Under the pieces are notes generated by a model. That model saw only the letters and a list, made by a program, of their open reading frames with translations, was not told where the DNA came from and searched no databases. A stretch of DNA of 64,000 nt from IMG/VR virus record IMGVR_UViG_3300049432_000156, positions 1-64,000 of that record; one strand, given 5' to 3'. Positions 1 to 64,000 of this stretch are shown here, piece after piece (within the stretch, counting starts at the first letter, position 1; every line of letters starts with the position of its first letter). The position numbers and the translations under genes were made by a program. This DNA comes from a virus.

Positions 1-69
1 TTCGCTTGCGATGGGCTTCGGCCTGGCTTGTGCGTTCCCCACTGCACGGTTCTCAGTCGCAAGCGAACT

Positions 70-522
70 ATGCTTAGCACGCAAGACGCAAAACGATTCT
101 GGAAGAAGGTGGACATCGGGCCAGATTGCTGGCTGTGGACGGCGGGACAACACAGAGGCTACGGCATTTTCCAATTGAACGGAGAAGCAAGGCGCGCTCA
201 TGTTCTGTCATACGAAGAATTCTTCGGACCAGTTCCGAGCGGCTTTTTAGTCTGCCACGATTGCGACAATCCGCCGTGCGTTTGCCCGGCTCATTTGTTC
301 TTAGGAACACCGGCTGATAATAGTGGCGATATGAAGGACAAAGGCAGAAGCGCTAGAGGCGAAATGCACGGAAGCGCAAAACTCACGGATGATGAAGTGA
401 CTGAGATCAGGCGACGCTATTCCCTGGGCGAGCTTCAAAGAGTTCTCGGAGTGCATTTCGGAATAACTCAGGCGATGGTTAGTTTGATTGTCCGCGGTTC
501 ACACTGGAAGCATCTTCTTTGA
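70..522 (+). CDS. HNH homing endonuclease
   Basis: CWLWTAG...AHVLSY...[24 protein letters not shown] motif; C-terminal HTH-like part; start moved to ATG 70. Confidence 0.9.
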
Positions 523-553
523 AGACAAAAACCACAAACAGAAAGGAACGCAA

Positions 554-961
554 GTGAGTCACTTAACCGTTGCACCGCTGAAGATTTTGGATATCGAAGC
601 GTTGCGCGCTGCCGCCAAAAGTCTTGGCGGACAGCTTGAACAGAGCAAGGTCTTCACCTCGTACACAGGAGATAAGAATCCGTGCGAATACCGGATCACA
701 CTGCCGGGCGTGAACTACCAGGTCGGTGTCATCTACAACGCGAAGGACAAGTCATACTCTTTGAGCCATGACAATTATGGCTATCAAGGTTCCCACCATG
801 ACGGGCATCTCTTGGAAGACAAGTTCGGTCGAGGTCTCGCGAAGCTCACTCAACAATACACTCGTCAGGTGGTTTTATCCAAAGCGCGAAACAGCGGGTG
901 GATGGTCTCAGAGAAACGGCTGGCCGATGGCCGGCTGCAACTTCAAATGGTGAGGGCATAA
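554..961 (+). CDS. DUF1257/Ycf35-like protein
   Basis: MSHLTV..KILDIEALRAAAKSLG N-terminus and KLTQQY..GW.V.E..L.DGRLQL C-terminus; GTG 554 after GAAAGGA. Confidence 0.7.
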   Translation: MSHLTVAPLKILDIEALRAAAKSLGGQLEQSKVFTSYTGDKNPCEYRITLPGVNYQVGVIYNAKDKSYSLSHDNYGYQGSHHDGHLLEDKFGRGLAKLTQQYTRQVVLSKARNSGWMVSEKRLADGRLQLQMVRA

Positions 962-964
962 ACT

Positions 965-1156
965 ATGAGCAAAGAAACGATAGTCGTGACGGTCGGGCTG
1001 AACGGCGAAGTTGAAGTCAGCGCCGAAGGATTCAAGGGCAAAGGGTGTGAGGCTGCAACGAAGTTCATCGAGGAAGCGTTGGGGATGAGCGGCAAGCGAA
1101 AGTTCAAGCCAGAGTATTACGCCACCGAAACCGTGAAGCAGGAGCAGCGAACGTGA
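965..1156 (+). CDS. DUF2997 family protein
   Basis: NGEVEVSAEGFKGKGCEAATKFIEEALG..KPEYY signature; adjacent to DUF1257-like gene. Confidence 0.8.
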   Translation: MSKETIVVTVGLNGEVEVSAEGFKGKGCEAATKFIEEALGMSGKRKFKPEYYATETVKQEQRT

Positions 1157-1341
1157 GCTACATCTACGACCCTGATGATTTCAACGCCTTGTTCGACGCC
1201 GCGCCGAGGGAGCAACTGGCCGATCTCTTGCGCAAGCGCGGCATCTTCACGAATCCGGAATTACCGAAGGAAGACTTGCGCCCTCTGTTCGCGATGGGAT
1301 TCAGCTTCGAGGAATACAGGCAACTGAAAGGAACGACATGA
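1153..1341 (+). CDS. hypothetical protein
   Basis: Start/stop overlaps with both neighbours. Confidence 0.6.
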   Translation: MSYIYDPDDFNALFDAAPREQLADLLRKRGIFTNPELPKEDLRPLFAMGFSFEEYRQLKGTT

Positions 1342-1796
1342 ACCCACAACTCAAATCCATGCTGGACGAACTCGTCGGCAAGGCCAGAGGGATGTTGGAG
1401 CAGCACGGATACCTTCTCCCCGTGTGCTTCATCTTCTCAGACGGCGGCTTCGACATTGTCGGTTGTCCCTGGCACAACGATGAAGAGAAGGAAGTGACGA
1501 TCATCATGCTTCGCGGCATGGCCCGCGAGAAGAACGCGAGCGCGGTTGCGATGCTCGCCGAAGCCTGGCACGCGACTCTGCCGGGCATGAGTCTGGATTC
1601 TTGGGACGGCACGCCGGCAAGCAAGATGAAGAACCGGAGGGAAGTCGTTCAGGTTTACGTCGAGGAACAGGACGGGTACTGGTTCGGTCTTGCGCCCATC
1701 ACGCGGGACAAAGGGCGTCCGACGTTCGCGGAGTTGGAGTGGCATCCACTCCCGGAGAGAAACGTGATTGAGAGATTCCAGAAGATACTTGCGTGA
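1338..1796 (+). CDS. hypothetical protein
   Basis: 152 aa, coupled to neighbours; EAW..REV motif typical of small phage proteins. Confidence 0.75.
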   Translation: MNPQLKSMLDELVGKARGMLEQHGYLLPVCFIFSDGGFDIVGCPWHNDEEKEVTIIMLRGMAREKNASAVAMLAEAWHATLPGMSLDSWDGTPASKMKNRREVVQVYVEEQDGYWFGLAPITRDKGRPTFAELEWHPLPERNVIERFQKILA

Positions 1797-2287
1797 AGCT
1801 CATTGAGTTAACGCGCGGCGAATACGCCATCGTGGATAATCGCGACTACGAAAGACTCAACCAATTCTTTTGGAGAGCGTGCCGTGACGAACGCGGCAAC
1901 ATAAAGAACGTCCAACGGCAAGTGATGTTCGAAGGTAAGAAGAAAGCAGTGCTGATGCACCATGAGATCATAGGTCATCCGCTTCCTGGTCTGGAAGTAG
2001 ATCACAAAAACAGGAACCCGCTGGATAATCGCAGGCGGAATCTTCGTTTCTGCACAAGCCAACTCAACAAGGCCAACAGTAAGAAGCGCAGCACAAACAC
2101 GAGCGGATTCAAAGGTGTGTCGTTCGCAAAGAAAGGTGTCACCAAACCGTGGATAGTTAGGATTCAAGTAGGCGCACGCATCATTAGTGGAGGCTGCTTC
2201 GCCACACGAGAAGATGCGGCTCGAAGATACGATCAGTTGGCTCGACAGTTTCATGGTTCGTTCGCATATCAAAACTTCCCGCAATGA
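1793..2287 (+). CDS. HNH-AP2 homing endonuclease
   Basis: VDHKNRNPLDNRRRNLR (HNH) plus SGFKGVS..W.VRI..G.F...DAARRYD (AP2). Confidence 0.92.
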   Translation: MKLIELTRGEYAIVDNRDYERLNQFFWRACRDERGNIKNVQRQVMFEGKKKAVLMHHEIIGHPLPGLEVDHKNRNPLDNRRRNLRFCTSQLNKANSKKRSTNTSGFKGVSFAKKGVTKPWIVRIQVGARIISGGCFATREDAARRYDQLARQFHGSFAYQNFPQ

Positions 2288-2580
2288 CAATCACAATAGA
2301 GACAGATGGGCGGGTATCATTTATTGGAAACCTTCCATTCGAGATGCCACTACTAGACCCGGTTAAAACACGGGTAAGCCGAATAGAGCCGGAGAGTCGG
2401 CGCAAGTGGATAGCATTCCGAAGTCTCCGAACTGTTTTCGGAGACAGGGGGCGCGCTGCCGATTGGACCAGAACTTGGGCCGGGCCGTGGATCGTGCGCA
2501 TCCTCGCCACCGGTCAGACTCAAACCTTCAACATCCGGGCCGAAGCGATTGCCTGGGAAATCGCAGTGCTGAACCTATGA
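2284..2580 (+). CDS. hypothetical protein
   Basis: ATGA-coupled 98 aa ORF. Confidence 0.65.
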   Translation: MTITIETDGRVSFIGNLPFEMPLLDPVKTRVSRIEPESRRKWIAFRSLRTVFGDRGRAADWTRTWAGPWIVRILATGQTQTFNIRAEAIAWEIAVLNL

Positions 2581-2734
2581 AAAGAAAGAGCGACCTTGCC
2601 TTGGACAAGAATCTTCTGCGCAGTCTTGACTTCATCATTCGGAACCCAGTGCTGGAAACTCCCGAAGACGTTCGCGCGCTCAAACGAATTCGCAACCGAC
2701 TAAAGAAGGCGAAGGCGATCAAGAAAATGACTTT

Positions 2735-3067
2735 GTGAGATTCATCGGCGACATCGATGGCGTCATTCTTGCCGAAGGCGAGGCCGGACAACTTATCCAA
2801 CATACCTTGCGGCAAGCACTCAGTGCGGCGGCGCATTACAAACGCCCAGTGCGTTTTGAAGGAAACGCCGAGACGTTCATCGCATACCCAAACGGTTCTT
2901 ACCGGAGAATCGAACGCGTGGACATCAACGAGCCTTACGGAATCGCGCCCTACGGAATCACGGGCGCGAACGATGAACGGCACGTTGCACCCATTGAAAT
3001 CCCGAAGTCGTTCAGCAAACCAAAGCGAACAATCCCTGTAAATGGAAAGCGCAAACTGATTCTTTGA
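2735..3067 (+). CDS. hypothetical protein
   Basis: GTGA-coupled ORF in operon. Confidence 0.6.
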   Translation: MRFIGDIDGVILAEGEAGQLIQHTLRQALSAAAHYKRPVRFEGNAETFIAYPNGSYRRIERVDINEPYGIAPYGITGANDERHVAPIEIPKSFSKPKRTIPVNGKRKLIL

Positions 3068-3076
3068 AAGGCGCGT

Positions 3077-3469
3077 ATGGCGATACCGCTCAAGAAACTG
3101 ATGGAAAGGAGACAAGTGAAAACAATTTGGAGAGCGTGGACGTTCGCTTCATCCAGCAGTGACTCGACTTATCAGACTTTGCTTTATGCGGACGGCTCGA
3201 CCTCGTGCGATTGCAAAGGGTGGACCAGGCGTGTTGCGGCTGACGGGACTCGGAGTTGCCGGCACACGCGGGCGGTTGACATGGGCCGGGCTGATGAAGA
3301 AGCGATGAGCGTTCACGGTTACGCGCCGATGGCAACCCTGCGATCGGATAAGATTTCCAGCACACCAACGAAACCACAAACCAGAAAGGACACCAGCCAT
3401 GCCCAGAAAACGAAACCAAGCGGAACCGGAAGCCCCACCGGGTACGGGAAGCGACGGATCATCCTCTAA
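3077..3469 (+). CDS. SWIM zinc-finger protein
   Basis: SCDCKGW...SCRH matches CxC-xn-CxH SWIM pattern. Confidence 0.75.
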   Translation: MAIPLKKLMERRQVKTIWRAWTFASSSSDSTYQTLLYADGSTSCDCKGWTRRVAADGTRSCRHTRAVDMGRADEEAMSVHGYAPMATLRSDKISSTPTKPQTRKDTSHAQKTKPSGTGSPTGYGKRRIIL

Positions 3470-5030
3470 CCAGCAACTCACCGCCTACATCAGGTCGGGC
3501 AAAGCAGGCATTTATGTGGTTTCTTACGAGGAGGTCAGAGTGGAGTCAGAATTCAGTAACATCGTCAGGCACCTGGACTCAATCAAGAAGCCCGACGATG
3601 CGGGGTTCGGTCTCTACACTTGGAGCTACACAGCCGGCATCGTCAACGTAACCGATGATCCGCCCACGTCCATTGCCGAGACCGAAGACCCGCTGGCCAT
3701 GCTCGACGCGTTCAACAAGTTGCCAGAACGATCGCTGCTAATCGCCAGAGATTTTCACGCGTTCCTGTCGGACCCGAATCCGAAGCTCGTCCGCATGGTG
3801 AAAGACGCGCTTGCCACAGGGAAGATGTCGAACCGGGTGTTCGTCATCTGCGGTTGTCTCCTGAAAATTCCGCCTGAGTTGGAAAAGGAAATGGCTGTCG
3901 TCGAGTTTAAGTTACCCGACCGCGCGCAACTCCGGGTCGTGCTCGAAGGCATCGCCGCCTCCGCCGGCATACCCATCAACGGCAACACCGATCCCATCCT
4001 GGACGCGGCTTCAGGCTGCACAACTTCGGAAGCGGAAGACGCGTTTGCCTTGTCGGTAGTCCAATGCGGCGACATCAGGGCGGAGATTGTGGCAAGGGAG
4101 AAGAGTGGTACGGTGAAGAAAAACGGGCTGCTCGAAATCGTGGACACCGACTTCAACATCGGAGACATCGGTGGTCTCGAAGTCCTCAAGTCATGGCTCA
4201 CGAAACGGCGGCTGGCGTTTTCCAATGAGGCCAAGGCATACGGGTTGCCGGTTCCCAAAGGGATTTTGGTGACGGGGATTCCGGGTGTCGGAAAAAGCCT
4301 GACGGCGAAAGCATCCGCGAAGATTCTCGGGGTGCCGTTGCTGAAGCTGGACGCTGGGAGAATCTTCGGCAGCCTGGTTGGAGATTCGGAAAAGAATATC
4401 CGCGCGGTGATTCAAACAGCAGAGGCGATTGCTCCATGTGTTTTAATGGTGGATGAAATTGAGAAATCGTTCAGCGGTTCCAAGTCCAGCGGGTCAACTG
4501 ATGGTGGAACTTCGGCGCGTGTTTTTGGAACATTTCTCTCGTGGTTGCAAGACAAAACTTCTCCCGTGTTCGTCTTCGCAACCGCGAACGACATCTCTCA
4601 ACTGCCGCCGGAATTCCTGCGTAAGGGGCGCTTCGATGATTTATGGTTTGCGGACTTGCCGGACACGGAGGAACGCGCTGCTATCTGGCGGCTGCACATC
4701 AACAAGCGCGGGCGCGACGCAGACAAGTTCAACCTGGAAATGCTGGCCGGCAGAACAGATGGATTCACCGGCGCCGAGATTGAAGCGATGGTCAATGAAT
4801 CGTTGTTCGCCTCATTCGAGGACGGACAGAGGGCACTGAATGATGACGACTTGTTGGAAGCGATACGAAACACGGTGCCGCTGTCCCGCACGATGACCCC
4901 GCAGATAGACGCGTTGCGGGCTTGGTCCGTTGGCCGTGCGCGCCGGGCGTCGGCGATCAAGGACACATCGAAGGGGCCCATGGAGAACAACGATCCACAT
5001 TCGATTGAGTGCGCGGCAGTGTTCCTGTGA
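3399..5030 (+). CDS. Ycf46-like AAA+ ATPase
   Basis: IGGLEVLKSWL, Walker A GIPGVGKS, Walker B MVDEIEK, ATAND..LPPEFLRKGRFD, TVPLSRTM. Confidence 0.9.
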   Translation: MPRKRNQAEPEAPPGTGSDGSSSNQQLTAYIRSGKAGIYVVSYEEVRVESEFSNIVRHLDSIKKPDDAGFGLYTWSYTAGIVNVTDDPPTSIAETEDPLAMLDAFNKLPERSLLIARDFHAFLSDPNPKLVRMVKDALATGKMSNRVFVICGCLLKIPPELEKEMAVVEFKLPDRAQLRVVLEGIAASAGIPINGNTDPILDAASGCTTSEAEDAFALSVVQCGDIRAEIVAREKSGTVKKNGLLEIVDTDFNIGDIGGLEVLKSWLTKRRLAFSNEAKAYGLPVPKGILVTGIPGVGKSLTAKASAKILGVPLLKLDAGRIFGSLVGDSEKNIRAVIQTAEAIAPCVLMVDEIEKSFSGSKSSGSTDGGTSARVFGTFLSWLQDKTSPVFVFATANDISQLPPEFLRKGRFDDLWFADLPDTEERAAIWRLHINKRGRDADKFNLEMLAGRTDGFTGAEIEAMVNESLFASFEDGQRALNDDDLLEAIRNTVPLSRTMTPQIDALRAWSVGRARRASAIKDTSKGPMENNDPHSIECAAVFL

Positions 5031-5117
5031 AGAAACCAATCGAACCGGTCTATCGCATGGTCGGACGGCATCGCGGCATCAGGTAATCGCGGAGTTCGTC
5101 GAGGAAGGAGCGAAGAC

Positions 5118-5399
5118 ATGACGAAGTTAACGAAACCCATCGAGCGCGAGACCAACAAACGTTACGGGAACCGTGCTGTCATCGTGACGTTGGCTCCGGC
5201 AGGTTCCCAGAATGAAGCGCTCATCGGACTCAGGCTCAAGGGGACAAGAACTACCTACGTCATCGCGCTGTCCGACGTGTATCGGTACGCCGCTTTGCAA
5301 TATGGCTACAAGGCATCCATCGCGAAACGAAAGGCGCGCAAAGATGGCATTCCCTGGCGGCAAGCGAAGAAGGATTTCATCAAGACCAATTTGATATGA
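5118..5399 (+). CDS. hypothetical basic protein
   Basis: SD GGAG upstream; LRLKGTRTTY motif. Confidence 0.7.
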   Translation: MTKLTKPIERETNKRYGNRAVIVTLAPAGSQNEALIGLRLKGTRTTYVIALSDVYRYAALQYGYKASIAKRKARKDGIPWRQAKKDFIKTNLI

Positions 5400-6304
5400 T
5401 GCGCGGTGTGATTCTAGCAGGCGGCACAGGCTCGCGATTGTTCCCCGCCACGGTTGCCACGTCGAAGCAACTTCTCTCAGTGGCAGGCAAGCCCATGCTT
5501 CTCCATCCACTCTGTACTCTCATGGAGGCTGGCATCCGCGAGGTCTGCGTCATCACCACGGGAGACGAGTCCGGAAGATTCTGCCAGCTTCTAGGCAATG
5601 GGACTCGGTGGGGCATGAAGATAGAGTATCGCGAACAAGATGAACCGCGAGGAATCGCCGATGCTTTCCTTATCGCGGCATCCTTCATCGCCAAAGAACC
5701 GATGGCGCTCATCTTGGGAGACAATCTTTTCCTTGGCGCTCGGGAAGCAATCGGTGATTACTCGGCGGAGCCTTGCTCTTTTCACGGCGCAGCCGCGTTC
5801 ATTACGCGCGTTGCCAACCCGGAACGGTATGGAGTCATCAGCTTCGACCGGCACGACCGGATCGCTGGCATCAAAGAGAAACCAGGGAGGCCAAAGAGTC
5901 GGTATGCAATCACCGGGCTTTACCTCTGCGCGCCGTCCGTGGTGGAGATCGCCCGCGGACTCAAGCCATCGAAGCGGGGCGAACTTGAGATCACGGATGT
6001 TCTTTCGGAATTCAACCGCCGAGGCCAACTGCGCGCGGTCAAGCTCCCGGCCGCCGCCGTGTGGATGGATTGTGGAACACCCACCGATCTAATGGAAGCC
6101 ACCAATCTGATTCACGCGATGGAAAAAAGAACCGGAGAAGTCATCGGATCGCCGGAGGTTGCAGCATGGAAACAGAAATGGATAAATGACGCTCAATTTG
6201 CGGAGTTAGTCCGCGCCATGCCACAATGTTTTTACCGACAACAACTGGAGGCACTATGCGAAAGAAAGAAAAACCAGAACCGAGCAAGTTCAAGCAAGCC
6301 TTGA
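5396..6304 (+). CDS. rfbA: glucose-1-phosphate thymidylyltransferase
   Basis: GVILAGGTGSRLFP..SKQLL, QDEPRGIADAF, LGDNLF, EKP..PKS, SKRGELEITD, WMDCGT. Confidence 0.92.
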   Translation: MMRGVILAGGTGSRLFPATVATSKQLLSVAGKPMLLHPLCTLMEAGIREVCVITTGDESGRFCQLLGNGTRWGMKIEYREQDEPRGIADAFLIAASFIAKEPMALILGDNLFLGAREAIGDYSAEPCSFHGAAAFITRVANPERYGVISFDRHDRIAGIKEKPGRPKSRYAITGLYLCAPSVVEIARGLKPSKRGELEITDVLSEFNRRGQLRAVKLPAAAVWMDCGTPTDLMEATNLIHAMEKRTGEVIGSPEVAAWKQKWINDAQFAELVRAMPQCFYRQQLEALCERKKNQNRASSSKP

Positions 6305-6464
6305 CCATCACGCTGGCAGCGGATGGTTGGGTTATGCCGGAATCCCATGCGCTCAACATCATGGATGAACACGTTCGCCGGCTAGAGCAGGAGATTGAAG
6401 TCCTTACCAAAGGACGTAGCGCCGGCCCGTCGAGGATCAATCCACTTGGAAGGCCGATACCATC

Positions 6465-6740
6465 ATGAACAAGCAACAACTCATCGCCACCGTTGCCGAA
6501 GAACAGCGTGAAAACCTGCCGCCAGATTGGGAGCTTCCGGTTCACCTGGACATGACGAGCTTGTTCGTCGTCATCGGCGGGCTGCAACTGGCCTTGCGCC
6601 ATCCGGAGTTCAGAAAGACTCCATCCGCCAAGTTGGTGCGGAAGATCATTGACCTGCTCATCTCAGGAATCCCGGACAACTGCCCGACCAGCAAAGAACT
6701 GGCAAGGCTTGGAGACAACCCGAAATACGACACCGCTTGA
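6465..6740 (+). CDS. hypothetical protein
   Basis: Coupled ORF with LQLALRHP motif. Confidence 0.65.
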   Translation: MNKQQLIATVAEEQRENLPPDWELPVHLDMTSLFVVIGGLQLALRHPEFRKTPSAKLVRKIIDLLISGIPDNCPTSKELARLGDNPKYDTA

Positions 6741-7441
6741 CCATGAACCCGCCGCCTTTCTGCTCCGTTTTGATCCCGACACGCGGCCGGGTCGCCTCCC
6801 TCCAAGCCGCCATCGAATCCTTCTTGCGGACTGCCGACAACCCATCCGACGTGGAGATCGTCGTCCGCGTCCATGACGATGATCCGCTTTCACTCTCATG
6901 GTGGGCCAAAGAGCGCCTGCCAAACGTCCGCGTTATCATCGGCGACACTGGCGACGGCTACGGTTCCATGCACGAATTCGTCGCCTCCCTGTGCGCCGCC
7001 TCTCGCGGGTCATGGCTCTGGCCGTCTTCAGACGATTGGCGTTCGCTCACCAAAGGCTGGGACACGAAGCTTGCAGCGCGTTGTGCCAACCCGCTCGACA
7101 CGCCATTGGTCCTGTCGTCCACAGTGCCCGGACGCCGACTCTGCATCATCTCTCGCGGTCTATACCACGCGGTAGGCCATATCGGTCTCACCGAACATCA
7201 GGACACTTACCTGTTCGCACTGGCCGACCTCGCTGCCATCCACGAAACCATCGACATTGACATACAGGACGCCGGCCTGCCGGAAGTCGGTCCCAGGGAC
7301 AGGCCAAAGACGTGGGAACAATTCCGCAGCGCAGCCACAGCAAAGCGATTCAACACCGACAAACTCAAGCTCGCCGCTGTCTTGGGTCGCCCCATCGCCA
7401 GCCCTTGGACAACGTCAGATGCGCCGACGGGAATTGCATGA
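6737..7441 (+). CDS. family 2 glycosyltransferase-like protein
   Basis: SVLIPTRGR..EIVVRVHDDD..SDD GT-A pattern. Confidence 0.8.
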   Translation: MTMNPPPFCSVLIPTRGRVASLQAAIESFLRTADNPSDVEIVVRVHDDDPLSLSWWAKERLPNVRVIIGDTGDGYGSMHEFVASLCAASRGSWLWPSSDDWRSLTKGWDTKLAARCANPLDTPLVLSSTVPGRRLCIISRGLYHAVGHIGLTEHQDTYLFALADLAAIHETIDIDIQDAGLPEVGPRDRPKTWEQFRSAATAKRFNTDKLKLAAVLGRPIASPWTTSDAPTGIA

Positions 7442-7719
7442 ACGCAAGATTGGACGCAGCCGGCAGACCATTGCCGCCAACGAAGTGCCCGGACTGCGGT
7501 TGTGAGCTGGATGCCGCGACCGTCTGTGACGAAAACGCCGAAGAGGAAACGGTGCGCCCTTCGCCTGGGGATTTGTCCGTCTGCCTCAAGTGCGGTGCGA
7601 TTCTGCGGTTCACCGAGATCATGACGATTGTTCGCATTCAGCTTGAGGACATCCCAGACGACGATGCCAAGTTTCAAATCCGGCGAGTCCAGCAACACAT
7701 CCGCATGATGAACTTATGA
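7438..7719 (+). CDS. zinc-ribbon protein
   Basis: CPDCG...PGDLSVCLKCG; ATGA coupling. Confidence 0.7.
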   Translation: MNARLDAAGRPLPPTKCPDCGCELDAATVCDENAEEETVRPSPGDLSVCLKCGAILRFTEIMTIVRIQLEDIPDDDAKFQIRRVQQHIRMMNL

Positions 7720-8342
7720 ACCCTGCCGCCTATACCCCGACCGAGCCAAGTGAGTTTATCGGACCAGCCCGCACCATAGCACTCATGCTCGAAGCGAAGG
7801 CTGACGCGTTGCTGGCCGAGAAGAACCCGTCGCCGGTGAAGATGTTGCTTTATGGCCCGCCCGGCGTGGCCAAGACGCGCCTCGTGGAGATGTTCGCCAG
7901 TCGGCTGGCTTGGCATCCGAGCGCCATCGAGTCCATCAACGGACGCAGCGTGACGATTGACACCGTGCGCAGGTGGCAGGAGTCCGCGCGATACATCCCA
8001 ATCGGCGGGCAGTTCGTAATAAAAATCCTCAACGAGATCGACACGGCGCCCTCAGCCAGTCTCGACTTGCTGCTCACGGTTTTTGACGAAGCACCGAAGC
8101 ACAGCGCGTTTCTCTGCACGTCCAACCTTCATCTCATGTCATTGAGTGAAAGGTTCGAGACACGGTTGCAGCAATTTCGAGTTGATGCTCCGAGCACCGA
8201 ACAGATAGCGGGCTTCCTGATGAAGCGCTGGGGATTCAGCGAACGACAGGCGATGGAGATAAGCGTCGGGAGCGGAGGCAACGTGCGGTGTGCTTGCCTT
8301 GATGCTCAGTCCATTCTCGACGTGGAGAGGATCGCAGCGTAA
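7716..8342 (+). CDS. clamp-loader-like AAA+ ATPase
   Basis: P.EFIG, Walker A GPPGVAKT, ILNEID, CTSN, RFETRL, GNVR; RFC/DnaX-like layout. Confidence 0.7.
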   Translation: MNPAAYTPTEPSEFIGPARTIALMLEAKADALLAEKNPSPVKMLLYGPPGVAKTRLVEMFASRLAWHPSAIESINGRSVTIDTVRRWQESARYIPIGGQFVIKILNEIDTAPSASLDLLLTVFDEAPKHSAFLCTSNLHLMSLSERFETRLQQFRVDAPSTEQIAGFLMKRWGFSERQAMEISVGSGGNVRCACLDAQSILDVERIAA

Positions 8343-8346
8343 ATCT

Positions 8347-8550
8347 ATGAAAGTCAATCGTTCACGTTACACATGCCCGATTTGCAGGGAACCATTGTGC
8401 CTCGGTCCAGCCACGAATGACGTGCCAATCTTCCTCTGGTGCGGTACGGGGAGGTGCAAAAACAAGGCAGCGAACAATGGGGCGCACGGCAAGACGGAGG
8501 ACGAAGCTTTCTCCGCTTTGTTGGAGAACATCGACAGGGAAGAATCGTAA
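8347..8550 (+). CDS. small zinc-finger protein (Lar-like)
   Basis: CPIC...WCGTGRC...GKTEDEA. Confidence 0.55.
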   Translation: MKVNRSRYTCPICREPLCLGPATNDVPIFLWCGTGRCKNKAANNGAHGKTEDEAFSALLENIDREES

Positions 8551-8551
8551 G

Positions 8552-8583
8552 AAAAAAGCCCCGCGCTATGCGCAACGCGGGGC
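8552..8583 (-). terminator. intrinsic terminator for minus-strand transcription
   Basis: Stem GCCCCGCG/CGCGGGGC preceded by A6 on + (U6 on -). Confidence 0.6.
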
Positions 8584-8628
8584 CAACCAGAGGATAACCA
8601 ACGAAGAAAGAATACCGAAAGCTACTGA

Positions 8629-9015
8629 ATGAGCAAGCCGAAAGAAAACTCAGACATCACAGTACATTGCGAAACCTGCGGCACCAACTATCTGATTATG
8701 AAACTCGCGGGTCTCAGGGAAAAGATTCCCGACCTGGACCTGAAGACCAATCACTACAAGCACGGTCTCTGCAATGAGTGCGATGAACATCTGAAAGCCG
8801 GGGGCGTGTTCTTTCAGGATCGAGCCGGGCGATGTGTAAAGGTCGGACTTGAAGCAAGCCTGGAAAAAATATCACCGGGCTTTCGTGGCAAAGTCATCTG
8901 CATACCTTCGAAGGCCCTTGACGAACTCATCGCGGCGTGGATGGAGGCCAACCCGAATCCGCCGCCGTCGCCAGAATCCAATTCAGAGTTCGGAGATCAT
9001 CCGCCAAAGACCTAA
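8629..9015 (+). CDS. Cys-rich hypothetical protein
   Basis: CETC...CNEC pairs; TAA falls in the left core of the attC-like site at 9010. Confidence 0.7.
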   Translation: MSKPKENSDITVHCETCGTNYLIMKLAGLREKIPDLDLKTNHYKHGLCNECDEHLKAGGVFFQDRAGRCVKVGLEASLEKISPGFRGKVICIPSKALDELIAAWMEANPNPPPSPESNSEFGDHPPKT

Positions 9016-9099
9016 GACCGCGCTGGAGAGAACGCCGGGAAAGCGCTTCAGTCGTCGCCATCCGTTTTCTCCCCGGCGTCTCTCAGCTTGGATTTAGGT
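9010..9099 (+). repeat. attC-like site with mutated cores
   Basis: ACCTAAg-accgc-GCTGGAGA-gaacgccggg ... cccggcgtc-TCTCAGC-ttgga-tTTAGGT; AAC and GTT each carry one substitution. Confidence 0.7.
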
Positions 9100-9379
9100 G
9101 GATGAGCAACACGTCGATATGAAAACAGCAATTGTGATAATCGAGATACCTTACGGCAAAGACGATGCCATGAGGCACTGGCGGCAGCTTGCAGAGTTCT
9201 ACGCCGATAAAACAAAGTCCAAGCCAGGAATTGAAAGGCTTGCCGAAAATGTGTGGTTGATACCTCTTGATAGTGAATTGCCTCTGTTCGGCACTCTTGT
9301 ACACGGAGTGCGAGAGCATCACTTGAAATGCCGCACCCTGTTTCTTGATGAGAGTGCGCAATGGGTTTCATCCACCTAA
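9098..9379 (+). CDS. gene-cassette ORF, hypothetical
   Basis: Lies exactly between two attC-like sites; TAA is within ACCTAAC; start may be ATG 9119. Confidence 0.7.
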   Translation: MDEQHVDMKTAIVIIEIPYGKDDAMRHWRQLAEFYADKTKSKPGIERLAENVWLIPLDSELPLFGTLVHGVREHHLKCRTLFLDESAQWVSST

Positions 9380-9481
9380 CCAAGCGCTGGAGCCAACGCC
9401 GGGGAGTCACGCGAGTTGAGCCTTGGATTTTCTCTGGTCCAGCGCCAGCGTCCCGGCGTGGCTCAGCTTGGGTCGTTAGTT
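9374..9481 (+). repeat. attC-like site
   Basis: ACCTAAC-caagc-GCTGGAGC-caacgccggg ... cccggcgtg-GCTCAGC-ttgggtc-GTTAGTT; imperfect palindrome with extrahelical bases. Confidence 0.85.
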
Positions 9482-9960
9482 CTTTGTCTTTCATAGGCTT
9501 GCCTTTCCAATTGGGTTAACAGTTCAGAGATCGTAATATGACACCCGCCGGCTGAATTGACAATGGCCCAGTCTTTGGTGACGAGAACACGCGCAAGCTG
9601 GGCGTCATCATTCCATGCGCCGATCTTGGTCAGCGCATTTGCCACTGCCGCAGCCAGGTTGTCGAAGTCGGGTTTCTGTGTGTGATGGCTTGGAGCGGTT
9701 TCCTTGACCTTGCCGTTCGCCCTGAAGTGCGACTTCGGCCGCTTGAAATTGAACCGCAGTTCAAGGGAGATCGGGCCGTCGAACTTCTCAATTCCAGCTT
9801 CTTTGGCGGCTATCGCGATGGCCGACTTCCAACCTTCCGCCGTCGTCGGCGAGTACGCCCTCACCTGAATCTTATCTCCTTGTTTTAACGCGAACGCCCG
9901 CGGCCTGCCTTGCGCCTTTGGAGTTCCAGATACGAAAAAACTGATCGTTCTATTGGACAT
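9463..9960 (-). CDS. rusA: RusA-family Holliday junction resolvase
   Basis: GTPKAQGRPR...F.FKRPKSH...KPDFDNL...WNDDAQL; start set at ATG 9960. Confidence 0.85.
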   Translation of the reverse strand: MSNRTISFFVSGTPKAQGRPRAFALKQGDKIQVRAYSPTTAEGWKSAIAIAAKEAGIEKFDGPISLELRFNFKRPKSHFRANGKVKETAPSHHTQKPDFDNLAAAVANALTKIGAWNDDAQLARVLVTKDWAIVNSAGGCHITISELLTQLERQAYERQRTNDPS

Positions 9961-10043
9961 GCCGCCACCATCTTCTCCTGACAACATTGTGGGACGATAG
10001 CCAGCGCTGAATTTCCAAGCAATGAAAAAATCACAAAAAATGA

Positions 10044-10071
10044 TTGCATTGTTTTTGGTCCTCTGTATCGT
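10044..10071 (+). promoter_or_regulatory. putative sigma70-type promoter in divergent AT-rich spacer
   Basis: TTGCAT-16bp-TATCGT, 8 nt before ATG 10080. Confidence 0.45.
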
Positions 10072-10079
10072 GGCCGTGC

Positions 10080-10238
10080 ATGAGCGCAACTCAATCTGAA
10101 CGGACATGCCCGGTCAGAATATCCAGAGAACTCCATCAGCGGGCAAAGGCTTACGCCGCAAAACGCGGTTTGAAGATGCAAGCGCTGGCCGAACAAGCCT
10201 TCAAACTCCTGCTCGATGGCGCGAAGAAACCCCTATGA
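10080..10238 (+). CDS. ribbon-helix-helix (Arc/CopG-like) regulator
   Basis: PVRISRELHQRAKAYAAKRGLKMQALAEQA. Confidence 0.7.
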   Translation: MSATQSERTCPVRISRELHQRAKAYAAKRGLKMQALAEQAFKLLLDGAKKPL

Positions 10239-11479
10239 GTGAACCAACAAATCCGTTTGCCGTCGCCGCGAAACCAGCCGGGCCTGAGACGCTTCAGAGC
10301 CTTCTCGCCCAGGACAAATATCGAAAGCGTTTCGAGCAGGTGCTCGCCGACCGTGCGCCACAATTCATCAGCAGCATTCTCTCGCTGGGTGCCACGATGC
10401 CGGACGTTGAACCGCGAAGCATTCTCGCCAGCGCGGCCATCGCGGCATCTTTAGACCTCCCCGTGGATAAAAATCTTGGGTTCGCTTGGATCATTCCCTA
10501 TCGCAAGGGCGACAGGAAGTTCGCATCATTCCAGATGGGGGCGCGCGCCTACGTGCAGCTTGCCCTGCGCACTGCTCAGTACAAACGGATGAACGCGAAA
10601 CCGGTGAACGCCGAGGCGCTGAATGGGTACGACAACATTGGAGAGCCGGTGATTGATTGGAACAAGCTTGACGAAACAAAGGAACCGGTCGGGTATGTCT
10701 TTGCGTTCTCCCTCGTAAACGGTTTCACCAAGACATGCTACTGGTCGAAGTCCAAGGTCGAGGATCATGCCAGGAAATACTCGCAGGCGTATCGCGCAGG
10801 CTATGATTCGCCGTGGAAGACGCATTTTTCGGCTATGGCTTTGAAGACCGTCATCGCCAATGAGCTTCGGCACTGGGGTATTCTATCGGTAGAGATGCAG
10901 ATGGCATTTCGCGAGGACCTCGGAATGCACAAAGACATCGACACTGAAGTTGAATTTCCCGAGCCGGGAGACGAAATCATGCGACCGAAGTTTGATGACA
11001 AAATCGCCGACGCCGCGGACGCGAAGGCAACGGCCGACGAGAAGGCCGAAGCAGCGGCCGGTCTCGCCCCATCTTCACCGCCACCAGAACAACCCAGGCG
11101 CGGGCGAAAGAAAGCGGCAGCACCGGAGCCACCGGTTCAAGCCGCGCCCCAAGCGCCCGCGCCTGCTCCTGCTCCGGTTGCTCAGACGGGGCCAACAACC
11201 GCGACTCAGCCAAGCCCACCGAGCCAGCCAGCAGCCGGAGCCACGCAGCCGTCGTTCTCGGAGCTTTCCTTCCAACCGTACAACCAGTTGCGCGAGTTGA
11301 TGGATCACAGCAAGATCACGGAGCCGGAAATGATTCGCCTGTGCAGACACCGCGGCCTGATGACGGAGCAGCAGCAGGAGCTTCTGCAACTTGCGGACGA
11401 TAAGATCAAAGACCTCTGCGAAAGTTGGCCTGCAGTCGCTGGGCAGGTAAGGATTGATCGGAAGAGTTCGGGGAAATGA
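10235..11479 (+). CDS. recT: RecT-family ssDNA annealing protein
   Basis: AAIAASLDLP..NLGFAWIIPY, FQMG..YVQLALRT, SPWKTHFSAMALKTVI; Pro/Ala-rich linker and C-terminal extension. Confidence 0.9.
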   Translation: MSEPTNPFAVAAKPAGPETLQSLLAQDKYRKRFEQVLADRAPQFISSILSLGATMPDVEPRSILASAAIAASLDLPVDKNLGFAWIIPYRKGDRKFASFQMGARAYVQLALRTAQYKRMNAKPVNAEALNGYDNIGEPVIDWNKLDETKEPVGYVFAFSLVNGFTKTCYWSKSKVEDHARKYSQAYRAGYDSPWKTHFSAMALKTVIANELRHWGILSVEMQMAFREDLGMHKDIDTEVEFPEPGDEIMRPKFDDKIADAADAKATADEKAEAAAGLAPSSPPPEQPRRGRKKAAAPEPPVQAAPQAPAPAPAPVAQTGPTTATQPSPPSQPAAGATQPSFSELSFQPYNQLRELMDHSKITEPEMIRLCRHRGLMTEQQQELLQLADDKIKDLCESWPAVAGQVRIDRKSSGK

Positions 11480-11910
11480 AATTGCCAAAAGCAATTCGTG
11501 GCAACGCTGGTGGCAGCGCTGGGCGGCTGCGTCGCGCGCTCCGACGGCTGGCGAATAGCGCGGCGCTGGCGTGTGCATCACGATCACCGGAGAAGACCCG
11601 GGCGGCCCTGCAAAGCCTCAGCGCCGAGGTGGAGCGCGCAGATCAGGTGATAAATTCCATCAAGCAAGCAGAACGACCCAAGCTCAATGCGTTAGACCTT
11701 TGCCGGTCGATGCTGAATCACTCAAAAGACAGAGAAAATCTCCGAGCGCCCGAAGACGATGAGATTCGCGAACTCTGCGAGCGAATTGGATACGGGGCCG
11801 TCATGGATTCTGCGGCTCGACAATGGCGAAAGAAAGACCCGATTACCGCTTTCGTCACCGGTCCATGTATTGGAACTCTCATCCATTATCTCGCTGACCG
11901 ATCCGAATGA
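11476..11910 (+). CDS. hypothetical protein
   Basis: ATGA-coupled to recT. Confidence 0.6.
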   Translation: MKLPKAIRGNAGGSAGRLRRALRRLANSAALACASRSPEKTRAALQSLSAEVERADQVINSIKQAERPKLNALDLCRSMLNHSKDRENLRAPEDDEIRELCERIGYGAVMDSAARQWRKKDPITAFVTGPCIGTLIHYLADRSE

Positions 11911-11976
11911 GCGCCACTGACACCAGCTTTTCAGAAGTCGCCAAACGCGTTCAACTGCGAGGTGGTCTGTGATTTC

Positions 11977-12006
11977 GCCGAACGGCCAAGCAGCGCATGG
12001 TTCGGG
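11977..12006 (-). repeat. attC-like site A (internally deleted)
   Basis: + strand GCCGAACggccaag fused directly to cagcgcatgGTTCGGG. Confidence 0.6.
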
Positions 12007-12143
12007 AGAAGCCGACCCGCTGGTGTCGGAACTGCGAAGCCTCGCGACGACCGAATACCCGCTCTGCCCGGAAGCGAGACTGCTGCTTGAAATGGCCGTG
12101 GATGCTCAGCTTGGAAAACCCATAGACGTGACTCGGCTGCTCC

Positions 12144-12235
12144 CCAAGCTCAGCGACGGCAAAACCGAGACTCAACCATGCGAGAAAAAGTAAACCCAGA
12201 GCAGAAGCCGAGTTCGCCGGAGCGCTTGGTTAGGC
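12144..12235 (-). repeat. attC-like site B (left core deleted)
   Basis: ccaaGCTCAGCgacggc ... gccgagttcGCCGGAGC-gcttg-GTTAGGC; ATG 12178 in loop. Confidence 0.7.
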
Positions 12236-12470
12236 TGATATACTGCACTACACTGCTCCTCCTTGGCGTAGCGTCCATCAGCCATTCGATTGTGATATGG
12301 CGCTGGCAAAACAGGATCGTCACTTTAGAAACAGAAGTATCACTGCTGCGATCGCAGCTATCGACCCGACAATCAGGATCGCTATATCCACGCAGTGAAG
12401 GCGCTCAATTGATCTCTTCAAATCTCCTTGGCCATCTCGCCCCTATTGACTCTATTTTAAGCATGTGGAA

Positions 12471-12776
12471 TCAGGCTGACGTACCATGAACCGCGATCCT
12501 TCCTCTTTGCGTGATGCGATATTCAGTCGGGCGCGTCGCTGTCGCTTCGGCATGGCCAGACTGAAGAAGACGCTCCAACAAAAAGTCAGCGCGCTATACC
12601 GATACTCCGACCGTCTGTGCTATCGCTTCTGGAAGTACCCAATCCCGCGCCGTGTCCAACGCCTTTATGACATGGCGTGCCTCTACGGACAATTGCTCCC
12701 CTATTACCTCGCGGTATTGCTGGAGGAGTTCATCATACTTCTGACGGAGGGAATCGAAGTCTTCATTTGGGTTCAT
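12471..12776 (-). pseudogene. winged-helix protein interrupted by in-frame TAG at 12594-12596
   Basis: Manual translation through the stop: EAIAQTVGVSV*RADFLLERLLQSGHAE...YRITQRGR. Confidence 0.6.
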
Positions 12777-12811
12777 AATAGGCGAGTGAACGATTGGCGT
12801 CGCGATAGTCA

Positions 12812-12919
12812 GCCTAACGACCAAGCTCAGGAGCGGCGGGAAGGAAAACTATGAACGAGCAAGAGACTCAAGGCACAACCTCAACCGGCTCCCCGCCGTC
12901 GCCCAGCGCAGTGTTCGGC
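12812..12919 (-). repeat. attC-like site C
   Basis: GCCTAAC-gaccaa-GCTCAGG-agcggcggg ... cccgccgtcgcccagc-gcagt-GTTCGGC; AAGGA and ATG 12851 in loop. Confidence 0.8.
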
Positions 12920-13066
12920 GGCGGACGTTGCTGGCGAAACTTTTTGGCAGCATAACCGACCCGCGATACGCGGTACTAGTGCGCGTGAATCCGAGGCGGC
13001 GACTCGATCCGTGATGAGAGACGAAAGGGTTATGCTGCCGTTTGAATCTGTGGACAAGAACGAGCC

Positions 13067-13148
13067 GCCGAACGACCAAGCAAACCTGAAACCTTATGGC
13101 AAATAAACAAAACGCAAAAGCCGGGTTCGCTGGAGCGCCTGGTTCTGC
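13067..13148 (-). repeat. attC-like site D (left arm shortened)
   Basis: GCCGAAC-gaccaa-gc ... gggttc-GCTGGAGC-gcctg-GTTCTGC; ATG 13096 in loop. Confidence 0.75.
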
Positions 13149-13353
13149 GGCGTGCCCCGACTTCTGGTTTCGATACGAGAGGGTGGACGGCGAGGAAGTG
13201 ATAAACACATCGCGCAATCTGCTCTATGAACAGGTGATGGAAATCATGGCTGGGATTGATCGCGTGAAAGCGACGATCACCGCTGGTGACAAATGGCACT
13301 GCCCGAACTGCGACAAGCCGCATAACGACAAAGCTCAGCGACCGGCCAACTGA
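13096..13353 (+). CDS. cassette ORF, hypothetical
   Basis: Starts in site D, stops in site E; HCPNC motif. Confidence 0.55.
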   Translation: MANKQNAKAGFAGAPGSAACPDFWFRYERVDGEEVINTSRNLLYEQVMEIMAGIDRVKATITAGDKWHCPNCDKPHNDKAQRPAN

Positions 13354-13423
13354 TATGAGCCAACCCGCGAGCAACGGCACGACTGAAACGACAATCCCGG
13401 TTGGCTCCAGTGAGTTGTTAGAG
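13320..13423 (-). repeat. attC-like site E
   Basis: GCATAAC-gacaaa-GCTCAGC-gaccgg ... ccggttg-GCTCCAGT-gagtt-GTTAGAG; ATG 13355 in loop. Confidence 0.8.
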
Positions 13424-13609
13424 GCGCTTCGGCGATGGCGCTACTTTGAAAAGAGACACGCAGCAGTGGTGCTTGGTGAAATCGACATCGACGCACAGCA
13501 GGCGAAAGAAGTATCTGACCGTGCGTTGCATCAACTGCGGATTGTGGCGGATAGGGCAATCACGCAAGCCTCTAACGACAAGCTCACCGACCGCCCACCG
13601 CGACAATGA
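13355..13609 (+). CDS. cassette ORF, hypothetical helical protein
   Basis: Starts in site E, stops in site F overlapping the next ATG. Confidence 0.6.
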   Translation: MSQPASNGTTETTIPVGSSELLEALRRWRYFEKRHAAVVLGEIDIDAQQAKEVSDRALHQLRIVADRAITQASNDKLTDRPPRQ

Positions 13610-13672
13610 AAAACACTGACTCCAAGTCCAACCCGAAAGCGAATGGCGGTTCGGTGCAGCGCATGGTTGGGC
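13570..13672 (-). repeat. attC-like site F
   Basis: CTCTAAC-gacaa-GCTCACC-gaccgcc ... ggcggttc-GGTGCAGC-gcatg-GTTGGGC; ATG 13606 in loop. Confidence 0.88.
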
Positions 13673-13821
13673 TGCGACGGTGCTCTTGCGGTCTCCGTCC
13701 AAAACTCACGCGATGGGAGGGCGGCGTAGAAATCGAATGCAGACTTGGCATGGACGAAGGATGCGGAGACTACATTAATGAAGCGACTGAGGCTCAAGCC
13801 CGAGCCGCATGGAACCAGTAA
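13606..13821 (+). CDS. cassette ORF, Lar-like (restriction alleviation) zinc finger
   Basis: LRRCSCG..P....IEC....GC.....EAQARAAWN resembles the Lar family pattern. Confidence 0.6.
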   Translation: MKNTDSKSNPKANGGSVQRMVGLRRCSCGLRPKLTRWEGGVEIECRLGMDEGCGDYINEATEAQARAAWNQ

Positions 13822-13825
13822 GTGA

Positions 13826-13912
13826 GCCCAACGACAAAGCTCAGCGACCGGGACGCTGAGTAAAGTATTAACCCCGCGGCGAATCCCGGTTCGCTGCAGC
13901 GATTGGTTAGGT
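13826..13912 (-). repeat. attC-like site G
   Basis: GCCCAAC-gacaaa-GCTCAGC-gaccggga ... tcccggttc-GCTGCAGC-gattg-GTTAGGT. Confidence 0.9.
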
Positions 13913-13932
13913 AAAAGTAACCCAAAACCACA

Positions 13933-14148
13933 ATGAAAAAAACGACCATAACTCAGGCCCAAGAGGACGCCGTATATGCAATCGGCACCAAATCTCGCGT
14001 CAACCTGCACGAAATCCACCCGCGCGTTGCTCGTGCTTTGATAAAAAAAAGACTGATCGAAAAACAATGGAACTCGAACGATGCAAGCGGAGAAAAGCTG
14101 AAGCTGACGGACAATGGCAGATCGGCGTTCAAACAGCTTTTTACCTAA
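13933..14148 (+). CDS. cassette ORF, small winged-helix-like protein
   Basis: HPRVARALIKKRLIE...LKLTDNGR; TAA within ACCTAAC core; AT-richer than flanks. Confidence 0.65.
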   Translation: MKKTTITQAQEDAVYAIGTKSRVNLHEIHPRVARALIKKRLIEKQWNSNDASGEKLKLTDNGRSAFKQLFT

Positions 14149-14161
14149 CAGTACTTTAGAC
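14143..14161 (-). promoter_or_regulatory. attI-like simple site
   Basis: Minus strand GTCTAAA-gtact-GTTAGGT; same 7-5-7 spacing as attI1 (CCCTAAA-acaaa-GTTRRRY); no palindromic arm beyond it. Confidence 0.6.
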
Positions 14162-14183
14162 GACTCTTGAAAGGTAACGTTAA

Positions 14184-14477
14184 ATGACTCGCAAGCACTC
14201 AGCCAACGCACTGGCGGCAAAACAACGCAATCGGTTGGCCTCACCACCACCTGATTACTTCGACGCGCCGGATTACTCCAAGCCCGTGCGCGAGATCGTT
14301 TACCGCGACCTGCTGAGCGGCGAGACGCACATATTCCTGTTGTTCATCCATCCGCGCCGGGTCGATCAATTTGTTTGCCTCATCGACGGCAAGCCGTGGC
14401 TGGCCCAAGCCGGTTGGAGCCGCGTTTTAGCTGGACTCCGCAAGGCTGTGCCACGCTTCTCACAACGACCTCAATGA
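14184..14477 (+). CDS. hypothetical protein
   Basis: 97 aa, coupled to next gene. Confidence 0.65.
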   Translation: MTRKHSANALAAKQRNRLASPPPDYFDAPDYSKPVREIVYRDLLSGETHIFLLFIHPRRVDQFVCLIDGKPWLAQAGWSRVLAGLRKAVPRFSQRPQ

Positions 14478-14731
14478 ACGACGCTCTGTTCAGACCGTCC
14501 TCGATGCTCCGCCGGTCAAAGTGTCCGGGGAGCTTGGCGCTTGAATCCACGTTGCCGGAGAGCGTGGATGACGAGAGCGACGAATACCGAGCAGAAGGTC
14601 GCCTGCTACACGCGCTCATTGCAGACCCGTCTCTGCCGAGAGATGAACTAAAGCCGAGCCAGATGGATTTAATCGAAACCATCGAGAAGGAGGAACGGAA
14701 TTTTCTCGAATCTAATCTATTCACCGTCTGA
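14474..14731 (+). CDS. N-terminal part of DUF2800/Cas4-like PD-(D/E)XK nuclease
   Basis: RPSSMLRRSKCPGS...AEGRLLH. Confidence 0.7.
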   Translation: MNDALFRPSSMLRRSKCPGSLALESTLPESVDDESDEYRAEGRLLHALIADPSLPRDELKPSQMDLIETIEKEERNFLESNLFTV

Positions 14732-15618
14732 TGAAAGATTACATCGAACTGGTGGAGGAAGCGTTCTCATTCAGTTGGGATGGCAAGGTGTTGTTCACCG
14801 GGCATCCAGACAGTGTGCTTGTGTTCCGCCTTGGTAATCCAGTCATCGTGCGTGAACGGAAGATGGGGTTCAAAGTGGTCCAAGCTGCTGACGCAAACCT
14901 ACAGCTTCGTGCGTATATCGCGATGGTATCCGAAAAATATCAAGCGAGCGATTACTACGGCCAGCTCACCCAGCCGAGAGTTTCATCGAAGTCACACATT
15001 GTTTATTATACGCGAGAGGATGTCGCCAAAGCCCGCCTTGAAATAAAGGCTTTATGGGACGCAAGCCACGCGCCAGATGCGCCGCGCCGGGCATCGCACG
15101 ACGCCTGCAACTTCTGCCGGGCGCAGACCGTGTGCCCCGAATTTCAGTCTTGGCTCGGTGCCATCGAGAAATCAAAGCACCTGCCGGTCGCTCAATGGAC
15201 GGACGGCCAGATGAGTCTGTTTGAGGAACGGCGTGGAATGTTGGAGAAATTCCTCAAGGAGACCCACAAGCAGATCTTCGCGATTAAACAGGCTGACCCG
15301 GAGAGATTGCCGGGGTGGAGTATAAAGCCCGGAGCTAACGTCCGAAGAGTCAACGACCTTGTCGCCGCCTGGTCGGCATTGCAGAGTTTGCTGTCCGACG
15401 GTTTTGGCAACGAAGCCGCGAAGCAATTCAGCAATTGCTGTGACATCTCAATCGGGGCATTGGAAGATTTGATTTACAACATGCTCAAGGATGCGGCAAA
15501 AAAAAAGAGCCAGAAAGAAGTCAAACGACTGGTCAACGATGCCCTGTCCGGGCTAATTGAACTGCGACAGAACAAGCCATCATTGGTCAAAGATGAGCGA
15601 ACAGCACCAAACCGTTAA
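14731..15618 (+). CDS. C-terminal part of DUF2800/Cas4-like PD-(D/E)XK nuclease
   Basis: GHPD..ERKMG..NLQLRAY..QPR..CNFCRAQTVC..LPGW. Confidence 0.75.
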   Translation: MKDYIELVEEAFSFSWDGKVLFTGHPDSVLVFRLGNPVIVRERKMGFKVVQAADANLQLRAYIAMVSEKYQASDYYGQLTQPRVSSKSHIVYYTREDVAKARLEIKALWDASHAPDAPRRASHDACNFCRAQTVCPEFQSWLGAIEKSKHLPVAQWTDGQMSLFEERRGMLEKFLKETHKQIFAIKQADPERLPGWSIKPGANVRRVNDLVAAWSALQSLLSDGFGNEAAKQFSNCCDISIGALEDLIYNMLKDAAKKKSQKEVKRLVNDALSGLIELRQNKPSLVKDERTAPNR

Positions 15619-15775
15619 AGTCGGTCAGCGTGTTAAAATAGGAAGTCACGTCGGCACCGTTACCGGCAAGACCGGCGAGTGGTATCACATAGATTGGGAT
15701 GATTGGAAACAGCACTGCTGCAACTACTATGGAGCGTGGGAATTTGAGGCTGCGTCGGTAAAAGATGAATAGCCC

Positions 15776-16126
15776 ATGAGCTTGGTTAAAAAGCTAGATG
15801 CCATCCCGCCCTGCCTCGTGCGTTTGATCGCCAGAGACCCACGGCATCCAGGCCGCCGGCTGCCGCTCTTGGCCATTGCCGAACGCGCCGGCTTGTCCTA
15901 TGGAGCCACGAGGCGCCTGTCGCTGAAACGCTCGTGGGGCAATGTCACACCAAGGATCATTGATTCCTTCTGTAGCGCGTGCGGCGTCGACATTCTGCAT
16001 CCGAAAAGCTCCGTTGATTATCTCAAAAGAACTCTGAGGAAACCAAACGGCTACAAACTGCTGGCCAACAAATCCGGTTCTGGATCGGCCGAGTCGGTGC
16101 TAAGATTATTGCAGACACTCCAATGA
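15776..16126 (+). CDS. HTH DNA-binding protein
   Basis: LLAIAERAGLSYGATRRLS...IDSFCSACGVD, XRE-like. Confidence 0.55.
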   Translation: MSLVKKLDAIPPCLVRLIARDPRHPGRRLPLLAIAERAGLSYGATRRLSLKRSWGNVTPRIIDSFCSACGVDILHPKSSVDYLKRTLRKPNGYKLLANKSGSGSAESVLRLLQTLQ

Positions 16127-17103
16127 ATGACGAAAACAAAGCCCTGGAACAGAACCCCGTCCTCAAGCCGACGGTTGCCATATGGGTCGAGGAGTACAAG
16201 GCGCAGAATTTTCCAAGATTCGCGCAGAACACTCGAACCTTAGTGAACACTGAACTTGTCCGGTTTGCGCTATTCCTTGGACGCCGAGCAATCTCCGGGA
16301 ACATCCTGCACGAGTACATGGCCGAACAACGTCGCAGGGTTGCAGGCGAATCGCTGATCAGGGCGATGCGATGGACTGGCGCATTCCTGAAGTGGGCCGA
16401 GGAAATGGGCTACCTGGACAGGCGCTACTCGTCGCTGTCGATCTTCAAATGCAGTGCGGTCCTGGTCATTCACAAACCGCCGCAGCGCTTCACGCCCGAA
16501 CAGTACGAAGCGATGAAGGAAGCGACCAAGGGCACCGGATGGCACTATGCCACGATCATGGCGTATCGCACCGGCGCACGGTTGAGCGATGCGTGTCTGC
16601 TGAAATGGGAGAGCGTAAACCTGGAAGAGCTTTACATTCATTACCTGCCGTGGAAAACCAGGAAGTCGCAGCGGTATGCGACCTGCCCCTTTCAGGCTGG
16701 TGGGGATTTCCACAATGTACTCATTGAGCTAAACGCATCACGGGACAAGCGCCCGCACTGGGACCAGTTCGTCTGCCCGGAACTCGCGATGAGATACGCG
16801 ACGCAATCAGACGTGTTCCAGAGCTATGAGCTGAGTCGTCAGTTCGGAGGCTACTGCAAAAAAATCGGCGCTGCGCACCTGAGCTTCCATAAACTGCGTA
16901 ACACGTTCATGGCGAAATGCGTTGACGGCTCAATCCCGTTCGCACAGGCGCGTCAGATTACGGGGCTTGGTAGCGACAGCGTGTTCATGCGATATGCGAA
17001 ACCGAATCTGGATGTTCTCAGAGTCGCAATCGACAAAATTGATTCGCAAGACTTGCCTAAAGGAACGTCGATTATTCAGTTGCCGCAAAATTCGGCAGCT
17101 TGA
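16123..17103 (+). CDS. tyrosine recombinase
   Basis: TGARLSD (R), PWKT (K), FHKLRNTF (HxxR), MRYA (Y); second His appears as Leu (ITGL). Confidence 0.85.
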   Translation: MNDENKALEQNPVLKPTVAIWVEEYKAQNFPRFAQNTRTLVNTELVRFALFLGRRAISGNILHEYMAEQRRRVAGESLIRAMRWTGAFLKWAEEMGYLDRRYSSLSIFKCSAVLVIHKPPQRFTPEQYEAMKEATKGTGWHYATIMAYRTGARLSDACLLKWESVNLEELYIHYLPWKTRKSQRYATCPFQAGGDFHNVLIELNASRDKRPHWDQFVCPELAMRYATQSDVFQSYELSRQFGGYCKKIGAAHLSFHKLRNTFMAKCVDGSIPFAQARQITGLGSDSVFMRYAKPNLDVLRVAIDKIDSQDLPKGTSIIQLPQNSAA

Positions 17104-17804
17104 GTCCAGCGAGCGAGCGCAATGTCAGGCCAATTGGAACTCTTACCAGCCGCATGAACGCCCCAAACGTCAAAGACGCTATCCAATTTTTGAACGGTCC
17201 CAAGCGCGGACTGCTCGGCCAAATCGTCTCCGTTGATGGCGACAGGGCGAAAGTCCTATCCCGCGATATGGACGGTACACCGCACTTCTTCGAGCTTTCC
17301 GATGCTGACGAATTCGCTTTCGTCGGCGTAGCCGCGCTCGGTCCAAAGCAGAATGCGGCGGCAGAGACGGAACAAAAACCCTCTCTTCCGCCCCCGCTCA
17401 ATCCGCAGGAACTCTTGGAGCCGCTTCCTCCGGAAGTGAAGGTCCAACCGTTGAACGCGCAGCCAGAGGAGGAAGCGCCGCTGATGCCGAAGCTCAAGCC
17501 GCTCCACAAGCCCGGTCATCGCCGCATCAAACCGACTCGCGCCAATCCAACGCCCGCACCGCGGCCAGAGGTTCAGAGGCGGCAATTCATCGCGACCGTG
17601 AGGAACGCTCTCGGGCAAGAAACCACGGTGGAGATTGCCGTCCGCCTGGATGATAATCCGAATCGGCACAACAACGTCGCGATTATGAAAGCCATCCGCA
17701 CCAAGGCGATTCAGCGTGCAAAGCCGTTTCTAGTCCTGGGTTGGAAACTGAAGGAACCCCCTCTTGTCGCACACCAAACGGGGAGCGCCGGCCTCGAAAG
17801 CTGA
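17100..17804 (+). CDS. hypothetical protein, Pro-rich centre
   Basis: TTGA overlap with recombinase stop; 234 aa. Confidence 0.6.
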   Translation: MSPASERNVRPIGTLTSRMNAPNVKDAIQFLNGPKRGLLGQIVSVDGDRAKVLSRDMDGTPHFFELSDADEFAFVGVAALGPKQNAAAETEQKPSLPPPLNPQELLEPLPPEVKVQPLNAQPEEEAPLMPKLKPLHKPGHRRIKPTRANPTPAPRPEVQRRQFIATVRNALGQETTVEIAVRLDDNPNRHNNVAIMKAIRTKAIQRAKPFLVLGWKLKEPPLVAHQTGSAGLES

Positions 17805-17929
17805 GATTGCGCGGAGCGGCGACAATGACGTTGGTGCGCTCCAAATCACAGCGACCGGCGCAGAAAGATTTATGAATAGCGGCGCTCGTCACGATATTCC
17901 AAAGAATAAAATGGAAAGGCAATTGCAAA

Positions 17930-18721
17930 ATGCTTAAATGCGGAATAGTTACGTACGTTCCACCAGTCGGCAAATTGCACTCTGAAGCCTATGTTGCCAA
18001 CCTGTTGAAGTTTCCGCCGAAGCATCCGCTTTTCCTCATCTCAGATGACGCCGGGCACAACCCGTCTCGATTGATTAAAAACCCAGAGTTGATTGGGCGA
18101 AGGCCACCACACGCGTTGAACAACTACCTTTGGTTTTCTGCATTGCAACTGGCCAAGGATGTCGGCCTCGACTTCGGGATTTACATGGAGTCCGACTCCC
18201 GCGTTGGGCGCAAGGATTGGGACACCTACATGTTCGAAGAATTCTTTGGGCGGTATCCAAGCGGTCTCGCCTGCGCTGGCACGCCGGTTGCGTGGGATAT
18301 TTGCAGTGGCGGTGGCGAGCTCGCCAAAAATGTGATTGAGCAAGCGTGGCAGTACCAGCAGTTGTCCGGACTCCCGGCCTCTTTTTATAGCAGCAAACAT
18401 CCATACGACAATTCAGGCGCCTGCTACTATCCAAACGGTTCATTGATGATCTTCGAGACCGCTGCGATGTTGAAAATCTTCGATGGATTCTTGATCGATA
18501 TAGCCGCCTATTCAAAGCACCTGACAGCATTCGATATGGCCATCGGCAAGTTCCTGTGGAATTATCACGGGCCAAAGGCAATCCAGCACGTAGGCTGGCT
18601 GGCTTGTTCGTACTCGGCATTCGGCGATGCCGTGACCACACCGCAACAGCGCATTGCGATGCTTACCAGTGGTTCCAAAGTCGCGATCCACCAATGGAAA
18701 ATGGACGGACCTGAGCTATGA
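17930..18721 (+). CDS. putative GT-A-fold glycosyltransferase-like protein
   Basis: YMESDS (DxD-like), PNGS, AFD, AIHQWK. Confidence 0.5.
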   Translation: MLKCGIVTYVPPVGKLHSEAYVANLLKFPPKHPLFLISDDAGHNPSRLIKNPELIGRRPPHALNNYLWFSALQLAKDVGLDFGIYMESDSRVGRKDWDTYMFEEFFGRYPSGLACAGTPVAWDICSGGGELAKNVIEQAWQYQQLSGLPASFYSSKHPYDNSGACYYPNGSLMIFETAAMLKIFDGFLIDIAAYSKHLTAFDMAIGKFLWNYHGPKAIQHVGWLACSYSAFGDAVTTPQQRIAMLTSGSKVAIHQWKMDGPEL

Positions 18722-19449
18722 TTGTTGATGCATTTCTGCGTTCGTATGCAGGGGATGTACAATGGGTCCCGTGGGCGCTCCGCAGCCTCGACAAGTTTGT
18801 CACCGGAATTCGGGACATCGTAGTCGTGGTCCCGGCAAACGACTACACCGCATTCAAGAGCCTGAATCTGACCAAGGAGATTATTTGTTCGTCGCGGTTG
18901 GAGCCGTTCAAGGACGATTACTGCGGCCAACAGGCAGACAAACTAATCGCCCATCTCTACACCGATGCCGAGCACATCCTTTATTGGGATTCGGACGTGC
19001 TCGCAATTCGCCCGTTCTGTCCAAAAGACTTGATGATTGAAGGGAAACCACGCTGCCTTGAGACGCCATTCGAGAAATTGGTGAACGCAGATGGTAGCCC
19101 GGCGGTCCCCTGGAAACCCATTGTTGAGCGCGCTTTGGGGCATCCGGTTTCCAAAGAACGAATGAGAGCGCACCCTTTTTTGGTGAATCGAATGGCGCTC
19201 ATCGGCCTGCGCGATTACATGCAGAAGCTTCATCACGTCCCGCTGGTGGATTACATCGCAGCGCAGCCGAACGGGGAATTTTCGGAGTGGAATGTACTTC
19301 ATAGTTGGGCGGCGGATCACGCTCCGGACCTGTTCACGTTTTGGGATACGGAGAAACAAGGCGTGCCAGAACCGTTCGTGCGCCAATTTTGGAGCTGGTC
19401 GGGTGTGACCCTGGAGATTCGCGCGGAGATGGAGAAATTGATCGCATGA
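18718..19449 (+). CDS. DUF6492-like putative glycosyltransferase
   Basis: LRSLDKF, GQQADKL, YWDSD, FSEWN. Confidence 0.6.
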   Translation: MIVDAFLRSYAGDVQWVPWALRSLDKFVTGIRDIVVVVPANDYTAFKSLNLTKEIICSSRLEPFKDDYCGQQADKLIAHLYTDAEHILYWDSDVLAIRPFCPKDLMIEGKPRCLETPFEKLVNADGSPAVPWKPIVERALGHPVSKERMRAHPFLVNRMALIGLRDYMQKLHHVPLVDYIAAQPNGEFSEWNVLHSWAADHAPDLFTFWDTEKQGVPEPFVRQFWSWSGVTLEIRAEMEKLIA

Positions 19450-19661
19450 AGAAACAGTTCATCGTTGTCGGCATTTGCGCGTCGTGTTTGATCTCTTGCC
19501 ACAAAGAGCTTCAGCAAGGCGGGGTAACGAAGAATGGGGAGTTCAAGATCGTCATCATAGATGGTTGCCAGTACATCCTGATGGCAACTTCCGATCCCAA
19601 CGTTGTTACCCACAAAGGCGATTGCACGAATCGGATTCACATTTACCGGGTGGAACAATGA
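19446..19661 (+). CDS. small putative lipoprotein
   Basis: MKKQFIVVGICASCLISC lipobox-like; IDGCQYI..HKGDC. Confidence 0.6.
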   Translation: MKKQFIVVGICASCLISCHKELQQGGVTKNGEFKIVIIDGCQYILMATSDPNVVTHKGDCTNRIHIYRVEQ

Positions 19662-19861
19662 AAATGCAAGAATTGGTTGATAGGCTTCTCGAGTTATCTC
19701 CAAATCATAACGCGGAGGTCTGGATGCAATGTCCTTCGTTCGGACCTAACTCCTCCATGTTTCAGGAGATCGAAACCGTGGAGATAAATAATTCGGGAAC
19801 AATTATTCTCAACGCGCCAGGACTATCGTTGCCTCATAGTGTGGCAGGAACACGAGCATGA
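19658..19861 (+). CDS. hypothetical protein
   Basis: MKMQELVDRL.. coupled ORF. Confidence 0.55.
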   Translation: MKMQELVDRLLELSPNHNAEVWMQCPSFGPNSSMFQEIETVEINNSGTIILNAPGLSLPHSVAGTRA

Positions 19862-20100
19862 ACTTGGAACAATGGCTTATTGGACGCCCGGACATTGTTC
19901 AGAGCATGGCCCGGCGCTATCCTCCCGGCACGAAGTTCCGTATCCACGACAAAGTTGTTTGGGTTGTCTCATTCAGAGAGGACGGAAGCCTGATGGTATC
20001 TGAAACGAATCCAGCGGAAGATTACGACAAATCTGTTGCCACGCGACAGCCTGTCTGCAACTGCTGCGTAGCAAATCTGGATGCGGTGCGAATATCATAA
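19858..20100 (+). CDS. hypothetical protein
   Basis: Coupled ORF. Confidence 0.6.
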   Translation: MNLEQWLIGRPDIVQSMARRYPPGTKFRIHDKVVWVVSFREDGSLMVSETNPAEDYDKSVATRQPVCNCCVANLDAVRIS

Positions 20101-20424
20101 CATGAATCACATTTACGTAACGCCGATGCCATTCGTGGCATTTGGGAAAACGCTGTGGTCCCTGGAAGTGCGCGCTCATACATGCGCGGTATTTGACCGC
20201 GGCAATGTCATCCAGCCGGATCATCCATTTCAAATCAGCTATCTCGACCATAATGGAGACAACACCATTCGTCAGGGTTCTGTACGGACACACGGCTGGA
20301 AATCCGCAGATGACGCCAGACAATTCGCTGTGACAAAACAAAAAGAACTTCTTGAGCGCATCGCCAAAGGCGAACACGTCAACACGAACGTCAGCATCCT
20401 GGCCAATCCAGCGGTAATTATCCA

Positions 20425-21093
20425 ATGATCCGACAAACCAAAGAAGGCTGGTGGATCATCGAAGGTGACACCTGCATCTCCAAATGGATTGAGGACACGG
20501 GGAACCTGGATGCCGACGTTAACACCATACCGTTCATCTGCAAATTGATCGGCGAAGGCGCAGTCGTGGTTGACGGAGGCGCTTATGTGGGAGACCACAC
20601 CTTTGGCTATCTCAGGGCTGCCGGAAAAACCGGTAGCGTTTATTCATTCGAGCCAGAGCCGGAAGCATACCGTTGCCTTGTCCGCAACTGTCCCGACGCA
20701 TTTACTTACCAACTTGCGCTCGGCGACAGCTACGGACCTTCGACCATGCGAATCGTATATAATAACCCAGGAGCCAGTTGGCTTGAAAAGTCCGGCCTTC
20801 GTCCTCTGTTCGTCATTCCATTGGACGCAATGGAACTGCCGAGCTTGTCACTGCTCAAACTGGACCTGGAAGGTTACGAATTGCGCGCGCTCAAAGGCGC
20901 TGCCGAAACGATCAAACGATGCCGGCCAATCATCGTCATCGAAATTTATGAAGCGGCTTTGGAGCGCCAGGTAGCGAAGCCGCAGGACATATTCACTTTC
21001 CTCGACCAGATGGGTTATCAGTACCGAAACCTTCATGTGGCTAACCCTTGTGAGGGCGTTGTGTTCGATATTGTGTGCACTTTCGGCGCATGA
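20425..21093 (+). CDS. FkbM-family SAM methyltransferase
   Basis: VDGGAYVGDH, YSFEP, LKLDLEGYELRALKGA..TI..CRP.I.IE. Confidence 0.92.
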   Translation: MIRQTKEGWWIIEGDTCISKWIEDTGNLDADVNTIPFICKLIGEGAVVVDGGAYVGDHTFGYLRAAGKTGSVYSFEPEPEAYRCLVRNCPDAFTYQLALGDSYGPSTMRIVYNNPGASWLEKSGLRPLFVIPLDAMELPSLSLLKLDLEGYELRALKGAAETIKRCRPIIVIEIYEAALERQVAKPQDIFTFLDQMGYQYRNLHVANPCEGVVFDIVCTFGA

Positions 21094-21899
21094 TTGACAC
21101 CAGCACAACTAAGAAGGAACAGCTTCGCACGGGTTATTTCCAGACCGGCACAGGCCCTGAACGCATCCTGATCCTTGGAAGCTGCCGCACCTTGGCTTTA
21201 ACCAACTACCTTGATTGCTTCAATCGCCGATTCGGGAATCCGTTCACGATTTATCGAATTGACCCACACGACTTTCATTGGAACACACAGGACGAACGGG
21301 TGGACATCGAAGCGGCCGTCGCGGCTCAAGAACGGAATTCTCACTTGCTCGACATGCTTCATTCGACGCCGATCTTCATCCACGAATATCTGCGTAACTA
21401 CGGCATGTTCAATACAGATCGTCAGGCGCTGAAAAACATCTGGCAGTTCGGCATTGCTCCAAGGCTGGACATCTGCCTGCCGAATTGGCACGACAGGTTC
21501 GTCTTGTTCCAAGACCAGCTTAATGCCGATACCGCCCTGAAAGGAATGGTGCAGGCAGGCGGGTTGACCGCCGAATTGTCCTGCCTGATGAGAGATCTCG
21601 GCCTCGCCGCCCTGGACAAATTCTACAACATCTGCCGCTTGACCAGCTTTCCGGAGATGGCGGATCATTTCCGGGAATGGTGGACGCGCAAACGTTTCTT
21701 CTGGACGGGCAACCACGTCTCGCGCCATTTCACGCTCTATCTTTTTCACCAGCTCAACGAGCGTTTTCTACACCTGAGTTGGGATGACGCGTTCCAGAAT
21801 GAAATTGAAGCCCAGAACTTGTTTTCACAGCCGCACACGCCCATGACGCAGGCCGACGTGGATGCCTACGGCCTGAAATGGGATGAGCCTATAATATGA
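21090..21899 (+). CDS. WcbI-like polysaccharide biosynthesis protein
   Basis: ILILGSCR N-terminus and FFWTGNH C-terminal motif resemble WcbI GNCQ / F.T.NHP. Confidence 0.45.
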   Translation: MIDTSTTKKEQLRTGYFQTGTGPERILILGSCRTLALTNYLDCFNRRFGNPFTIYRIDPHDFHWNTQDERVDIEAAVAAQERNSHLLDMLHSTPIFIHEYLRNYGMFNTDRQALKNIWQFGIAPRLDICLPNWHDRFVLFQDQLNADTALKGMVQAGGLTAELSCLMRDLGLAALDKFYNICRLTSFPEMADHFREWWTRKRFFWTGNHVSRHFTLYLFHQLNERFLHLSWDDAFQNEIEAQNLFSQPHTPMTQADVDAYGLKWDEPII

Positions 21900-22201
21900 A
21901 ACCACTCGCAACAACAAAAACCGCCGCCACTGTAATGTGCCGTCCGCAATTCAGGATCGACTGCGTTGGCGAGGAAGGCCCTCATTCTGATATGGAGAAA
22001 TATGGATGGGTGCCAAGTGGGGATGACATGCTTTATCTCACAGTGAAAACCTGTGTGAATACATGGCATTGCATGGTGCCAAGAGCCGCTATGAACGCCG
22101 TGTTCGAGGCGATCAACAAAAACGGTGTCACGATTGAATTTTGCGGTTCAGATAGCCGTCAATCTCCCATGCCGCTAGACCGCCAGCCTCCGCAGCCGTG
22201 A
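21896..22201 (+). CDS. hypothetical protein
   Basis: Last + gene, converges on the giant gene. Confidence 0.5.
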   Translation: MKPLATTKTAATVMCRPQFRIDCVGEEGPHSDMEKYGWVPSGDDMLYLTVKTCVNTWHCMVPRAAMNAVFEAINKNGVTIEFCGSDSRQSPMPLDRQPPQP

Positions 22202-25200
22202 CTGTCTCGGCCTTCTTGACGCGCCCCTGAGCAAGCTACGAGTTCTCAGCCCACGCCGCAGTGACCTTGATCTGAACCCGGAGCGCACGCCGCGCGGAGA
22301 GCCAAGAGAGAGTCGGCTGCGCGAACCGCCGAATCCTCCGATGTCGGAAAAAGCGCCTGAGCTTTCGGATGGCACCGCGCCGAAGCCGCGTCCGCCGCCG
22401 AAGCTCCGGGCTGTAGCGCCGCCTCCACCCGTGCCGTAACGGCTGGCAATCTGGTTGAAGACAGCGTTGGCCTCATTCTGCCGTCCGAGCGCTTCAGGAG
22501 TCATACGTGAGTAAATCATTTCGCGTTCGCCGTCCGTCAGCACACGGGAGAACACGGCGGACTCTGGTGCCCGCGTCCGGATAGCGGAGATGATTGCCTG
22601 CTCAGGGTTCGGATTGCCCGACGCACGACTCTGCTCAACGGCTTTGGCAAAGGCTTCGTCCGCCGTGGACCAATCTCCGACTGCCGCCGCATTCAGAATC
22701 GTGTTGTAGAGCGGAGTCATGGGCGTGACGCGCAGATCATTGCCTGACGAAGGCTGCCTTCTCTTGGCTTCCAAACTCTCCGGCGTATTGGCGCGAAGCT
22801 CATTGGCGGCGTTGCGCATCTTGACCAAACCCTCGCGTGATGGCGCCCGGTTGATGAGCGCCCGCGCCACGGGCGAGTAACGCGCCAGGAAATCCACGGC
22901 TGGCCCGGCATCACGGCTCTGGTAAATCTTAGCCATTGTTTGAAGGAGGTCCGTGACGTAGTTCGCGCCGAAGATCGGATTGCGCAGACCGAGTTTACCT
23001 GGTGTATCCTTGAACCCTTTGAAGATGCTGCCCGCCGCACCCCAGAAGTTCGCCGCAACAGAGAGCAGAATCTTCCAGCGATCATCGTCATTGTCCGCGT
23101 CCAGGAAATCCGGTTGCGATGAGATCGTGTTGAACAACGCGTCATTCGCACGCTGCCCGGGAATCCTCGCAACCAACCCGGCTATGCCCGATGCGATCAG
23201 GAAGCCGAACACAAACGGCAGATAACGCACGTCACTGCCTTTCTGGCCGCGGACCTTGGCGAACAATTCCTGCAACTTGTCCGTGTTCCAAAGAAACCAT
23301 TGGCCGAGCACACCGCCAATCTGCCGTTCTTTGCTGCCCATGAAATACGTCGGCCTGCTCGTCGGCGTGCCCATGTTCGTGTCTTCGGCCATTTTGAACT
23401 GCAACGCATACCGCTGCGCCGGGGTCATAATCGGCGCTGTGCGGTTCCCGTTGGGATGCGTCTTGTTCCACCAATACTTCAGCATGATCAGGTCAACCGG
23501 ATCGTTGTTTTCCAGGAACATGTTGCGAAGCTGGACAGCGGCTTTGCGCATCGTCAGTCCGACGATGATTGGGTCTTTGCCCGTCAATTCGGCAGGTGAC
23601 AGGAGTTCACCCTTGCCATCCGGCCCGATCAAAACACCGGAGAACCGTTTGTAGTTGTCGCCGTATTCCCGATAGAGCCTTGCGAACTCCGGATCGTTCT
23701 CAAGCCGGCTGTCGAATGCGCGCATCGCCCGGACTTCCAAAGACCTTCCAAGGCTTTGCTCCTTGGCGATGGATTTGACATTGATCCAGTTATCGACGGA
23801 GCGCATGAAGCCATGCCGCAGTAAGACTTGTCCGGCGCGCGGGATCATCCCGATGTAACCGAACGCTTCCTTGCTCCCGCTCAGACTTGGGTCGGCGTGA
23901 ATGTCACGGAACGCGGCCATTGCCGCTTTGAAGTTTTCCGCCAGCGTCCATTCCGCATTGGTGCCCATCGCTTCCCGGTAAGAGAACCGGTCGATCATGC
24001 CCATCCTGGCCTGTTGCTCTCGGTCGGCAGCTTCCTGAGCCATGCCGGATACGATCTCCGTTGCCGCTTCTCTCAGGTCGCGATTGTCCAACAGCCGTTT
24101 GACGGCGTTGGTCTTCATTGCACGCAGAGCTTTAGCGCCCGGGCGAAGACTGACAGGTTCGCCTTTCCACTTCAGATACGGCACTTTCAATTCCGCCAGA
24201 GCAGCAGTTTTTATGGCCGTGCGCACCCAATCTTTTACGAGATGGCCTGTCACCCACAACCAGCCGCCTTTGCGGATCTCCGCCGTCTTCAATGCCCACA
24301 TGAACTCGCCTGAAACGCCGTTCGTGATCAAAGTCATCGGTGCCAGGAGCACGTTGCTGACGGCGAAATTCCACCACGGCATGAACATCCGTGACGCGAT
24401 GTCATCACCGAAGAATCCCTCGCCGCGTTTTGCGATGTCGGTGACGTTGTTTAACAACCTGCCAATGCGGGCGATGTCCCGGTTCACCTCCCAGATCGCC
24501 ATCTGATGTTTCTGCACGGACTCGTTTCCGGAGACGATGGCTGCGTTCAGCTTGCGCCGGGCCTGCCAGCCGGTGCCACCGTAAGCGTCCTTCAACGTCT
24601 TGGACAACGCGGTCTTCTCCGCGAGTAACGCAGTGTTCAACGACCGCAGGCTGTCGCGGTACTTGATGACGTAGAATTCTAGGGCATTGGCGCCTTTGCG
24701 GAAGGCATCAACCGGGTCGGTTGTTCCGTACCGGTACAACGTGCCAGGAGCAATCTTTCCGCCGCGCGGCTGGGTGAATTCGTTCTCATGCACGGTGATG
24801 TCCACATTGGCCGCGGTCGCTTTCCTTGCGTTATCATCCGAGACCTTCAGCATGAACTCGTTCACTTCATCAATCAGCTTTCGTCGGACTTCGCCAGCAG
24901 TTGCCGGTGGCAGTGGCGGGTCAGAGCCTGCGATTCGCTGGTTATACCGATCTGCAATGAACTGCGCTAACTCATCCAGGCTGGCCGGCATCCGGCCCTC
25001 TCTGAACAAAATCTCGCGTTCGTTCCGTATCCGTTTGTAATCCTCAGCGAATTTGCCTTGGCCAAGCTGGAAATAAGGGCGCTCGTCTTCAAGGACGTGC
25101 CCGAGCACGACGCGTTTGTACCGGTCCCCGGCGCTGAGGAATTGGTCGATCTGATTATTCTCCCGGGCGCTCTTCCACAACGCCGGCAGTTCACGGCTGC

Positions 25201-28200
25201 TCGGTGGCAGAAATCGCGGTATCGTTCCCGGCCCGCGCGACAATGGCGCCCTGAACATCCTGAGTTCATGCTCCTTGATCATGGCCGGGTCCTCGGCCAG
25301 GGCGGATTCAAACCCGGCGCGCTGCGCCAGGCGGACAAGGTGTTGCTCGAATTCGTACTGCGTCCGGATCGCCGCCATGTCTTCTTTGGTGATGACGTGT
25401 CCGAATGGTGTGTGCTCGCCGACGTTGTATAACGTCTGTCCAGTGTGCTGCCGAGAATCGTGGATGAACGAAGCCACTTCATCGCGCCAACGGTCCAGCG
25501 TCATCCCCGGATGCGACCGCATCGCCTTCAGGTTTGTGCCCCGAATGATTTCATCGAACTTCTTCTGCAACGCATTGTTGGTCTTGAGCGCAAGCGAATA
25601 AGCGTTGCCTGCCCTTATCATCTTTAGATTGAGAGCGCCGGGTATCCTTGAAGCCGTCGTTGCCGAGATCAATCCGTACTTTGATTTGGTAACGAAATTG
25701 AACCACTTGATCGGGTTGAACCAAGACGGATCAGTCAGCCGATCGTTGTCCGCGTGCGATGCCAAGATTTGAGCATCGATGTATTCCGCGAAGTGCATCC
25801 AACCAGCGGCTTTGATTGGATCGGCATCCGGTCGCGCCGCGTATTCAAGCCCGGCATCCTTCAGCGCGTTCAGTTTCAGGAGCAATTCAACCTGCCCACC
25901 AAACCGGTAATCCACTTCAACGTCAGCGCCGGTCAACGGATGCTCGTATGTGACAACGACACCGTCCACCGTGTTCTTGATGTCCTTGATTGCGCCGGTT
26001 GCACGCTGCATTTGCTTTCCGAAAGCCACGAATTCTGGGTTGGCATCATGTTCGTTTAGGAACTGCGCGGCTGCTTCCAGATTCGCCTTCTTTTCAGTCA
26101 ACGTCTCGATGCGCCGGTCGAGCCGCCGCGCAGCGGCACTGAGCGCATCGGATTCGACTTGAGCCTTGGCATACTCCTTGAGAATCGCATTGAAACCGCG
26201 CGGCGTCCTCGAACGAAGATCGTTCAGGTAATCCGCGTTGAACCGCCGCAACGTTCCGTCGGCCGTCATCTGGACTTCGAGCAATGCCTGCCGCCAATCG
26301 CCAATCTGACGAAGACCCCAGAGCGTTGCCTCGATGACATCGCGCCCAGCGTTGATGGCCTTGTTGCCTTCCGGTGTTTGGATTTGGTCAAGATGCGTTG
26401 CCAATTGGCGGACCCAGGCGCGCACCGTGAGCGGTGGCGATAACCCAGGCGAACCAGTTTGAGTCGCGATAAGCTCAAGAACGTTTTCGCCAGGCCGTTC
26501 AGCCGTCAAAGCAGCGCGCCCGACCAGCCGGGTTATTCCACTCAACGCCCGTGCGTGCGCCACGGGTTGACTGAGCAAATCATTGAGTTCAGCGATGTGT
26601 TCGATGCCTTCGCCGATGACTGCGTTGGTGTGCGCTTTCTCTCCGACAGCGATTTGTTCGGTATGGATTTTGTCGATGATTTCTCCAAGCCGATTGGTCC
26701 GTTCCACCTGCGCTTCGTTGGTTTCCGGTGTGGCCGTGATGCGGTCGGTAATCGCCTGGGCATGATCAACGGCAGCCGCCTCCACTTTACTCAGGATTTT
26801 CAGCTTCTCCGCCTGGTACAGGTTCCATTCAACAAAGGCATTGTGTGCGTGCTCAGCTTTCTTTTCCGGCGTGATGTTCGGGTCAGCCATGACCTGGGCG
26901 AACGTTGGGCCGGTCTCGCGGTGCGTCCCAATCCTGCCGCCGAACATGTCTTCAAGCTCACCGCGGATGCCGGCGGGCAAAGCTGTGTAGCGCGGAATCA
27001 CCGACGACGGCACCAACCCCTTGTTGATGACCGACGCCATTGCGCGGAAGTATTCCGGTGTCCGGGTTTCCTCCAACGGTTTGACGTACTCCTCGACGGC
27101 CTGGCGGGATTCCAGGGCGGCTTGGGTGCCCCTGCTGCGGCTTATGCTGGGAGGTTCCGCGCGGGCCTGCCCGGCAAGGATGTCCCCGATTGGGCCAGCA
27201 GCGCGATCTGCCGGTCCAGTTCTTCCAAGGCCGGCACGTCCTTGTTCCGGAATGCCGACAACTCCCGGCGCATTGACTCCAAGTGGACCTTCACCAGGCC
27301 GTGCAGCTTCACCGGGTCGTTCGGGGCCAACGGCTGAAGAAGATTGAAAACTCTCGGCACGATTCCTTGTATTGTAATTTTGGAGTCGGTCATTGATTTC
27401 ATTGAATGCCTCCCAGTTTGTAGTAAAAATCTTGTCCAATGTCCCCTCAAAAATCTCGACGGGTATGTCCGCCGAGCGGAGTCTGGCATAGTTGTTCGCG
27501 AGTTCAGCGGTAAAATCGGCTCCTTCTGTCCTGGCGGCAACGTGGGTTATTTCGTGAATGAAGATGTGCAGAGCTTCCGATGCCGCCGCTGCCGGGCTGC
27601 TCCTACCCGCGTTGGAGAACAATCCGAGGTTGAACCATATCGCCCGCATCGGCTTTACCATGTTCAAGCCGCGATAATTCTTGTCGAAAGAGATTCCGCC
27701 GAACCATCCGGTGATCGAAGCGTCGGTGAGTTGTTCGTACTCGCCTCCAACTTTCTTGCCCCATTCGCGCATGAAGTTCAGAAGGACATTGCCGGTCTCG
27801 GTGATCAGTGTCCCGGCGCGCGGAATGTCGTCAAACTCCACGGCGACGTTGTTGTGAAGATTCGGCACAGACGGGTCCATGTCGCTCACGTCGATTTCCG
27901 TTTTCTTCAGGTCAATCTCGCGCTTTGCCTCGAAAGTCTTTCTGACGTACTCCTGCTTGCTCTCGGTGATCGCGGTTCCGTCCCTGTAGTGAATGACGAC
28001 ATCCGGGCCTCGAAAATCCACGGACTCAATTTCCTTCGGCTTTCTGATCGGAGGCGGCGGTTCGGACTTCTTTCGGAAATAACGCCGCTCCATGTCGGCC
28101 ATCTCTTCCGGCGTCCAATCTTTCATCGGATCAACCTTCTCCAATTGCCGAATGCTGGTGAACGCTTCCTTGGCCTGAAGCAGTTCCTGCTCAACCGCCA

Positions 28201-31200
28201 TCCGTTTCAGGAACGTGTACATCGCGTCCACGTCCTCTTTGATCGTCGCGCGCCAGCCCTCCCTTTGATTGTTGAATGGGTACGCCGCGTTGTCCGTCTT
28301 CACCTTCGGGCGGACATCCAGGATGAGATTGTACGGAAGCTTCTTGTCGTTCCAGCCATAAGGATCAGCCTCGAATTGTTTCAGCCCGGCGCTGAGAACA
28401 TGCGTTGTCGGGTAGTCTCTCTTTTCTCGCGGGTCAATGTAGAGGTCGATCCTGCCCCATCCGAAATTGAATTCGTTCTCCTTCTGCCAGCCTTCAAGTT
28501 TAACGCCGATTGGAAGTTCCGTGCCGTTGAATATCACCCGCACCGGGCCGATGAGCGGTTGAGTCAGGAAGCTCGGATAGCTGTTGAAGTAAATGGATTT
28601 CTGTTCCCCGTAGGCATCGGTGTAGTTTTCCGGAATCTTAACCGTGACCGTCGTTCCGTTCGGTTCATCGGTGCGCTCGGTCTGGATTTTGAATTTCGAG
28701 CTTCTGATTTGATCGGAGCTTGCATCCACCACCGATTTCAGCCCGTTCCGGTTGCTCTCAACCCGGATGTGTTCGGAGCCAAGAATGAACGCCATCTTCG
28801 CAAGGCCAAGCCCGCCCGAAGTATTTTCCAGCGAACCTGTCTTGTAGGTTCCGCCGATGGTGAAAAAGGCCGTGCGGATAATCTCGGGCGTCATGCCAGT
28901 GCCGGTATCCTTCACCATCAGAGTCCGATTGCTGTAATCGGTTTTGATCTCAATAGTTCCTGGATTCTCGTAGGTCGCCCCGGCGCTGCGAGCCGTATCG
29001 AATGCGTTTTGGAGAAGTTCCTTGGTCGCCACTTCGACAATTGGCTTGCTGTACATCTGCGGACCTACCAGAGCCATCAACTGCTTCTTGTTGATGTCCA
29101 GTTCGATTTCGACATCGCCAGGACCGGCGCGCAGGATATGCGAACCTTTGTCCTTCAACTCGTCGAACTGCTCGTCGATTGCGGCTTGGGTGCCGCGTTC
29201 ATGTCCCGTATGAATGTAATCTTTAGCCAGCCCGTAAGAGATAGAAGTGTCTGTGCCGAATACTGCGTTTATACCATGCTCGATAGCGTAGTCCTTGACT
29301 GCCCGTCTGGCCGTATTGGTTAAAGGTTGAGTAGCATCAACCAACAATGTGTTGCTTTTCCTGTCGAAAACTCCCCTGGCGTAGCGTTTCTTGTCCAATT
29401 GATACTCAGGAACCCCTTTACCCGGCTTGAAGTCTTCACCCAATAATCGCCTTGCGGTGAATTCATGCTCGAACATGCTGACTGGTGTAATATCACCTTC
29501 GGGTGATACCCACATACCGGACGGACCTTCAAGGCCGGCTTGAGTGTCATGCGATAGGAATGACGTTTCTGGCGTCACATCGTATTTCCCATCCAGAATC
29601 GTCCGTTGGAGAATGTCCGCCTGCGTGCGTAGGCCGGGGACACGCTGCCGGATGGCATCAAAGATGACCGCCAATATCTGCCGCACCTTGGACAGGAATG
29701 CGTCCTGTGATGCGAGGATTTCCTTGGCCTGACCCCAAATGCCTTGGCGGTCGCGCGCAAACCGATCCGTCATCATGTGCGCGAAGAACTCCTCTGAACT
29801 CGACCAGTTGTAGAACTTATTGTCGATGCCTTCGTCGATGAACCGGCGGTATCCCATCTCGCCAGCAGCCAGTTTTTGAAGGTCAGCCAAGTCCTTGCCG
29901 GTTGCCGTTTGGAGCGCTCTGGCAATCGCATCATCACGCCATCGCTTCACGTTCAGCCGGTCGCTGTCCTGAACCATCTCCCAAAGCGGGTGAAAGAATT
30001 CGTGGGCGCCGACAAATGGATCACGATAACGCGCAACCTCAATAATCTGGTCCACTGGATCGTAGAATCCGGCAAGTCCACGATCTCGGCCTTGAATACC
30101 ATCGACCAACCGGAATCGAATCTGACGACCATTGAGATAGCCAGCTACCGGACTGTTCAGAATATCCCGCAGAACGGCTCTGTGTTCTTCATCCAACCCG
30201 TTTAGCGGATGCTCAACCAAAGCTCGCGCCTCTTGAATGTTCGCGGCTTCTTGAGAGTTCTGTGCGGTGCCAGGAATTCCTTCCCAGCCTTTTGGAACAG
30301 ATGCTTGCAGAGGTCGTTCGTATGAATTCCTCAAACTGAAGATGTCAAAGGATTGACCTTCCGGCGTAACGCCTGTTGCGCGTCCTCTGGCATGAAGCGC
30401 CAACTTCAAATCTCTCGGCGATGTTCCTTCGGTGTCTGTGAATGGTCTGGCCTTTTCCGCCGACTCGACCATCCGCACCCAGCGTTCGTTATTCTCCAAC
30501 GCGAAAATCCGCCCTTCGCGGAAGTCCTTGGCGAATTGTCTTGCCGCTTCCTCTGTGCGGAATGTCGCCACGTCCAAGCCTCGCAAATCTCCTTCCAATC
30601 CGGCAACGACGCGCCAATTTCGGGTCACTTGATCTTGCTTGTAATCCGACCACACCTGCCCCCATCGCCTGTTCTGCGTATTCCACGACCAAATATCTGA
30701 GGCTCGTTCTCTGGCTGCATCCGCTTTTGTGCGCTCGTATGCGGCTTCCAACGCTTGTTTAATTCCTCCGGCTGCATCGACATCCGTCTGAGTCAATCCG
30801 TAAGGCAGCGGCAAATCGCTTAGTCCGCCGCCTTGAGAGATTGCCATCTGCCACTCCAAATCATTCCCGTCCTTCAACCGGCGCAGGTCATTGACCAAGG
30901 CGTCTGCCGCAGCTACCGGATCAGGAAGCTTTTTGATCTCCTCGTTCTCTCGCAGCAATTCGTCGCGGATGCCGTTCCAGAAAGCGTCATCAAGTTCTTC
31001 GGGTCGGCGGCCAAGGAGTTGTTCGACAAGTTGCGGATTCTTCTCGCGAAGGTCATCGAAAGCCCGGCGCGTGATGTCCAGCATCGGACGGCGGCCGCTC
31101 ACCGGTTGGCCGACTTTCTTCTGCACCTTCGGCAGTTCTTCCAGGGGCACTGGCTGTAGCGGCGTCCCTGCCCCGGTCGCAGGTCTGCCGAATGGTTTAA

Positions 31201-33184
31201 CAATGAGGTCGATGTCCTCCGGCGCGTAATGCGTCACGTTGCGGTCATCGACAATCGCAGCCTGCCGCTTCGCCTTATCGCTCAGGAAGGCCAGAACCGT
31301 CGCCTTGTCAACGTTGATGCCACCTTTGACGATCTCGTGCGGAATCTCTGCCAGCGGAATCTTGTAAGTAGCGCGCTGCGCCGGTCCTTTGATGAGCAGA
31401 AAACCCTTCTGCTTCGGATCGTAGATGACGCTGGCTGGGAAGGTGCGCCCTGTACGCGGTTCGGGCAAGCGGCGGTTGATGGCCTCAAGGGTGAACTCCG
31501 GAAGGTCGGCGGCGATGTTGTTGCGGAGGGTTATCCTCGCTCCAGCAGGTTCAACAAATTTCGTTGCTCTGGGCGCTTCCGGTGGGATGTTTACCACTCC
31601 AGTACCACCAGACGCTATAACTGAACCTTCGCGAATTCCGCTAATACGGTAAGCCTCGTCTCTGTTAACAAAACGTCCTTTATCCGTAAGAAATCCATTC
31701 TCAAACCCCGGCTTGGCTTTGCCTTGTTCGGTTATTCCGCCAATCTCACTCAGAATAAGAGGATGCAACGGGCCAGTGTATATCTCCCCTGTTGGAGTTC
31801 TAACCGCTACAGCCACTACTTTTTCGCCGCCAGTCTCCGCATCCGCTGCTTTGACTTCGGCTTGACCCGTTCCGGCAGGTTCTTCGGGGGCTTTCCGTAT
31901 TCCCGCACCCACCGTTTCGCTACCTCCGGGTGTTGGCTGAACAACAGTCTCATCTGCGCTTTTGATCGGAATGGCACTTGGAACCTCCTTTGGTTTTGGA
32001 ACTTCAATTCCCGCCTTCAACAACTGCGGTTCGGTGATGATGTCGTCAACTTTGTAAACGCCTTCGTCGGCTGGATTGACGAACTGCCGCGTGACTCGAA
32101 ATTGGCGGACTGTTCCGAATGGTTCGATTTCCTCGACGGGCGGCTCAGGGATTGGTGCCGGCTCTGGCTTGACCTCGACCGGAATCCCCTGCTCCGCGGC
32201 GGACTGGGCGGCAAGGAGCCGGGCGCGCCGATAGATTCTTTCTTCCCGGACGCCTTCTGGCGTTGCGGCGTATTCCTGCTCCCGTTGCTGGGCGAAATAA
32301 TCCGTGAGCCTTCCGGCCTCCTGCCGAATCGCTCCTTCATACTCGCTCGGATGCCCGGCTGCGTAGCCAAGGACGCGTGGCAAGGCAAAGACCGCATTGG
32401 CACTGAACGATTCGGCAATTGCCCGATTGCGTTCCTCTGGCGTCATGTGCGTGTACTCCGGCAGATTCAACACCTGCCCGACTGCCTGGAGCAATGCCTG
32501 GTCAACCGTCGTTTCAATCGCCTTCTGTGCCGTCGGATTGTTCACCAATCCAAAACGGTTGATGAGACCAGCGGCAATCGGTTTCACGACCTGTCCGACG
32601 CCCAGATATAAAGCGCCAAGCGTCCCGCTCTTGACGGCTTGGTAGGGGTCTCCGGTGGCTTCATACGTTTCTCCTGCGAAGATCGGAGGATAAACAAACG
32701 CTGGAGGCAATTTGGTTACGGCCGTAATCGCTGCCGCTGCTGCGAGGGTCGGAGCGGTTTTCACCATTCCAATGACACCGCTTTTTAGTCCTGCCGCAAC
32801 GCCCCTGTCCTTGGCCAATTCCTGTTCGTATGGCGTCGGCTGATATGTGGTTAGCGCACTGTTGACGTTTTCCCATCCTGGTTTCCCGGACAAGACATCC
32901 TCGCCAGCACCCGCCAGAACGTTCCCAGTTGCCCGCAGACCGCGAAAGAAGGTGCCGAGTGGGTCAAAGCGTGAGACAACGTCTGCAACATCGCCTACGG
33001 TTCCAGCACCAGCCATTTCGGAACGTAACGATGCCTTCCGCGTTTCTCTGGCAATCAGGTCGTCGGCAGAAACACTGCGCCCGATGGCGTCGAGGTCCAG
33101 AGGTGGGGCGGGCTGTGGAGAATCTGCTACCGCACCAGCAGCGCGGCCAATCGCATCGAGGTCAAGGATGTCAGCATCAGGCAT
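22175..33184 (-). CDS. giant polyvalent internal virion protein with GHKL ATPase and two HEXXH metallopeptidase-like motifs
   Basis: 3669 aa at end of virion operon; ELLQNAFD/DTGTGM/GGLGLA/NGTTVTV; AHEFFH; IHEITH; Arg-rich C-terminus. Confidence 0.85.
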   Translation of the reverse strand: MPDADILDLDAIGRAAGAVADSPQPAPPLDLDAIGRSVSADDLIARETRKASLRSEMAGAGTVGDVADVVSRFDPLGTFFRGLRATGNVLAGAGEDVLSGKPGWENVNSALTTYQPTPYEQELAKDRGVAAGLKSGVIGMVKTAPTLAAAAAITAVTKLPPAFVYPPIFAGETYEATGDPYQAVKSGTLGALYLGVGQVVKPIAAGLINRFGLVNNPTAQKAIETTVDQALLQAVGQVLNLPEYTHMTPEERNRAIAESFSANAVFALPRVLGYAAGHPSEYEGAIRQEAGRLTDYFAQQREQEYAATPEGVREERIYRRARLLAAQSAAEQGIPVEVKPEPAPIPEPPVEEIEPFGTVRQFRVTRQFVNPADEGVYKVDDIITEPQLLKAGIEVPKPKEVPSAIPIKSADETVVQPTPGGSETVGAGIRKAPEEPAGTGQAEVKAADAETGGEKVVAVAVRTPTGEIYTGPLHPLILSEIGGITEQGKAKPGFENGFLTDKGRFVNRDEAYRISGIREGSVIASGGTGVVNIPPEAPRATKFVEPAGARITLRNNIAADLPEFTLEAINRRLPEPRTGRTFPASVIYDPKQKGFLLIKGPAQRATYKIPLAEIPHEIVKGGINVDKATVLAFLSDKAKRQAAIVDDRNVTHYAPEDIDLIVKPFGRPATGAGTPLQPVPLEELPKVQKKVGQPVSGRRPMLDITRRAFDDLREKNPQLVEQLLGRRPEELDDAFWNGIRDELLRENEEIKKLPDPVAAADALVNDLRRLKDGNDLEWQMAISQGGGLSDLPLPYGLTQTDVDAAGGIKQALEAAYERTKADAARERASDIWSWNTQNRRWGQVWSDYKQDQVTRNWRVVAGLEGDLRGLDVATFRTEEAARQFAKDFREGRIFALENNERWVRMVESAEKARPFTDTEGTSPRDLKLALHARGRATGVTPEGQSFDIFSLRNSYERPLQASVPKGWEGIPGTAQNSQEAANIQEARALVEHPLNGLDEEHRAVLRDILNSPVAGYLNGRQIRFRLVDGIQGRDRGLAGFYDPVDQIIEVARYRDPFVGAHEFFHPLWEMVQDSDRLNVKRWRDDAIARALQTATGKDLADLQKLAAGEMGYRRFIDEGIDNKFYNWSSSEEFFAHMMTDRFARDRQGIWGQAKEILASQDAFLSKVRQILAVIFDAIRQRVPGLRTQADILQRTILDGKYDVTPETSFLSHDTQAGLEGPSGMWVSPEGDITPVSMFEHEFTARRLLGEDFKPGKGVPEYQLDKKRYARGVFDRKSNTLLVDATQPLTNTARRAVKDYAIEHGINAVFGTDTSISYGLAKDYIHTGHERGTQAAIDEQFDELKDKGSHILRAGPGDVEIELDINKKQLMALVGPQMYSKPIVEVATKELLQNAFDTARSAGATYENPGTIEIKTDYSNRTLMVKDTGTGMTPEIIRTAFFTIGGTYKTGSLENTSGGLGLAKMAFILGSEHIRVESNRNGLKSVVDASSDQIRSSKFKIQTERTDEPNGTTVTVKIPENYTDAYGEQKSIYFNSYPSFLTQPLIGPVRVIFNGTELPIGVKLEGWQKENEFNFGWGRIDLYIDPREKRDYPTTHVLSAGLKQFEADPYGWNDKKLPYNLILDVRPKVKTDNAAYPFNNQREGWRATIKEDVDAMYTFLKRMAVEQELLQAKEAFTSIRQLEKVDPMKDWTPEEMADMERRYFRKKSEPPPPIRKPKEIESVDFRGPDVVIHYRDGTAITESKQEYVRKTFEAKREIDLKKTEIDVSDMDPSVPNLHNNVAVEFDDIPRAGTLITETGNVLLNFMREWGKKVGGEYEQLTDASITGWFGGISFDKNYRGLNMVKPMRAIWFNLGLFSNAGRSSPAAAASEALHIFIHEITHVAARTEGADFTAELANNYARLRSADIPVEIFEGTLDKIFTTNWEAFNEINDRLQNYNTRNRAESFQSSSAVGPERPGEAARPGEGPLGVNAPGVVGIPEQGRAGLGRTGPADRAAGPIGDILAGQARAEPPSISRSRGTQAALESRQAVEEYVKPLEETRTPEYFRAMASVINKGLVPSSVIPRYTALPAGIRGELEDMFGGRIGTHRETGPTFAQVMADPNITPEKKAEHAHNAFVEWNLYQAEKLKILSKVEAAAVDHAQAITDRITATPETNEAQVERTNRLGEIIDKIHTEQIAVGEKAHTNAVIGEGIEHIAELNDLLSQPVAHARALSGITRLVGRAALTAERPGENVLELIATQTGSPGLSPPLTVRAWVRQLATHLDQIQTPEGNKAINAGRDVIEATLWGLRQIGDWRQALLEVQMTADGTLRRFNADYLNDLRSRTPRGFNAILKEYAKAQVESDALSAAARRLDRRIETLTEKKANLEAAAQFLNEHDANPEFVAFGKQMQRATGAIKDIKNTVDGVVVTYEHPLTGADVEVDYRFGGQVELLLKLNALKDAGLEYAARPDADPIKAAGWMHFAEYIDAQILASHADNDRLTDPSWFNPIKWFNFVTKSKYGLISATTASRIPGALNLKMIRAGNAYSLALKTNNALQKKFDEIIRGTNLKAMRSHPGMTLDRWRDEVASFIHDSRQHTGQTLYNVGEHTPFGHVITKEDMAAIRTQYEFEQHLVRLAQRAGFESALAEDPAMIKEHELRMFRAPLSRGPGTIPRFLPPSSRELPALWKSARENNQIDQFLSAGDRYKRVVLGHVLEDERPYFQLGQGKFAEDYKRIRNEREILFREGRMPASLDELAQFIADRYNQRIAGSDPPLPPATAGEVRRKLIDEVNEFMLKVSDDNARKATAANVDITVHENEFTQPRGGKIAPGTLYRYGTTDPVDAFRKGANALEFYVIKYRDSLRSLNTALLAEKTALSKTLKDAYGGTGWQARRKLNAAIVSGNESVQKHQMAIWEVNRDIARIGRLLNNVTDIAKRGEGFFGDDIASRMFMPWWNFAVSNVLLAPMTLITNGVSGEFMWALKTAEIRKGGWLWVTGHLVKDWVRTAIKTAALAELKVPYLKWKGEPVSLRPGAKALRAMKTNAVKRLLDNRDLREAATEIVSGMAQEAADREQQARMGMIDRFSYREAMGTNAEWTLAENFKAAMAAFRDIHADPSLSGSKEAFGYIGMIPRAGQVLLRHGFMRSVDNWINVKSIAKEQSLGRSLEVRAMRAFDSRLENDPEFARLYREYGDNYKRFSGVLIGPDGKGELLSPAELTGKDPIIVGLTMRKAAVQLRNMFLENNDPVDLIMLKYWWNKTHPNGNRTAPIMTPAQRYALQFKMAEDTNMGTPTSRPTYFMGSKERQIGGVLGQWFLWNTDKLQELFAKVRGQKGSDVRYLPFVFGFLIASGIAGLVARIPGQRANDALFNTISSQPDFLDADNDDDRWKILLSVAANFWGAAGSIFKGFKDTPGKLGLRNPIFGANYVTDLLQTMAKIYQSRDAGPAVDFLARYSPVARALINRAPSREGLVKMRNAANELRANTPESLEAKRRQPSSGNDLRVTPMTPLYNTILNAAAVGDWSTADEAFAKAVEQSRASGNPNPEQAIISAIRTRAPESAVFSRVLTDGEREMIYSRMTPEALGRQNEANAVFNQIASRYGTGGGGATARSFGGGRGFGAVPSESSGAFSDIGGFGGSRSRLSLGSPRGVRSGFRSRSLRRGLRTRSLLRGASRRPRQSRLRRLAV

Positions 33185-33191
33185 CGCACAC

Positions 33192-34295
33192 TTAGTTCAT
33201 CAGGCTGCGGAAGTCCAATGGGTCGGTCGGCTGCGGTGTAGGCAGAACCGCGCGCCTGCTCTGTAGCAATTGCCCGATGATGGCTTTGTAGGCAGCCGGG
33301 CGTTGCTCCGCTGGAATAGCAATCAACTGCCGTTGCAACACCGCATCATCTTCAGGAGTGAGCAACACAGTGGTTGAACCGAGCAATCGCCGCACAGACG
33401 GAGTTCCAAGCGTGGCTGTCGGCGCGACTGGCGCAGTCACCGGCGCTTTGATACCGAACATGTCCGCTGCTGAACTCAGAACCTTGTCCACAATCGGCTG
33501 GCCGACTGCCGTGATGGCTTGAGCTTCCGGAGACATTGGCCCCAGCGCGGCAGGATTTGCCGCGGCATCGGGAGGAGCAACGTTGGGAGTCGCATCCAGG
33601 GCGGCGGCGCCCGGATTCGATGGATCGCCGGGAGGCTTCAAAGTTGGCTTCGGCGGCACGATGGCCTTGCCAGTCTCATCGTACTGCACCGGCTTGAACG
33701 TGAATGTGTCCGGGTCCGGAATCAGTGATTGCGCAGTGCCCTTCTCGGATTTCAAACCCAGATAGACGGCGTCAAACGCGTCTCGATTGATCTTTTGTCG
33801 AACCGGATGGTTAGGGTCATCAAAACTTTTTTCCCATGTGAATAAATGTCCAGCAGCTTTGGCGTCAGCCACCCTCTTGTTCACTTCAATCTGATACAGC
33901 GCGTTGGCCCTCTGAGCGTCGTTAATGGCAGCGGCATTGGCGTCGATGATTTCAGATTTCCGGCGCTCCGCTTCCAAGTCGGTGCGCGGAACCCTCGCCG
34001 CCTTATCCGTGTCGGCCTGTTGTTGAAGGATTTTGTTTCGCGCCTCTTCAGCTTTCTCCTGCGATGTGAGCTGCTGCATCCGGAACAAATTGGCCTGATC
34101 CTGGCTCTGCTGCTGACCGCGAAGCTGGGCCTGGGCCAATTGGCTCTGGGCCATTATTTGCTGGCGCGCGATCTCATTCGCAGCGGCTTGCTGGTCCGTC
34201 TGACGTTGTGCCGCTCTCTGCGCGAATTCACTGGCGAATAGCTGGCCGACTGCCGGATTCGTCGAGGCAAAAGGTTGGATGTCGAAGTAAGCCAT
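33192..34295 (-). CDS. putative internal virion/ejection protein
   Basis: Gln/Ala coiled-coil N-terminus; position upstream of giant gene. Confidence 0.6.
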   Translation of the reverse strand: MAYFDIQPFASTNPAVGQLFASEFAQRAAQRQTDQQAAANEIARQQIMAQSQLAQAQLRGQQQSQDQANLFRMQQLTSQEKAEEARNKILQQQADTDKAARVPRTDLEAERRKSEIIDANAAAINDAQRANALYQIEVNKRVADAKAAGHLFTWEKSFDDPNHPVRQKINRDAFDAVYLGLKSEKGTAQSLIPDPDTFTFKPVQYDETGKAIVPPKPTLKPPGDPSNPGAAALDATPNVAPPDAAANPAALGPMSPEAQAITAVGQPIVDKVLSSAADMFGIKAPVTAPVAPTATLGTPSVRRLLGSTTVLLTPEDDAVLQRQLIAIPAEQRPAAYKAIIGQLLQSRRAVLPTPQPTDPLDFRSLMN

Positions 34296-34298
34296 TGC

Positions 34299-35405
34299 TC
34301 AGTCACCGCCACCAAACTGATAATTGAAATCCTCCTGTGCCGAATTCGGTTGGTAATTGCCCCAACCGTAAGCCGAGCCATCATAGGGTGAGCTTCCACC
34401 GCCTTGGCCACCGCCGTACATCTTCATGAGCATCTGGATGAGCTGCATGATTTGTTGTTGGTTTCCGCCACCGCCACCGCCACCGCCACCGCCTCGACCT
34501 CCTTGCTGTGCCAATCGCGATTTCCCAAGGTCGCTTCCCGCAGAAGCCCATGAACCCGCTCCTGATGATCCTGGTTGGCCTCCACCGGTAACGCCCGCAC
34601 CCCCAAGGAAACCGCTGCCATAGGCGCGTTCGTAAAGGCTCAAGGCATCGTTTGCCTCACTGACGATTCCTCCCTGCACCTCATTGAATCCACGCCCGAT
34701 TCTTTCGGCGAGTCCCGGTTGCCGGTAGTACGCCCGGTTTTTGTCCTCCTGTGTAGCGATGGCCCCGAGGTTCCCCAAGTTCGCCTGTACATCCGACCGA
34801 GCCAATCGAGTCGGTTCGAGGTAACGCATCGCCGGGGTATCCAACTGACGATATTGTTCGCCTGAGCCAATCACGTTCATCCGATTCAAAAAGTTCTCTT
34901 GGCCAAGTTGCCCGGCAGTTTGATACGCCTGATTCGTTGACCCAAGAAGATTTGGCACCGCTTGAGATGCGAGTTGCTGCTGAATTCTCCCTTGGAGCAA
35001 AGCGTCGTATGTCCCGCCGCCCTGCCCGCCATAACCCGCCCTGGCCTGTTGTTCCTTCCGTTGCCGCGTGAGATCCGCCAATGCCGGGTTGATGAGAAAA
35101 CTTCCAAGAGCGTCCTGATTCATCTTCAGGATGTCACCATAGGATTTCGTCGGATCATACGCGCCAGTCGCGTACTGATTCAGAAAACCGAGGTTGCCTT
35201 TGGAAATATTCTGAGCTTGCGGCATGTTCGCTGCGTAAGCCGCCAGGTAGTTTGCATTATTGGCGGGTGAAGCGGACGTGTCGTACTCGGACCAGATGCT
35301 GCCCAGACGCGCCTGTCGCGCGGGATCGATGGTGCTCCAGCGGACGTCCGGCTTATCGGTTCTGAAGGCACCGGCTATGGCGCCCGGGATTGATTGACCC
35401 GGCAT
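34299..35405 (-). CDS. putative internal virion/ejection protein
   Basis: G/Q/A/N-rich, poly-Gly C-terminus; position. Confidence 0.6.
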   Translation of the reverse strand: MPGQSIPGAIAGAFRTDKPDVRWSTIDPARQARLGSIWSEYDTSASPANNANYLAAYAANMPQAQNISKGNLGFLNQYATGAYDPTKSYGDILKMNQDALGSFLINPALADLTRQRKEQQARAGYGGQGGGTYDALLQGRIQQQLASQAVPNLLGSTNQAYQTAGQLGQENFLNRMNVIGSGEQYRQLDTPAMRYLEPTRLARSDVQANLGNLGAIATQEDKNRAYYRQPGLAERIGRGFNEVQGGIVSEANDALSLYERAYGSGFLGGAGVTGGGQPGSSGAGSWASAGSDLGKSRLAQQGGRGGGGGGGGGGNQQQIMQLIQMLMKMYGGGQGGGSSPYDGSAYGWGNYQPNSAQEDFNYQFGGGD

Positions 35406-35720
35406 GGCGCATCTTTACGCCTCAACACCGTGCGATGCAAAGGGTTTTTTAGGCGCGCTTCGGCCACGCGTAGATGAAGAACAGCGGGCCGATGTGACAA
35501 CCAACGAACCAGGCAACGCAAACCTCACTCTTTCTATCCTCAGCCAATCTGAAAACGTTCGTGTCCCCCCAAGAGATCGAGATGCCCCAGTACCGCCAAT
35601 TGCACTTTATCTCCAAGCCTCGTGCTCCGATTCGGTTCTTGACCATATGCACGGTATTATAGTCAACACGCGGCCCTGGCGGACGATTCAGCACACATTC
35701 GTATTTTGAATCTAACTGGC

Positions 35721-35942
35721 TCATGGTGGAACATCTCGTGCCGCCAGCAACGCCTCGCTCAACAAGTTTTTCAGCCGCTCATCCCGAAGGCGTGAGGCTT
35801 CGTTGAACGCTTCAACGGCCAGTTGCATTTCCGGAAAACGCGAGAATTTCGAGGCGTCAATCTGCGGTGCGGGACCGAGCGACAGACTTTTCAGAGCCTC
35901 GCTCCTTCTCGAAATCCGTGCAATGTCAGCGGCGGTGGCCAC
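35721..35942 (-). CDS. hypothetical protein
   Basis: In virion operon. Confidence 0.55.
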   Translation of the reverse strand: MATAADIARISRRSEALKSLSLGPAPQIDASKFSRFPEMQLAVEAFNEASRLRDERLKNLLSEALLAARDVPP

Positions 35943-35948
35943 AGATCA

Positions 35949-36617
35949 TTACAATGGCCAATCCACCTCTATCCAGCTCATAAAGCAAGCGTAGAGCGTA
36001 GCTGACGCGGCGTGTGCGGCGAGTCCGAGCGCGGCCCCCGGCGGGACGATGATACTTCCAGCGGTTTCTTCCGTCACATAGGCGGTGACGGCTTGTGCAA
36101 CAGCCGGCGCGGTCGTCATCTGGGAATTGGCGTAGAGCGGCCGCAGATAGGTGAAGGCGGGTGCCCCAGTTGGCACGGTGTTGACGAACGTGCGCATTGA
36201 GCTTGCGGCAGGCGTTGTCAGAAGTCCAGACGCCGCACCAGCGCCACCCGCCGCAGTGATGCCAGCAGGTGAAGGGATGTAGTTCCAGCAGATGATGGAG
36301 GCCGTTTGCGTCGTGACAACATTCACCGCGCTAAAGCCTGCCAGCAAAATGACCGCCGCCTGACCGCTCCCAACCGGGTTGAAGATTCCGACAAACGGTT
36401 GACCCGTCGTCACTGGTATCGGCGAAACGTTTGCCGCTGCTGGCGCTACTCCAGTCGGTGCCGCCGCGATAGTAAATATGCGGTTCAACCTGGCCGCTTC
36501 AAAATACCTTCCGTGGCCGACATCGTTCGTTATCAACTCCGAGTAGGGTCCGACACGCAAGGCGCTCGTGACACCGGATGTCACCTTTCGTTCACTGGCA
36601 ATTCCTTCAGCATGCAT
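35949..36617 (-). CDS. putative virion structural protein
   Basis: A/T/G-rich beta protein; SD AGGA. Confidence 0.65.
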   Translation of the reverse strand: MHAEGIASERKVTSGVTSALRVGPYSELITNDVGHGRYFEAARLNRIFTIAAAPTGVAPAAANVSPIPVTTGQPFVGIFNPVGSGQAAVILLAGFSAVNVVTTQTASIICWNYIPSPAGITAAGGAGAASGLLTTPAASSMRTFVNTVPTGAPAFTYLRPLYANSQMTTAPAVAQAVTAYVTEETAGSIIVPPGAALGLAAHAASATLYACFMSWIEVDWPL

Positions 36618-36818
36618 ATTGTTCCATTTCCTTTTGAAGTTCGGCGGGCATAGAAAATCCTTGCTCGGTCAAAGAGAACAGGAGCAGCCGGAAGTTTTGT
36701 TGCAGTTGTTGAAAGTCCGATTGGCCAGTCAGCTTCGTCTTGTCCGGGTCAAGTCCGTCCTGCCGTTGCAACTGCTGAACAGCGGCTTTGTCGTCCAGCA
36801 CCAATGGCACACGGCTGC

Positions 36819-37307
36819 TCACAATAGAATCGGAGGCTGAATAGCAATCATCAGTTCCGTCGTTGAAAGTGCTGTGCCCACCCGCGTAACGCTCTGCCCA
36901 ACTGTGATTGGGGCGGTTGCAGTGAGTTTTCCGGCTGTCGTTGGAGACAAGTAATAATCCGTGCCAAACGTCAAGCCACCACTTCCCGATTCCACCACCG
37001 CATCCCACTGCGCCGTTGTTGCCGTAAGCACCCCGGCCACCATGACCGAACCCGAAACGCCATTAGTGATTGAAGGGCTGACGGCTACCAGACCGCGCGC
37101 TTTGGACGTGCTGGGCGCGTCCGCCTTTGCCTTGAGAAACGAATCGGCGGCATTGATGTACACCGGCGCGCCGATGACGGCCGGAGAGGCTTCGCCGTTC
37201 ACAAGCACAACAACATCACCACCGGATTGCGGTGCGTCGATGGAATCTCCAGATTGAAGAGCCTGTATGGCCCCCGACACGAGCACAAGCGGTTTCCTGA
37301 TTGCCAT
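36819..37307 (-). CDS. putative capsid decoration/cement-like protein
   Basis: MAIRKPLVL..GAPVY..KAKAD..GL..YYLSPTTAGKLT..VG.A. Confidence 0.65.
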   Translation of the reverse strand: MAIRKPLVLVSGAIQALQSGDSIDAPQSGGDVVVLVNGEASPAVIGAPVYINAADSFLKAKADAPSTSKARGLVAVSPSITNGVSGSVMVAGVLTATTAQWDAVVESGSGGLTFGTDYYLSPTTAGKLTATAPITVGQSVTRVGTALSTTELMIAIQPPILL

Positions 37308-37313
37308 GTCTGA

Positions 37314-37811
37314 TTAGAGTAGCACAGGCTCGCCCGAATCAACTACCAATTTCGTCGGCCCTGACGCCGTTCCCATCCTTTGCACAAACCCGCTTGTCGG
37401 CGGCGCGCTGGCCAGTCCTGTGCCGTTCAAGAACACCGCGTCACCCTTGGTCCAACGCCAATCCGGGTTCACGATCTCGCCCACGACGATGATGCTGCCG
37501 GCACGTCCTTGATCGATGTCGCTGGAAGCCAGGCCAAGCACCCTGCCGAAACTGGCGCTCGGGTTGTTGGAGTCGGCGCGTAGCCCAAGACTCGTGACCG
37601 GGTCGAACCTCAGTATTTTCTCAGCGGCGACAAAGTCCACTTCAACGGCCGCCTCCGGGATTTCCAGCGCCAGTTTCGCCGCGGGCAGATTCGCGATTGT
37701 GATCTTGGAGAAGTCCAACGTAAGCCCGCTCGGGAAATCAACCAGGGCTTTGGCCGTGGCTTCAGTCTTCGCCCTGGCACGACCGGCGGCGCGTCTGCTG
37801 TCTTCTGGCAT
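37314..37811 (-). CDS. putative capsid decoration/cement-like protein (paralog)
   Basis: AD..VLGLA..G.I..W.W..GDAVFL..G.L..PP.SGFVQRMG.A. Confidence 0.6.
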   Translation of the reverse strand: MPEDSRRAAGRARAKTEATAKALVDFPSGLTLDFSKITIANLPAAKLALEIPEAAVEVDFVAAEKILRFDPVTSLGLRADSNNPSASFGRVLGLASSDIDQGRAGSIIVVGEIVNPDWRWTKGDAVFLNGTGLASAPPTSGFVQRMGTASGPTKLVVDSGEPVLL

Positions 37812-37919
37812 ATCAAAACACAATTTTCTTTTCTCCCGGTGGGGTCAAGGCATAATCGCAGCACGGGTCGGTTACAGCCGACTCCGTGCCGCTGAACACA
37901 ACGTTGAAAGACCAACGCC

Positions 37920-38564
37920 ATGCCAAACCGAAAATCCTACATAGGGCAGAGATACGCAATGCTTGTTATCATTCGCGATGGCCCAGATTACCACTGTCCG
38001 TCTGGGGGCAAGCCGGTCCGCACATTCATCTGCGAGTGTGATTGCGGAAATATCGTGACAGTCCACAGGACAAAATGGAGGTATACGCGATCTTGCAGAC
38101 CGTGTGCTCATCTCAGTCATGGGCACGCCCGGCGAAGTGGGCTTAGCCGAACGTATCGGTCTTGGAGGAACATGATCCAGAGATGCGAAAACCCCAACTG
38201 CTTAGAATTTCACAGGTATGGCGGCGATGGCGTTACGATCTGCGAGCGATGGCATTCTTTTCCGGAGTTTCTTGCCGACATGGGCGAATGCCCTCCAAGA
38301 CTCACAATCGAACGCGTCGATAATGAGGCTGGATATTTCCCGGGTAACTGCATTTGGGCGACTTACAAAACGCAGAACAGAAATCAATCGAGCAATATCG
38401 TGCTCAGTTTTTCTGGTGTCACTGCATGTCTGGGGGAATTGTGCGAGCGTTTCAATATGCCGTACTACAAGGTTTATTATTTGCTGTCACGCGGGTGGTC
38501 TATTGAGGATGCGTTTGCAAGATTTAGAACTCAGACTTCGCTACCGACAAGCCGACACCGCTAA
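37920..38564 (+). CDS. HNH-type homing endonuclease, antisense to virion operon
   Basis: CECDCG, YRSWRNMIQRC, YGGDGVTICERW, IERVDNEAGYFPGNCIWAT..QNRN. Confidence 0.88.
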   Translation: MPNRKSYIGQRYAMLVIIRDGPDYHCPSGGKPVRTFICECDCGNIVTVHRTKWRYTRSCRPCAHLSHGHARRSGLSRTYRSWRNMIQRCENPNCLEFHRYGGDGVTICERWHSFPEFLADMGECPPRLTIERVDNEAGYFPGNCIWATYKTQNRNQSSNIVLSFSGVTACLGELCERFNMPYYKVYYLLSRGWSIEDAFARFRTQTSLPTSRHR

Positions 38565-40848
38565 TGCAGCAGCCTCCACCGAGACCGGCCACCTTCAGTC
38601 TGTATCCGAAGTAGCGGCCTCTCGCCGCAGTGAAAAACGCCGCATCCATTCCGGGTCTCGTCATGTTTGCCTGATGCTCTGCGGCGGAAAATTCACTCAA
38701 ACATCTAAGCTCCACACCTTGTTCAATCACTCCATTCGGCTGAACGTTTCTCATCAGTTTCCAACTTGGGCAATTCGGCTCTGCTGCAAAGCCGATGTAA
38801 CCGTACAATAGATTCGGTGAAGTCTGCGGCTCCGCACGATAGGAAACCTTGACTTCACGGCACGACTTTTCTCCATCAACTCGCAAGTCCTCCATGCCAC
38901 TTTGGATCACAGAATCGTATCCCCTAAACACATAGAGGCCGTTGACCAATTGCTCTCGGTAGAAAATTCCATCTTCGTATTGTTTCAAACATCGGTCGCT
39001 GGTATCTGCCATCACGAAAATTTTTCGGCCAGTGCAACCCTTGCAAAAATCCTCAGCCGTTCGATTACCCAAGATGGCGCACAGCGAATCCGTGTCCGCC
39101 GGCAGCGACGGGTCTTCGGTCTCGTTCCAGATGCAGGTCGGGCTTGCGGTTGCTTCAACATCGCTCTCGGTTGGTTCGCCTTCCTTGATGGTCGGCGGAA
39201 GTTCATTGCGTTCGCAGACACCAAGTTCTTCCAGCCAATCCGCCACGGTCGGCAGCCGGTCGGATTCAAAAATGCAAAAAGCCGAGAAGCCGTGATCCAC
39301 GAGATCGGCGGCTTCCTGTTGCCGGGTGAGATTGAACACCAACGAGACGTTCGGGCATGAGTTGTCACCGGTTGGCCAGGACCACCAAAGCTCTTTGAGC
39401 ACCGAGTTGTAACCGCCCGTGACAAGGTCGCACGCATCGTTGTTCAGGGGGCCATACGACGTTTCAAACTCGTCGATGCCGGCGAAGATGACCGGTGACG
39501 TCGCGCGCATCCAGCCGACTTCAATCGGAGACGCATCGGCCAGCGTCATCAGGAGAATCTTATCCTCGCTCAGGTAGTAAATCTGCTCGCCCGTGTTCAC
39601 CAGCGAGAACTTGTATTTGCACGCATCCGGCCCACGATAAATCGTCTCGAAATTAAAAACTTCACCGGAAGAAACCAGCGACCCGCGGTGAATCGCCTGG
39701 TCTGAGAAGCAGTAAAGATAATCACCAAGGACTTCCATCCTGAGAATCCGCTCCCCGCTACCGATGTCTTGGAAGCCGGCCAGGGAATCGGTTGTCGGAA
39801 TGAACGAGATCGGGTTCTTGTAGTCCGACCAGACGACACGGTGCGGATAGTAAGAACCGTCCTGCTCCACGTCAGCAAGGAACATGAACCCCTTGAACTC
39901 GGCCAGGCAACCGACCTTGGTGATGTTCAAATCTTCCAAGTCCGGGATCGGGCGCGCGCTCCACAAATCGCAGTTACTCCCGTCTCCGGGCTGTGGAGAG
40001 TCATCGAAATACCACCAGAGCGGAGGGTCGAAATCGTTTGAAAGTACGAGGATGTTGTCCATCTGCGCGGAGAGGAACCGGCGCTGCGAACAACCGGTGC
40101 AATCCAGCGTCGCATCGACCGTTCCTCCAAGACCGTCCGCCAGAATTCGCCAGTTGCCCGTGCGCTCGTTCAACGAATACAGACGGCTCTTTGTTCCCGC
40201 GATGAGCTTCCGGAAGTTGCGCGGACTCCTGAACTCTGCCAGATAAGTGATGGCCTCACGGCAACCGCCTCTCACCAATGGGACTTCGCCACAGTACAGA
40301 TACTCGTAACCGAAAGTCGGTGAATAGATGCCTTCATACGGTCCATACGGGTATCCTTCGGTCACGAATCCAGACTCGCCTTCATGGCACATTGTCCGAT
40401 AGTACGTGAGCGGTGGAAAATCGTAATAGAAATAGGCGAAGCACGCGTTGTTGGCCGTGACCCCGAACGGAAATGCTCCGTAAGGGTCTCCGGGGTGATT
40501 CACGTAGTCTGACGTGAAGATGTCGTACCCAGGATTGTATCCGGTCGGGTGATGATAGCTGTAGGCGTAGTGATCGAATTCACCGCCCCCCGAGAGGAAG
40601 GCCGAGTAGCCTTCGTAATATAGCTGGCTTGAAAATAATTGATCTGCCAACGATTCGTTGTTGTAGCTCTGGTTGACGCCGTCGAGAAGCTTGACCCATC
40701 CGCCGCGCCGGCATCGCTTTCCTATCGCGCGCACCGACATGTTCTTCACCAAGACGAAACTTCCGGCACCGGTTGAATCCGGCAACGATCTGATGTCAAA
40801 AAGCCCCGTCAAGGGCCTTACCGGAACCAAAGCGTATTTCGATGGCAT
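38524..40848 (-). CDS. putative tail nozzle/DNA-stabilisation protein (beta-propeller-like)
   Basis: 774 aa; RVVWSD..P, YYLSED, ELWWSWP..LVFN pattern like podovirus tail tubular B/P22 gp10. Confidence 0.6.
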   Translation of the reverse strand: MPSKYALVPVRPLTGLFDIRSLPDSTGAGSFVLVKNMSVRAIGKRCRRGGWVKLLDGVNQSYNNESLADQLFSSQLYYEGYSAFLSGGGEFDHYAYSYHHPTGYNPGYDIFTSDYVNHPGDPYGAFPFGVTANNACFAYFYYDFPPLTYYRTMCHEGESGFVTEGYPYGPYEGIYSPTFGYEYLYCGEVPLVRGGCREAITYLAEFRSPRNFRKLIAGTKSRLYSLNERTGNWRILADGLGGTVDATLDCTGCSQRRFLSAQMDNILVLSNDFDPPLWWYFDDSPQPGDGSNCDLWSARPIPDLEDLNITKVGCLAEFKGFMFLADVEQDGSYYPHRVVWSDYKNPISFIPTTDSLAGFQDIGSGERILRMEVLGDYLYCFSDQAIHRGSLVSSGEVFNFETIYRGPDACKYKFSLVNTGEQIYYLSEDKILLMTLADASPIEVGWMRATSPVIFAGIDEFETSYGPLNNDACDLVTGGYNSVLKELWWSWPTGDNSCPNVSLVFNLTRQQEAADLVDHGFSAFCIFESDRLPTVADWLEELGVCERNELPPTIKEGEPTESDVEATASPTCIWNETEDPSLPADTDSLCAILGNRTAEDFCKGCTGRKIFVMADTSDRCLKQYEDGIFYREQLVNGLYVFRGYDSVIQSGMEDLRVDGEKSCREVKVSYRAEPQTSPNLLYGYIGFAAEPNCPSWKLMRNVQPNGVIEQGVELRCLSEFSAAEHQANMTRPGMDAAFFTAARGRYFGYRLKVAGLGGGCCISGVGLSVAKSEF

Positions 40849-40854
40849 TTCGCG

Positions 40855-41466
40855 TCACGTCTTTATGATGAATGTACCGACTGTGAAAGGCGGAAGATTG
40901 TTATGCGCCGCGTCTGCCCCGGTCACAGAGGTATCCAATGTTTGGGTCGGGCCGTATTGCAATCCATTGGCGCCGCCGTTATTGGCGTCTTTGACCACGA
41001 GCGGATAGAACAGGTGCGTGTGCGCTGGCATCTCAGGAATTGTAAGAACATGAGTTTCTTCTCCACCGGTATCGCCGATGGCCCGGGTGCTGTTCTTGCC
41101 CATCAGGAACATCCCACGGAGGTCTGGAAGGTTGAATGTCGTCGAGCCGTTTCCGTTGCCGAAGGTTGTCCCGATGACAGCCAGCAATTGTGGGTAGGCC
41201 GCGCGTTCAATCTCCCTGCCATCGCAATAAAGCCAGCCGTTCGGAATCACGGTGGTCGGTTGCCAGACGACGATGCCGACTGGAAGAGCGGCGACTTCCC
41301 GGATGAAGGTGTCGGTCAAAGTGCCGTCTGGATTCAGTGCCCATGTGAAAAAGTCGCATAGCATCTTGGGCATCTGCAAAAAAACGCGCAGAAGCCTATC
41401 GCAAAGCGATGACGTACCCGATGGGACTATCGCGCAGAATTCGGCGGGTTTCAGAGGGCTTGGGAT
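40855..41466 (-). CDS. phage tail collar domain protein
   Basis: PNGWLYCDG..YPQL..VIGT.FG..FNLPDLRG.F..GGEETH.LT..EMPAHTH..HNNLPP; proposed ATC start at 41466 (first ATG is 41379). Confidence 0.85.
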   Translation of the reverse strand: MPSPLKPAEFCAIVPSGTSSLCDRLLRVFLQMPKMLCDFFTWALNPDGTLTDTFIREVAALPVGIVVWQPTTVIPNGWLYCDGREIERAAYPQLLAVIGTTFGNGNGSTTFNLPDLRGMFLMGKNSTRAIGDTGGEETHVLTIPEMPAHTHLFYPLVVKDANNGGANGLQYGPTQTLDTSVTGADAAHNNLPPFTVGTFIIKT

Positions 41467-42203
41467 AAATCCCTCCTTTCTACCGGCTTGCCGAAGCGTT
41501 TGACAATCGTTCTCGTGTCCAAATTCAAAACTTCAGACCATTCAGAAAGGCACTTTGTCTCACCGCGAATCGTCAGCATTTTGTTGTTTCGCTTGTTCCT
41601 GTTCTGCTCCAGTGGAGTCGCCCACCGAACATTCAATGCCCAATGATGCGCCAAGCAATCGGCGCAACATCCACACGAATAACTGCCATCATTGTCAATC
41701 CGGTCAACCGAGTGTTCGCTTGACGGTTTAGCACCCAGCAGAAGGATGATATTTGCAGGCGAGGATTTCAAAAATTCGCATATTGCGATTCCCCTTCCTC
41801 CGTACCTGTCGAAGGCGGGATTGTTCTCATTGCAGCAACGCTGGTTTCTTGATGTCCAAGTGTAGCCGGCTGGCGTGCAGGCTAGACCGTGAACCTTATG
41901 TTCTTCACTGGCTCTTTCTTTTTGCAAGCAGCTACAGGATGCCGTATTGCCTTGCTTCAAATTCGTTGCGCTGGCTGTCGTTGGCTTACCACAATCACAA
42001 ATGCAATCCCATTCTGGATGGAGACCTTTTTTCTCGGACAGTTTCACGACCGTCAGTTTACCAAACCGACGACCTGTTAGATCATCCATCCTACCGGCAT
42101 CGCAGCAGGGTTTGCTACAGAACCGGATTGGCTTGCGAGCGGTCGGCCTGCGTTCTCTGGTGAACTGAACACCGCACTGCTCGCATGTAAATTGGAAAGG
42201 CAT
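41451..42203 (-). CDS. HNH-type homing endonuclease
   Basis: CEQCG..FCS..C, DLTGRRFGKL..CICDCG, YGGRGI, SVDRIDNDG..NVRWAT..QNRN. Confidence 0.88.
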   Translation of the reverse strand: MPFQFTCEQCGVQFTRERRPTARKPIRFCSKPCCDAGRMDDLTGRRFGKLTVVKLSEKKGLHPEWDCICDCGKPTTASATNLKQGNTASCSCLQKERASEEHKVHGLACTPAGYTWTSRNQRCCNENNPAFDRYGGRGIAICEFLKSSPANIILLLGAKPSSEHSVDRIDNDGSYSCGCCADCLAHHWALNVRWATPLEQNRNKRNNKMLTIRGETKCLSEWSEVLNLDTRTIVKRFGKPVERRDLSQAL

Positions 42204-42205
42204 GG

Positions 42206-43645
42206 TTATGAATACGTGACGTGGATGGGCGATTGTGGTGTTCCGACAAGGGTAGCTGGCGGGTCTTCAAAACCGTTGAACTCGTATTCCCCGTGGGGAC
42301 AAGTTGGATTTCCGTCGCTCTTGGCGTAACGGATTTGGATTTGAACACCTGATTGCCACACGAACATAATTATAACTCCGCCTGCCGGCCCTACTCCACC
42401 TCCGCGTCCAAGACGCATGGCTGCGAAATGCCCCGGTATAACCGGAGATGCGATGCTGTCCCAAAAGTTAACGCCCTGGACCATTACGCCATCAATGGGA
42501 GATTCGTCGGTAAGTGCATTGAAAGCAGCAGCGCCATCGACAGAATGGATGGTGTCCGGATACGGTTCAACGCATGGGTCACTGCATTCCAATGCCGCTT
42601 GCGCTTGCTCAGTTGCCGCCGCGAGGGCGAGCGCGTCAGCCTCTTCCTGAGTCGCCGCTGAATACGCCCCGGCTGCAATCGTCACTTCGACCGGCGAACC
42701 GGTGAGGTCTTCCGCACATTCGGCCACGAACGTCTGCGCCGTGTTCAGGAAGCTCTCGATTTGCGCCACACCGGATGACACCGCACATGACTCCCCGACT
42801 CCAACCGGATACGGATTGTCCGGGTAAATCTGCACAAGCTCCGACAAATCCAATCCTTCGATGCAAATCCTCGTTGCGCGTGGTTTCAAGTCCTGTTCCT
42901 CGCGAAAGATGATGTCGCCCGCCTTCATCCGGTAATCGGCGTACAGCTTGTCAGCACTCGCCTGGTCCTTGTCCACCCGCCTGGCCACTTCACTCTCCAC
43001 GTAGCAGGCGACAGCATCCTTCAAATCGTCATCATCTAACACATAATCGTTGTCGAGATAGGAACGGCGGATTCCGCGAGAATGCACCCCTACCACCCAA
43101 TTGCATGGGAAGCGAGGGAACAACCAGATTTTATTGGCCGGTCCTACGGCAAAGTATTTCTCAGAACTGATAAATTCACAGGCGTCTTCCGGCAACGCTG
43201 GCAAATATGGTGGGGCACAACCTTCGTTGCCTCCAATGTTGTAGCCGCAGTACGCGGGGTCTCTGGTGTAGGCCGATAAGGAAAACACTGACGAAGGAAC
43301 ACATCCAGTCTGCGCGCATCGGCACTGTTCATAAAGGCAAGACAACTTTTCCAATGATGCCGATTCATAGAAATACCTTCGGCACCTGCAAGAAGGCTCG
43401 AACGCATAAATCGCTCCAATGCGTCCGCGACAGCCTTGAATGACTGATAATCCACAGTCGTCCGCGCTCTGATCTTTGTCGTAGAAGTTGACGTTCAGAA
43501 GCTGATACGACTCTACGTAAGTTTGAAGCTGGATCAGGGAGTTAACCACCAGATTGCGAAACAATGGTACGCGCTGTTCAGCCATGCCCTCGGGGAACAC
43601 CAGATTGAAGATGTCCCGCTTGAAAGCTGAGAAGGTAATCATCAT
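42206..43645 (-). CDS. Cys-rich virion protein (possible head-tail adaptor) with DUF5977-like repeat
   Basis: TFVAEC..GSPVEVTIAAGAYSAATQEEADALA..C resembles DUF5977; position after capsid genes. Confidence 0.55.
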   Translation of the reverse strand: MMITFSAFKRDIFNLVFPEGMAEQRVPLFRNLVVNSLIQLQTYVESYQLLNVNFYDKDQSADDCGLSVIQGCRGRIGAIYAFEPSCRCRRYFYESASLEKLSCLYEQCRCAQTGCVPSSVFSLSAYTRDPAYCGYNIGGNEGCAPPYLPALPEDACEFISSEKYFAVGPANKIWLFPRFPCNWVVGVHSRGIRRSYLDNDYVLDDDDLKDAVACYVESEVARRVDKDQASADKLYADYRMKAGDIIFREEQDLKPRATRICIEGLDLSELVQIYPDNPYPVGVGESCAVSSGVAQIESFLNTAQTFVAECAEDLTGSPVEVTIAAGAYSAATQEEADALALAAATEQAQAALECSDPCVEPYPDTIHSVDGAAAFNALTDESPIDGVMVQGVNFWDSIASPVIPGHFAAMRLGRGGGVGPAGGVIIMFVWQSGVQIQIRYAKSDGNPTCPHGEYEFNGFEDPPATLVGTPQSPIHVTYS

Positions 43646-44148
43646 GGCGCAGGTGACGGCCCGGATGGCGCTGGTGGACTCGGAGCTTTGGCCGGCGGGA
43701 TACGACCCACGCGCGGCTTCGAGAATGAACTCGGCACCTCTAAGGGCTGAACTCTCTGCTGCCCAGCTTGCTGCTGCGCCTGGTTCGGCGATGAAATCAC
43801 GTTCGGCCCGGGCACCACTGTGCTACCGACGGCGGCTGCGCCCGCAGCACGAATGGCTTGGAGTTGTTGAAACGGGATTGGCCCCAGACTCTCCCGATCC
43901 CGCACTGGCGATGATCCCAAAGAGGACTGAGAGGTTTTTTTTTGTGCCAGCCATGAATTATACTCGGCCTCCGTCAACGGTATCACCCCGCCGGTGTGCG
44001 TCTTCACCGCGCGATCAAGCTCAGCGATTAAATACCCATCAGACGTCGCCAGAATTCCGTAGGTGCCGCCGATGTCCTCGAACGGCGCCTTCGACCCGTT
44101 CGGAAGATAAAGCGCGGATTGAACCAGTTCCTTCAAATACCATTTCAT
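43642..44148 (-). CDS. hypothetical virion-region protein
   Basis: ATG 44148 overlaps the stop of the upstream nuclease. Confidence 0.65.
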   Translation of the reverse strand: MKWYLKELVQSALYLPNGSKAPFEDIGGTYGILATSDGYLIAELDRAVKTHTGGVIPLTEAEYNSWLAQKKTSQSSLGSSPVRDRESLGPIPFQQLQAIRAAGAAAVGSTVVPGPNVISSPNQAQQQAGQQRVQPLEVPSSFSKPRVGRIPPAKAPSPPAPSGPSPAP

Positions 44149-44954
44149 GGCGTCGAGAGTGCAGGGTCGGGCGTCGGGACGCAAGCGGGTTGTGCGTGGT
44201 CTTTGCGACTCCACCATTTGCCATTGTGCCACGAAGACTTCGCCAAGTTTTCCTCGTACCAAAGAGGCTGGAGATTCGTGAAATGGAACGCGGCTTTCTG
44301 ACCTTCGAGAGTTGCCATGTTGTGAGCCGCAATCGGCACTTTATGATCCAAGACCCAACAGCCGGGTCTGCGCGCCCTGTTGTTCCAAGTCATTCCCGGT
44401 TTGAATTGCGATTCGATATGCTTGATGAGCGCCACGCGGTCGCACCCAACCAGGTCCATCGTGTGCGCCTGCTTCCTTGCGCCATTGAGTGCCGACAGCA
44501 ATCTGATACGCAAATCCGCGACGAGTTTGTAATGAGGGTCAGTGCGGTATTTCTTAATCAGCCATTTGCTCTGATACTTGCTGATTTTCTTGCGGTTCTT
44601 TTTCCGATACACCTTGCAAGCCGCTAAAACTTTTGCGCGATACTCTGGATTCGCCCATGACTTCTGGTGGTTCTCCTTGTCGAAGTTCGGGTTTCTACGC
44701 AAGGCACCTTCCCGATATTTGCGAGCGATGGCTCTCTTTTCTTCGGGGCTTCTTAGCGCATTTCTGGCCAGTTGCTTGACTCGGTTGTTCTCACGCACAC
44801 GCTCAATGTTCTTCGCCTTCCAACGCTCCACGTTCTCCTTGTGCCTTTTCTTATTGGCGTGATAACGCTTGCGGTGGTAGCTCCGCATCCGGTCCCGGTT
44901 ACGCGCGTAGTACTCACGCCACGGTTTTTTTCGGACGCCCTCCGAGTTTCCCAT
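44145..44954 (-). CDS. HNH/endonuclease VII-like homing nuclease
   Basis: Basic N-terminus, HIESQFKPGMTWNN..W.LDH..P..FHFTNLQPLW..NL.K; start uncertain. Confidence 0.8.
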   Translation of the reverse strand: MGNSEGVRKKPWREYYARNRDRMRSYHRKRYHANKKRHKENVERWKAKNIERVRENNRVKQLARNALRSPEEKRAIARKYREGALRRNPNFDKENHQKSWANPEYRAKVLAACKVYRKKNRKKISKYQSKWLIKKYRTDPHYKLVADLRIRLLSALNGARKQAHTMDLVGCDRVALIKHIESQFKPGMTWNNRARRPGCWVLDHKVPIAAHNMATLEGQKAAFHFTNLQPLWYEENLAKSSWHNGKWWSRKDHAQPACVPTPDPALSTP

Positions 44955-45119
44955 TTCGCCTGACGGCTCGGATTTTTTTGGCTGACCGCGAGAGTCCTCC
45001 GATTTTCCCGCCGAGTCTTCCAAGGGCAACTGCGTGTTTGTTTTTTGAGCGCATAGCATTTGCCAGAACATATAAACCAAAAGCGGTCTTGGCAAGTTAT
45101 ATTTTCGCATAAGCGCCAC

Positions 45120-45147
45120 AAAAAAGCCCAGCCGTAAAGCTGGGCTG
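45120..45147 (-). terminator. intrinsic terminator after major capsid gene
   Basis: Minus strand AGCCCAGC-tttacg-GCTGGGCT-TTTTT. Confidence 0.85.
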
Positions 45148-45167
45148 TGAAATCATTCGAGCCAGAA

Positions 45168-46868
45168 TCAGTACGGTTCGTACAAATCCGTATAGACTCC
45201 AACTTTTGCGGTCGTGCCAGGCACGACGGACGCAAAATTTTCCAACACCAACGATGACTGAGGACAATCAACGACGGCGGTCCATGTCGTCGAGTTGAGC
45301 GTGACGGTGCTGGTCGGCCTTTCCATGACGCACGCGAACGACTCGTCGATGCGCGCCAAGTCCGCGAGCGCCCCGCTGGTAAACTGCTTGCGGTTCGATG
45401 CGATGATTCCCGGGTAGATGTTCGGCCAGTCCAAAAACCAGAGGAACTTGCCGCTACCTTCCATACCTGCGGTTGTTGCCGCCGCCGCGAGGTCGTCAAA
45501 ATACCAGTGAGTGATGACGTTGAGCGTCACACCCTGCGGCCAGAGCAAACGGTATGAGTTCCATTTCAGCCCCAATTCAGACATCTCACCAGGTGTAACA
45601 TTGACACGTACTGTACCGCCGTACTGCGCATTGAAATACGCGATGAACGCAAGTTCGATTTGATACGCGGTCGTTGAATCCGTGAGGACATCAATCGAGT
45701 GGGTGTCCATGCTTGAACCCTGTGCATCGCGGATTCGGACGAGCTGATAAATCCGATCCATCAGTTCGATCAAATTGATTTTTTGTCCCTGTAAATCCAC
45801 AACGGACCCGCATTCCTGCAACTGCTCGTACACCCCAATCGCATTTGCCCTGAACCCTACGCACCTGCCTTCGGAGCCTGGGAGATAGAGATCGCCACTG
45901 GCATAGGTGGAGATTTGAGGAAGCGAACGGTAAAGCTGTAGGGTCTGGTTCGAGTTGAGGCGCGGATTCCAGAAGAAGGAATTGAGCCATTCGCGTTGGG
46001 CGATTTCACCCAGTTGGCGGTTCCGTTCAGCCAGAGGGACGTCGCCGAAGATGCGGAAGTATTCGTTGTTCTTGACGAGGCGGGCGAAAGTTTCCTCATA
46101 AAGCTGGTCGGAACAGAGCGTGAATCGGGAGGTTTGGATCCAGAACGGCACGCGTTTGTTCGGGTTGAGCGCCGGCCGGTTATGGCACCATTGCTCGAAA
46201 TCATTGATGTTGTTTGTGCCGCGGACCAGGACGCCGCGGGTCGGCAGCGCCGTGGTATTGATGGCGTTGTAGGAAGCCCCGCTGCGCCCTGTGCACGTGA
46301 TGGCCAGGACATTGAGACCTGAGTTTGTGGTGGCAACGCATTGGGTGACTTCCCATGCGGTACGGGCGGAAGAGCCGCCGGCAGTGCGCGAGGCGATATA
46401 GACGTAGTTGCCAACAACGAACCATTGCGGATCCAGTTCGATGTTATTGCGGTTGATGACGAAGAAGGTGGCCGTCGTGGTGTTGCCGATGGAATTGACG
46501 ACCTCCCAGTATTCGGCGTTGATGATGGATTTCTGGCTGGCCAGGATGAATGGCTGGATTTCGTCATAAGAACCGCGGATGGCCTGCTTGGAGACCAGCT
46601 TGCCCATCGGCTTGGCGTTGGCCATAAGCAGGTCGTAGAGGCCGTTGACCCTGGAACCGCACATCTTGAGTTCGAGTTGCGTGGCGAGCAGCGAACTCAT
46701 GTCGCGGAAGTTCCCTTCGCCATCGGTGAAGATGGTGGCAAGGACAGAAGGGGTCGCGGTAACGATTGAGCACTTGGTCAGTGTTCCGCAGGAGGACAGG
46801 GACGTGCCGATTGCCGGGAGACAACGCCCGCCGGTGGAGGTTGAGAAAATGTTTGCCGCGATTGCCAT
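45168..46868 (-). CDS. probable major capsid protein
   Basis: 566 aa after scaffold-like gene, followed by strong terminator; assigned from synteny. Confidence 0.7.
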   Translation of the reverse strand: MAIAANIFSTSTGGRCLPAIGTSLSSCGTLTKCSIVTATPSVLATIFTDGEGNFRDMSSLLATQLELKMCGSRVNGLYDLLMANAKPMGKLVSKQAIRGSYDEIQPFILASQKSIINAEYWEVVNSIGNTTTATFFVINRNNIELDPQWFVVGNYVYIASRTAGGSSARTAWEVTQCVATTNSGLNVLAITCTGRSGASYNAINTTALPTRGVLVRGTNNINDFEQWCHNRPALNPNKRVPFWIQTSRFTLCSDQLYEETFARLVKNNEYFRIFGDVPLAERNRQLGEIAQREWLNSFFWNPRLNSNQTLQLYRSLPQISTYASGDLYLPGSEGRCVGFRANAIGVYEQLQECGSVVDLQGQKINLIELMDRIYQLVRIRDAQGSSMDTHSIDVLTDSTTAYQIELAFIAYFNAQYGGTVRVNVTPGEMSELGLKWNSYRLLWPQGVTLNVITHWYFDDLAAAATTAGMEGSGKFLWFLDWPNIYPGIIASNRKQFTSGALADLARIDESFACVMERPTSTVTLNSTTWTAVVDCPQSSLVLENFASVVPGTTAKVGVYTDLYEPY

Positions 46869-46917
46869 AGGGTCATCAGGAGCAAATCGACGGCGTCATT
46901 GCCGCAACGATTTGGCC

Positions 46918-48504
46918 TTATGACCTTACGGTTTGAAAGAGCCGCCCCAAAATAACATCTGCTTCGCCTGGGGCCGGTTTACCATCGGTTCCGGTGGCTG
47001 TTTTCACGCTGGCTTTTGACGTGGCCTCCGGGGAAACGATTGTCTCCTTTGTTTTTGCGGGTGTAACCGGCTTCTTATCATCTTTGCCGGGTGCCGATTT
47101 GGCCGCGTCGATCTTCTTGTAACCGAGCCGTTCGGCGGTTGCATTGAACTTTTCGACCTCAGTATCGCGGATTTTTTTGGCCTGATGCGCGTATTTCTGC
47201 GCGAGCAGATTGATGATGTCGTCCTGATCGAGGAACCAGTAGCCGGGCTTTTCATCGGCAGGCAGGTTCCGGTAAGCTAGTCGGCCGATGAACCGTTTCC
47301 CGTCGCGCGCGCGATCCTCGGCAGGCATCCGGGCAATGCGCTGTTCCTGTTCGAGGATGAAATCGGCGATCTCTTTGTGGGCGCCGTTGCGCGCGTCGAA
47401 TTCAACACCGGCGTTCGGGTCGTGGAGCCGGACGATCTCAGCGCTCAGGGCGAACAACACCCCGGCGGTGTGGTTCAGGATGCCGGCTGTGATCGGGTCT
47501 TTCTCGGCCAGAGCCTTCGCGCCATCGGGTTTGTTGAGTTCAGCGGCGACTTCGGGATCGAATTCATTGAGCAACATCCCGACGGATTCGAGCTGCTTCT
47601 GTCGAACGAACGGTTCCAGATTCGCCCGGGCACGGTCTTTCTCCATCTGTTGAAGCTTTTCGTTCATCGGCTTCACCGCTTGCGCGGAGATGTCGCGTGC
47701 GCGCAGATTCACCTTGGCATCCACCCAATCGTCTTCGTCCACTTCCGGTTCGATCCGCGCGAAGAATTCGTTGTGTTCCTCGGCGTCGGGATTGAATTTC
47801 TGGCCCGGATTCTCCTTCGCCCAGGTCTTCGTGTACTCTTGGATGTCGGTGAGCGACTTCAGATATTTGGACGTTACGCCCTTGTAACGGTCGGGCTGCG
47901 AGGCTTCGAGTTCCTGATAAACGTCGAATTGCCGGCGTTCGGCGGAGGAAAGGGCTTCACGTGGGTCTGTAGGCTTGACGACGGCGGGCGAGGCTTCCTG
48001 CCTGAGCATTTTGGAAACGGCATTGGTCGCGGCCTCGGCAGCGGCAGCCGCGGCGCGCTCGGTGATCTCGTTTCGATCCGCACCCCGCGCTCGTGCTCGG
48101 GGTGAACTTGTTTTGTCGTCAACCTTCGGTTTGACCAATGCCGTTTCTTCTGCTGGTTTCTCCGCTGTTTTCTCTGCTGGCTTTTCCTCCTTGGGTTTGC
48201 GAGATTTGAACAACTTCTCGGCAATGCCTTCCCCGGCTTTCTTGAACGCTTCCTGCTCGGCGGCTTCGCGTTCCTCCCGGGACTTCTTTTCTTCCGGCTT
48301 CTCTTCGGGCTTCGGGGGTTCCTCCGCCTTCTCCTTTTTCTCCGGCTTCTTTCCGTCATCCTCCGCGATGGGCGGCAGTTCACGGCCTTTGATGACCGGC
48401 GCGTCGGACATGTCCATCTGGCCGGCGAGGGATTCGAGCAGCGTAGGGGTTTTCCCTAGGTCTTGGGCGGGCGCGTTTGCTGGAGGATTAGCGATTTCTG
48501 GCAT
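46918..48504 (-). CDS. putative scaffolding protein
   Basis: E/K/P-rich low complexity, coiled coil; directly upstream of capsid. Confidence 0.6.
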   Translation of the reverse strand: MPEIANPPANAPAQDLGKTPTLLESLAGQMDMSDAPVIKGRELPPIAEDDGKKPEKKEKAEEPPKPEEKPEEKKSREEREAAEQEAFKKAGEGIAEKLFKSRKPKEEKPAEKTAEKPAEETALVKPKVDDKTSSPRARARGADRNEITERAAAAAAEAATNAVSKMLRQEASPAVVKPTDPREALSSAERRQFDVYQELEASQPDRYKGVTSKYLKSLTDIQEYTKTWAKENPGQKFNPDAEEHNEFFARIEPEVDEDDWVDAKVNLRARDISAQAVKPMNEKLQQMEKDRARANLEPFVRQKQLESVGMLLNEFDPEVAAELNKPDGAKALAEKDPITAGILNHTAGVLFALSAEIVRLHDPNAGVEFDARNGAHKEIADFILEQEQRIARMPAEDRARDGKRFIGRLAYRNLPADEKPGYWFLDQDDIINLLAQKYAHQAKKIRDTEVEKFNATAERLGYKKIDAAKSAPGKDDKKPVTPAKTKETIVSPEATSKASVKTATGTDGKPAPGEADVILGRLFQTVRS

Positions 48505-48607
48505 AGGTCATGCGGCTTTCCGAGACATCAGCAAATCATAGAAACTGGACGGCTCGACTTTGCATAAGCCAAATTCGATTTTTGCCGCGATCATTGCTTC
48601 ACATTCA

Positions 48608-48853
48608 TCAGTGATTCATCCAGCAAACAGATTTATCAAATGGCGGTGCGTTCTTCAGCAAAGCTTTGATCCGGTTGGCCGAAGGGCTGTCTTCCTTGAT
48701 GCCAATGTATATCCCGCCATTCGTGATGAAGCCGCAATCGGAAATCGCGATGATGTCAGCGTCATCGACCAGTGTTGGCGACGGCTTTGGCCGTGGAACC
48801 GACGCGATTCCGAGAAACGCCAAGATGTTTTTCAGGAATAAGAATCGGTTCAC
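48608..48853 (-). CDS. small protein with signal-like N-terminus
   Basis: MNRFLFLKNILAFLGIASV; coupled to upstream gene. Confidence 0.5.
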   Translation of the reverse strand: MNRFLFLKNILAFLGIASVPRPKPSPTLVDDADIIAISDCGFITNGGIYIGIKEDSPSANRIKALLKNAPPFDKSVCWMNH

Positions 48854-49131
48854 AACTCGATCCTATTGATGAACGGCCCGTCAGGGAAGAAGCTTTTCAG
48901 CACCTTCACGGTGGTCTCGAACTCGGCCGCTTCGCTGAGCTTTTCCTCGGCAGCGGCGGCATAGTTCGGATTGTCGTTGTCGGCCTTGGCCTTAGTCCGG
49001 AGTTCGATGGATTCCACCATTGCCATCTTCGCCCGCTTCTCAAGGCAGGTGAGCAGGTCGCCGGCTTCGGGTTTGAGGAACCAGTTGTTCAGCGCGTTGA
49101 CGCGGGCGGGTTCCAGTTCGATCAGGTTCAT
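48850..49131 (-). CDS. hypothetical protein
   Basis: Helical 93 aa between portal and scaffold. Confidence 0.7.
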   Translation of the reverse strand: MNLIELEPARVNALNNWFLKPEAGDLLTCLEKRAKMAMVESIELRTKAKADNDNPNYAAAAEEKLSEAAEFETTVKVLKSFFPDGPFINRIEL

Positions 49132-49132
49132 C

Positions 49133-49669
49133 TCAGTAGCCTAGCACGCGAATCCGTTCGCGGGTGGATTCGTTCCTGTATTCTCCGGTTTCCCAATCTT
49201 TCAGTAAATCTTCCACAATCAGCCGGTTGGACGGATGCAGCAATATCTTGTCCTTGTTCTTCGCATACCAATCGCAGACTTCAATCTTGCCGGTGATCGC
49301 GCGTCCAGCCCCGACCCAATCAGCGACCATCTCTCTAATGCAAATGACCGGCATCATGAGCGGTCTGTGGCGCGGTTCATCGGAGTCGGTCACAAGAAGG
49401 AAATGCTGCCAGTGGTGATCACAGGATTTCTGGTGATGATTCCATGCGTCATCGAATTGATTGGTCTCGACAGAATCGCGCGTCTTCCAGTCCCGCCTGC
49501 TGCCATCCTCGTTGTAGAACGATTGGGCGTATGGAAACCACTCTCGCGGTAAAAACTTCTGCCAGTCATGCTTGATTGCACGCCACCAGAGGCCGTAGCG
49601 CAAACAAGCCAGGCCGACGTACAGCTTGTGTTTGACCACGTATCGGAGGTAGGCGAGATGGCGTTTCAC
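49133..49669 (-). CDS. DUF5662-like HD-domain protein
   Basis: HK, HDWQKF, WNHH..DHHWQH, MP..IREMVADW. Confidence 0.75.
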   Translation of the reverse strand: MKRHLAYLRYVVKHKLYVGLACLRYGLWWRAIKHDWQKFLPREWFPYAQSFYNEDGSRRDWKTRDSVETNQFDDAWNHHQKSCDHHWQHFLLVTDSDEPRHRPLMMPVICIREMVADWVGAGRAITGKIEVCDWYAKNKDKILLHPSNRLIVEDLLKDWETGEYRNESTRERIRVLGY

Positions 49670-52158
49670 GCTGGCACCATTGGCTGAGCTACTGGCTGCG
49701 GTTGTGGCGGCGGCTGTGCGCCCTGCATGGCGACTTGGAGCACCTGCATGAGCTTCTGGATCGCTTGGTCCTGCTCAGCGTCGTGTTGGCCGATGCCTTC
49801 AAATGCCTTCTGCACTCCGGCCTGCATTTGCGGAATGGCTTGGCCGAGTTGAGCCATCTGCTCCGCGAGCTGCGGAATGGCCTGCCCGCTCATCTGCGCG
49901 GCCTTGCCGAGTTCCTGGACCTGTTGCGCGATTTGTTGGAGTCCTTGCGCCAATGGCTGCGTCGCTGCCCCTACAGTTTCTTGCATTTCCTTTTCGAGCA
50001 CGGTCTTGAGTTGGGCTAACATGCCACCGACTTCTTCCTGGGCTTTGGCATTCTGCTCTTCCGCGCTCGCGCCGGGCATGGTTTCCAGCTTGAATTCCTT
50101 GAAGAAACCCCCGAGCGCGACCACCTGATTGATGAGCTTCACAGACTGCGCCGGGCCGATGGCTTGGAAGATCAGCGGGTTTGAAAAAACCACCTGGAGC
50201 AATTGCACCATCGCATTGGCAATCGCCACGTTGTTGATGCGGTCCCCTGAATCCCGCGTGCTGGAAAAGCTCTCATAGAGCAGCGCCGTCTTCGATCCCT
50301 TCACCAGAGTCTTCGTGTTCTTGCCGGCGTCACCTTCTTCTTCGACCGTGAACCCCAAATCTTCCAGGGTCTTCTTCACGTCTTCGGCAACGACCGTTTC
50401 AATCTGGGCGTACATCTCGTCTTCGCCGTAGGCCATGAGCGCGTCGTAAAGCTGCTTCTTCCAGGCCAGGTCCGCGTCATCGTCGTAGGACGCGGTGAAG
50501 TTGAGCCGGTTGGATGTCGAACTCTGGATGACCCGCGTTTCCTCGGCGGTCTGTTCGTGCGCCGCCGCCGCGCCGATCTCCTGCGATGACATGACCAGGA
50601 TGCGTTCCATCATATCCAGGAGCGTCCGGATGCCGTTCAGGATCGCCGTCGTGTCCAGGCGCGGGAAACTTACCGGGATGAACGCTTCCTTGATGTCCTT
50701 GCCGGCGAACGCTGCTGATTTTGCCGAGAACGGAATGAAGCTCATCTCGACGTAGAGCTTTTGCCCCAGGTTCTTGAGCTTGTCCATCGTGCCCTTGCCG
50801 ACAGCGTCCTCGTTGACGAATGCCGCGGCGATCAGGTTCTGTTTGATCGTAAGAATTTGCTGCGAGATGAGATTGCCGATGTGATCCTGGAACGGCAGGG
50901 TTTCAAGGACTAATGACGAGTTCAATTCCCGTTCCTCGTGCGCGTCGTATCCCCGGTAAACCACCGGGTTGTACGCCAGCGGCTCGGCGTAGATGACCGT
51001 GGATTCGTTGACGACCACGAACCGGAACCAGACCGGGTGCGGATAATCTCCAAAGCCGTATTTCTCGGGGACCAACTTCATGAAAAGCTGGGTCATCGTG
51101 ACGGCCTTGTCGGTCTCTTCGGCGGCATAGAACCCGGCGGCGGATTCCCGGTCCATCGCCCCGGCCCCAGCGGTCGGCGCATTGCCAGTGTTACCGCTCG
51201 TTGCATTCGGCGTGCGGTTCGCTTGATTCGGGAACTTGCAGACGCACGGGTACAGCGTCGAGAAGAACGTCGGGCTGTGCGTCATCCAATCCGTGCCGTA
51301 GGTGATCCTGTCCGTGTTCCAATAGGCGTCGTTGTCCTTCACGTCGCCATACCGCTGGACCTGCCAGTAGAAACCCCAGGAACAACCGGTGTCGGTGTTG
51401 AATGTGCCCAGCCGATAATTGAGATCCCACGCGACCCGGGACGGATGCGGCAGATTGTATCGAAGCCCTTCCTTGACGACTTTGGTTTCCTCTTTGCCGT
51501 CCTTGCCCTCATGGATTTGCTTCTCGGTGTGCCAGCATTCGGCCGGGAACATCAGGCAGGTGCCGTAGATGTTCTTGTTCAGAATCGCCTGGCGCATGAT
51601 CGAGACGTACCCGTATTGACTGGTCATTCCTTGGACCCGGTCGGTGATGATTTCGCAGCGCGTTTTGTTCTTCAGCGTAAGCCGGGCCGGTTCGTACTTG
51701 AACGTGGGATACACGTTCCGCTGATTGAAGATCGTGGCACTCCGGATGATCGCATACGCCTTGGCCACCGGAACCGTCACCTCGAAGAAGGCCGGCAGGT
51801 CGATTGTCTTCGTGACCTTCCCGTGCGCGTCGGTCTGTTCCCTGATCAGATGGGTCAACCCCCAGTCTTGGGATGCCTTCAGGACGCCGGCATCGTCCAT
51901 CTTGGCGGACAGAAGGGATTTCGCGAGAGTCGGAGAAATTTGTTTAAAAGGTGCGTCGAATGCTTGATCGATTGCCCACCAGTGCCGGCTCTCGCGCAGA
52001 CTTTTACTGATTCCTTCGCCGATCCTGGACTTGATCAGGTTGATGAGCGCCCTGGTCTTTTCGTCCTTGGCCAACGCCGCCTCGTCTTGCGTGAACTTCT
52101 TTTTCAAGGCTTCGACGGTCACGCCGTGAGCTTTAAGAACTTGGGGGTCGAGACTCAT
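49666..52158 (-). CDS. probable portal protein
   Basis: 830 aa, first large gene of head operon; QTAEETR motif; long Gln-rich C-terminal coiled coil. Confidence 0.7.
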   Translation of the reverse strand: MSLDPQVLKAHGVTVEALKKKFTQDEAALAKDEKTRALINLIKSRIGEGISKSLRESRHWWAIDQAFDAPFKQISPTLAKSLLSAKMDDAGVLKASQDWGLTHLIREQTDAHGKVTKTIDLPAFFEVTVPVAKAYAIIRSATIFNQRNVYPTFKYEPARLTLKNKTRCEIITDRVQGMTSQYGYVSIMRQAILNKNIYGTCLMFPAECWHTEKQIHEGKDGKEETKVVKEGLRYNLPHPSRVAWDLNYRLGTFNTDTGCSWGFYWQVQRYGDVKDNDAYWNTDRITYGTDWMTHSPTFFSTLYPCVCKFPNQANRTPNATSGNTGNAPTAGAGAMDRESAAGFYAAEETDKAVTMTQLFMKLVPEKYGFGDYPHPVWFRFVVVNESTVIYAEPLAYNPVVYRGYDAHEERELNSSLVLETLPFQDHIGNLISQQILTIKQNLIAAAFVNEDAVGKGTMDKLKNLGQKLYVEMSFIPFSAKSAAFAGKDIKEAFIPVSFPRLDTTAILNGIRTLLDMMERILVMSSQEIGAAAAHEQTAEETRVIQSSTSNRLNFTASYDDDADLAWKKQLYDALMAYGEDEMYAQIETVVAEDVKKTLEDLGFTVEEEGDAGKNTKTLVKGSKTALLYESFSSTRDSGDRINNVAIANAMVQLLQVVFSNPLIFQAIGPAQSVKLINQVVALGGFFKEFKLETMPGASAEEQNAKAQEEVGGMLAQLKTVLEKEMQETVGAATQPLAQGLQQIAQQVQELGKAAQMSGQAIPQLAEQMAQLGQAIPQMQAGVQKAFEGIGQHDAEQDQAIQKLMQVLQVAMQGAQPPPQPQPVAQPMVPA

Positions 52159-52454
52159 TCGCTTAGAATCATCTTGCCCTTGAGCAGTGCCTGGTAACGC
52201 CGGTTGTCATTCTGCTTTTTGAGATCGCGTTCAGCGACTTTCGCGTAGAGTTTGATGACGCAAATTACCGGCCTCGTGATTCCGTGGCAATCAATCGTTT
52301 GCGGCAGGGTTTCGACAATGTCGCACAGGCTGTACACCGTCCCGTTCGCGCTGCTCTTGAGCTTCAGGTTCTTCCCGGCAATGACGAAGGCGTAGGTGTA
52401 ATCTTCTTTCGGTCCCTGCCGCTGGATTTTGACGAGAATGTTCCGGCGCGGCAT
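52155..52454 (-). CDS. hypothetical protein
   Basis: Coupled both sides. Confidence 0.6.
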   Translation of the reverse strand: MPRRNILVKIQRQGPKEDYTYAFVIAGKNLKLKSSANGTVYSLCDIVETLPQTIDCHGITRPVICVIKLYAKVAERDLKKQNDNRRYQALLKGKMILSE

Positions 52455-52798
52455 CAGGAATACCGGAGGGCCTTCGACGGTTTCTTCGGCGCTTCTTCGG
52501 CGGGTTCCTCTTCAGCGTCTTCGTCATCCTCGGCCCCGCCATCAGCCGGGGCGAAGTCGTCCATGCTCAGAACGTCGAATTCCAGACGTTCGCCATATTC
52601 GTCGACCGACATGCCCTTCACCCGGAGCCGCACGGTAGCGGTGTAAACATCATCCAGCTCGCATTCGTGGTCGCCCTTGACCTTGGCAACGTTCCCGTCG
52701 CGCAACGTCAGATCGGGGAACCACTCTTTCTTCTCAGCACTCTCGCCTTCCGGCAACGTCATCGGCGATTCTTTGTCGGTGTAGCCAAGATCGGCCAT
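52454..52798 (-). CDS. acidic hypothetical protein
   Basis: 114 aa, D/E-rich. Confidence 0.7.
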   Translation of the reverse strand: MADLGYTDKESPMTLPEGESAEKKEWFPDLTLRDGNVAKVKGDHECELDDVYTATVRLRVKGMSVDEYGERLEFDVLSMDDFAPADGGAEDDEDAEEEPAEEAPKKPSKALRYS

Positions 52799-52829
52799 GC
52801 CGCGAACGTCCTACCGTTCACGATGGGCG

Positions 52830-53624
52830 TCAATGAGATTCTAGATGCCTGATGCGAGCTTCGCACTGGCGTCTCTGTCGCTGAGAGATGACAAGTTTGG
52901 CGCGAGTCTCAGCGGAAAGAGTTCTTCCCAATTTCGCTGCTCGCATTTTTGCGACGGTTTCCGGGCCGTGCTTTTTGCCAAAGAACCCGTTCTTATCGCC
53001 CTTGTTTGCGATGCTCATTCTGGCGCGAGTCTCATCAGAAGGCGGCTTTCTGTTCTTTCCAGCTATCCTCATGTTTTCCCGGGCCGTGTCTGACATTTTT
53101 CTGCCAAGGTTTATTTTTCTTAGAAGTTCTCGAACACGTGGACGCATCGGATTTCCGGGCTTCCCTTTTCTCGCCACGCTCAGTTTAGCTATAGTCTCCG
53201 GGGTGACACTATGCCCCATCAACTTTGCGCGAATCCTGGATCGCATTTCTGGTGTGCGCGGCTTTCCAAATAGTGGATTGTCTTCTCCGGAGCCAAGCCC
53301 CTCGCCTCCGGGAGTTGCATTCGTCAGATCACACCCTTCTTCCCTGAAGAATATGATATAGGCAGCTTCTGCCGCCTGCCAATCATGGACACAAACCTTG
53401 TCGATGATTTGAAGAATTGGACGCAATCCTTTCGCGACGAGGGATCGAATCCAACGCGCTCTGTAGGTATTTTCGGATGCGCTCGTTCTGATGTGCAGTC
53501 CAAGTCTAGCCGCAGGTTTGTCGGTTTTTCCGATGTACCGAATTTCCCGCGTTCGCGGATCAACCAGAGCATAGATAAAAGTTGTCGGGGCGTCCTTTTT
53601 AGCGATAGGTTCTATGGCAGACAT
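52830..53624 (-). CDS. GIY-YIG homing endonuclease with NUMOD3 repeats
   Basis: FIYAL..IRYIGKT..R..H..E..LTN.TPGGEG; repeated SxETRAKxS; FFGKKH. Confidence 0.9.
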   Translation of the reverse strand: MSAIEPIAKKDAPTTFIYALVDPRTREIRYIGKTDKPAARLGLHIRTSASENTYRARWIRSLVAKGLRPILQIIDKVCVHDWQAAEAAYIIFFREEGCDLTNATPGGEGLGSGEDNPLFGKPRTPEMRSRIRAKLMGHSVTPETIAKLSVARKGKPGNPMRPRVRELLRKINLGRKMSDTARENMRIAGKNRKPPSDETRARMSIANKGDKNGFFGKKHGPETVAKMRAAKLGRTLSAETRAKLVISQRQRRQCEARIRHLESH

Positions 53625-53663
53625 GCGTTGGTCTTTCAGGTTTCAACGTTTTGTTAGCGGCGG

Positions 53664-55247
53664 ATGCCGGAGTCGCGTCCAGCATCCGCCGTGATTGTTC
53701 ACACCATCGCTTCTGATGACAAGCTCAAACCACTCGTGATTGATCCAGCAACAGGAACTTGGTGCCCCGACCTCGCCCCGAAACAGGCGTTCCTGTTCAA
53801 CTCGTACTTCAAATTTATTCTCGCTAGCGGTCCCGTGCGCAGCGGGAAAACCATTGCATGTGCCCATCGCATCCTTAGACACGCGTGGGAGACGGAGAGC
53901 GCACGAATCGGCATCTTCGCGCGCACCGTGAAGTCAGCGTTTGCTGGCGGTGTTTGGTCTGACCTCGTCGAACTGGTTCTTCCAATCTGGCTCAAGGCCA
54001 ACATGGGGATGCGGATTACGAAGGGACCGAAGGTGGATGGCTCGACACGCCTGCATCACCTTCGATTGAGCAACATGTACGGCGGTGAATCAGAGATTCA
54101 ACTTCGCTCACTTGATTTCGATGGCGATATTGAAAGCGTGATTAAATCGGCGCGTTTTTCTTGCTTTTGGTTCAGTGAGTTGTCGAATTTCAAGAGCAGG
54201 ATCGTCTTTGATACGACCACTGAACGACTAAGGATGCCTCATTTGCGCGAGGACGCGCATCTCTGGATTTCGGACACAAATCCGGCCGATGAGGGAGAAA
54301 AATTTTGGGCGTACAAATTGTTCTACACCGAACGCCTCGCCGAAGACCATCCTTTTCCTGACTATCAGAAAAAATTTCAAGTCGTGTCTTTCGATTTGTC
54401 GGACAACGTCTGGCTTACTGAATCGGAGCGCAACGAAATCTTCGCCCGCTACGCGCACGACGAGGATCGGCGGAACCGTTACTGTTACGGCAAGTGGACG
54501 ACGCGGACGGAGGAAGGATTATTCAGCGACGTCTTCATGGGCGACACGCACGTTCTTGGGAACGCATCGGCATTCGAGGAGGGCGACTGGGAAGTGATTT
54601 TGCCGACGGAGACCTGCGCGGCGCTGGTGACGGGCTGGGACATTGGCACGTCGAAGAACCACAGCGCGCACATCATCGAACGGATCGGAGCGCCCGGGGA
54701 CAAGAACAGCGTGTTCAACGTGCTGGACGAGGCGGTGTCAGTCGGGGTGATGATCACGATTGAAGATTTCGTGGAAGTGATGCTCGAACGCTGGGAATTC
54801 TGGATGAAGTACATTCGGGAGAACTGCCACGACAAAGCGGTGGAGGCCCGGCATTGGAGCGACACATCGGCCTTCAACACTTTCCGCGCGGCATTGGGCG
54901 GGTTCGATCACACCGTTGTCGCGATGGCGTCGGACGGGAAGTTTTTTTTGAGCGGTGCCCCAAAGTCGCGCGGAAGCGTATTTAAGAGGGTCGATCTCGT
55001 GCGTCGGCTCCTCTTTCAGAACCGGTTGTTCGTTTCCGCGCGCTGCACCGAGACGATCAAAATGCTGGGATCGCTCAAGGCTGGGAAGACGAAGATGGAA
55101 CCGGTTGACCGCGGCACGGGGATGATCCACGTCTTCGATTCCTTGAGTTATGCGCTCTCGTCTGAGCTTGTAAACGAGTTAGCGGAGACTTGGAGCAACA
55201 CGCAAAGCATCGGCCGAGTCGATGGGCTGGTGTCGCTCCGACTCTAA
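53664..55247 (+). CDS. terL: terminase large subunit
   Basis: Walker A SGPVRSGKT, Walker B variant FWFSE, DTNP, DN.WL, GWDIG, HVFDSLSYA; start uncertain. Confidence 0.85.
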   Translation: MPESRPASAVIVHTIASDDKLKPLVIDPATGTWCPDLAPKQAFLFNSYFKFILASGPVRSGKTIACAHRILRHAWETESARIGIFARTVKSAFAGGVWSDLVELVLPIWLKANMGMRITKGPKVDGSTRLHHLRLSNMYGGESEIQLRSLDFDGDIESVIKSARFSCFWFSELSNFKSRIVFDTTTERLRMPHLREDAHLWISDTNPADEGEKFWAYKLFYTERLAEDHPFPDYQKKFQVVSFDLSDNVWLTESERNEIFARYAHDEDRRNRYCYGKWTTRTEEGLFSDVFMGDTHVLGNASAFEEGDWEVILPTETCAALVTGWDIGTSKNHSAHIIERIGAPGDKNSVFNVLDEAVSVGVMITIEDFVEVMLERWEFWMKYIRENCHDKAVEARHWSDTSAFNTFRAALGGFDHTVVAMASDGKFFLSGAPKSRGSVFKRVDLVRRLLFQNRLFVSARCTETIKMLGSLKAGKTKMEPVDRGTGMIHVFDSLSYALSSELVNELAETWSNTQSIGRVDGLVSLRL

Positions 55248-56026
55248 AATTATGGACCTGACCGCGCCCAAGCCCAAGCCCGCACCCGACTCCGTGTTCC
55301 GCTTCACGACGAACGAAGAATGGCGCAAGGCCGTCCTAAAAAATCCCGCGCGCGGTTTGCCCACAAGGGCGCCAGACAGGCGGTGTCGTAAGTCCGTTAG
55401 CCGTTGAAGCCGGCGAGCGAAAACGAAACGGTTGCCCACCGACTCCGCACAGGAACCGCCTGCTTAACCCAGCCCGCGCGCGGAAAGTAAATTGCATCAG
55501 CGCCATCGTCCGCCGTCCGATGGACCGCCCGGCCATTTTGGTTGCCAGTGCGCTGATGCAAATCACACCGACTTCGTCGGGTTGAGCGCAAAATCGTGAG
55601 CTTTTAGAAACGCGACTTCGCCTGGTTGCAGCCAGAGTTGGCGAATATGATACCAGATTTGGTCGCTGCATTTCTGCTCATAAACTCGATTCCTGAGCGC
55701 ACGCACTTCCGCCTCGGTGAGACCTAAGTAAGTTGGCTCATCCATTTTCTTACCGTGTCACCCGTTCGCACGTCGCGCGGCGAATCGGCTCTTTGGCAAC
55801 TGCTGTCGTGTGTCGTTCGTTCAGCCTGAAACCGCCGATTGCACGGTAAGAAATCACACGTCGGGCTTCGCGTATGGCTGTGAGAATACGTCTTTCTGCC
55901 GGCGCTGAAATTCCGCTTCCTCAGTCTCGCTCAATTCCCCGCGTGCTTTCGCCTGACTGATCCACTTCGGTATCGCCCCTGCAAGCCACTCAAGAGTTTG
56001 AAGAGCTAATGCGATTTCTGCTGGTG

Positions 56027-56503
56027 TCATGGGGTTCCTTTCGTTGCGGCGGCAATCTCTGCGAGGTTTGTTATCGCGCTGTTGACCAGCGATTGCAAAG
56101 CGGCCAGTGCGTTCCGAAGCGTCGTCGCATCAGCCGCGCTTCGGCTCTTCTGATAAGCGGTTTTGCTGTCCGTGAGCGCGTTGAGCGCCTTCGGTCCATC
56201 GCGCCGGATTTGTTCAACGGCGACATGGATTTTTGGATTGAGCCGCATCAGAGAATCCTGGTTTTGTTTTTCGAGCCGCATCGCCGCATCGAAAAGGCCA
56301 AGAGCCGTTTCACGGATACTCTCCACGCTTATGACTAAAGGATCGCCCGGAGCCGATGCGTCATAAACTCCCGTCGTGTTGGTTCCGGTTGGCGGCGAGT
56401 ACGTGCCCTTCCCAGCCGCACACCCGCCGCAGCCCACGAACGTCAGGACACACACCGTCCATAAGCCGATCGCCACCGTCAACGGATTCAGGAATCGATT
56501 CAT
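56027..56503 (-). CDS. putative lipoprotein (spanin-like position)
   Basis: Hydrophobic signal ending FVGC/GGC, helical C-terminus. Confidence 0.55.
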   Translation of the reverse strand: MNRFLNPLTVAIGLWTVCVLTFVGCGGCAAGKGTYSPPTGTNTTGVYDASAPGDPLVISVESIRETALGLFDAAMRLEKQNQDSLMRLNPKIHVAVEQIRRDGPKALNALTDSKTAYQKSRSAADATTLRNALAALQSLVNSAITNLAEIAAATKGTP

Positions 56504-56661
56504 GGATCAAGTGTGCGCTTGCTGGTTGTTTGAAGTCAATCCGGCTTTGGCCGCGCGGCGGCGACGGTAAACGGTCGGGCGCAGCATCAGGATAGCCAAT
56601 AACTTCCCGCTGTGCCGCAGCACGTTCTCGCGGCTCTGCGTGTCGTGCATGGCTTTGACGT

Positions 56662-58134
56662 TCACGGATTCAGAATAAGAATACGCCGCAGCTCTTCAAG
56701 CAATAGGGCACTACTGAAGGGTTTTTGCAGCGATGTGTCCGGTCCGTGCGCCCGGCCTCCACTGGCAAGCCCCGTCACGAACAGCACCGGCAACGCGGGT
56801 TCCAATTCCCGCAGTGCTTTCGCCAGTTCATAGCCGTCCATCAAAGGCAGGCCGATGTCGCTTACCAGAACAGCGATCCCCTCATGCTTTAGGAATGCCG
56901 ACAACGCCTCCGGGCCACTCGCCGCCTCGACAACACGGTAGTTCGCCGATTCCATAAATAAACGCATCCACGTTCTCAAGACCGGTTCGTCGTCCACGAG
57001 CAGGACCAGTTTCCCGTCACCGTCGAACTCCTGGGCGTCCACAGCCGTCGCGACCGGCAGGTAGATGTTAAATGTCGATCCGTGCGGATCGCTCTGGACC
57101 GTCACGCCGCCACCGTGGGCTTCGATGAGGGATTTCACCATCGACAAACCGAGTCCAGTTCCCTTGCCCTTTGGCTTGGTGGTGAAGAACGGCTGGAAAA
57201 TCAGTGGCAAAGCCGCGTCAGAAATCCCAACGCCCGTATCCCGGACGCTGACGCAGACGTATTTGCCATCCAATCCAAGCTCTGCGTCGGAGTGCAACGA
57301 AACGTTTTGAGTCGTGATCGTCAACTGCCCGCCGTTGGGCATTGCGTCGCGGGCGTTGATGCAGAGATTCAGGAGCGCGGCGTTGATCTGAGCCGCATCG
57401 CACCGGACCTGCGCTGTGCCGATTGCGGTCTCTACTTTCACGCGCACGTTGACGGGGAATGTCCCGCGCAACATCTGGCTGATCTCCGTCATCAGGAACT
57501 CTGCCGCGACGACGTGGAATGCGCCACCCTCGTTGCCTCGGGCAAAGGCGAGCATCTGTTGGAGTATTTCCGCGCCCCGTTTGGACGCGCCCTCCATCAT
57601 ATCCAAAATACGCTCGTCCTGCGGGACTATTCGCCGGCGGACCATGTCAATCCCGCTCAGGATAACCCCCAGAATGTTGTTGATGTCGTGCGCCAGGCCG
57701 GCGGACAACTCGCCCAGCAGTTCGAGCCTCTGGTTTAAGTTTTTTTCCAATATCCGCTTATGGTTTTCGTGGGCGTGTTCCACTGCCATCCGTAGCCGCT
57801 CTATCCGGTCTTTCAGGATGTAGTCCGACGCGCCAGCTTTCATCGCTGCAACAGCCGCTTCATGGTCCCCGATGCTGCCAGTCACCAGAATGACGGGCGT
57901 TTCCGGTTGTGATTTTTTGACCATCCGAATGGCTTCAGTGCCGTCAATGCCGGGCAGTTTCTGATCCACAAGAACGATGTCCCATTGCTGTTTCAGGGCT
58001 GCCAATAACTTGCTTGCCGAGTTGCAAACCGTGAGGTCAACAAGACCTGCAAGTTTGGCACCTACCATCTCGGCATCGTCCGGATCGTCTTCTAAAAACA
58101 AAGTGCGTAGTGGTTTTTTCATCGAAGGTGGCAT
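56662..58134 (-). CDS. hybrid histidine kinase REC-HisKA-HATPase-REC
   Basis: LEDD/DQKLP; H-box AHDINN; NLCINARDAM; DTGVG; FQPFFTTK..GTGLGL; VDDE/SDIGLP.MDG/KPF. Confidence 0.95.
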   Translation of the reverse strand: MPPSMKKPLRTLFLEDDPDDAEMVGAKLAGLVDLTVCNSASKLLAALKQQWDIVLVDQKLPGIDGTEAIRMVKKSQPETPVILVTGSIGDHEAAVAAMKAGASDYILKDRIERLRMAVEHAHENHKRILEKNLNQRLELLGELSAGLAHDINNILGVILSGIDMVRRRIVPQDERILDMMEGASKRGAEILQQMLAFARGNEGGAFHVVAAEFLMTEISQMLRGTFPVNVRVKVETAIGTAQVRCDAAQINAALLNLCINARDAMPNGGQLTITTQNVSLHSDAELGLDGKYVCVSVRDTGVGISDAALPLIFQPFFTTKPKGKGTGLGLSMVKSLIEAHGGGVTVQSDPHGSTFNIYLPVATAVDAQEFDGDGKLVLLVDDEPVLRTWMRLFMESANYRVVEAASGPEALSAFLKHEGIAVLVSDIGLPLMDGYELAKALRELEPALPVLFVTGLASGGRAHGPDTSLQKPFSSALLLEELRRILILNP

Positions 58135-58442
58135 TCTTTTTCGATCTGAGATTTGACGAACGCATCGGTCTCGTCCCGTTTCTTTTTCTCGTCTCCAAAA
58201 TGCGCCACTGTCTTATCGAGGTACGTGAGCCACGCGGTTATGGCTGCCCAACTGACGGACACCCAAAGCAATCGAACGTCCAGTGGGGTGATGTCGTTTT
58301 CATGCACCTTCCACTCATGCAGGGTCGTGACCATCACGCCCAAGGCTGCCGCGCCGACCCAGAGCGTCCCGCGCAGAATCACCGGACTGTAAAACCGGAC
58401 ATGCTTCGCGCTTCGCTTGAGCAAGAGCGTCGTGTTCGACAT
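58119..58442 (-). CDS. holin-like membrane protein
   Basis: 107 aa, two hydrophobic segments, charged C-terminus. Confidence 0.5.
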   Translation of the reverse strand: MSNTTLLLKRSAKHVRFYSPVILRGTLWVGAAALGVMVTTLHEWKVHENDITPLDVRLLWVSVSWAAITAWLTYLDKTVAHFGDEKKKRDETDAFVKSQIEKECHLR

Positions 58443-58634
58443 GAGACAAGTTTGGCGGGAAACGAGACGGAGGCAACCTGCAATCCAGTTAATTTACGGG
58501 GCGTTTCAGACTGGCCCGTCCCATGCTGACAAGACATTGGCTGCGTGTTTAAGGGGGAGTCCGCGCAGCTTACGTTTCTGTTGCGGGCAAGAGTGCCAGC
58601 CGCGTGGATGGACGCGGACCCTCTTGCCTGTTTT

Positions 58635-58742
58635 TCATTCCGGCCAGAACTTCCAGACCAGCCCCATTACCAACAGCCAGATGAGCAGGCCGAAGAACAC
58701 TTTCCAGCCGCGCTTGGTTTCACGGTGATCCTCACGGCACAT
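58635..58742 (-). CDS. 35-aa single-TM peptide (below ORF-track cutoff)
   Basis: Manual translation MCREDHRETKRGWKVFFGLLIWLLVMGLVWKFWPE. Confidence 0.4.
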   Translation of the reverse strand: MCREDHRETKRGWKVFFGLLIWLLVMGLVWKFWPE

Positions 58743-58823
58743 ATCACCATCGCCGGAACACTCGCGCTACGATAGAAAGAAAACCCACCAGCACCCGGAT
58801 CAGGAACTCTTGGTAGCGGCGTT

Positions 58824-59744
58824 TCATGGATTTCCTCCGCCTAGGCTGGTTCGCAGTGTCGCGATCAGGGAGTAAAAAGCTGCTGACTCAGCAGAGGTAA
58901 ACCCAGCGTGAGCGGCTATGAATGACATCCGCTTTGCACTGTAAGAATGAGCAAGTCCGGTAGCCGTATTCCGAACAGCGAAAGCATACAGTATAGAGTT
59001 AAGTGCGTTTCCAGTAGCCGTAGTAGCACTACCAACTTGAGCATGAGGAGTAGCTTGGTTTGCAAAATACAGTTTGAAATCAGTTGTCGAAAGACGATTT
59101 GCTGAGTAGTAACCATTGCCTGGCTGCGGTGTCACCTGTATATTCCAACCACTTCCGAAACCGCACGATTCAACATAGCTATTGCCGCCGTTATTCAGAT
59201 AAAATACCGTGTTGTTGTTGCTGTTCGCTGTATTGATGGAACCAAACTCGCTTTCAGTTACCCCTCCATTGCTGGCAGAATCAGGAGAGACAATGGTCAT
59301 TCCAAAATCAGTGCTGGGTGTTGTCCCAGGTGGAATAATACCTGTATCGAGATATTTGGAAATTCCATCACCCTTTAATCCGTTGACTGTAAGATCACCA
59401 CTGACAAAGTTGTGGTTAACCCACAGTTCATAGCCTGTCCCACTGCCGGATAGTGTGTAAATTATTGGAACCAGCGCAGCCGTCAGAGAATCGGGAACAA
59501 TACAGTTCAGGGAATAGAACTTGTCCCGAAGTCCCGCCGCGATTAAATTGTCATAGAAGGTGCTGATTGCTTTTATGGTGGCCAGAGATGGGAGAGCACC
59601 TCCAAGTCTAACAACCGCCGCAGCCCAGGCTTGTCCGGAGAGTGTAAACTCCGCCCTGCGATTCGGAACCGTGGCGAGTTGCCCGTGGGCGTAGGCGGGC
59701 ACAAAAATCAATCCACTCTTAATGAAGTTGCGGCGCGTTACCAT
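58824..59744 (-). CDS. beta-rich fibre/lectin-like protein with twin-arginine signal
   Basis: MVTRRNFIKSG..AYAHG; GLKGDG..YLDTG motif common in phage LamG-like proteins. Confidence 0.65.
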   Translation of the reverse strand: MVTRRNFIKSGLIFVPAYAHGQLATVPNRRAEFTLSGQAWAAAVVRLGGALPSLATIKAISTFYDNLIAAGLRDKFYSLNCIVPDSLTAALVPIIYTLSGSGTGYELWVNHNFVSGDLTVNGLKGDGISKYLDTGIIPPGTTPSTDFGMTIVSPDSASNGGVTESEFGSINTANSNNNTVFYLNNGGNSYVESCGFGSGWNIQVTPQPGNGYYSANRLSTTDFKLYFANQATPHAQVGSATTATGNALNSILYAFAVRNTATGLAHSYSAKRMSFIAAHAGFTSAESAAFYSLIATLRTSLGGGNP

Positions 59745-60937
59745 AAGGACGGAGCCGTTGAGGATTCGAGCCATTGCAGGCGGGCTTTGAGCAGCCGAAC
59801 GGGAGTGTTCGTCCAGGTGTCCGATGAGTTACCGCCTTGTCGTGACACGTCGAACCAGATGGAGTCTCCCCTCGCCGGAGAACCGCCTATTGTGATGGCT
59901 GGAGAAAGGAACATCTGCAGGACGTTCCCGGCAGTGCTCAGTCCATTGGTGACGAAAACCTGCGTGCCGAATACAGCATTGGTCAATGCTTCACCAGGAG
60001 CCAATGAACCAGCCTTGACACCCCACACCAGGTTTGTGGTCGTTGCCACGTTGGTATTGTCACAGGTCACATAGAGCTTGAGCGTTACGGTGCCGACATT
60101 CCACACATCAGGAAGTGTCAGTGCGAACCGCGCGCTTTGTGTTGCGGCATCAGCGAAAATCCAGGAATCCGAAAGCGTGTCGTTTACGCTGTTGGTGTAG
60201 GCACCCGCTGTTGCCGCAGTTGGCCCGCCGAACATCGCCCCGGCTTCGATGGATTGATCGCGGTAAATGCCAACAAAACTGCTTACCGCAGTCGCGGTGA
60301 TGTTGCTTCCGTTCACACCCCACGTCACGGAAGCCGTGTCCTGGATGTTCGGTGTCGTAACGTTCGTCGCGTTGACTGAGACGGTCGTGCCACCTCCCGT
60401 TGCGCTTAACGTCGTGCCATCAAACGCCAGCCCGGGGCCGATGGTCGTTGCCGCCAGGTTCGTGTTGCCGTCCGTGCGCACAATCTTGCTCGGGCCGATC
60501 TGGAGGACGGTCAGGTTGCTGGAAATCTGCAAATGGCCGCCCTTGCCGATGTTGAATACGTTCGACGTGACGTTGACCGTCGTGGCGTTGATGACCGTGT
60601 TCGTCGTATTTGTGCCTCCTGCCGCGATTGGATTGCCGTCCAGCGTCAGGACACCACCAACAGCCATTGTCACCACGTTCGTCAATCCGCCCAGTTTGAG
60701 ATACGTCGCACTGACAGTGATGGCAGAAACCGGATCAGCCGCGAGTCCATTGACGTTCAAGTTGCTAACTGTGGCTCCATTCAAGATAGACACCTTGTTG
60801 CCGTTGGTGCTGAACTGAGAACTGACAAAATCAGACAACGTGGGGTGAGGCGTGCTGTTCGTGGTGAAGTAGTTCAATTTGAACGGTTGCCCAATGGCGG
60901 ACAGGCAGCACAGGAGGAGGCAGAGAAAGATTTTCAT
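59738..60937 (-). CDS. Thr/Asn-rich fibre-like protein with Sec signal peptide
   Basis: MKIFLCLLLCCLSAIG; TIGPGLAFDGTTLSATGGG fibre repeat. Confidence 0.7.
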   Translation of the reverse strand: MKIFLCLLLCCLSAIGQPFKLNYFTTNSTPHPTLSDFVSSQFSTNGNKVSILNGATVSNLNVNGLAADPVSAITVSATYLKLGGLTNVVTMAVGGVLTLDGNPIAAGGTNTTNTVINATTVNVTSNVFNIGKGGHLQISSNLTVLQIGPSKIVRTDGNTNLAATTIGPGLAFDGTTLSATGGGTTVSVNATNVTTPNIQDTASVTWGVNGSNITATAVSSFVGIYRDQSIEAGAMFGGPTAATAGAYTNSVNDTLSDSWIFADAATQSARFALTLPDVWNVGTVTLKLYVTCDNTNVATTTNLVWGVKAGSLAPGEALTNAVFGTQVFVTNGLSTAGNVLQMFLSPAITIGGSPARGDSIWFDVSRQGGNSSDTWTNTPVRLLKARLQWLESSTAPSLW

Positions 60938-60939
60938 TT

Positions 60940-61179
60940 TTATCCTGCTTGTTGGTTCCACGCCTGGCTGGTCACATTCCACGACCACCAATTCGGAACG
61001 GCTCCCTCCTGATAGTACCACGCGGCCAGACTGGGATCGGACGGCGTCACGTTCCCGTTCGGATCGGCGAACGCGCCGGTGATGACGGAGCCGGAGCTGG
61101 CGGACGGCCCGGCCGGGGCGGTGAATGGACCGGCGGGTCCCTGGGCATACAAGAAGTGGTTCACGTCAACGACTGTCAT
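60940..61179 (-). CDS. small virion-type protein
   Basis: DPNGNVTP..YY..W.WN..W motif; coupled. Confidence 0.6.
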   Translation of the reverse strand: MTVVDVNHFLYAQGPAGPFTAPAGPSASSGSVITGAFADPNGNVTPSDPSLAAWYYQEGAVPNWWSWNVTSQAWNQQAG

Positions 61180-61751
61180 TTGGCCTCCTTGAGTTCTTTT
61201 TTCTCCACGGACTGCGCGTTGATTTGGATGTTGATCGGGCTGATCTGCGCGCCCGGCAGAAACGGTTTGGACGGCAACGCGGCGGGGCCTGCCTGCTTGC
61301 CAGCGGTCTGGCCGCTGATCTCCATTTGGAGTTCCACGTTTTTGTCCAGGGCACTGAGGAATCGCAATTGAAGGTCCAGGTAGCCCTGCTTGGTTTCATC
61401 GTCGAGGTCATCTCTGCCGGCCAGTTCGGCGCAGCGCGCGGCGGCTTCGCAGACCATCTCCGCACTTCCAAGCAATTTCCCAGTACCGTATCGCAAGATG
61501 CCAATCTGGTCGAGGAACTGGCCGATGGCCGCGACGTTGGACAACCCGCGGGCGGACACCTTTAGCAGATTCAGTTCTCTGGCCGCGCGGTTGAGCCTGC
61601 CCGGTGAGACCGGCTTTGGCTTTTCGGGGACGCCCGATGGTTCGATTACTTCAAGCTCGCGCCTGGATGTGATAACTTCGGCCATGCTCATCTTCGGATT
61701 CAAACGTGCGCGGTTTCGGGAATGGACGCAAGTTTTGAATCTTGAGCGCAA
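61176..61751 (-). CDS. hypothetical protein
   Basis: Helical ORF; true start probably internal. Confidence 0.6.
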   Translation of the reverse strand: MRSRFKTCVHSRNRARLNPKMSMAEVITSRRELEVIEPSGVPEKPKPVSPGRLNRAARELNLLKVSARGLSNVAAIGQFLDQIGILRYGTGKLLGSAEMVCEAAARCAELAGRDDLDDETKQGYLDLQLRFLSALDKNVELQMEISGQTAGKQAGPAALPSKPFLPGAQISPINIQINAQSVEKKELKEAK

Positions 61752-62040
61752 GTCATCCCCGTTGTGGAAGCTACTGCTTGAGATGTCGTGGGTCGCGCTG
61801 AAGGGATTGCCTCACTGGCGAGCTAACCGGCGGCGCTGGCGCAAGCGGATGCGGACGTGCATCAAATGCCCCATCTATAACCCGGAACTTCACCAATGCC
61901 GACCCGCCGTGCCGCCGGGGATTGACCCGAAGCGGTTCGAGCATATCGGGTGTGGGTGCCACGCGCCCATGCTGGCAGTTTTTTCGTCCGAACCCTGTTT
62001 CGCAAAAAAAACTCTCGGAGGATCGAACGGTTGGGATTGA
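61684..62040 (+). CDS. Cys-rich hypothetical protein
   Basis: R..TCIKCP..C..GCGC..C..W. Confidence 0.55.
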   Translation: MLIFGFKRARFREWTQVLNLERKSSPLWKLLLEMSWVALKGLPHWRANRRRWRKRMRTCIKCPIYNPELHQCRPAVPPGIDPKRFEHIGCGCHAPMLAVFSSEPCFAKKTLGGSNGWD

Positions 62041-62168
62041 CAAACTCCAGAGTTTCAGTTTTGCTGGTTGCGTTCGGAAGCCCGTAGTACGGCACGCAAA
62101 TTTTCCACGCCGGCAAGTTGGCGGAATCATCCTTGGTTCTGCCGTACTACAACTTCCGGCGTGGACTT

Positions 62169-62588
62169 ATGACCAAAGCACAGGAACGCAAAGCAAGAAG
62201 GAAAGGCTTCAAATTTCGGAAACGTCGAATCAGACTTGTAAAGCGGTTGGATCGGGAATTGAAACTGGTTTCATCCGATCCGGCTGAGCGGTTGTCTCTG
62301 CTCAAAAGGTGGTCCTTGAGAAAAGTAAAGACCGGGGCATTCGACACCGCTTCAATGCGCCGTGCCGCTCACCAGCGCAGACCCCACGAAGCCATTTTCG
62401 GGCATTGCTGGGCTTGTGCTGAACCGCGAATGCTGGTCAATCACCACGTCATTCAAATTCAGCATGGAGGCAGCAATTGGCATCTGAACATCGTCAAAAT
62501 CTGCGATGATTGCCACGCTCTGATTCATCCCTGGCTATCTCCACAAAGTCCATACTCGGATTTGAAATCCGGAGAAGTGCCTTTTTAG
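62169..62588 (+). CDS. HNH endonuclease
   Basis: CWAC..NHHVI..GGSN..N..ICDDCH..IH. Confidence 0.85.
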   Translation: MTKAQERKARRKGFKFRKRRIRLVKRLDRELKLVSSDPAERLSLLKRWSLRKVKTGAFDTASMRRAAHQRRPHEAIFGHCWACAEPRMLVNHHVIQIQHGGSNWHLNIVKICDDCHALIHPWLSPQSPYSDLKSGEVPF

Positions 62589-63928
62589 TGGCCGTTTCGA
62601 TTCTTCTCCGGCAAATCTTCTGGAGAAGTGTCGAGGTCGATAATCACGCCGCCGTCGCGTTTCCGTCGGGTCTCGGACAGTTCGCCGTTCTCGACGAGCG
62701 CGCGGAATGAGCGGATGTTTTTGAGGAAATTCGGGAGTTCCGGAGGCGCTTCTTCCTTCTCCGGTTTCGGCGGAGCTTCATCGGAGAAGCGGTTAAAGGC
62801 GGTTTCCGGTGAAAGCTCAAGACTTTCACAGATACCTTTGCCCGGGCGGACGCGGCCCGGGTCGGTTGCCGGAATCAAAGTAACGGAGCCGAAAGTTTTC
62901 CCTTCGCAAATTGCACCGGCCGGAACAGATACGGCACCCGAGTAGTGCCGCAGGATTTCCAGGGTGTATTTGAGGCGTTTGGACATGGCACCCAGGATGT
63001 GGTTCGCGTAGGCGGCGTGGCCGATCTTCTGCAACCGGGCGAATTCCTGTTCCTCCAAGGATTGTTCCAGCTCACGGGAGGGCAGGGTTTCCAAGGTCCA
63101 ACGGACGAAGCGATGTTTGGCATCGATGGCCAGGAGTTTTGCGGAAGCCAGTGCCTTGTACACTCCGGCTTCGGTCAATGCCTCCTGCCGTTCGCCTGGA
63201 GGTTTTCGGAATGCGGAGATGAGCGCGCTGAACCGGACGGTGAGCGCTTCTTTCCAGTTTTGTCGATAAGGCATTGCGATGATCCGCGCGAAGCCCAGGT
63301 CGAGAACGCGGCGGTCGGTGACGAGGAATTTCTTCGCCTCCTTGCGGACGGCGAGCCAGATTATTTTGAGTTCCTCCCAGGCGATCGAACCCAGCAGACC
63401 GTGGACGCGCTTCAGGAACTCCGATTCCAGCGCGGAGAAGCCGGGTTCCGGTTCGAGCTGCAGGTCTTCTTCGTCGTTATCGACGTCGCCGCGGTCGATC
63501 TTGGGCGGTTCGTATCCTGGCCAAACGATGGTCGTTTCGCGGTTTATCCCCGGATGTTTGCGGGCGAACTTGAGCAGGCTCGCGTCGCTGAACCACCATG
63601 CGTTCTGGTCATTCGGGCAATGATCGAAAGAGTCGATGACCGGTTTGAGACACCGGTACTGGGAAGCGGTGTAGCTGCCGGCGCGCTTGACGCGGAACCA
63701 GCGTTCTCCGTCTTCGCTGCGGAAAGGATGTACGTATATAGGCAGCGACCAGGCGAAGCCGTCCTCAAGTCTGCCCGAGACCACCCAGAGTTCGGTATCG
63801 CCATCGCGCCGGACGGAGATTTTCCGGGGCGCTGTTGTTTCCTGCAAATCTGACATTGCGTTCATTCCGGAATCGGCTAAGGTCGCGGCAGCGTTCGACA
63901 CGCGATGCCGAACGCCGCCACTGAACAC
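62585..63928 (-). CDS. hypothetical protein
   Basis: Long ORF; start uncertain. Confidence 0.7.
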   Translation of the reverse strand: MFSGGVRHRVSNAAATLADSGMNAMSDLQETTAPRKISVRRDGDTELWVVSGRLEDGFAWSLPIYVHPFRSEDGERWFRVKRAGSYTASQYRCLKPVIDSFDHCPNDQNAWWFSDASLLKFARKHPGINRETTIVWPGYEPPKIDRGDVDNDEEDLQLEPEPGFSALESEFLKRVHGLLGSIAWEELKIIWLAVRKEAKKFLVTDRRVLDLGFARIIAMPYRQNWKEALTVRFSALISAFRKPPGERQEALTEAGVYKALASAKLLAIDAKHRFVRWTLETLPSRELEQSLEEQEFARLQKIGHAAYANHILGAMSKRLKYTLEILRHYSGAVSVPAGAICEGKTFGSVTLIPATDPGRVRPGKGICESLELSPETAFNRFSDEAPPKPEKEEAPPELPNFLKNIRSFRALVENGELSETRRKRDGGVIIDLDTSPEDLPEKNRNGH

Positions 63929-64000
63929 AACGATGTGACCGTTATGCCTACAAAACCAATATCACCGGGGACTCGATATACAAGATGGATCGTGCTTGGT

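Follow-up and report, generated by a model that had tools for sequence, protein, structure and literature searches.

A probable integrase-less cassette array of integron type, with most genes in reversed polarity, in an early operon of an uncultured soil phage

Positions 11977–14161 of the viral window analysed here, a stretch of 64,000 nucleotides, are best explained, with good confidence, as an integron-type array that lacks an integrase and is located in an early operon, between recT and DUF2800, of a soil phage that has not been cultured. The array satisfies the CALIN criterion, with seven attC sites within 2.2 kb and no integron integrase (IntI), and a TIGR02249 search of the entire 77-kb phage record (estimated to be 73% complete) recovered no IntI; thus, the word integron stands here for an array of cassettes together with a junction of attI-like form. 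The array-containing operon has recT at its upstream end (10106–11479, plus strand; PF03837, 1.2e-31), and the downstream backbone gene, encoding DUF2800 and a PD-(D/E)XK nuclease, is present as two ORFs (14375–15618, plus strand; PF10926 and PF12705). CALINs are already known from phages; the array is a variant of that design, in which the polarity of most genes is reversed.

The seven attC-like palindromes, A to G, that a sequence-only reading had recognised were all matched by R1, a covariance model trained on 60 bacterial attC sites and no viral ones. Every match lies on the plus strand (17–65 bits), and no match of comparable strength was found on the minus strand of the array. Both inverted cores, RYYYAAC and GTTRRRY, are present in C to G and in A, while B lacks the first. 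Site G (13826–13912; GCCCAAC ... GTTAGGT; 64.9 bits), which is closest to the junction, is the best-preserved attC, followed upstream by F (13570–13672; CTCTAAC ... GTTGGGC; 51.6 bits), E (13320–13423; GCATAAC ... GTTAGAG; 27.2 bits), and, beyond D, C (12812–12919; GCCTAAC ... GTTCGGC; 26.5 bits), whose loop contains an ATGA stop/start overlap at 12851. The remaining three are partly deleted, as the earlier reading had proposed. Site A (11977–12006; GCCGAAC ... GTTCGGG) is a 30-nt mini-site that has lost its inner arms and is only marginally matched (17.1 bits, E 0.003); B (12135–12235; 29.2 bits) is truncated at its 5′ end, with loss of the RYYYAAC core, and retains an intact 3′ arm and GTTAGGC; and D (13055 or 13067 to 13148; GCCGAAC ... 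GTTCTGC; 24.6 bits) lacks its 5′ arm and carries the ATG of ORF c4 in its loop. When folded, G (−19.1 kcal/mol, z −2.9) clearly beats shuffled sequences, but F does not (z −0.9), and E, C, D, and B fold no better than shuffles. With only G folding clearly and A, B, and D truncated, the array may by now be largely immobile. A scan of 8900–14300 against Rfam gave only two chance-level matches to unrelated families, and nhmmer recovered fewer phage sites than the covariance model.

In the attC consensus, a core helix of 3 bp is followed by an internal loop and then by a stem of 16 bp, whose 3′ arm has one T and one C bulged out. It is these bulged bases, on the 3′ arm of the plus strand, that make the sites asymmetric, and not the L boxes of 8 and 7 bp to which the asymmetry had been attributed. 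The stem is supported by covariation, as 94% of cells are paired in the phage-clade sites versus 73% after shuffling, and 13 of the 19 pairs exhibit compensatory changes. In well-studied class 1 and Vibrio sites, the base bulged beside the core is a G. The core-adjacent bulged base here is a C, which counts against the integron reading.

The six pairs of cassette-bounding cores reported as reverse complements are all present, and are complementary across cassettes at 23 of 24 variable positions. When the pairings were permuted, the mean was 14.2 matches out of 24, and 23 was reached by the true pairing alone (1 of 720); the two cores within one hairpin agree at only one to three of four positions. 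When adjacent sites were compared throughout the viral loci and the window, 81 of 94 intervals had cores matching at six or more of the seven positions. Complementarity of the cores at cassette ends is a sign of a circular intermediate.

The attC family of the window is common in chromosomal integrons of Verrucomicrobiota and Planctomycetota, and it adjoins a TIGR02249 integrase in five loci (L101, L152, L157, L153, and L161; three above the cut-off), which allowed strand polarity to be calibrated. In all five, the sites are upstream of the integrase and on the intI coding strand, scoring about 100 bits on one strand versus about 22 on the other, with both bulges on the 3′ arm of the intI coding strand; L101 also resembles classical integrons in the placement of its attI junction and of its cassette ORFs. 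Because the motif strand is always the intI coding strand, the motif strand is the recombinogenic bottom strand. The inference, drawn earlier from asymmetry, that the top strand of sites A to G is the minus strand thus agrees with the bulge position, the placement of intI and attI in five of five loci, and the strand of bacterial cassette genes. For A to G, the recombinogenic bottom strand therefore coincides with the strand on which the phage operon has its sense sequence.

Bacterial cassettes of this attC family were open on the top strand only in 60 cases and on the bottom strand only in none; among viral cassettes, 13 were open on the bottom (motif) strand only and two on the top only. This test is undecided below about 250 nt, where both strands are usually open. 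Viral bottom-strand cassette ORFs match the Pfam families N6_N4_Mtase (2.5e-52), C5 DNA methylase (6e-39), Mom (7.5e-61), DUF7694 (7e-21), and HTH_31 (2e-8).

Most cassettes of the window itself (those of ORFs c1 and c4 to c7) likewise carry their gene on the bottom strand, in the unit order attC then gene, and these genes read towards the junction, unlike top-strand genes driven from a promoter at the attI end. ORF c1 (74 aa; 11969–12193, plus strand; codon score 0.164) passes through A and the first cassette to a stop codon in the B loop. ORF c4 (85 aa with a CPNC motif; 13096–13353, plus strand; 0.180) extends from the D loop to the E loop, its tail HNDKAQRPAN being encoded by the core and arm of E. 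One nucleotide past the c4 stop, still in the E loop, is the ATG of c5 (84 aa; 13355–13609, plus strand; 0.095), whose own stop overlaps the ATG of c6 (ATGA) in the loop of F. ORF c6 (71 aa; 13606–13821, plus strand) encodes a zinc-ribbon protein, and c7 (71 aa; 13933–14148, plus strand; 0.173) ends with a TAA within the ACCTAAC core.

That these plus-strand ORFs behave as genes is supported by their coding-like codon scores (0.07–0.18 per codon for c1 and c4 to c7, where true frames score 0.17 and false frames −0.20), by their overlapping or abutting stops and starts, and by homologues of c6: P0003 (52%) and P0004 (46%) align over residues 13–71 and possess the same attC-encoded leader and tail. 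Frames c2a and c3a score as non-coding. Each gene takes its start codon from the loop of its attC, where the preceding gene usually has its stop, and a shared C-terminal tail, ND(K/Q)AQRP, is encoded by the conserved core together with the 5′ arm. The proposal that the arms are conserved for the sake of a conserved peptide was rejected, as the 3′ arm is read in different frames at different sites. Comparison of the window's cassette ORFs with Pfam and PHROGs gave nothing usable (c1 had no family match in either; c6, P0003, and P0004 had none in Pfam), and a sigma-70 promoter scan remained at chance level.

The earlier claim that the ORFs lie on the plus strand, opposite to canonical cassette genes, holds for c1 and c4 to c7 but not for cassette 2, whose gene is on the minus strand in canonical polarity; the array is therefore mixed. 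Cassette 2 (576 nt; 12236–12811; GTTAGGC ... GCCTAAC, cores matching at seven of seven positions) is an ordinary host-type cassette that lies antisense to the operon and contains a dead gene. This top-strand gene of 101 codons (12474–12776, minus strand) has homologues in P0007 (82% identity in tblastn) and P0008, and is a pseudogene with an in-frame TAG at codon 61; the plus-strand ORFs antisense to it (12178–12489 and 12486–12854) are doubtful. The presence of a dead host-type cassette in the array suggests traffic between host and phage pools.

At the downstream end of the array lies half-site H (14143–14175, plus strand), in which a core alone, ACCTAAC (14143–14149), is joined to an unrelated attI-like flank, AGTACTTTAGAC..., placing the attI-like junction between 14149 and 14150. 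The flank carries a core-like box, TTAGAC, after a spacer of 5–6 nt, and any attI function is inferred from this form alone. The same form of junction is found in the related loci L162, L164, and L165/L166, and in a further viral contig, G012.

Related loci were recovered by searching with a DUF2800 alignment, a single DUF2800 protein query having given no matches. In all five related loci, an array of unrelated cassettes immediately precedes DUF2800 (homologues of which border the arrays in L162 to L166), and different cassettes occupy this position in six related phages; the nearest relatives share only 41%–47% protein identity with the window in DUF2800. Comparison shows that the cassettes found at the junction vary from one related phage to another and that near-identical phages differ by whole cassettes, bounded exactly by the cores. 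The flanks of L165 and L166 are 99.4%–99.8% identical, and L166 has two additions, an internal cassette and a further unit, the latter inserted exactly between the GGCTAA and the C of the junction (AA/C). The idea of a phage-adapted, shufflable platform for accessory genes, with a recT-to-DUF2800 interval that varies among relatives, is supported by this variation, its dependence on IntI being inferred only. For the window phage itself, no recombination event is documented, the contigs from its probable source run being without joints.

Contig G012 (IMGVR_UViG_3300017707_001413) combines the same design with an integrase. It contains 12 sites of the attC family and shares with the window reversed cassette genes (here a C5 methylase, Mom, and an N6/N4 methylase) and the junction form in which AAC is followed by AGTGATTAAC. 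In G012, the full junction, GGCTAAC followed by AGTGATTAAC, is separated by 29 nt from a true IntI gene (274.5 bits) downstream of it on the same strand. G012 thus has, beyond the junction, an IntI of its own that reads in the same direction as the cassette genes; the window lacks one.

It is inferred that an IntI from the host, or one that certain phages encode themselves, inserts cassettes at the attI-like junction, recombination itself being inferred from comparison. Circular cassettes would enter at this junction, the promoter-distal end of the array; older sites would decay in place; and the early transcript of the phage would express the cassette genes, many of which are anti-restriction genes in relatives. 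The host is undetermined, and hence the only basis for invoking a host IntI is the range of taxa in which the attC family occurs. In a sample of 301 genomes from the phylum to which Limisphaerales G001 belongs (Verrucomicrobiota), nine had distant matches to DUF2800, which are too weak to name the host.

A very improbable alternative is that the sites are served by a recombinase of the phage rather than by IntI, making the array a self-contained integron-like system. The obvious candidate is a tyrosine recombinase at 16123–17103 (plus strand; PF00589, 5e-11), about 2 kb past the junction and on the same strand, a position topologically equivalent to that of intI in the calibrating loci. This protein is not of the IntI type, having neither a TIGR02249 match nor similarity to true IntI, and probably has nothing to do with the array. 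A search of the related phage records gave no convincing relative, only a faint match (13.8 bits) in G007, some 60 kb away from the array, and two records with direct terminal repeats (100% complete by CheckV) contain arrays but no PF00589 gene. The same attC family is, moreover, tied to a true IntI in bacteria and in G012.

It is very improbable that the repeats are merely attC-like and serve, as do other phage linkers, as boundaries for RecT-mediated homologous exchange of modules. The array is directly downstream of recT, and conserved arms of 20–25 nt could support annealing; homologous exchange nevertheless leaves unexplained the core complementarity, the stem covariation, the exact insertion at AA/C, and the occurrence of the family beside IntI. 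RecT could still add exchanges between arms. Hardly credible is a passive fragment of a host integron, acquired by illegitimate recombination or mis-assembly and with plus-strand ORFs that are chance frames, for although cassette 2 is host-type, small GC-rich cassettes are often open on both strands, and assembly contigs break at the sites, the array position is constant in six related phages (each with an attI-like junction), bottom-strand ORFs of relatives have strong Pfam domains, the window has stop/start coupling and coding-like codon scores, and contigs from one soil metagenome run bridge 8800–12822 and 13103–15000 at even depth. Among public runs, this one, probably the source, contains the stretch, and no RNA run was listed for it. 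At the repeated sites, its contigs broke off or ended loosely and showed no joints, which is uninformative on excision or expression.

Beyond the integron reading of the array lies a broader hypothesis, whose chances are judged to be about even: that phages of Verrucomicrobiota and Planctomycetota keep their own pool of mirror-image cassettes, in which the hairpin 5′ of the gene is both a recombination site and a module for translation start or coupling, and which are exchanged by integrases borrowed from the host or carried by the phage, as in G012. If true, this would be a fast swapping device for anti-defence genes, distinct from bacterial integrons. Since recombination uses the sense strand, hairpins could form as a direct result of transcribing or replicating the early operon. 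Such arrays offer a natural test of how the folding of attC depends on transcription and on the strand chosen. By the usual view, integrons belong to bacteria and have promoter-less genes upstream of attC that are read from the integrase end; here, the polarity is opposite and the setting is a phage operon. If the inferred role of IntI holds, phages can be regular clients of integron integrases, beyond accidental carriage, with a route for swapping methylases, Mom, and other anti-restriction genes. The findings also point to a separate phage cassette pool, which pipelines that expect the gene upstream of attC would mis-annotate.

Integrase-less attC clusters, as in the window, have been described in temperate and virulent phages, with cargo including orphan DNA methyltransferases and with phage attC sites that recombine with attI1 via IntI1 (Qi, Rajabal, Ghaly, Tetu, Gillings 2023, PMC9892861). 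That study covered isolated phages and describes their cassettes as oriented in the way usual for bacterial arrays; a reversed gene polarity, start codons inside attC, and an attI-like junction, all features of the window, are not mentioned, and neither the window's attC family nor PVC-associated viral contigs were covered. A search of integron papers gave no description of a layout with attC 5′ of the gene and often carrying its start codon. Chromosomal integrons with attC sites of 93 nt from Verrucomicrobiota and Planctomycetota (L101, L152, L157, and L153) share with the window the site family, the core hallmark, and the bulges, but have an adjoining IntI, genes on the top strand, and attC downstream of the gene. 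Their attC loops are conserved and without a start codon, whereas those in the phage are long, variable, and coding.

The mobile regulatory cassettes termed PeSL, reportedly described in T4-type phages by Arbiol, Comeau and Krisch in 2010, are said to consist of repeated stem-loops that bound small early genes, with modular shuffling proposed. Their action is reportedly ascribed to homologous recombination. Unlike the array of the window, PeSL elements are not known to have a complementary core hallmark or a link to a site-specific recombinase. Among bacterial cassettes, Vibrio toxin-antitoxin cassettes are often inverted. These are isolated, with their own promoter, inside canonical arrays, whereas in the array of the window reversal is the rule and expression comes from the surrounding operon. 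Such cassettes of Vibrio chromosomal integrons are exceptions to the promoter-less, Pc-driven type (Richard et al. 2024, PMC13108822).

Two cassette proteins provide leads only. The protein encoded by c6 looks Lar-like, but the cut-off of the restriction alleviation family Lar (PF14354) was reached by neither c6, P0003, nor P0004, and a cassette protein of the relative L011 scored 19.5 bits against a cut-off of 28.6. For c7, whose sequence search returned only itself, the Atlas structure model resembles a MarR-type winged helix (TM 0.85). Cassette 3 (147 nt; 12920–13066, plus strand; cores matching at seven of seven positions) contains a hairpin of unexplained nature (12944–13041; −24.3 kcal/mol, z −4.0) with a 12-bp stem including GCATAAC/GTTATGC.

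Two sites of the same attC family as A to G were also found beyond the range of the earlier reading, at a second locus whose bottom strand is the minus strand. Site I (9374–9481, minus strand) scores 64.3 bits with R1 and folds well (z −3.5), and site J (9010–9099, minus strand; 44 bits, z −2.8) has mutations in both cores (ACCTAAa and cTTAGGT). The gene of the J–I cassette (9119–9379, plus strand; codon score 0.057) is on the top strand of this locus and thus in canonical polarity.

The source record, an IMG/VR virus of 77,365 bases, is estimated to be 73% complete. Between recT (10106-11479; PF03837, 1.2e-31) upstream and the DUF2800/PD-(D/E)XK nuclease gene (14375-15618) downstream, it carries seven copies of one repeat, all on the plus strand. 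A full copy, such as site G (13826-13912, plus strand), begins with RYYYAAC and a short spacer, continues with AAGCTCAGCGACCGG, a variable loop, and CCGG-T-TCGCTG-C-AGC, and closes with a 5-nt spacer and GTTRRRY. Past the last cassette, only the first core, ACCTAAC (14143-14149), is present, followed by unrelated sequence. The sequence-only reading had recognised seven attC-type sites, A-G, and proposed a covariance-model search as a check; this was run with a model (R1) built from 60 repeat copies taken from bacterial genome contigs only, and all seven sites were recovered on the plus strand at 17-65 bits. Two extra sites matched on the minus strand (9374-9481 and 9010-9099), and nowhere else in the window do repeat arms of this quality occur. 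Site quality drops away from the junction (G, 65 bits; F, 52; then 25-29; A, 17), which fits entry at the junction and decay further away; most of the distant sites are degenerate.

The consensus folds into a 3-bp core helix, an internal loop, and a 16-bp stem whose two single-base bulges both fall in the 3′ arm. Across 29 sites of the window's phage clade, pairing holds in 94% of cells, as against 73% when shuffled and 30%-46% when the partner is slid, with compensatory changes in 13 of 19 pairs; the alignment was, however, fitted to the model, a procedure biased towards pairing. The cores bounding each cassette, claimed at the outset to be reverse complements, do prove so: opening GTTRRRY and closing RYYYAAC agree at 23 of 24 variable positions, a match reached among 720 permutations by the true pairing alone, whereas the two cores within one hairpin agree at just one to three of four positions. 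Of the 94 neighbouring-site intervals in the window and the viral loci, 81 keep this cross-cassette rule. Core complementarity of this kind is the established hallmark of cassettes that were once circular and then integrated at the core. The reversed attC array in the window is confirmed, and its interpretation as integron cassettes is supported.

R1 is strand-specific, since in integrase-linked loci the same site scores around 100 bits on one strand and around 22 on the other. An exact-pattern scan found the repeat in at least 120 bacterial contigs; among those listed, record titles assign around 73 to Verrucomicrobiota, 17 to Planctomycetota, and 30 elsewhere. Polarity was calibrated on five loci with a TIGR02249 integron integrase gene, intI (L101, L152, L157, L153, and L161; three above the curated cut-off), and in all five the sites lie upstream of intI on its coding strand. 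At L101, the array ends with GCCTAAC joined to non-repeat sequence right before intI, and the cassette ORFs run on the opposite strand, beginning a few bases past the core; this classical divergent layout identifies the strand carrying the motif as written as the bottom, recombinogenic strand. Both bulges lie on the arm adjoining GTTRRRY on the motif strand, the arm at which, reportedly, Bouvier and MacDonald placed the extrahelical bases of the recombinogenic strand. Layout and bulge arm together uphold the earlier assignment of plus as the bottom strand of the window. In the alignment of the 60 bacterial sites, most copies are exactly 93 nt long, with the loops conserved too, and the contigs are labelled as many phyla, including Verrucomicrobiota, Planctomycetota, Nitrospirota, Acidobacteriota, and Cyanobacteria; this spread reflects either very wide sharing or largely mis-binning.

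The bottom strand of attC recombines around 1000 times better than the top, a preference that dictates how cassettes lie for expression from Pc; excision increases when the bottom strand is single-stranded (Richard et al. 2024, PMC13108822). Cassettes were classed by the strand or strands with a frame open across them, those classed as unclear being absent from the counts. Bacterial cassettes with regex-defined sites were open on the top strand only in 60 cases, the bottom only in 0, and both in 13 (nhmmer-defined sites: 40, 1, and 12), as against 2, 13, and 39 for viral cassettes with R1-defined sites. The viral count takes only cassettes with at least six of seven core positions matching and excludes L029, by appearance an ordinary bacterial integron. 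One viral 'top only' case (L166, 5866-6415) holds a bottom-strand ORF with a closely similar counterpart in L028, judged by eye and unscored. Viral bottom-strand ORFs match Mom (7.5e-61), N6_N4 DNA methylase (2.5e-52, and a second at 4e-20), C5 DNA methylase (6e-39), DUF7694 (7e-21), HTH_31 (2e-8), and PAPS_reduct (7e-6). On such sequence comparison, homology settles the predicted coding strand of the larger viral cassettes as the bottom.

With 23 long ORFs of the window as its training set, a codon model gave true frames 0.17 ± 0.09 and false frames -0.20 ± 0.14 per codon. The plus-strand cassette ORFs c1, c4 (13096-13353), c5 (13355-13609), c6 (13606-13821), and c7 (13933-14148) scored 0.16, 0.18, 0.10, 0.07, and 0.17 per codon, respectively, and long minus-strand ORFs crossing the sites scored negative. 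Over residues 13-71, c6 is 52% and 46% identical to the homologues P0003 and P0004, both of which have the same attC-encoded leader and tail. The coding-like scores and the c6 homologues thus bear out the claim that the array's ORFs lie on plus, opposite to canonical cassette genes. The c7 product may resemble MarR-type winged helices, on which its stored Atlas model can be superposed at TM 0.85, but this is only a lead.

Crossover on the bottom strand falls within RYYYAAC, between RYYYAA and C, so that the mobile unit runs C, attC, GTTRRRY, gene, RYYYAA, placing each attC upstream of its own gene. The start of c4 lies in the loop of site D, that of c5 in the loop of site E, 1 nt past the c4 stop, and that of c6 in the loop of site F, its ATG overlapping the c5 stop (ATGA); a similar ATGA occurs in the loop of site C, at 12851. 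The c7 gene starts 20 nt past site G and stops at the TAA within ACCTAAC. The ORFs c2b (doubtful), c3b, c4, and c5 continue across the core and 5′ arm of the following site in the same reading frame and therefore have similar tails (PNDQAQ..., PNDQAN..., HNDKAQRP..., and SNDKLTDRP..., respectively). Conservation of the arms as peptide is ruled out since the sites do not share one frame through the 3′ arm; the arms are conserved as DNA. Loop start codons preceded by a purine-rich stretch were seen in L021, L024, and L026, and the share of sites with a loop ATG or GTG from which an ORF of 50 codons or more runs through the 3′ arm is 68% among viral but 24% among bacterial sites.

Reversal is not uniform, however: reversed cassettes are present as the sequence-only reading held, but cassette 2 (12236-12811) is canonical and dead. 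Its 101-codon minus-strand gene, whose full length aligns at 82% identity with P0007 and at 61% with P0008, is interrupted in frame by one TAG, at codon 61. Cassette 2 is of the ordinary host type, runs antisense to the phage operon, and is decaying; the plus-strand ORFs c2a and c2b that overlie it are antisense frames. P0010, a similar plus-strand (bottom-strand) ORF called on another contig, is inferred to be likewise antisense to a P0007-like gene, its DNA not having been read. A second attC locus (8629-9481) has canonical polarity: the plus-strand gene at 8629-9015 is followed by site J (9010-9099) and that at 9119-9379 by site I (9374-9481), both with minus as their bottom strand, and the convergent rusA (9463-10107, minus strand) ends within site I. 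Between J and I, the outer cores agree at five of seven positions, consistent with the entry of one cassette into a lone attC already in place. A strong GC-rich hairpin of 12 pairs (8557-8584), with a T-run on the minus strand, lies between a small zinc-ribbon gene (8348-8549) and the 8629-9015 gene and is likely a terminator.

The window junction reads ACCTAAC followed by AGTACTTTAGAC. Its counterparts are GTCTAAC and AGAGGATTAGAC in L162, CTCGAAC and AGTGATTAGAC in L164, ...AAC and CATTGATTAAC in L165 and L166, and GGCTAAC and AGTGATTAAC in viral contig IMGVR_UViG_3300017707_001413, the contig of the calibrating locus L161. In all compared junctions, AAC is preceded by four variable bases that agree with the adjacent cassette, and 4-6 nt further on comes a core-like box, TTAGAC or TTAAC. 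The last-named contig has 12 sites on one strand, reversed cassette genes for a C5 methylase, Mom, and an N6/N4 methylase, and a junction separated by 29 nt from the downstream start codon of an integron integrase, IntI, on the same strand (TIGR02249, 274.5 bits against a cut-off of 265; PF00589 plus PF13495). IntI is thus physically linked to reversed cassettes and this junction type in at least one viral contig. There, a complete 'reverse integron' spans 28.6-37 kb, in the order cassettes, attI junction, IntI co-directional with the cassette genes, and a Dam methylase gene.

No IntI was found in the window's own record. The tyrosine recombinase at 16123-17103 is not IntI-like, and related phage records yielded no convincing relatives of it, only one faint match (13.8 bits, in G007) far from the array. 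Two array-bearing records with direct terminal repeats (CheckV, 100% complete) had no tyrosine recombinase. From these absences, the enzyme is inferred, though not shown, to be usually supplied by the host.

Comparison of the recT-to-DUF2800 interval in relatives, also suggested from the sequence alone, covered five related-phage loci (L162-L166), which share the DUF2800 gene (41%-47% identity to the window) and, where read that far, also recT, rusA, or the small gene at 14184. All five carry R1 sites on the gene strand directly upstream of DUF2800, in arrays whose cassettes are unlike those of the window; no cassette common to the window and these loci was found. Between L165 and L166, the flanks are 99.4%-99.8% identical and two common cassettes 100% identical. 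L166 has in addition a 550-nt cassette between the common ones and a unit of one site plus 135 nt that splits the junction GGCTAAC-CATTGATTAAC precisely after GGCTAA and before the C. At the internal joint (L165 6670-6690, compared with L166 5745-5760 and 6410-6425), L165 reads AGCTAAAAC, where a clean joint would be AGCTAAC; no explanation was found for this 2-nt surplus at the crossover. The DUF2800/PD-(D/E)XK gene is split into two ORFs in the window (14375-14731 and 14731-15618) and is a single ORF of around 375 aa in L162, L163, and L166; its 66-aa N-terminal module and CPGS-motif segment are ordered differently in window and relatives.

Integrons and CALINs (attC clusters without an integrase) have been described in 21 phages, whose attC sites were shown to recombine through IntI1; cassette orientation was called typical of bacterial arrays, with reversed polarity unmentioned (Qi et al. 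2023, PMC9892861). Neither reversed phage cassettes nor start codons in attC loops were described in the papers reached by full-text search, which covered few subscription journals. The window array is classed with these known phage-borne integron cassette arrays.

Within cassette 3, a stable hairpin (12944-13041; -24.3 kcal/mol, z -4.0) has a perfect 12-bp stem containing GCATAAC/GTTATGC. This GTTATGC is the exact partner of the site E core GCATAAC (13320), and GTTCTGC of site D is one base off; the hairpin may have been left by a rearrangement or by an attC of another type. Marginal R1 matches at 43697-43789, 11668-11697, and 6274-6332 (all plus strand; 12-14 bits, E 0.03-0.15) may be relic sites or chance. 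One minus-strand ORF (22175-33184) spans 3669 aa, which is very large in a phage of 77 kb.

Follow-up and report, generated by a model that had tools for sequence, protein, structure and literature searches.

Genes predicted to start inside attC loops in an integron-cassette cluster of a soil phage

The window analysed here is a stretch of 64,000 nucleotides of viral DNA, corresponding to positions 1-64,000 of the IMG/VR record IMGVR_UViG_3300049432_000156. Within less than 2 kb of its plus strand, at 11977-13914, it carries seven attC-type repeats, which we designate A to G, and two further repeats lie on the minus strand of the other arm of the phage. The phage is from soil, and the array lies in its early region, flanked by genes encoding RecT and a Cas4-like nuclease, both on the plus strand. 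No intI was found in cis on the record, which is about 73% complete, and the stretch is a CALIN, i.e. a cluster of at least two attC sites without IntI on the contig. The sole tyrosine recombinase of the record, encoded at 16123-17103, matched PF00589 at 43 bits; it gave no match to TIGR02249, had no relative among solved structures and was not similar to the recombinases found in sister phages. On the other arm, a minus-strand attC of the same family as the array was detected at 9372..9481 (43.9 bits with the covariance model), and the minus-strand RusA gene (9463-10107) reads into this site and stops there. A second minus-strand attC lies at 9008..9099 (24.3 bits), and the plus-strand ORF located between both sites (9098-9379) is an ordinary top-strand cassette of canonical layout.

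The seven plus-strand sites differ in their state of preservation. Site A (11977..12008; 16.5 bits with the covariance model) is a stub that retains both cores, GCCGAAC and GTTCGGG, together with the arm ends, lacks the loop, and sits within the first codons of ORF 11969-12193. Site B (12135..12237; 82.8 bits, supported by the alignment) has lost its left core, about 7 nt being missing, and has an ATG in its loop at 12178, 17 nt past the left arm. Loop ATGs are also present in site C (12812..12921; 83.6 bits) at 12851, preceded by AAGGA; in site D (13067..13150; 65.5 bits), whose left arm is degenerate, at 13096; and in site E (13320..13424; 92.8 bits) at 13355. Site F (13570..13674; 88.8 bits; DNA fold of -17.8 kcal/mol) is an intact attC, with a loop ATG at 13606 that forms part of an ATGA overlap and a second in-frame ATG at 13663 that abuts the GTT core. 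The best-folding site is G (13826..13914; 88.7 bits; z-score of -3.0 to -3.2); its loop has no ATG, and its gene begins at 13933, 27 nt past the core. The last unit is closed by a lone left core, TTACCTAAC, at 14141..14149 on the plus strand, complementary at 9/9 positions to the right core of site G. This terminal core, TTACCTAAC, contains the TAA stop codon of ORF 13933-14148, and no other attI feature was identified there; it would represent the end of the array at which incoming cassettes enter.

The coding status of each ORF was judged by a codon-usage posterior, which was generally close to 1 for the plus-strand ORFs of the array. The first of them (11969..12193; 74 aa; posterior 1.0) starts outside the array with a GTG codon preceded by GAGGTGG, and reads through stub A into site B. 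The ORF opened by the loop ATG of site B (12178..12489; 103 aa) was ambiguous (posterior 0.46). It is followed by ORF 12486..12854 (122 aa; posterior 0.995), which ends in NDQAQERREGKL, a tail supplied by site C through its left arm and loop. The 34-aa frame opened by the loop ATG of site C (12851..12955) had a posterior of 0.02, and is probably no gene or a decayed one. A coding-like frame of 31 aa (13011..13106; posterior 0.99) reads AAC as a codon on entering site D and is possibly a leftover of the gene of the C-D unit; the body of this unit contains a 12-bp inverted repeat, and the folding of this body does not surpass that of shuffled sequence (z -1.4). Two ORFs with a posterior of 1.0 follow: 13096..13353 (85 aa), which contains two CxxC-like pairs and runs from the loop of site D to that of site E, and 13355..13609 (84 aa), from the loop of site E to that of site F, where it stops at ATGA. 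The loop of site F is also the start of a small zinc-finger protein of 71 aa (13606..13821; posterior about 1), and the ORF of the last unit, again of 71 aa, starts in the cassette body and stops within the terminal core (13933..14148). Among the viral contigs searched, no relatives were found for ORF 13096-13353, ORF 12486-12854 or the zinc-finger alignment, and the cassette bodies of the window had no match in any of the collected loci by tblastx or blastn. Codon usage, together with the position of Pfam domains on the modelled strand in sister phages, identifies the plus strand as the coding strand.

By every sequence test applied, the repeats qualify as attC sites. The cores RYYYAAC and GTTRRRY occur in C, D, E, F, G and stub A; site B lacks its left core. 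Arm pairing was found in 78% of cells, against 26-40% when the partners were slid, with five pairs altered on both sides, and the arm subtypes covaried clearly across 41 phage sites. In the bottom strand of attC, extrahelical bases lie opposite AAC, at about position 16 and at 23/24, separated by a 6-bp stem (Nivina 2016, PMC5027507). The sites of this family show a one-base bulge at 16/17 from the 3' end, in the arm opposite AAC (24/36 phage and 118/146 bacterial sites), and another at 23/24 from the 3' end (28/36 and 129/146, respectively); the bulged base is mostly C at 16/17, where the usual base is G, and T at 23/24. The central spacers of site G, of 6 and 5 nt, fit the 5-6 nt rule for attC, and loop lengths range from 10 to 83 nt across the phage sites. 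Complementary cores flanking one cassette are a sign of a circular intermediate; in 27 adjacent pairs the cores were complementary at 5.2 of six variable positions across one cassette versus 2.6 of six within a site. In the window, the cassette-flanking cores matched at 9/9, 9/9, 8/9, 9/9 and 8/9 positions, plus 9/9 at the terminal core.

The same motif is present, in arrays, in at least 120 bacterial contigs, including genomes with a true IntI, and the repeat family is common in IntI-linked arrays of Verrucomicrobiota and Planctomycetota genomes. Arrays of the family adjoin IntI in three bacterial loci (L055, L037 and L077) and in one viral contig (L005), with TIGR02249 above the cut-off in each of them. 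Rfam, at gathering and at lax thresholds, returned no relevant family for the repeats. A 15-mer taken from the right arm gave 60 viral matches, which were true sites in three contigs only.

The strand of the sites determines which gene travels with which attC. A reading of the plus strand as the attC top strand, derived from the resemblance of each right core to the left core of the next site, was rejected, as this signature is identical on either strand. The question was settled by the position of intI, the strand of the host ORFs, the position of the bulges and a duplicated unit: the modelled strand points at the 5' end of intI in L055, L037, L077 and L005; bacterial cassette ORFs of the family lie on the opposite, top strand in 60 of 78 cases; and a unit duplicated with 99% identity has its boundaries from left core to next left core, at AAC triplets. 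A comparison of the sites flanking homologous bodies had a mixed outcome, save for one 99% identical pair. These data assign the phage plus strand to the attC bottom strand, on which the genes at 11.9-14.2 kb lie. Because of this assignment, the crossover would fall between RYYYAA and C of the left core, a unit would comprise an attC and the gene that follows it, and a loop ATG would belong to the same cassette as its gene. The earlier proposal that each excised unit carries its own start signal thus stands on the strand supported here; it would fail on the top strand.

The start codons that the preliminary description had located in the loops of sites B to F (12178, 12851, 13096, 13355 and 13606) are all present in the sequence, and those at 12178, 13096, 13355 and 13606 open downstream ORFs and meet upstream stops. 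It had also described upstream ORFs that stop at the next start, and these arrangements were confirmed: ATGA at 12851-12854, TGA-T-ATG at 13351-13357 and ATGA at 13606-13609. At junction B the upstream ORF (11969-12193) stops 16 nt beyond ATG 12178, and at junction D the upstream frame stops 11 nt beyond ATG 13096. At junction C the ATG is genuine, yet it probably opens no real gene; its 34-aa frame lacks a coding signal. The protein ends quoted as attC-encoded (NDQAQ, NDKAQ and NDKLTD at C-termini; PERLVR, GAPGS and VQRMVG near N-termini) are indeed encoded by the repeat arms; since the arm-coded peptides are read in different frames, conservation acts at the DNA and not at the protein level. 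Stop/start overlaps are also found outside the arrays, in 31 of the 81 coding ORFs of the same phage, 19 of them being ATGA. What is unusual is the place of the junction and not the overlap itself, which is a genome-wide habit of this phage.

We compared 33 sites from independent phage contigs with 150 sites from bacterial arrays of the same repeat family, defining a coupled junction as a loop ATG that meets the stop of an upstream ORF and itself opens a further ORF, with a minimum length of 40 aa for both ORFs. Loop ATGs opening an ORF were about six times more frequent in the phage set (21/33 versus 16/150 sites), and in host arrays a top-strand loop ATG opened the next ORF at 4/150 sites. 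The suggestion that ATG/stop overlaps are enriched in the attC loops of phage arrays relative to host arrays received strong support, as coupled junctions were present at 12/33 phage sites versus 6/150 bacterial sites on the bottom strand and 0/150 on the top strand (Fisher p 1.6e-6 for the phage 12/33 versus the bacterial sites). In the array of the window, four of the six full sites have a coupled junction, for which the binomial probability at the bacterial rate of 4% is about 4e-5. The exact ATGA was found in seven of the 12 coupled sites of other phages. The loop ATG lies at a median of 13 nt past the left arm, and the median for the RNA hairpins is -37 kcal/mol. Upstream ORFs used the frame in which AAC is a codon in 22 of 30 cases, with a similar frame bias in bacterial top-strand ORFs, and this frame ends at the loop ATG in 18 of 25 sites. 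We found no earlier description in the literature of genes that start in an attC loop at the stop of the previous gene.

Our favoured reading, to which we assign a probability of roughly 0.65, is that the locus is a cluster of integron cassettes without IntI, whose bottom-strand genes start in the attC loops and are translationally coupled. Each unit would be ordered in the mRNA as attC followed by its gene, ending at RYYYAA of the next site. Translation would begin at the ATG near the 5' side of the loop and cross the right arm and GTT core, by which 15-20 N-terminal residues would be attC-encoded; the frame would often run on past the next crossover, reading AAC as a codon, enter the left arm that follows and stop at or beside the next loop ATG. 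Most loop ATGs have no Shine-Dalgarno sequence, and the arms can form a strong hairpin in the mRNA. The likely mode of initiation is termination-reinitiation, in which the ribosome of the upstream gene would melt the left arm and hand over at the ATGA. We infer reinitiation, the mobility of these units and the survival of the layout upon reshuffling. Of the original interpretation, the identity of the sites as attC, the coding strand, the start within the site and the enrichment in phages held up; what weakens it is that sites A to E are decayed, that the contig has no IntI, that stop/start overlap is habitual in this phage, that site C probably opens no real gene and that closely related gene bodies have unrelated leaders.

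A rival that we regard as unlikely is that the array is a fossil compacted in place: the cassettes would have been acquired long ago and their sites have ceased to recombine, selection for tight packing would have pushed starts and stops into the loops as the only free sequence, and the junctions would work yet not be portable, with no role for reshuffling. Sites A to E are decayed, being deleted or folding no better than shuffled sequence; F and G are the only sites of the window whose fold is better than that of shuffled sequence, folding is poor in C, D and E, and the hairpin of site E, with arms of different subtypes, has a fold z-score of about 0. The contig is without IntI, and in a phage where ATGA overlaps are habitual compaction alone could suffice. 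Leaders are not kept between closely related gene bodies either, as near-identical bodies (93-95% aa) were found with unrelated loop-coded leaders, which implies that the leader does not visibly travel with its gene over evolutionary time. Against compaction in place speaks that the same layout recurs in seven other viral contigs and two metagenome loci, where the genes are unrelated and the sites fold well. One of these recurrences, L005, has its own IntI and counts DNA methyltransferases among its cassette genes. Furthermore, neither the preference for the AAC frame nor an in-site stop set for that frame would be required by case-by-case adjustment.

Quite unlikely, in our judgement, is that the loop ATGs are incidental, with initiation taking place at an NTG codon next to the core or in the cassette body and the leaders remaining untranslated. 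In-frame NTG codons do abut the core in B (TTG), C (GTG), E (TTG) and F (ATG 13663), and in contig L207 an ATG lies inside the core. For the zinc-finger ORF 13606-13821, a start at the core-adjacent ATG would yield a more usual, short N-terminus, and in unit G and in the sister provirus L003 the gene starts in the body, with a Shine-Dalgarno-like sequence instead. In sister phages, on the other hand, a C5 methylase, an N6/N4 methylase, a PAPS reductase, an HTH protein and a weak Lar match start 3-8 residues past the core; because these domains begin so close to the GTT core and there is no other start codon, the start must be within the site. In ORF 13606-13821, the stretch from the core to the first cysteines offers no in-frame start codon. 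Relatives of this ORF occur in two other contexts, and there, too, an attC with an in-frame loop ATG lies upstream; the leader frame is open in all of its relatives. ORF-opening loop ATGs would moreover not be expected, if incidental, to be so much commoner than in bacterial sites, to meet an upstream stop, often as an exact ATGA, or to occupy a consistent place right after the left arm. Shorter products from a core-adjacent NTG are nevertheless conceivable. As to the identity of ORF 13606-13821, it gave no Pfam match to Lar (PF14354) even at E = 10, and a word-based protein search retrieved only itself; it is weakly similar to a cassette protein of L011, which matched Lar with an E value of 1.2e-3, below the cut-off.

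It is very improbable that the repeats are a phage-specific intergenic hairpin, such as an RNA-processing or terminator element or a linker for module exchange: the lack of an Rfam family, the fact that the repeats follow the direction of transcription on each of the two divergent phage arms and the adjoining RecT would suit such an element, but bacteria and L005 have arrays of the family beside true IntI genes, the cores, bulges and spacers fit the published geometry of attC, and the duplicated units end at AAC triplets. Equally remote is the view that the real cassette genes follow the usual top-strand layout on the minus strand, the plus-strand ORFs being shadows in GC-rich DNA, since, despite long minus-strand frames such as 13531-14250 (239 aa), the use of that strand by bacterial cassettes of the family and the usual kind of unit at 9098-9379 on the left arm of the phage, codon usage places every minus-strand frame at 11.9-14.3 kb in the antisense class and calls the plus-strand ORFs coding, the Pfam domains of sister phages are on the modelled strand, and RecT and the nuclease, which flank the array, are encoded on the plus strand.

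The favoured reading, a coupled cluster of attC-started genes, can be set beside several known systems. A canonical integron cassette consists of an ORF followed by its attC and is expressed from Pc. The units described here share with it the architecture of the sites and the complementarity of the flanking cores, and their family is shared with host chromosomal integrons; unlike the canonical cassette with its top-strand gene, they place a bottom-strand gene after the attC, with its start predicted to lie within the site, and the arms would be translated as protein ends. CALINs and integrons in phage genomes, with cassettes that include DNA methyltransferases, and the recombination of phage attCs by IntI1 are reported by Qi et al. 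(2023, PMC9892861), and the locus resembles those cases in being an attC array with small cassettes, in a phage and with no intI nearby. Section 3.4 of that study is silent on the attC strand of the phage genes, on starts within attC and on overlaps in loops; compared with the phage integrons it describes, the present genes are assigned to the bottom strand and would begin in the loop (Qi et al. 2023, PMC9892861). ORF-11 and ORF-18 of attI1 represent a short frame that spans the recombination point, ends at a stop provided by the neighbouring cassette and, by coupling, drives the translation of a cassette without an initiation region of its own; there, the frame lies in attI, serves the first cassette only and encodes a separate leader peptide (Hanau-Bercot 2002, reviewed in PMC8876359). 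In the phage array, in contrast, the attC would carry the gene's own start, and the coupling partner would be the preceding cassette gene.

Jacquier et al., in 2009, reportedly described attC hairpins as barriers to the translation of the next cassette. As in that case, attC would fold in the mRNA and interact with ribosomes; the difference is that the frames here cross both arms, and upstream translation would open the hairpin. The promoter-stem-loop (PeSL) cassettes of T4-type phages, said to have been described by Arbiol et al. in 2010, reportedly recombine by homology and carry promoters. In those phages, too, repeated structured elements surround small genes of a variable early region and reportedly shuffle them, but the elements of the present array are putative integron attCs with AAC/GTT cores that carry start codons.

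Integron cassettes are usually viewed as promoterless genes with an untranslated hairpin that, if anything, hampers the translation of the next gene. In the phage array the hairpin would instead be part of the gene, providing its start codon, its first 15-20 residues, often its last 9-12, and the predicted point of ribosome handover. If confirmed, this would mean that attC sequences are constrained by coding besides folding, that the cassette proteins of such arrays are misjudged by gene callers and integron finders, and that the orientation of phage cassettes is opposite to that of their hosts'. The locus also offers a testable system for the expression of promoterless, Shine-Dalgarno-less cassettes deep in an array, and for the use by phages of the host cassette pool as a source of accessory genes such as DNA methyltransferases. 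A broader proposal, which we put forward tentatively and hold to have less than an even chance, is that phages of Verrucomicrobiota and Planctomycetota keep their own 'attC-first' cassettes, with a bottom-strand gene, a start in the loop and a standard AAC end phase, such that any order of the cassettes recreates the stop-start overlap. If this is true, attC would be triply constrained, by the structure needed for recombination and by N-terminal and C-terminal coding, and the integron machinery would build a coupled operon of small accessory genes, among them methyltransferases and Lar-like proteins.

The seven + strand repeats have in common RYYYAAC...GTTRRRY ends and pairing arms: A (11977-12008), B (12135-12237), C (12812-12921), D (13067-13150), E (13320-13424), F (13570-13674) and G (13826-13914). 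Six of these repeats were used to build a covariance model, which recovered every copy and also detected two minus-strand sites (9372-9481, 9008-9099) as well as further arrays elsewhere among viral contigs; in a 41-site alignment the arm subtypes clearly covary. In 27 pairs of neighbouring sites, the variable bases of a right core were complementary to the following left core at 5.2 of 6 positions, against 2.6 of 6 within one site, a mark of cassettes passing through a circular form. The left-arm motif was found in at least 120 bacterial contigs, mostly of Verrucomicrobiota and Planctomycetota, where arrays reach 13 sites or more, and four of the five genomes tested among its carriers encode an integron integrase above the TIGR02249 cut-off. 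Qi et al. (2023; PMC9892861) already report attC clusters in phages, so an array of this sort is not in itself new. F and G are the only window sites with good folds: A is reduced to a stub, the core of B is gone, and C, D and E show degradation. The array's older end is probably immobile. Site E, which barely folds, combines a left arm of the GCTCAGC subtype with a right arm of the CTCCAGTG subtype and could be a chimeric site or the product of simple decay.

The record that carries the array, from a soil metagenome, is linear, 77,365 bp long and about 73% complete, the window being its first 64 kb, and encodes a large terminase and a virion protein. No RNA sequencing run containing the stretch was found. 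The array occupies a small-gene region directly downstream of RecT (10106-11479, +). No integron integrase was found in the record, and its sole tyrosine recombinase (16123-17103, +) did not match the IntI model. The gene of this enzyme (PF00589, 43 bits) follows the array at a distance of 2 kb and shares its strand; for the protein, neither a relative with a solved structure nor a resemblance to sister-phage recombinases was found. The DUF2800/Cas4-like PD-(D/E)XK nuclease (14731-15618, +) appears split, profile positions 2-43 falling in ORF 14375-14731 and 104-363 in ORF 14731-15618; an ATGA overlap joins the two, and a relative in the compared locus L011 has the corresponding pieces in the same order. 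Elsewhere, positions 22175-33184 of the minus strand form one ORF of 3,669 aa. A second mini-array lies on the other phage arm (9008-9481), where two minus-strand attC sites are co-oriented with the local genes; RusA (9463-10107, minus) runs into the first of them and stops inside. Between these sites the + strand ORF 9098-9379 (93 aa), which codon usage marks as coding, represents a top-strand cassette of the ordinary kind and runs antisense to the RusA operon.

With 18 long window genes as its training set, a codon model gave posteriors of 0.99-1.0 to the + strand ORFs 11969-12193, 12486-12854, 13011-13106, 13096-13353, 13355-13609, 13606-13821 and 13933-14148; ORF 12178-12489 was ambiguous, and all the minus-strand ORFs of the region fell in an antisense class. 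Reading of the sequence bore out that ATGs at 12178, 12851, 13096, 13355 and 13606 lie between the arms of B to F, and that upstream frames end as ATGA at 12851-12854 and 13606-13609 and as TGA-T-ATG at 13351-13357; at D and B the upstream frame stops 11-16 nt past the loop ATG. The preliminary description regarded these five sites as translation-coupling junctions; four of them join two plausible genes, and the frame opened by the ATG at 12851 (34 aa) is not coding according to the codon model. The protein ends it had ascribed to attC are indeed encoded by the repeat arms. These arms are read in different frames at different sites, and their conservation is therefore that of DNA and not of protein. 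Unit C-D (229 bp) seems to hold a decayed gene; it has no intact one and contains a perfect 12-bp inverted repeat (12946-12957/13028-13039), and its fold was no better than that of shuffled sequence (12922-13066). The first cassette gene takes its Shine-Dalgarno sequence (GAGGTGG) and its GTG start at 11969 from the phage backbone upstream of stub A and enters the array with AAC as a codon, a backbone-cassette fusion (11958-12008) reminiscent of attI ORF-11 fusions.

Which attC strand the phage + strand represents decides the inference on loop starts. Four independent lines of evidence show that it is the bottom strand. First, the arm facing the AAC triplet carries one-base bulges at positions 16/17 and 23/24, counted from the 3' end, exactly as described for the attC bottom strand by Nivina et al. 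(2016; PMC5027507). Second, where intI adjoins an array (three bacterial loci and one viral contig), the modelled strand is directed at the 5' end of intI. Third, in bacterial arrays the longest open frame lies on the other strand than the modelled one in 60 of 78 cassettes. Fourth, a duplicated unit, 99% identical, in one Planctomycetota genome runs from the AAC of a left core to the AAC of the next left core, its right-hand site being unrelated. Complementarity of flanking cores was dropped as strand evidence, since it is symmetric and says nothing about strand. The attC bottom strand is known to be cleaved within AAC, and a unit on the + strand therefore consists of an attC followed by its gene, up to the next RYYYAA. 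As this predicts, the array is terminated after unit G and its gene by a lone core, TTACCTAAC (14141-14149), complementary to the right core of G at 9 of 9 positions. This core contains the stop of ORF 13933-14148 and may mark the insertion point, attI-like or a secondary site.

The loop-start layout recurs in seven other viral contigs, where recognisable ORFs include a C5 DNA methylase (leader of 18 residues, profile position 4 aligned to residue 27), a PAPS-reductase-like protein (leader of 15 residues, profile position 3 aligned to residue 21), an N6/N4 methylase, a protein with an HTH and one that matches Lar weakly. With domains that start 3-8 residues past the GTT core, these proteins must be initiated within the attC. 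In ORF 13606-13821 no ATG, GTG or TTG is in frame between the core and the first cysteine codons. Relatives of this ORF were recovered by a full HMMER search; in the loci L205 and L207 they again stand behind an attC with an in-frame ATG on the 5' side of the loop; in L205 the ATGA overlaps a different upstream gene. Among closely related gene bodies (93-95% identical) the leaders are unrelated, reflecting either very fast evolution of the loop or replacement of the attC independently of the gene. In unit G and in the provirus L003 starts lie in the cassette body instead, and in-frame NTG codons beside the core could give shorter products. One viral contig, L005 (IMGVR_UViG_3300017707_001413, 1-6585), holds a complete integron; about 40 nt separate its last cassette ORF from the start of a true IntI (TIGR02249, 274.9 bits), which is co-directional with the bottom-strand cassette genes. 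These include C5 and N6/N4 DNA methyltransferases, each loop-started with an ATGA overlap.

The comparison of phage with host arrays proposed in the preliminary description showed that loop-ATG starts and stop overlaps are enriched in phages. A loop ATG opens an ORF of 40 aa or more past the core in 4/8 window sites, 21/33 sites of other phages, and 16/150 bacterial sites on the same strand (4/150 on the top strand; p = 7e-10, Fisher, other phages vs bacteria same strand). At 4/8, 12/33 (seven as exact ATGA), 6/150 and 0/150 sites, respectively, this ATG also coincides with the stop of an upstream ORF that meets the same length limit (p = 1.6e-6). In 16 of 23 other-phage sites and six of seven window sites the upstream ORF reads the AAC of the left core as a codon; frames in this phase terminate no more than a few bases from the loop ATG at 18/25 sites, those in the other two phases at 11/25 and 0/25. 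A similar phase bias in bacterial top-strand ORFs (39/61) is consistent with its being partly a property of the site family. Stop/start overlaps are ordinary in this phage, being present at 31 of 81 junctions outside the arrays (as ATGA in 19 cases); what is unusual is their position inside a recombination site. A few bacterial sites (contigs L022, L043, L075 and L026) have loop ATGs, ATGA and small cysteine-rich bottom-strand ORFs, and may be prophages or phage-type cassettes in host arrays. The 'viral' contig L195 (IMGVR_UViG_3300046522_000744) has eight very uniform, GC-rich sites of 126-132 nt without loop ATGs; given its resemblance to a chromosomal array of host type, the contig may represent the flank of a provirus or have been misclassified.

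The median distance from the left arm to the loop ATG is 13 nt, and that from the ATG to the right arm is 41 nt; the RNA folds of the sites have a median of -37 kcal/mol, and in some the ATG itself is within an extended stem. Shine-Dalgarno sequences are absent at most loop ATGs and present at a few deeper in the loop (site C in the window, and L007:8985 and L005:5234 among the compared loci). Termination-reinitiation would be the most likely working: the ribosome of the upstream gene would unwind the left arm, stop at the TGA of ATGA and then restart. The closest known integron parallel is ORF-11/ORF-18 in attI1, a short frame over the crossover point that couples translation into the first cassette (PMC8876359); in the literature searched, neither start codons within attC loops nor bottom-strand cassette genes in phages were found to have been described. 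Altogether, the presence of start codons in the attC loops is confirmed, and the interpretation that they would couple translation, each unit bringing its own start, is largely supported by comparative evidence.
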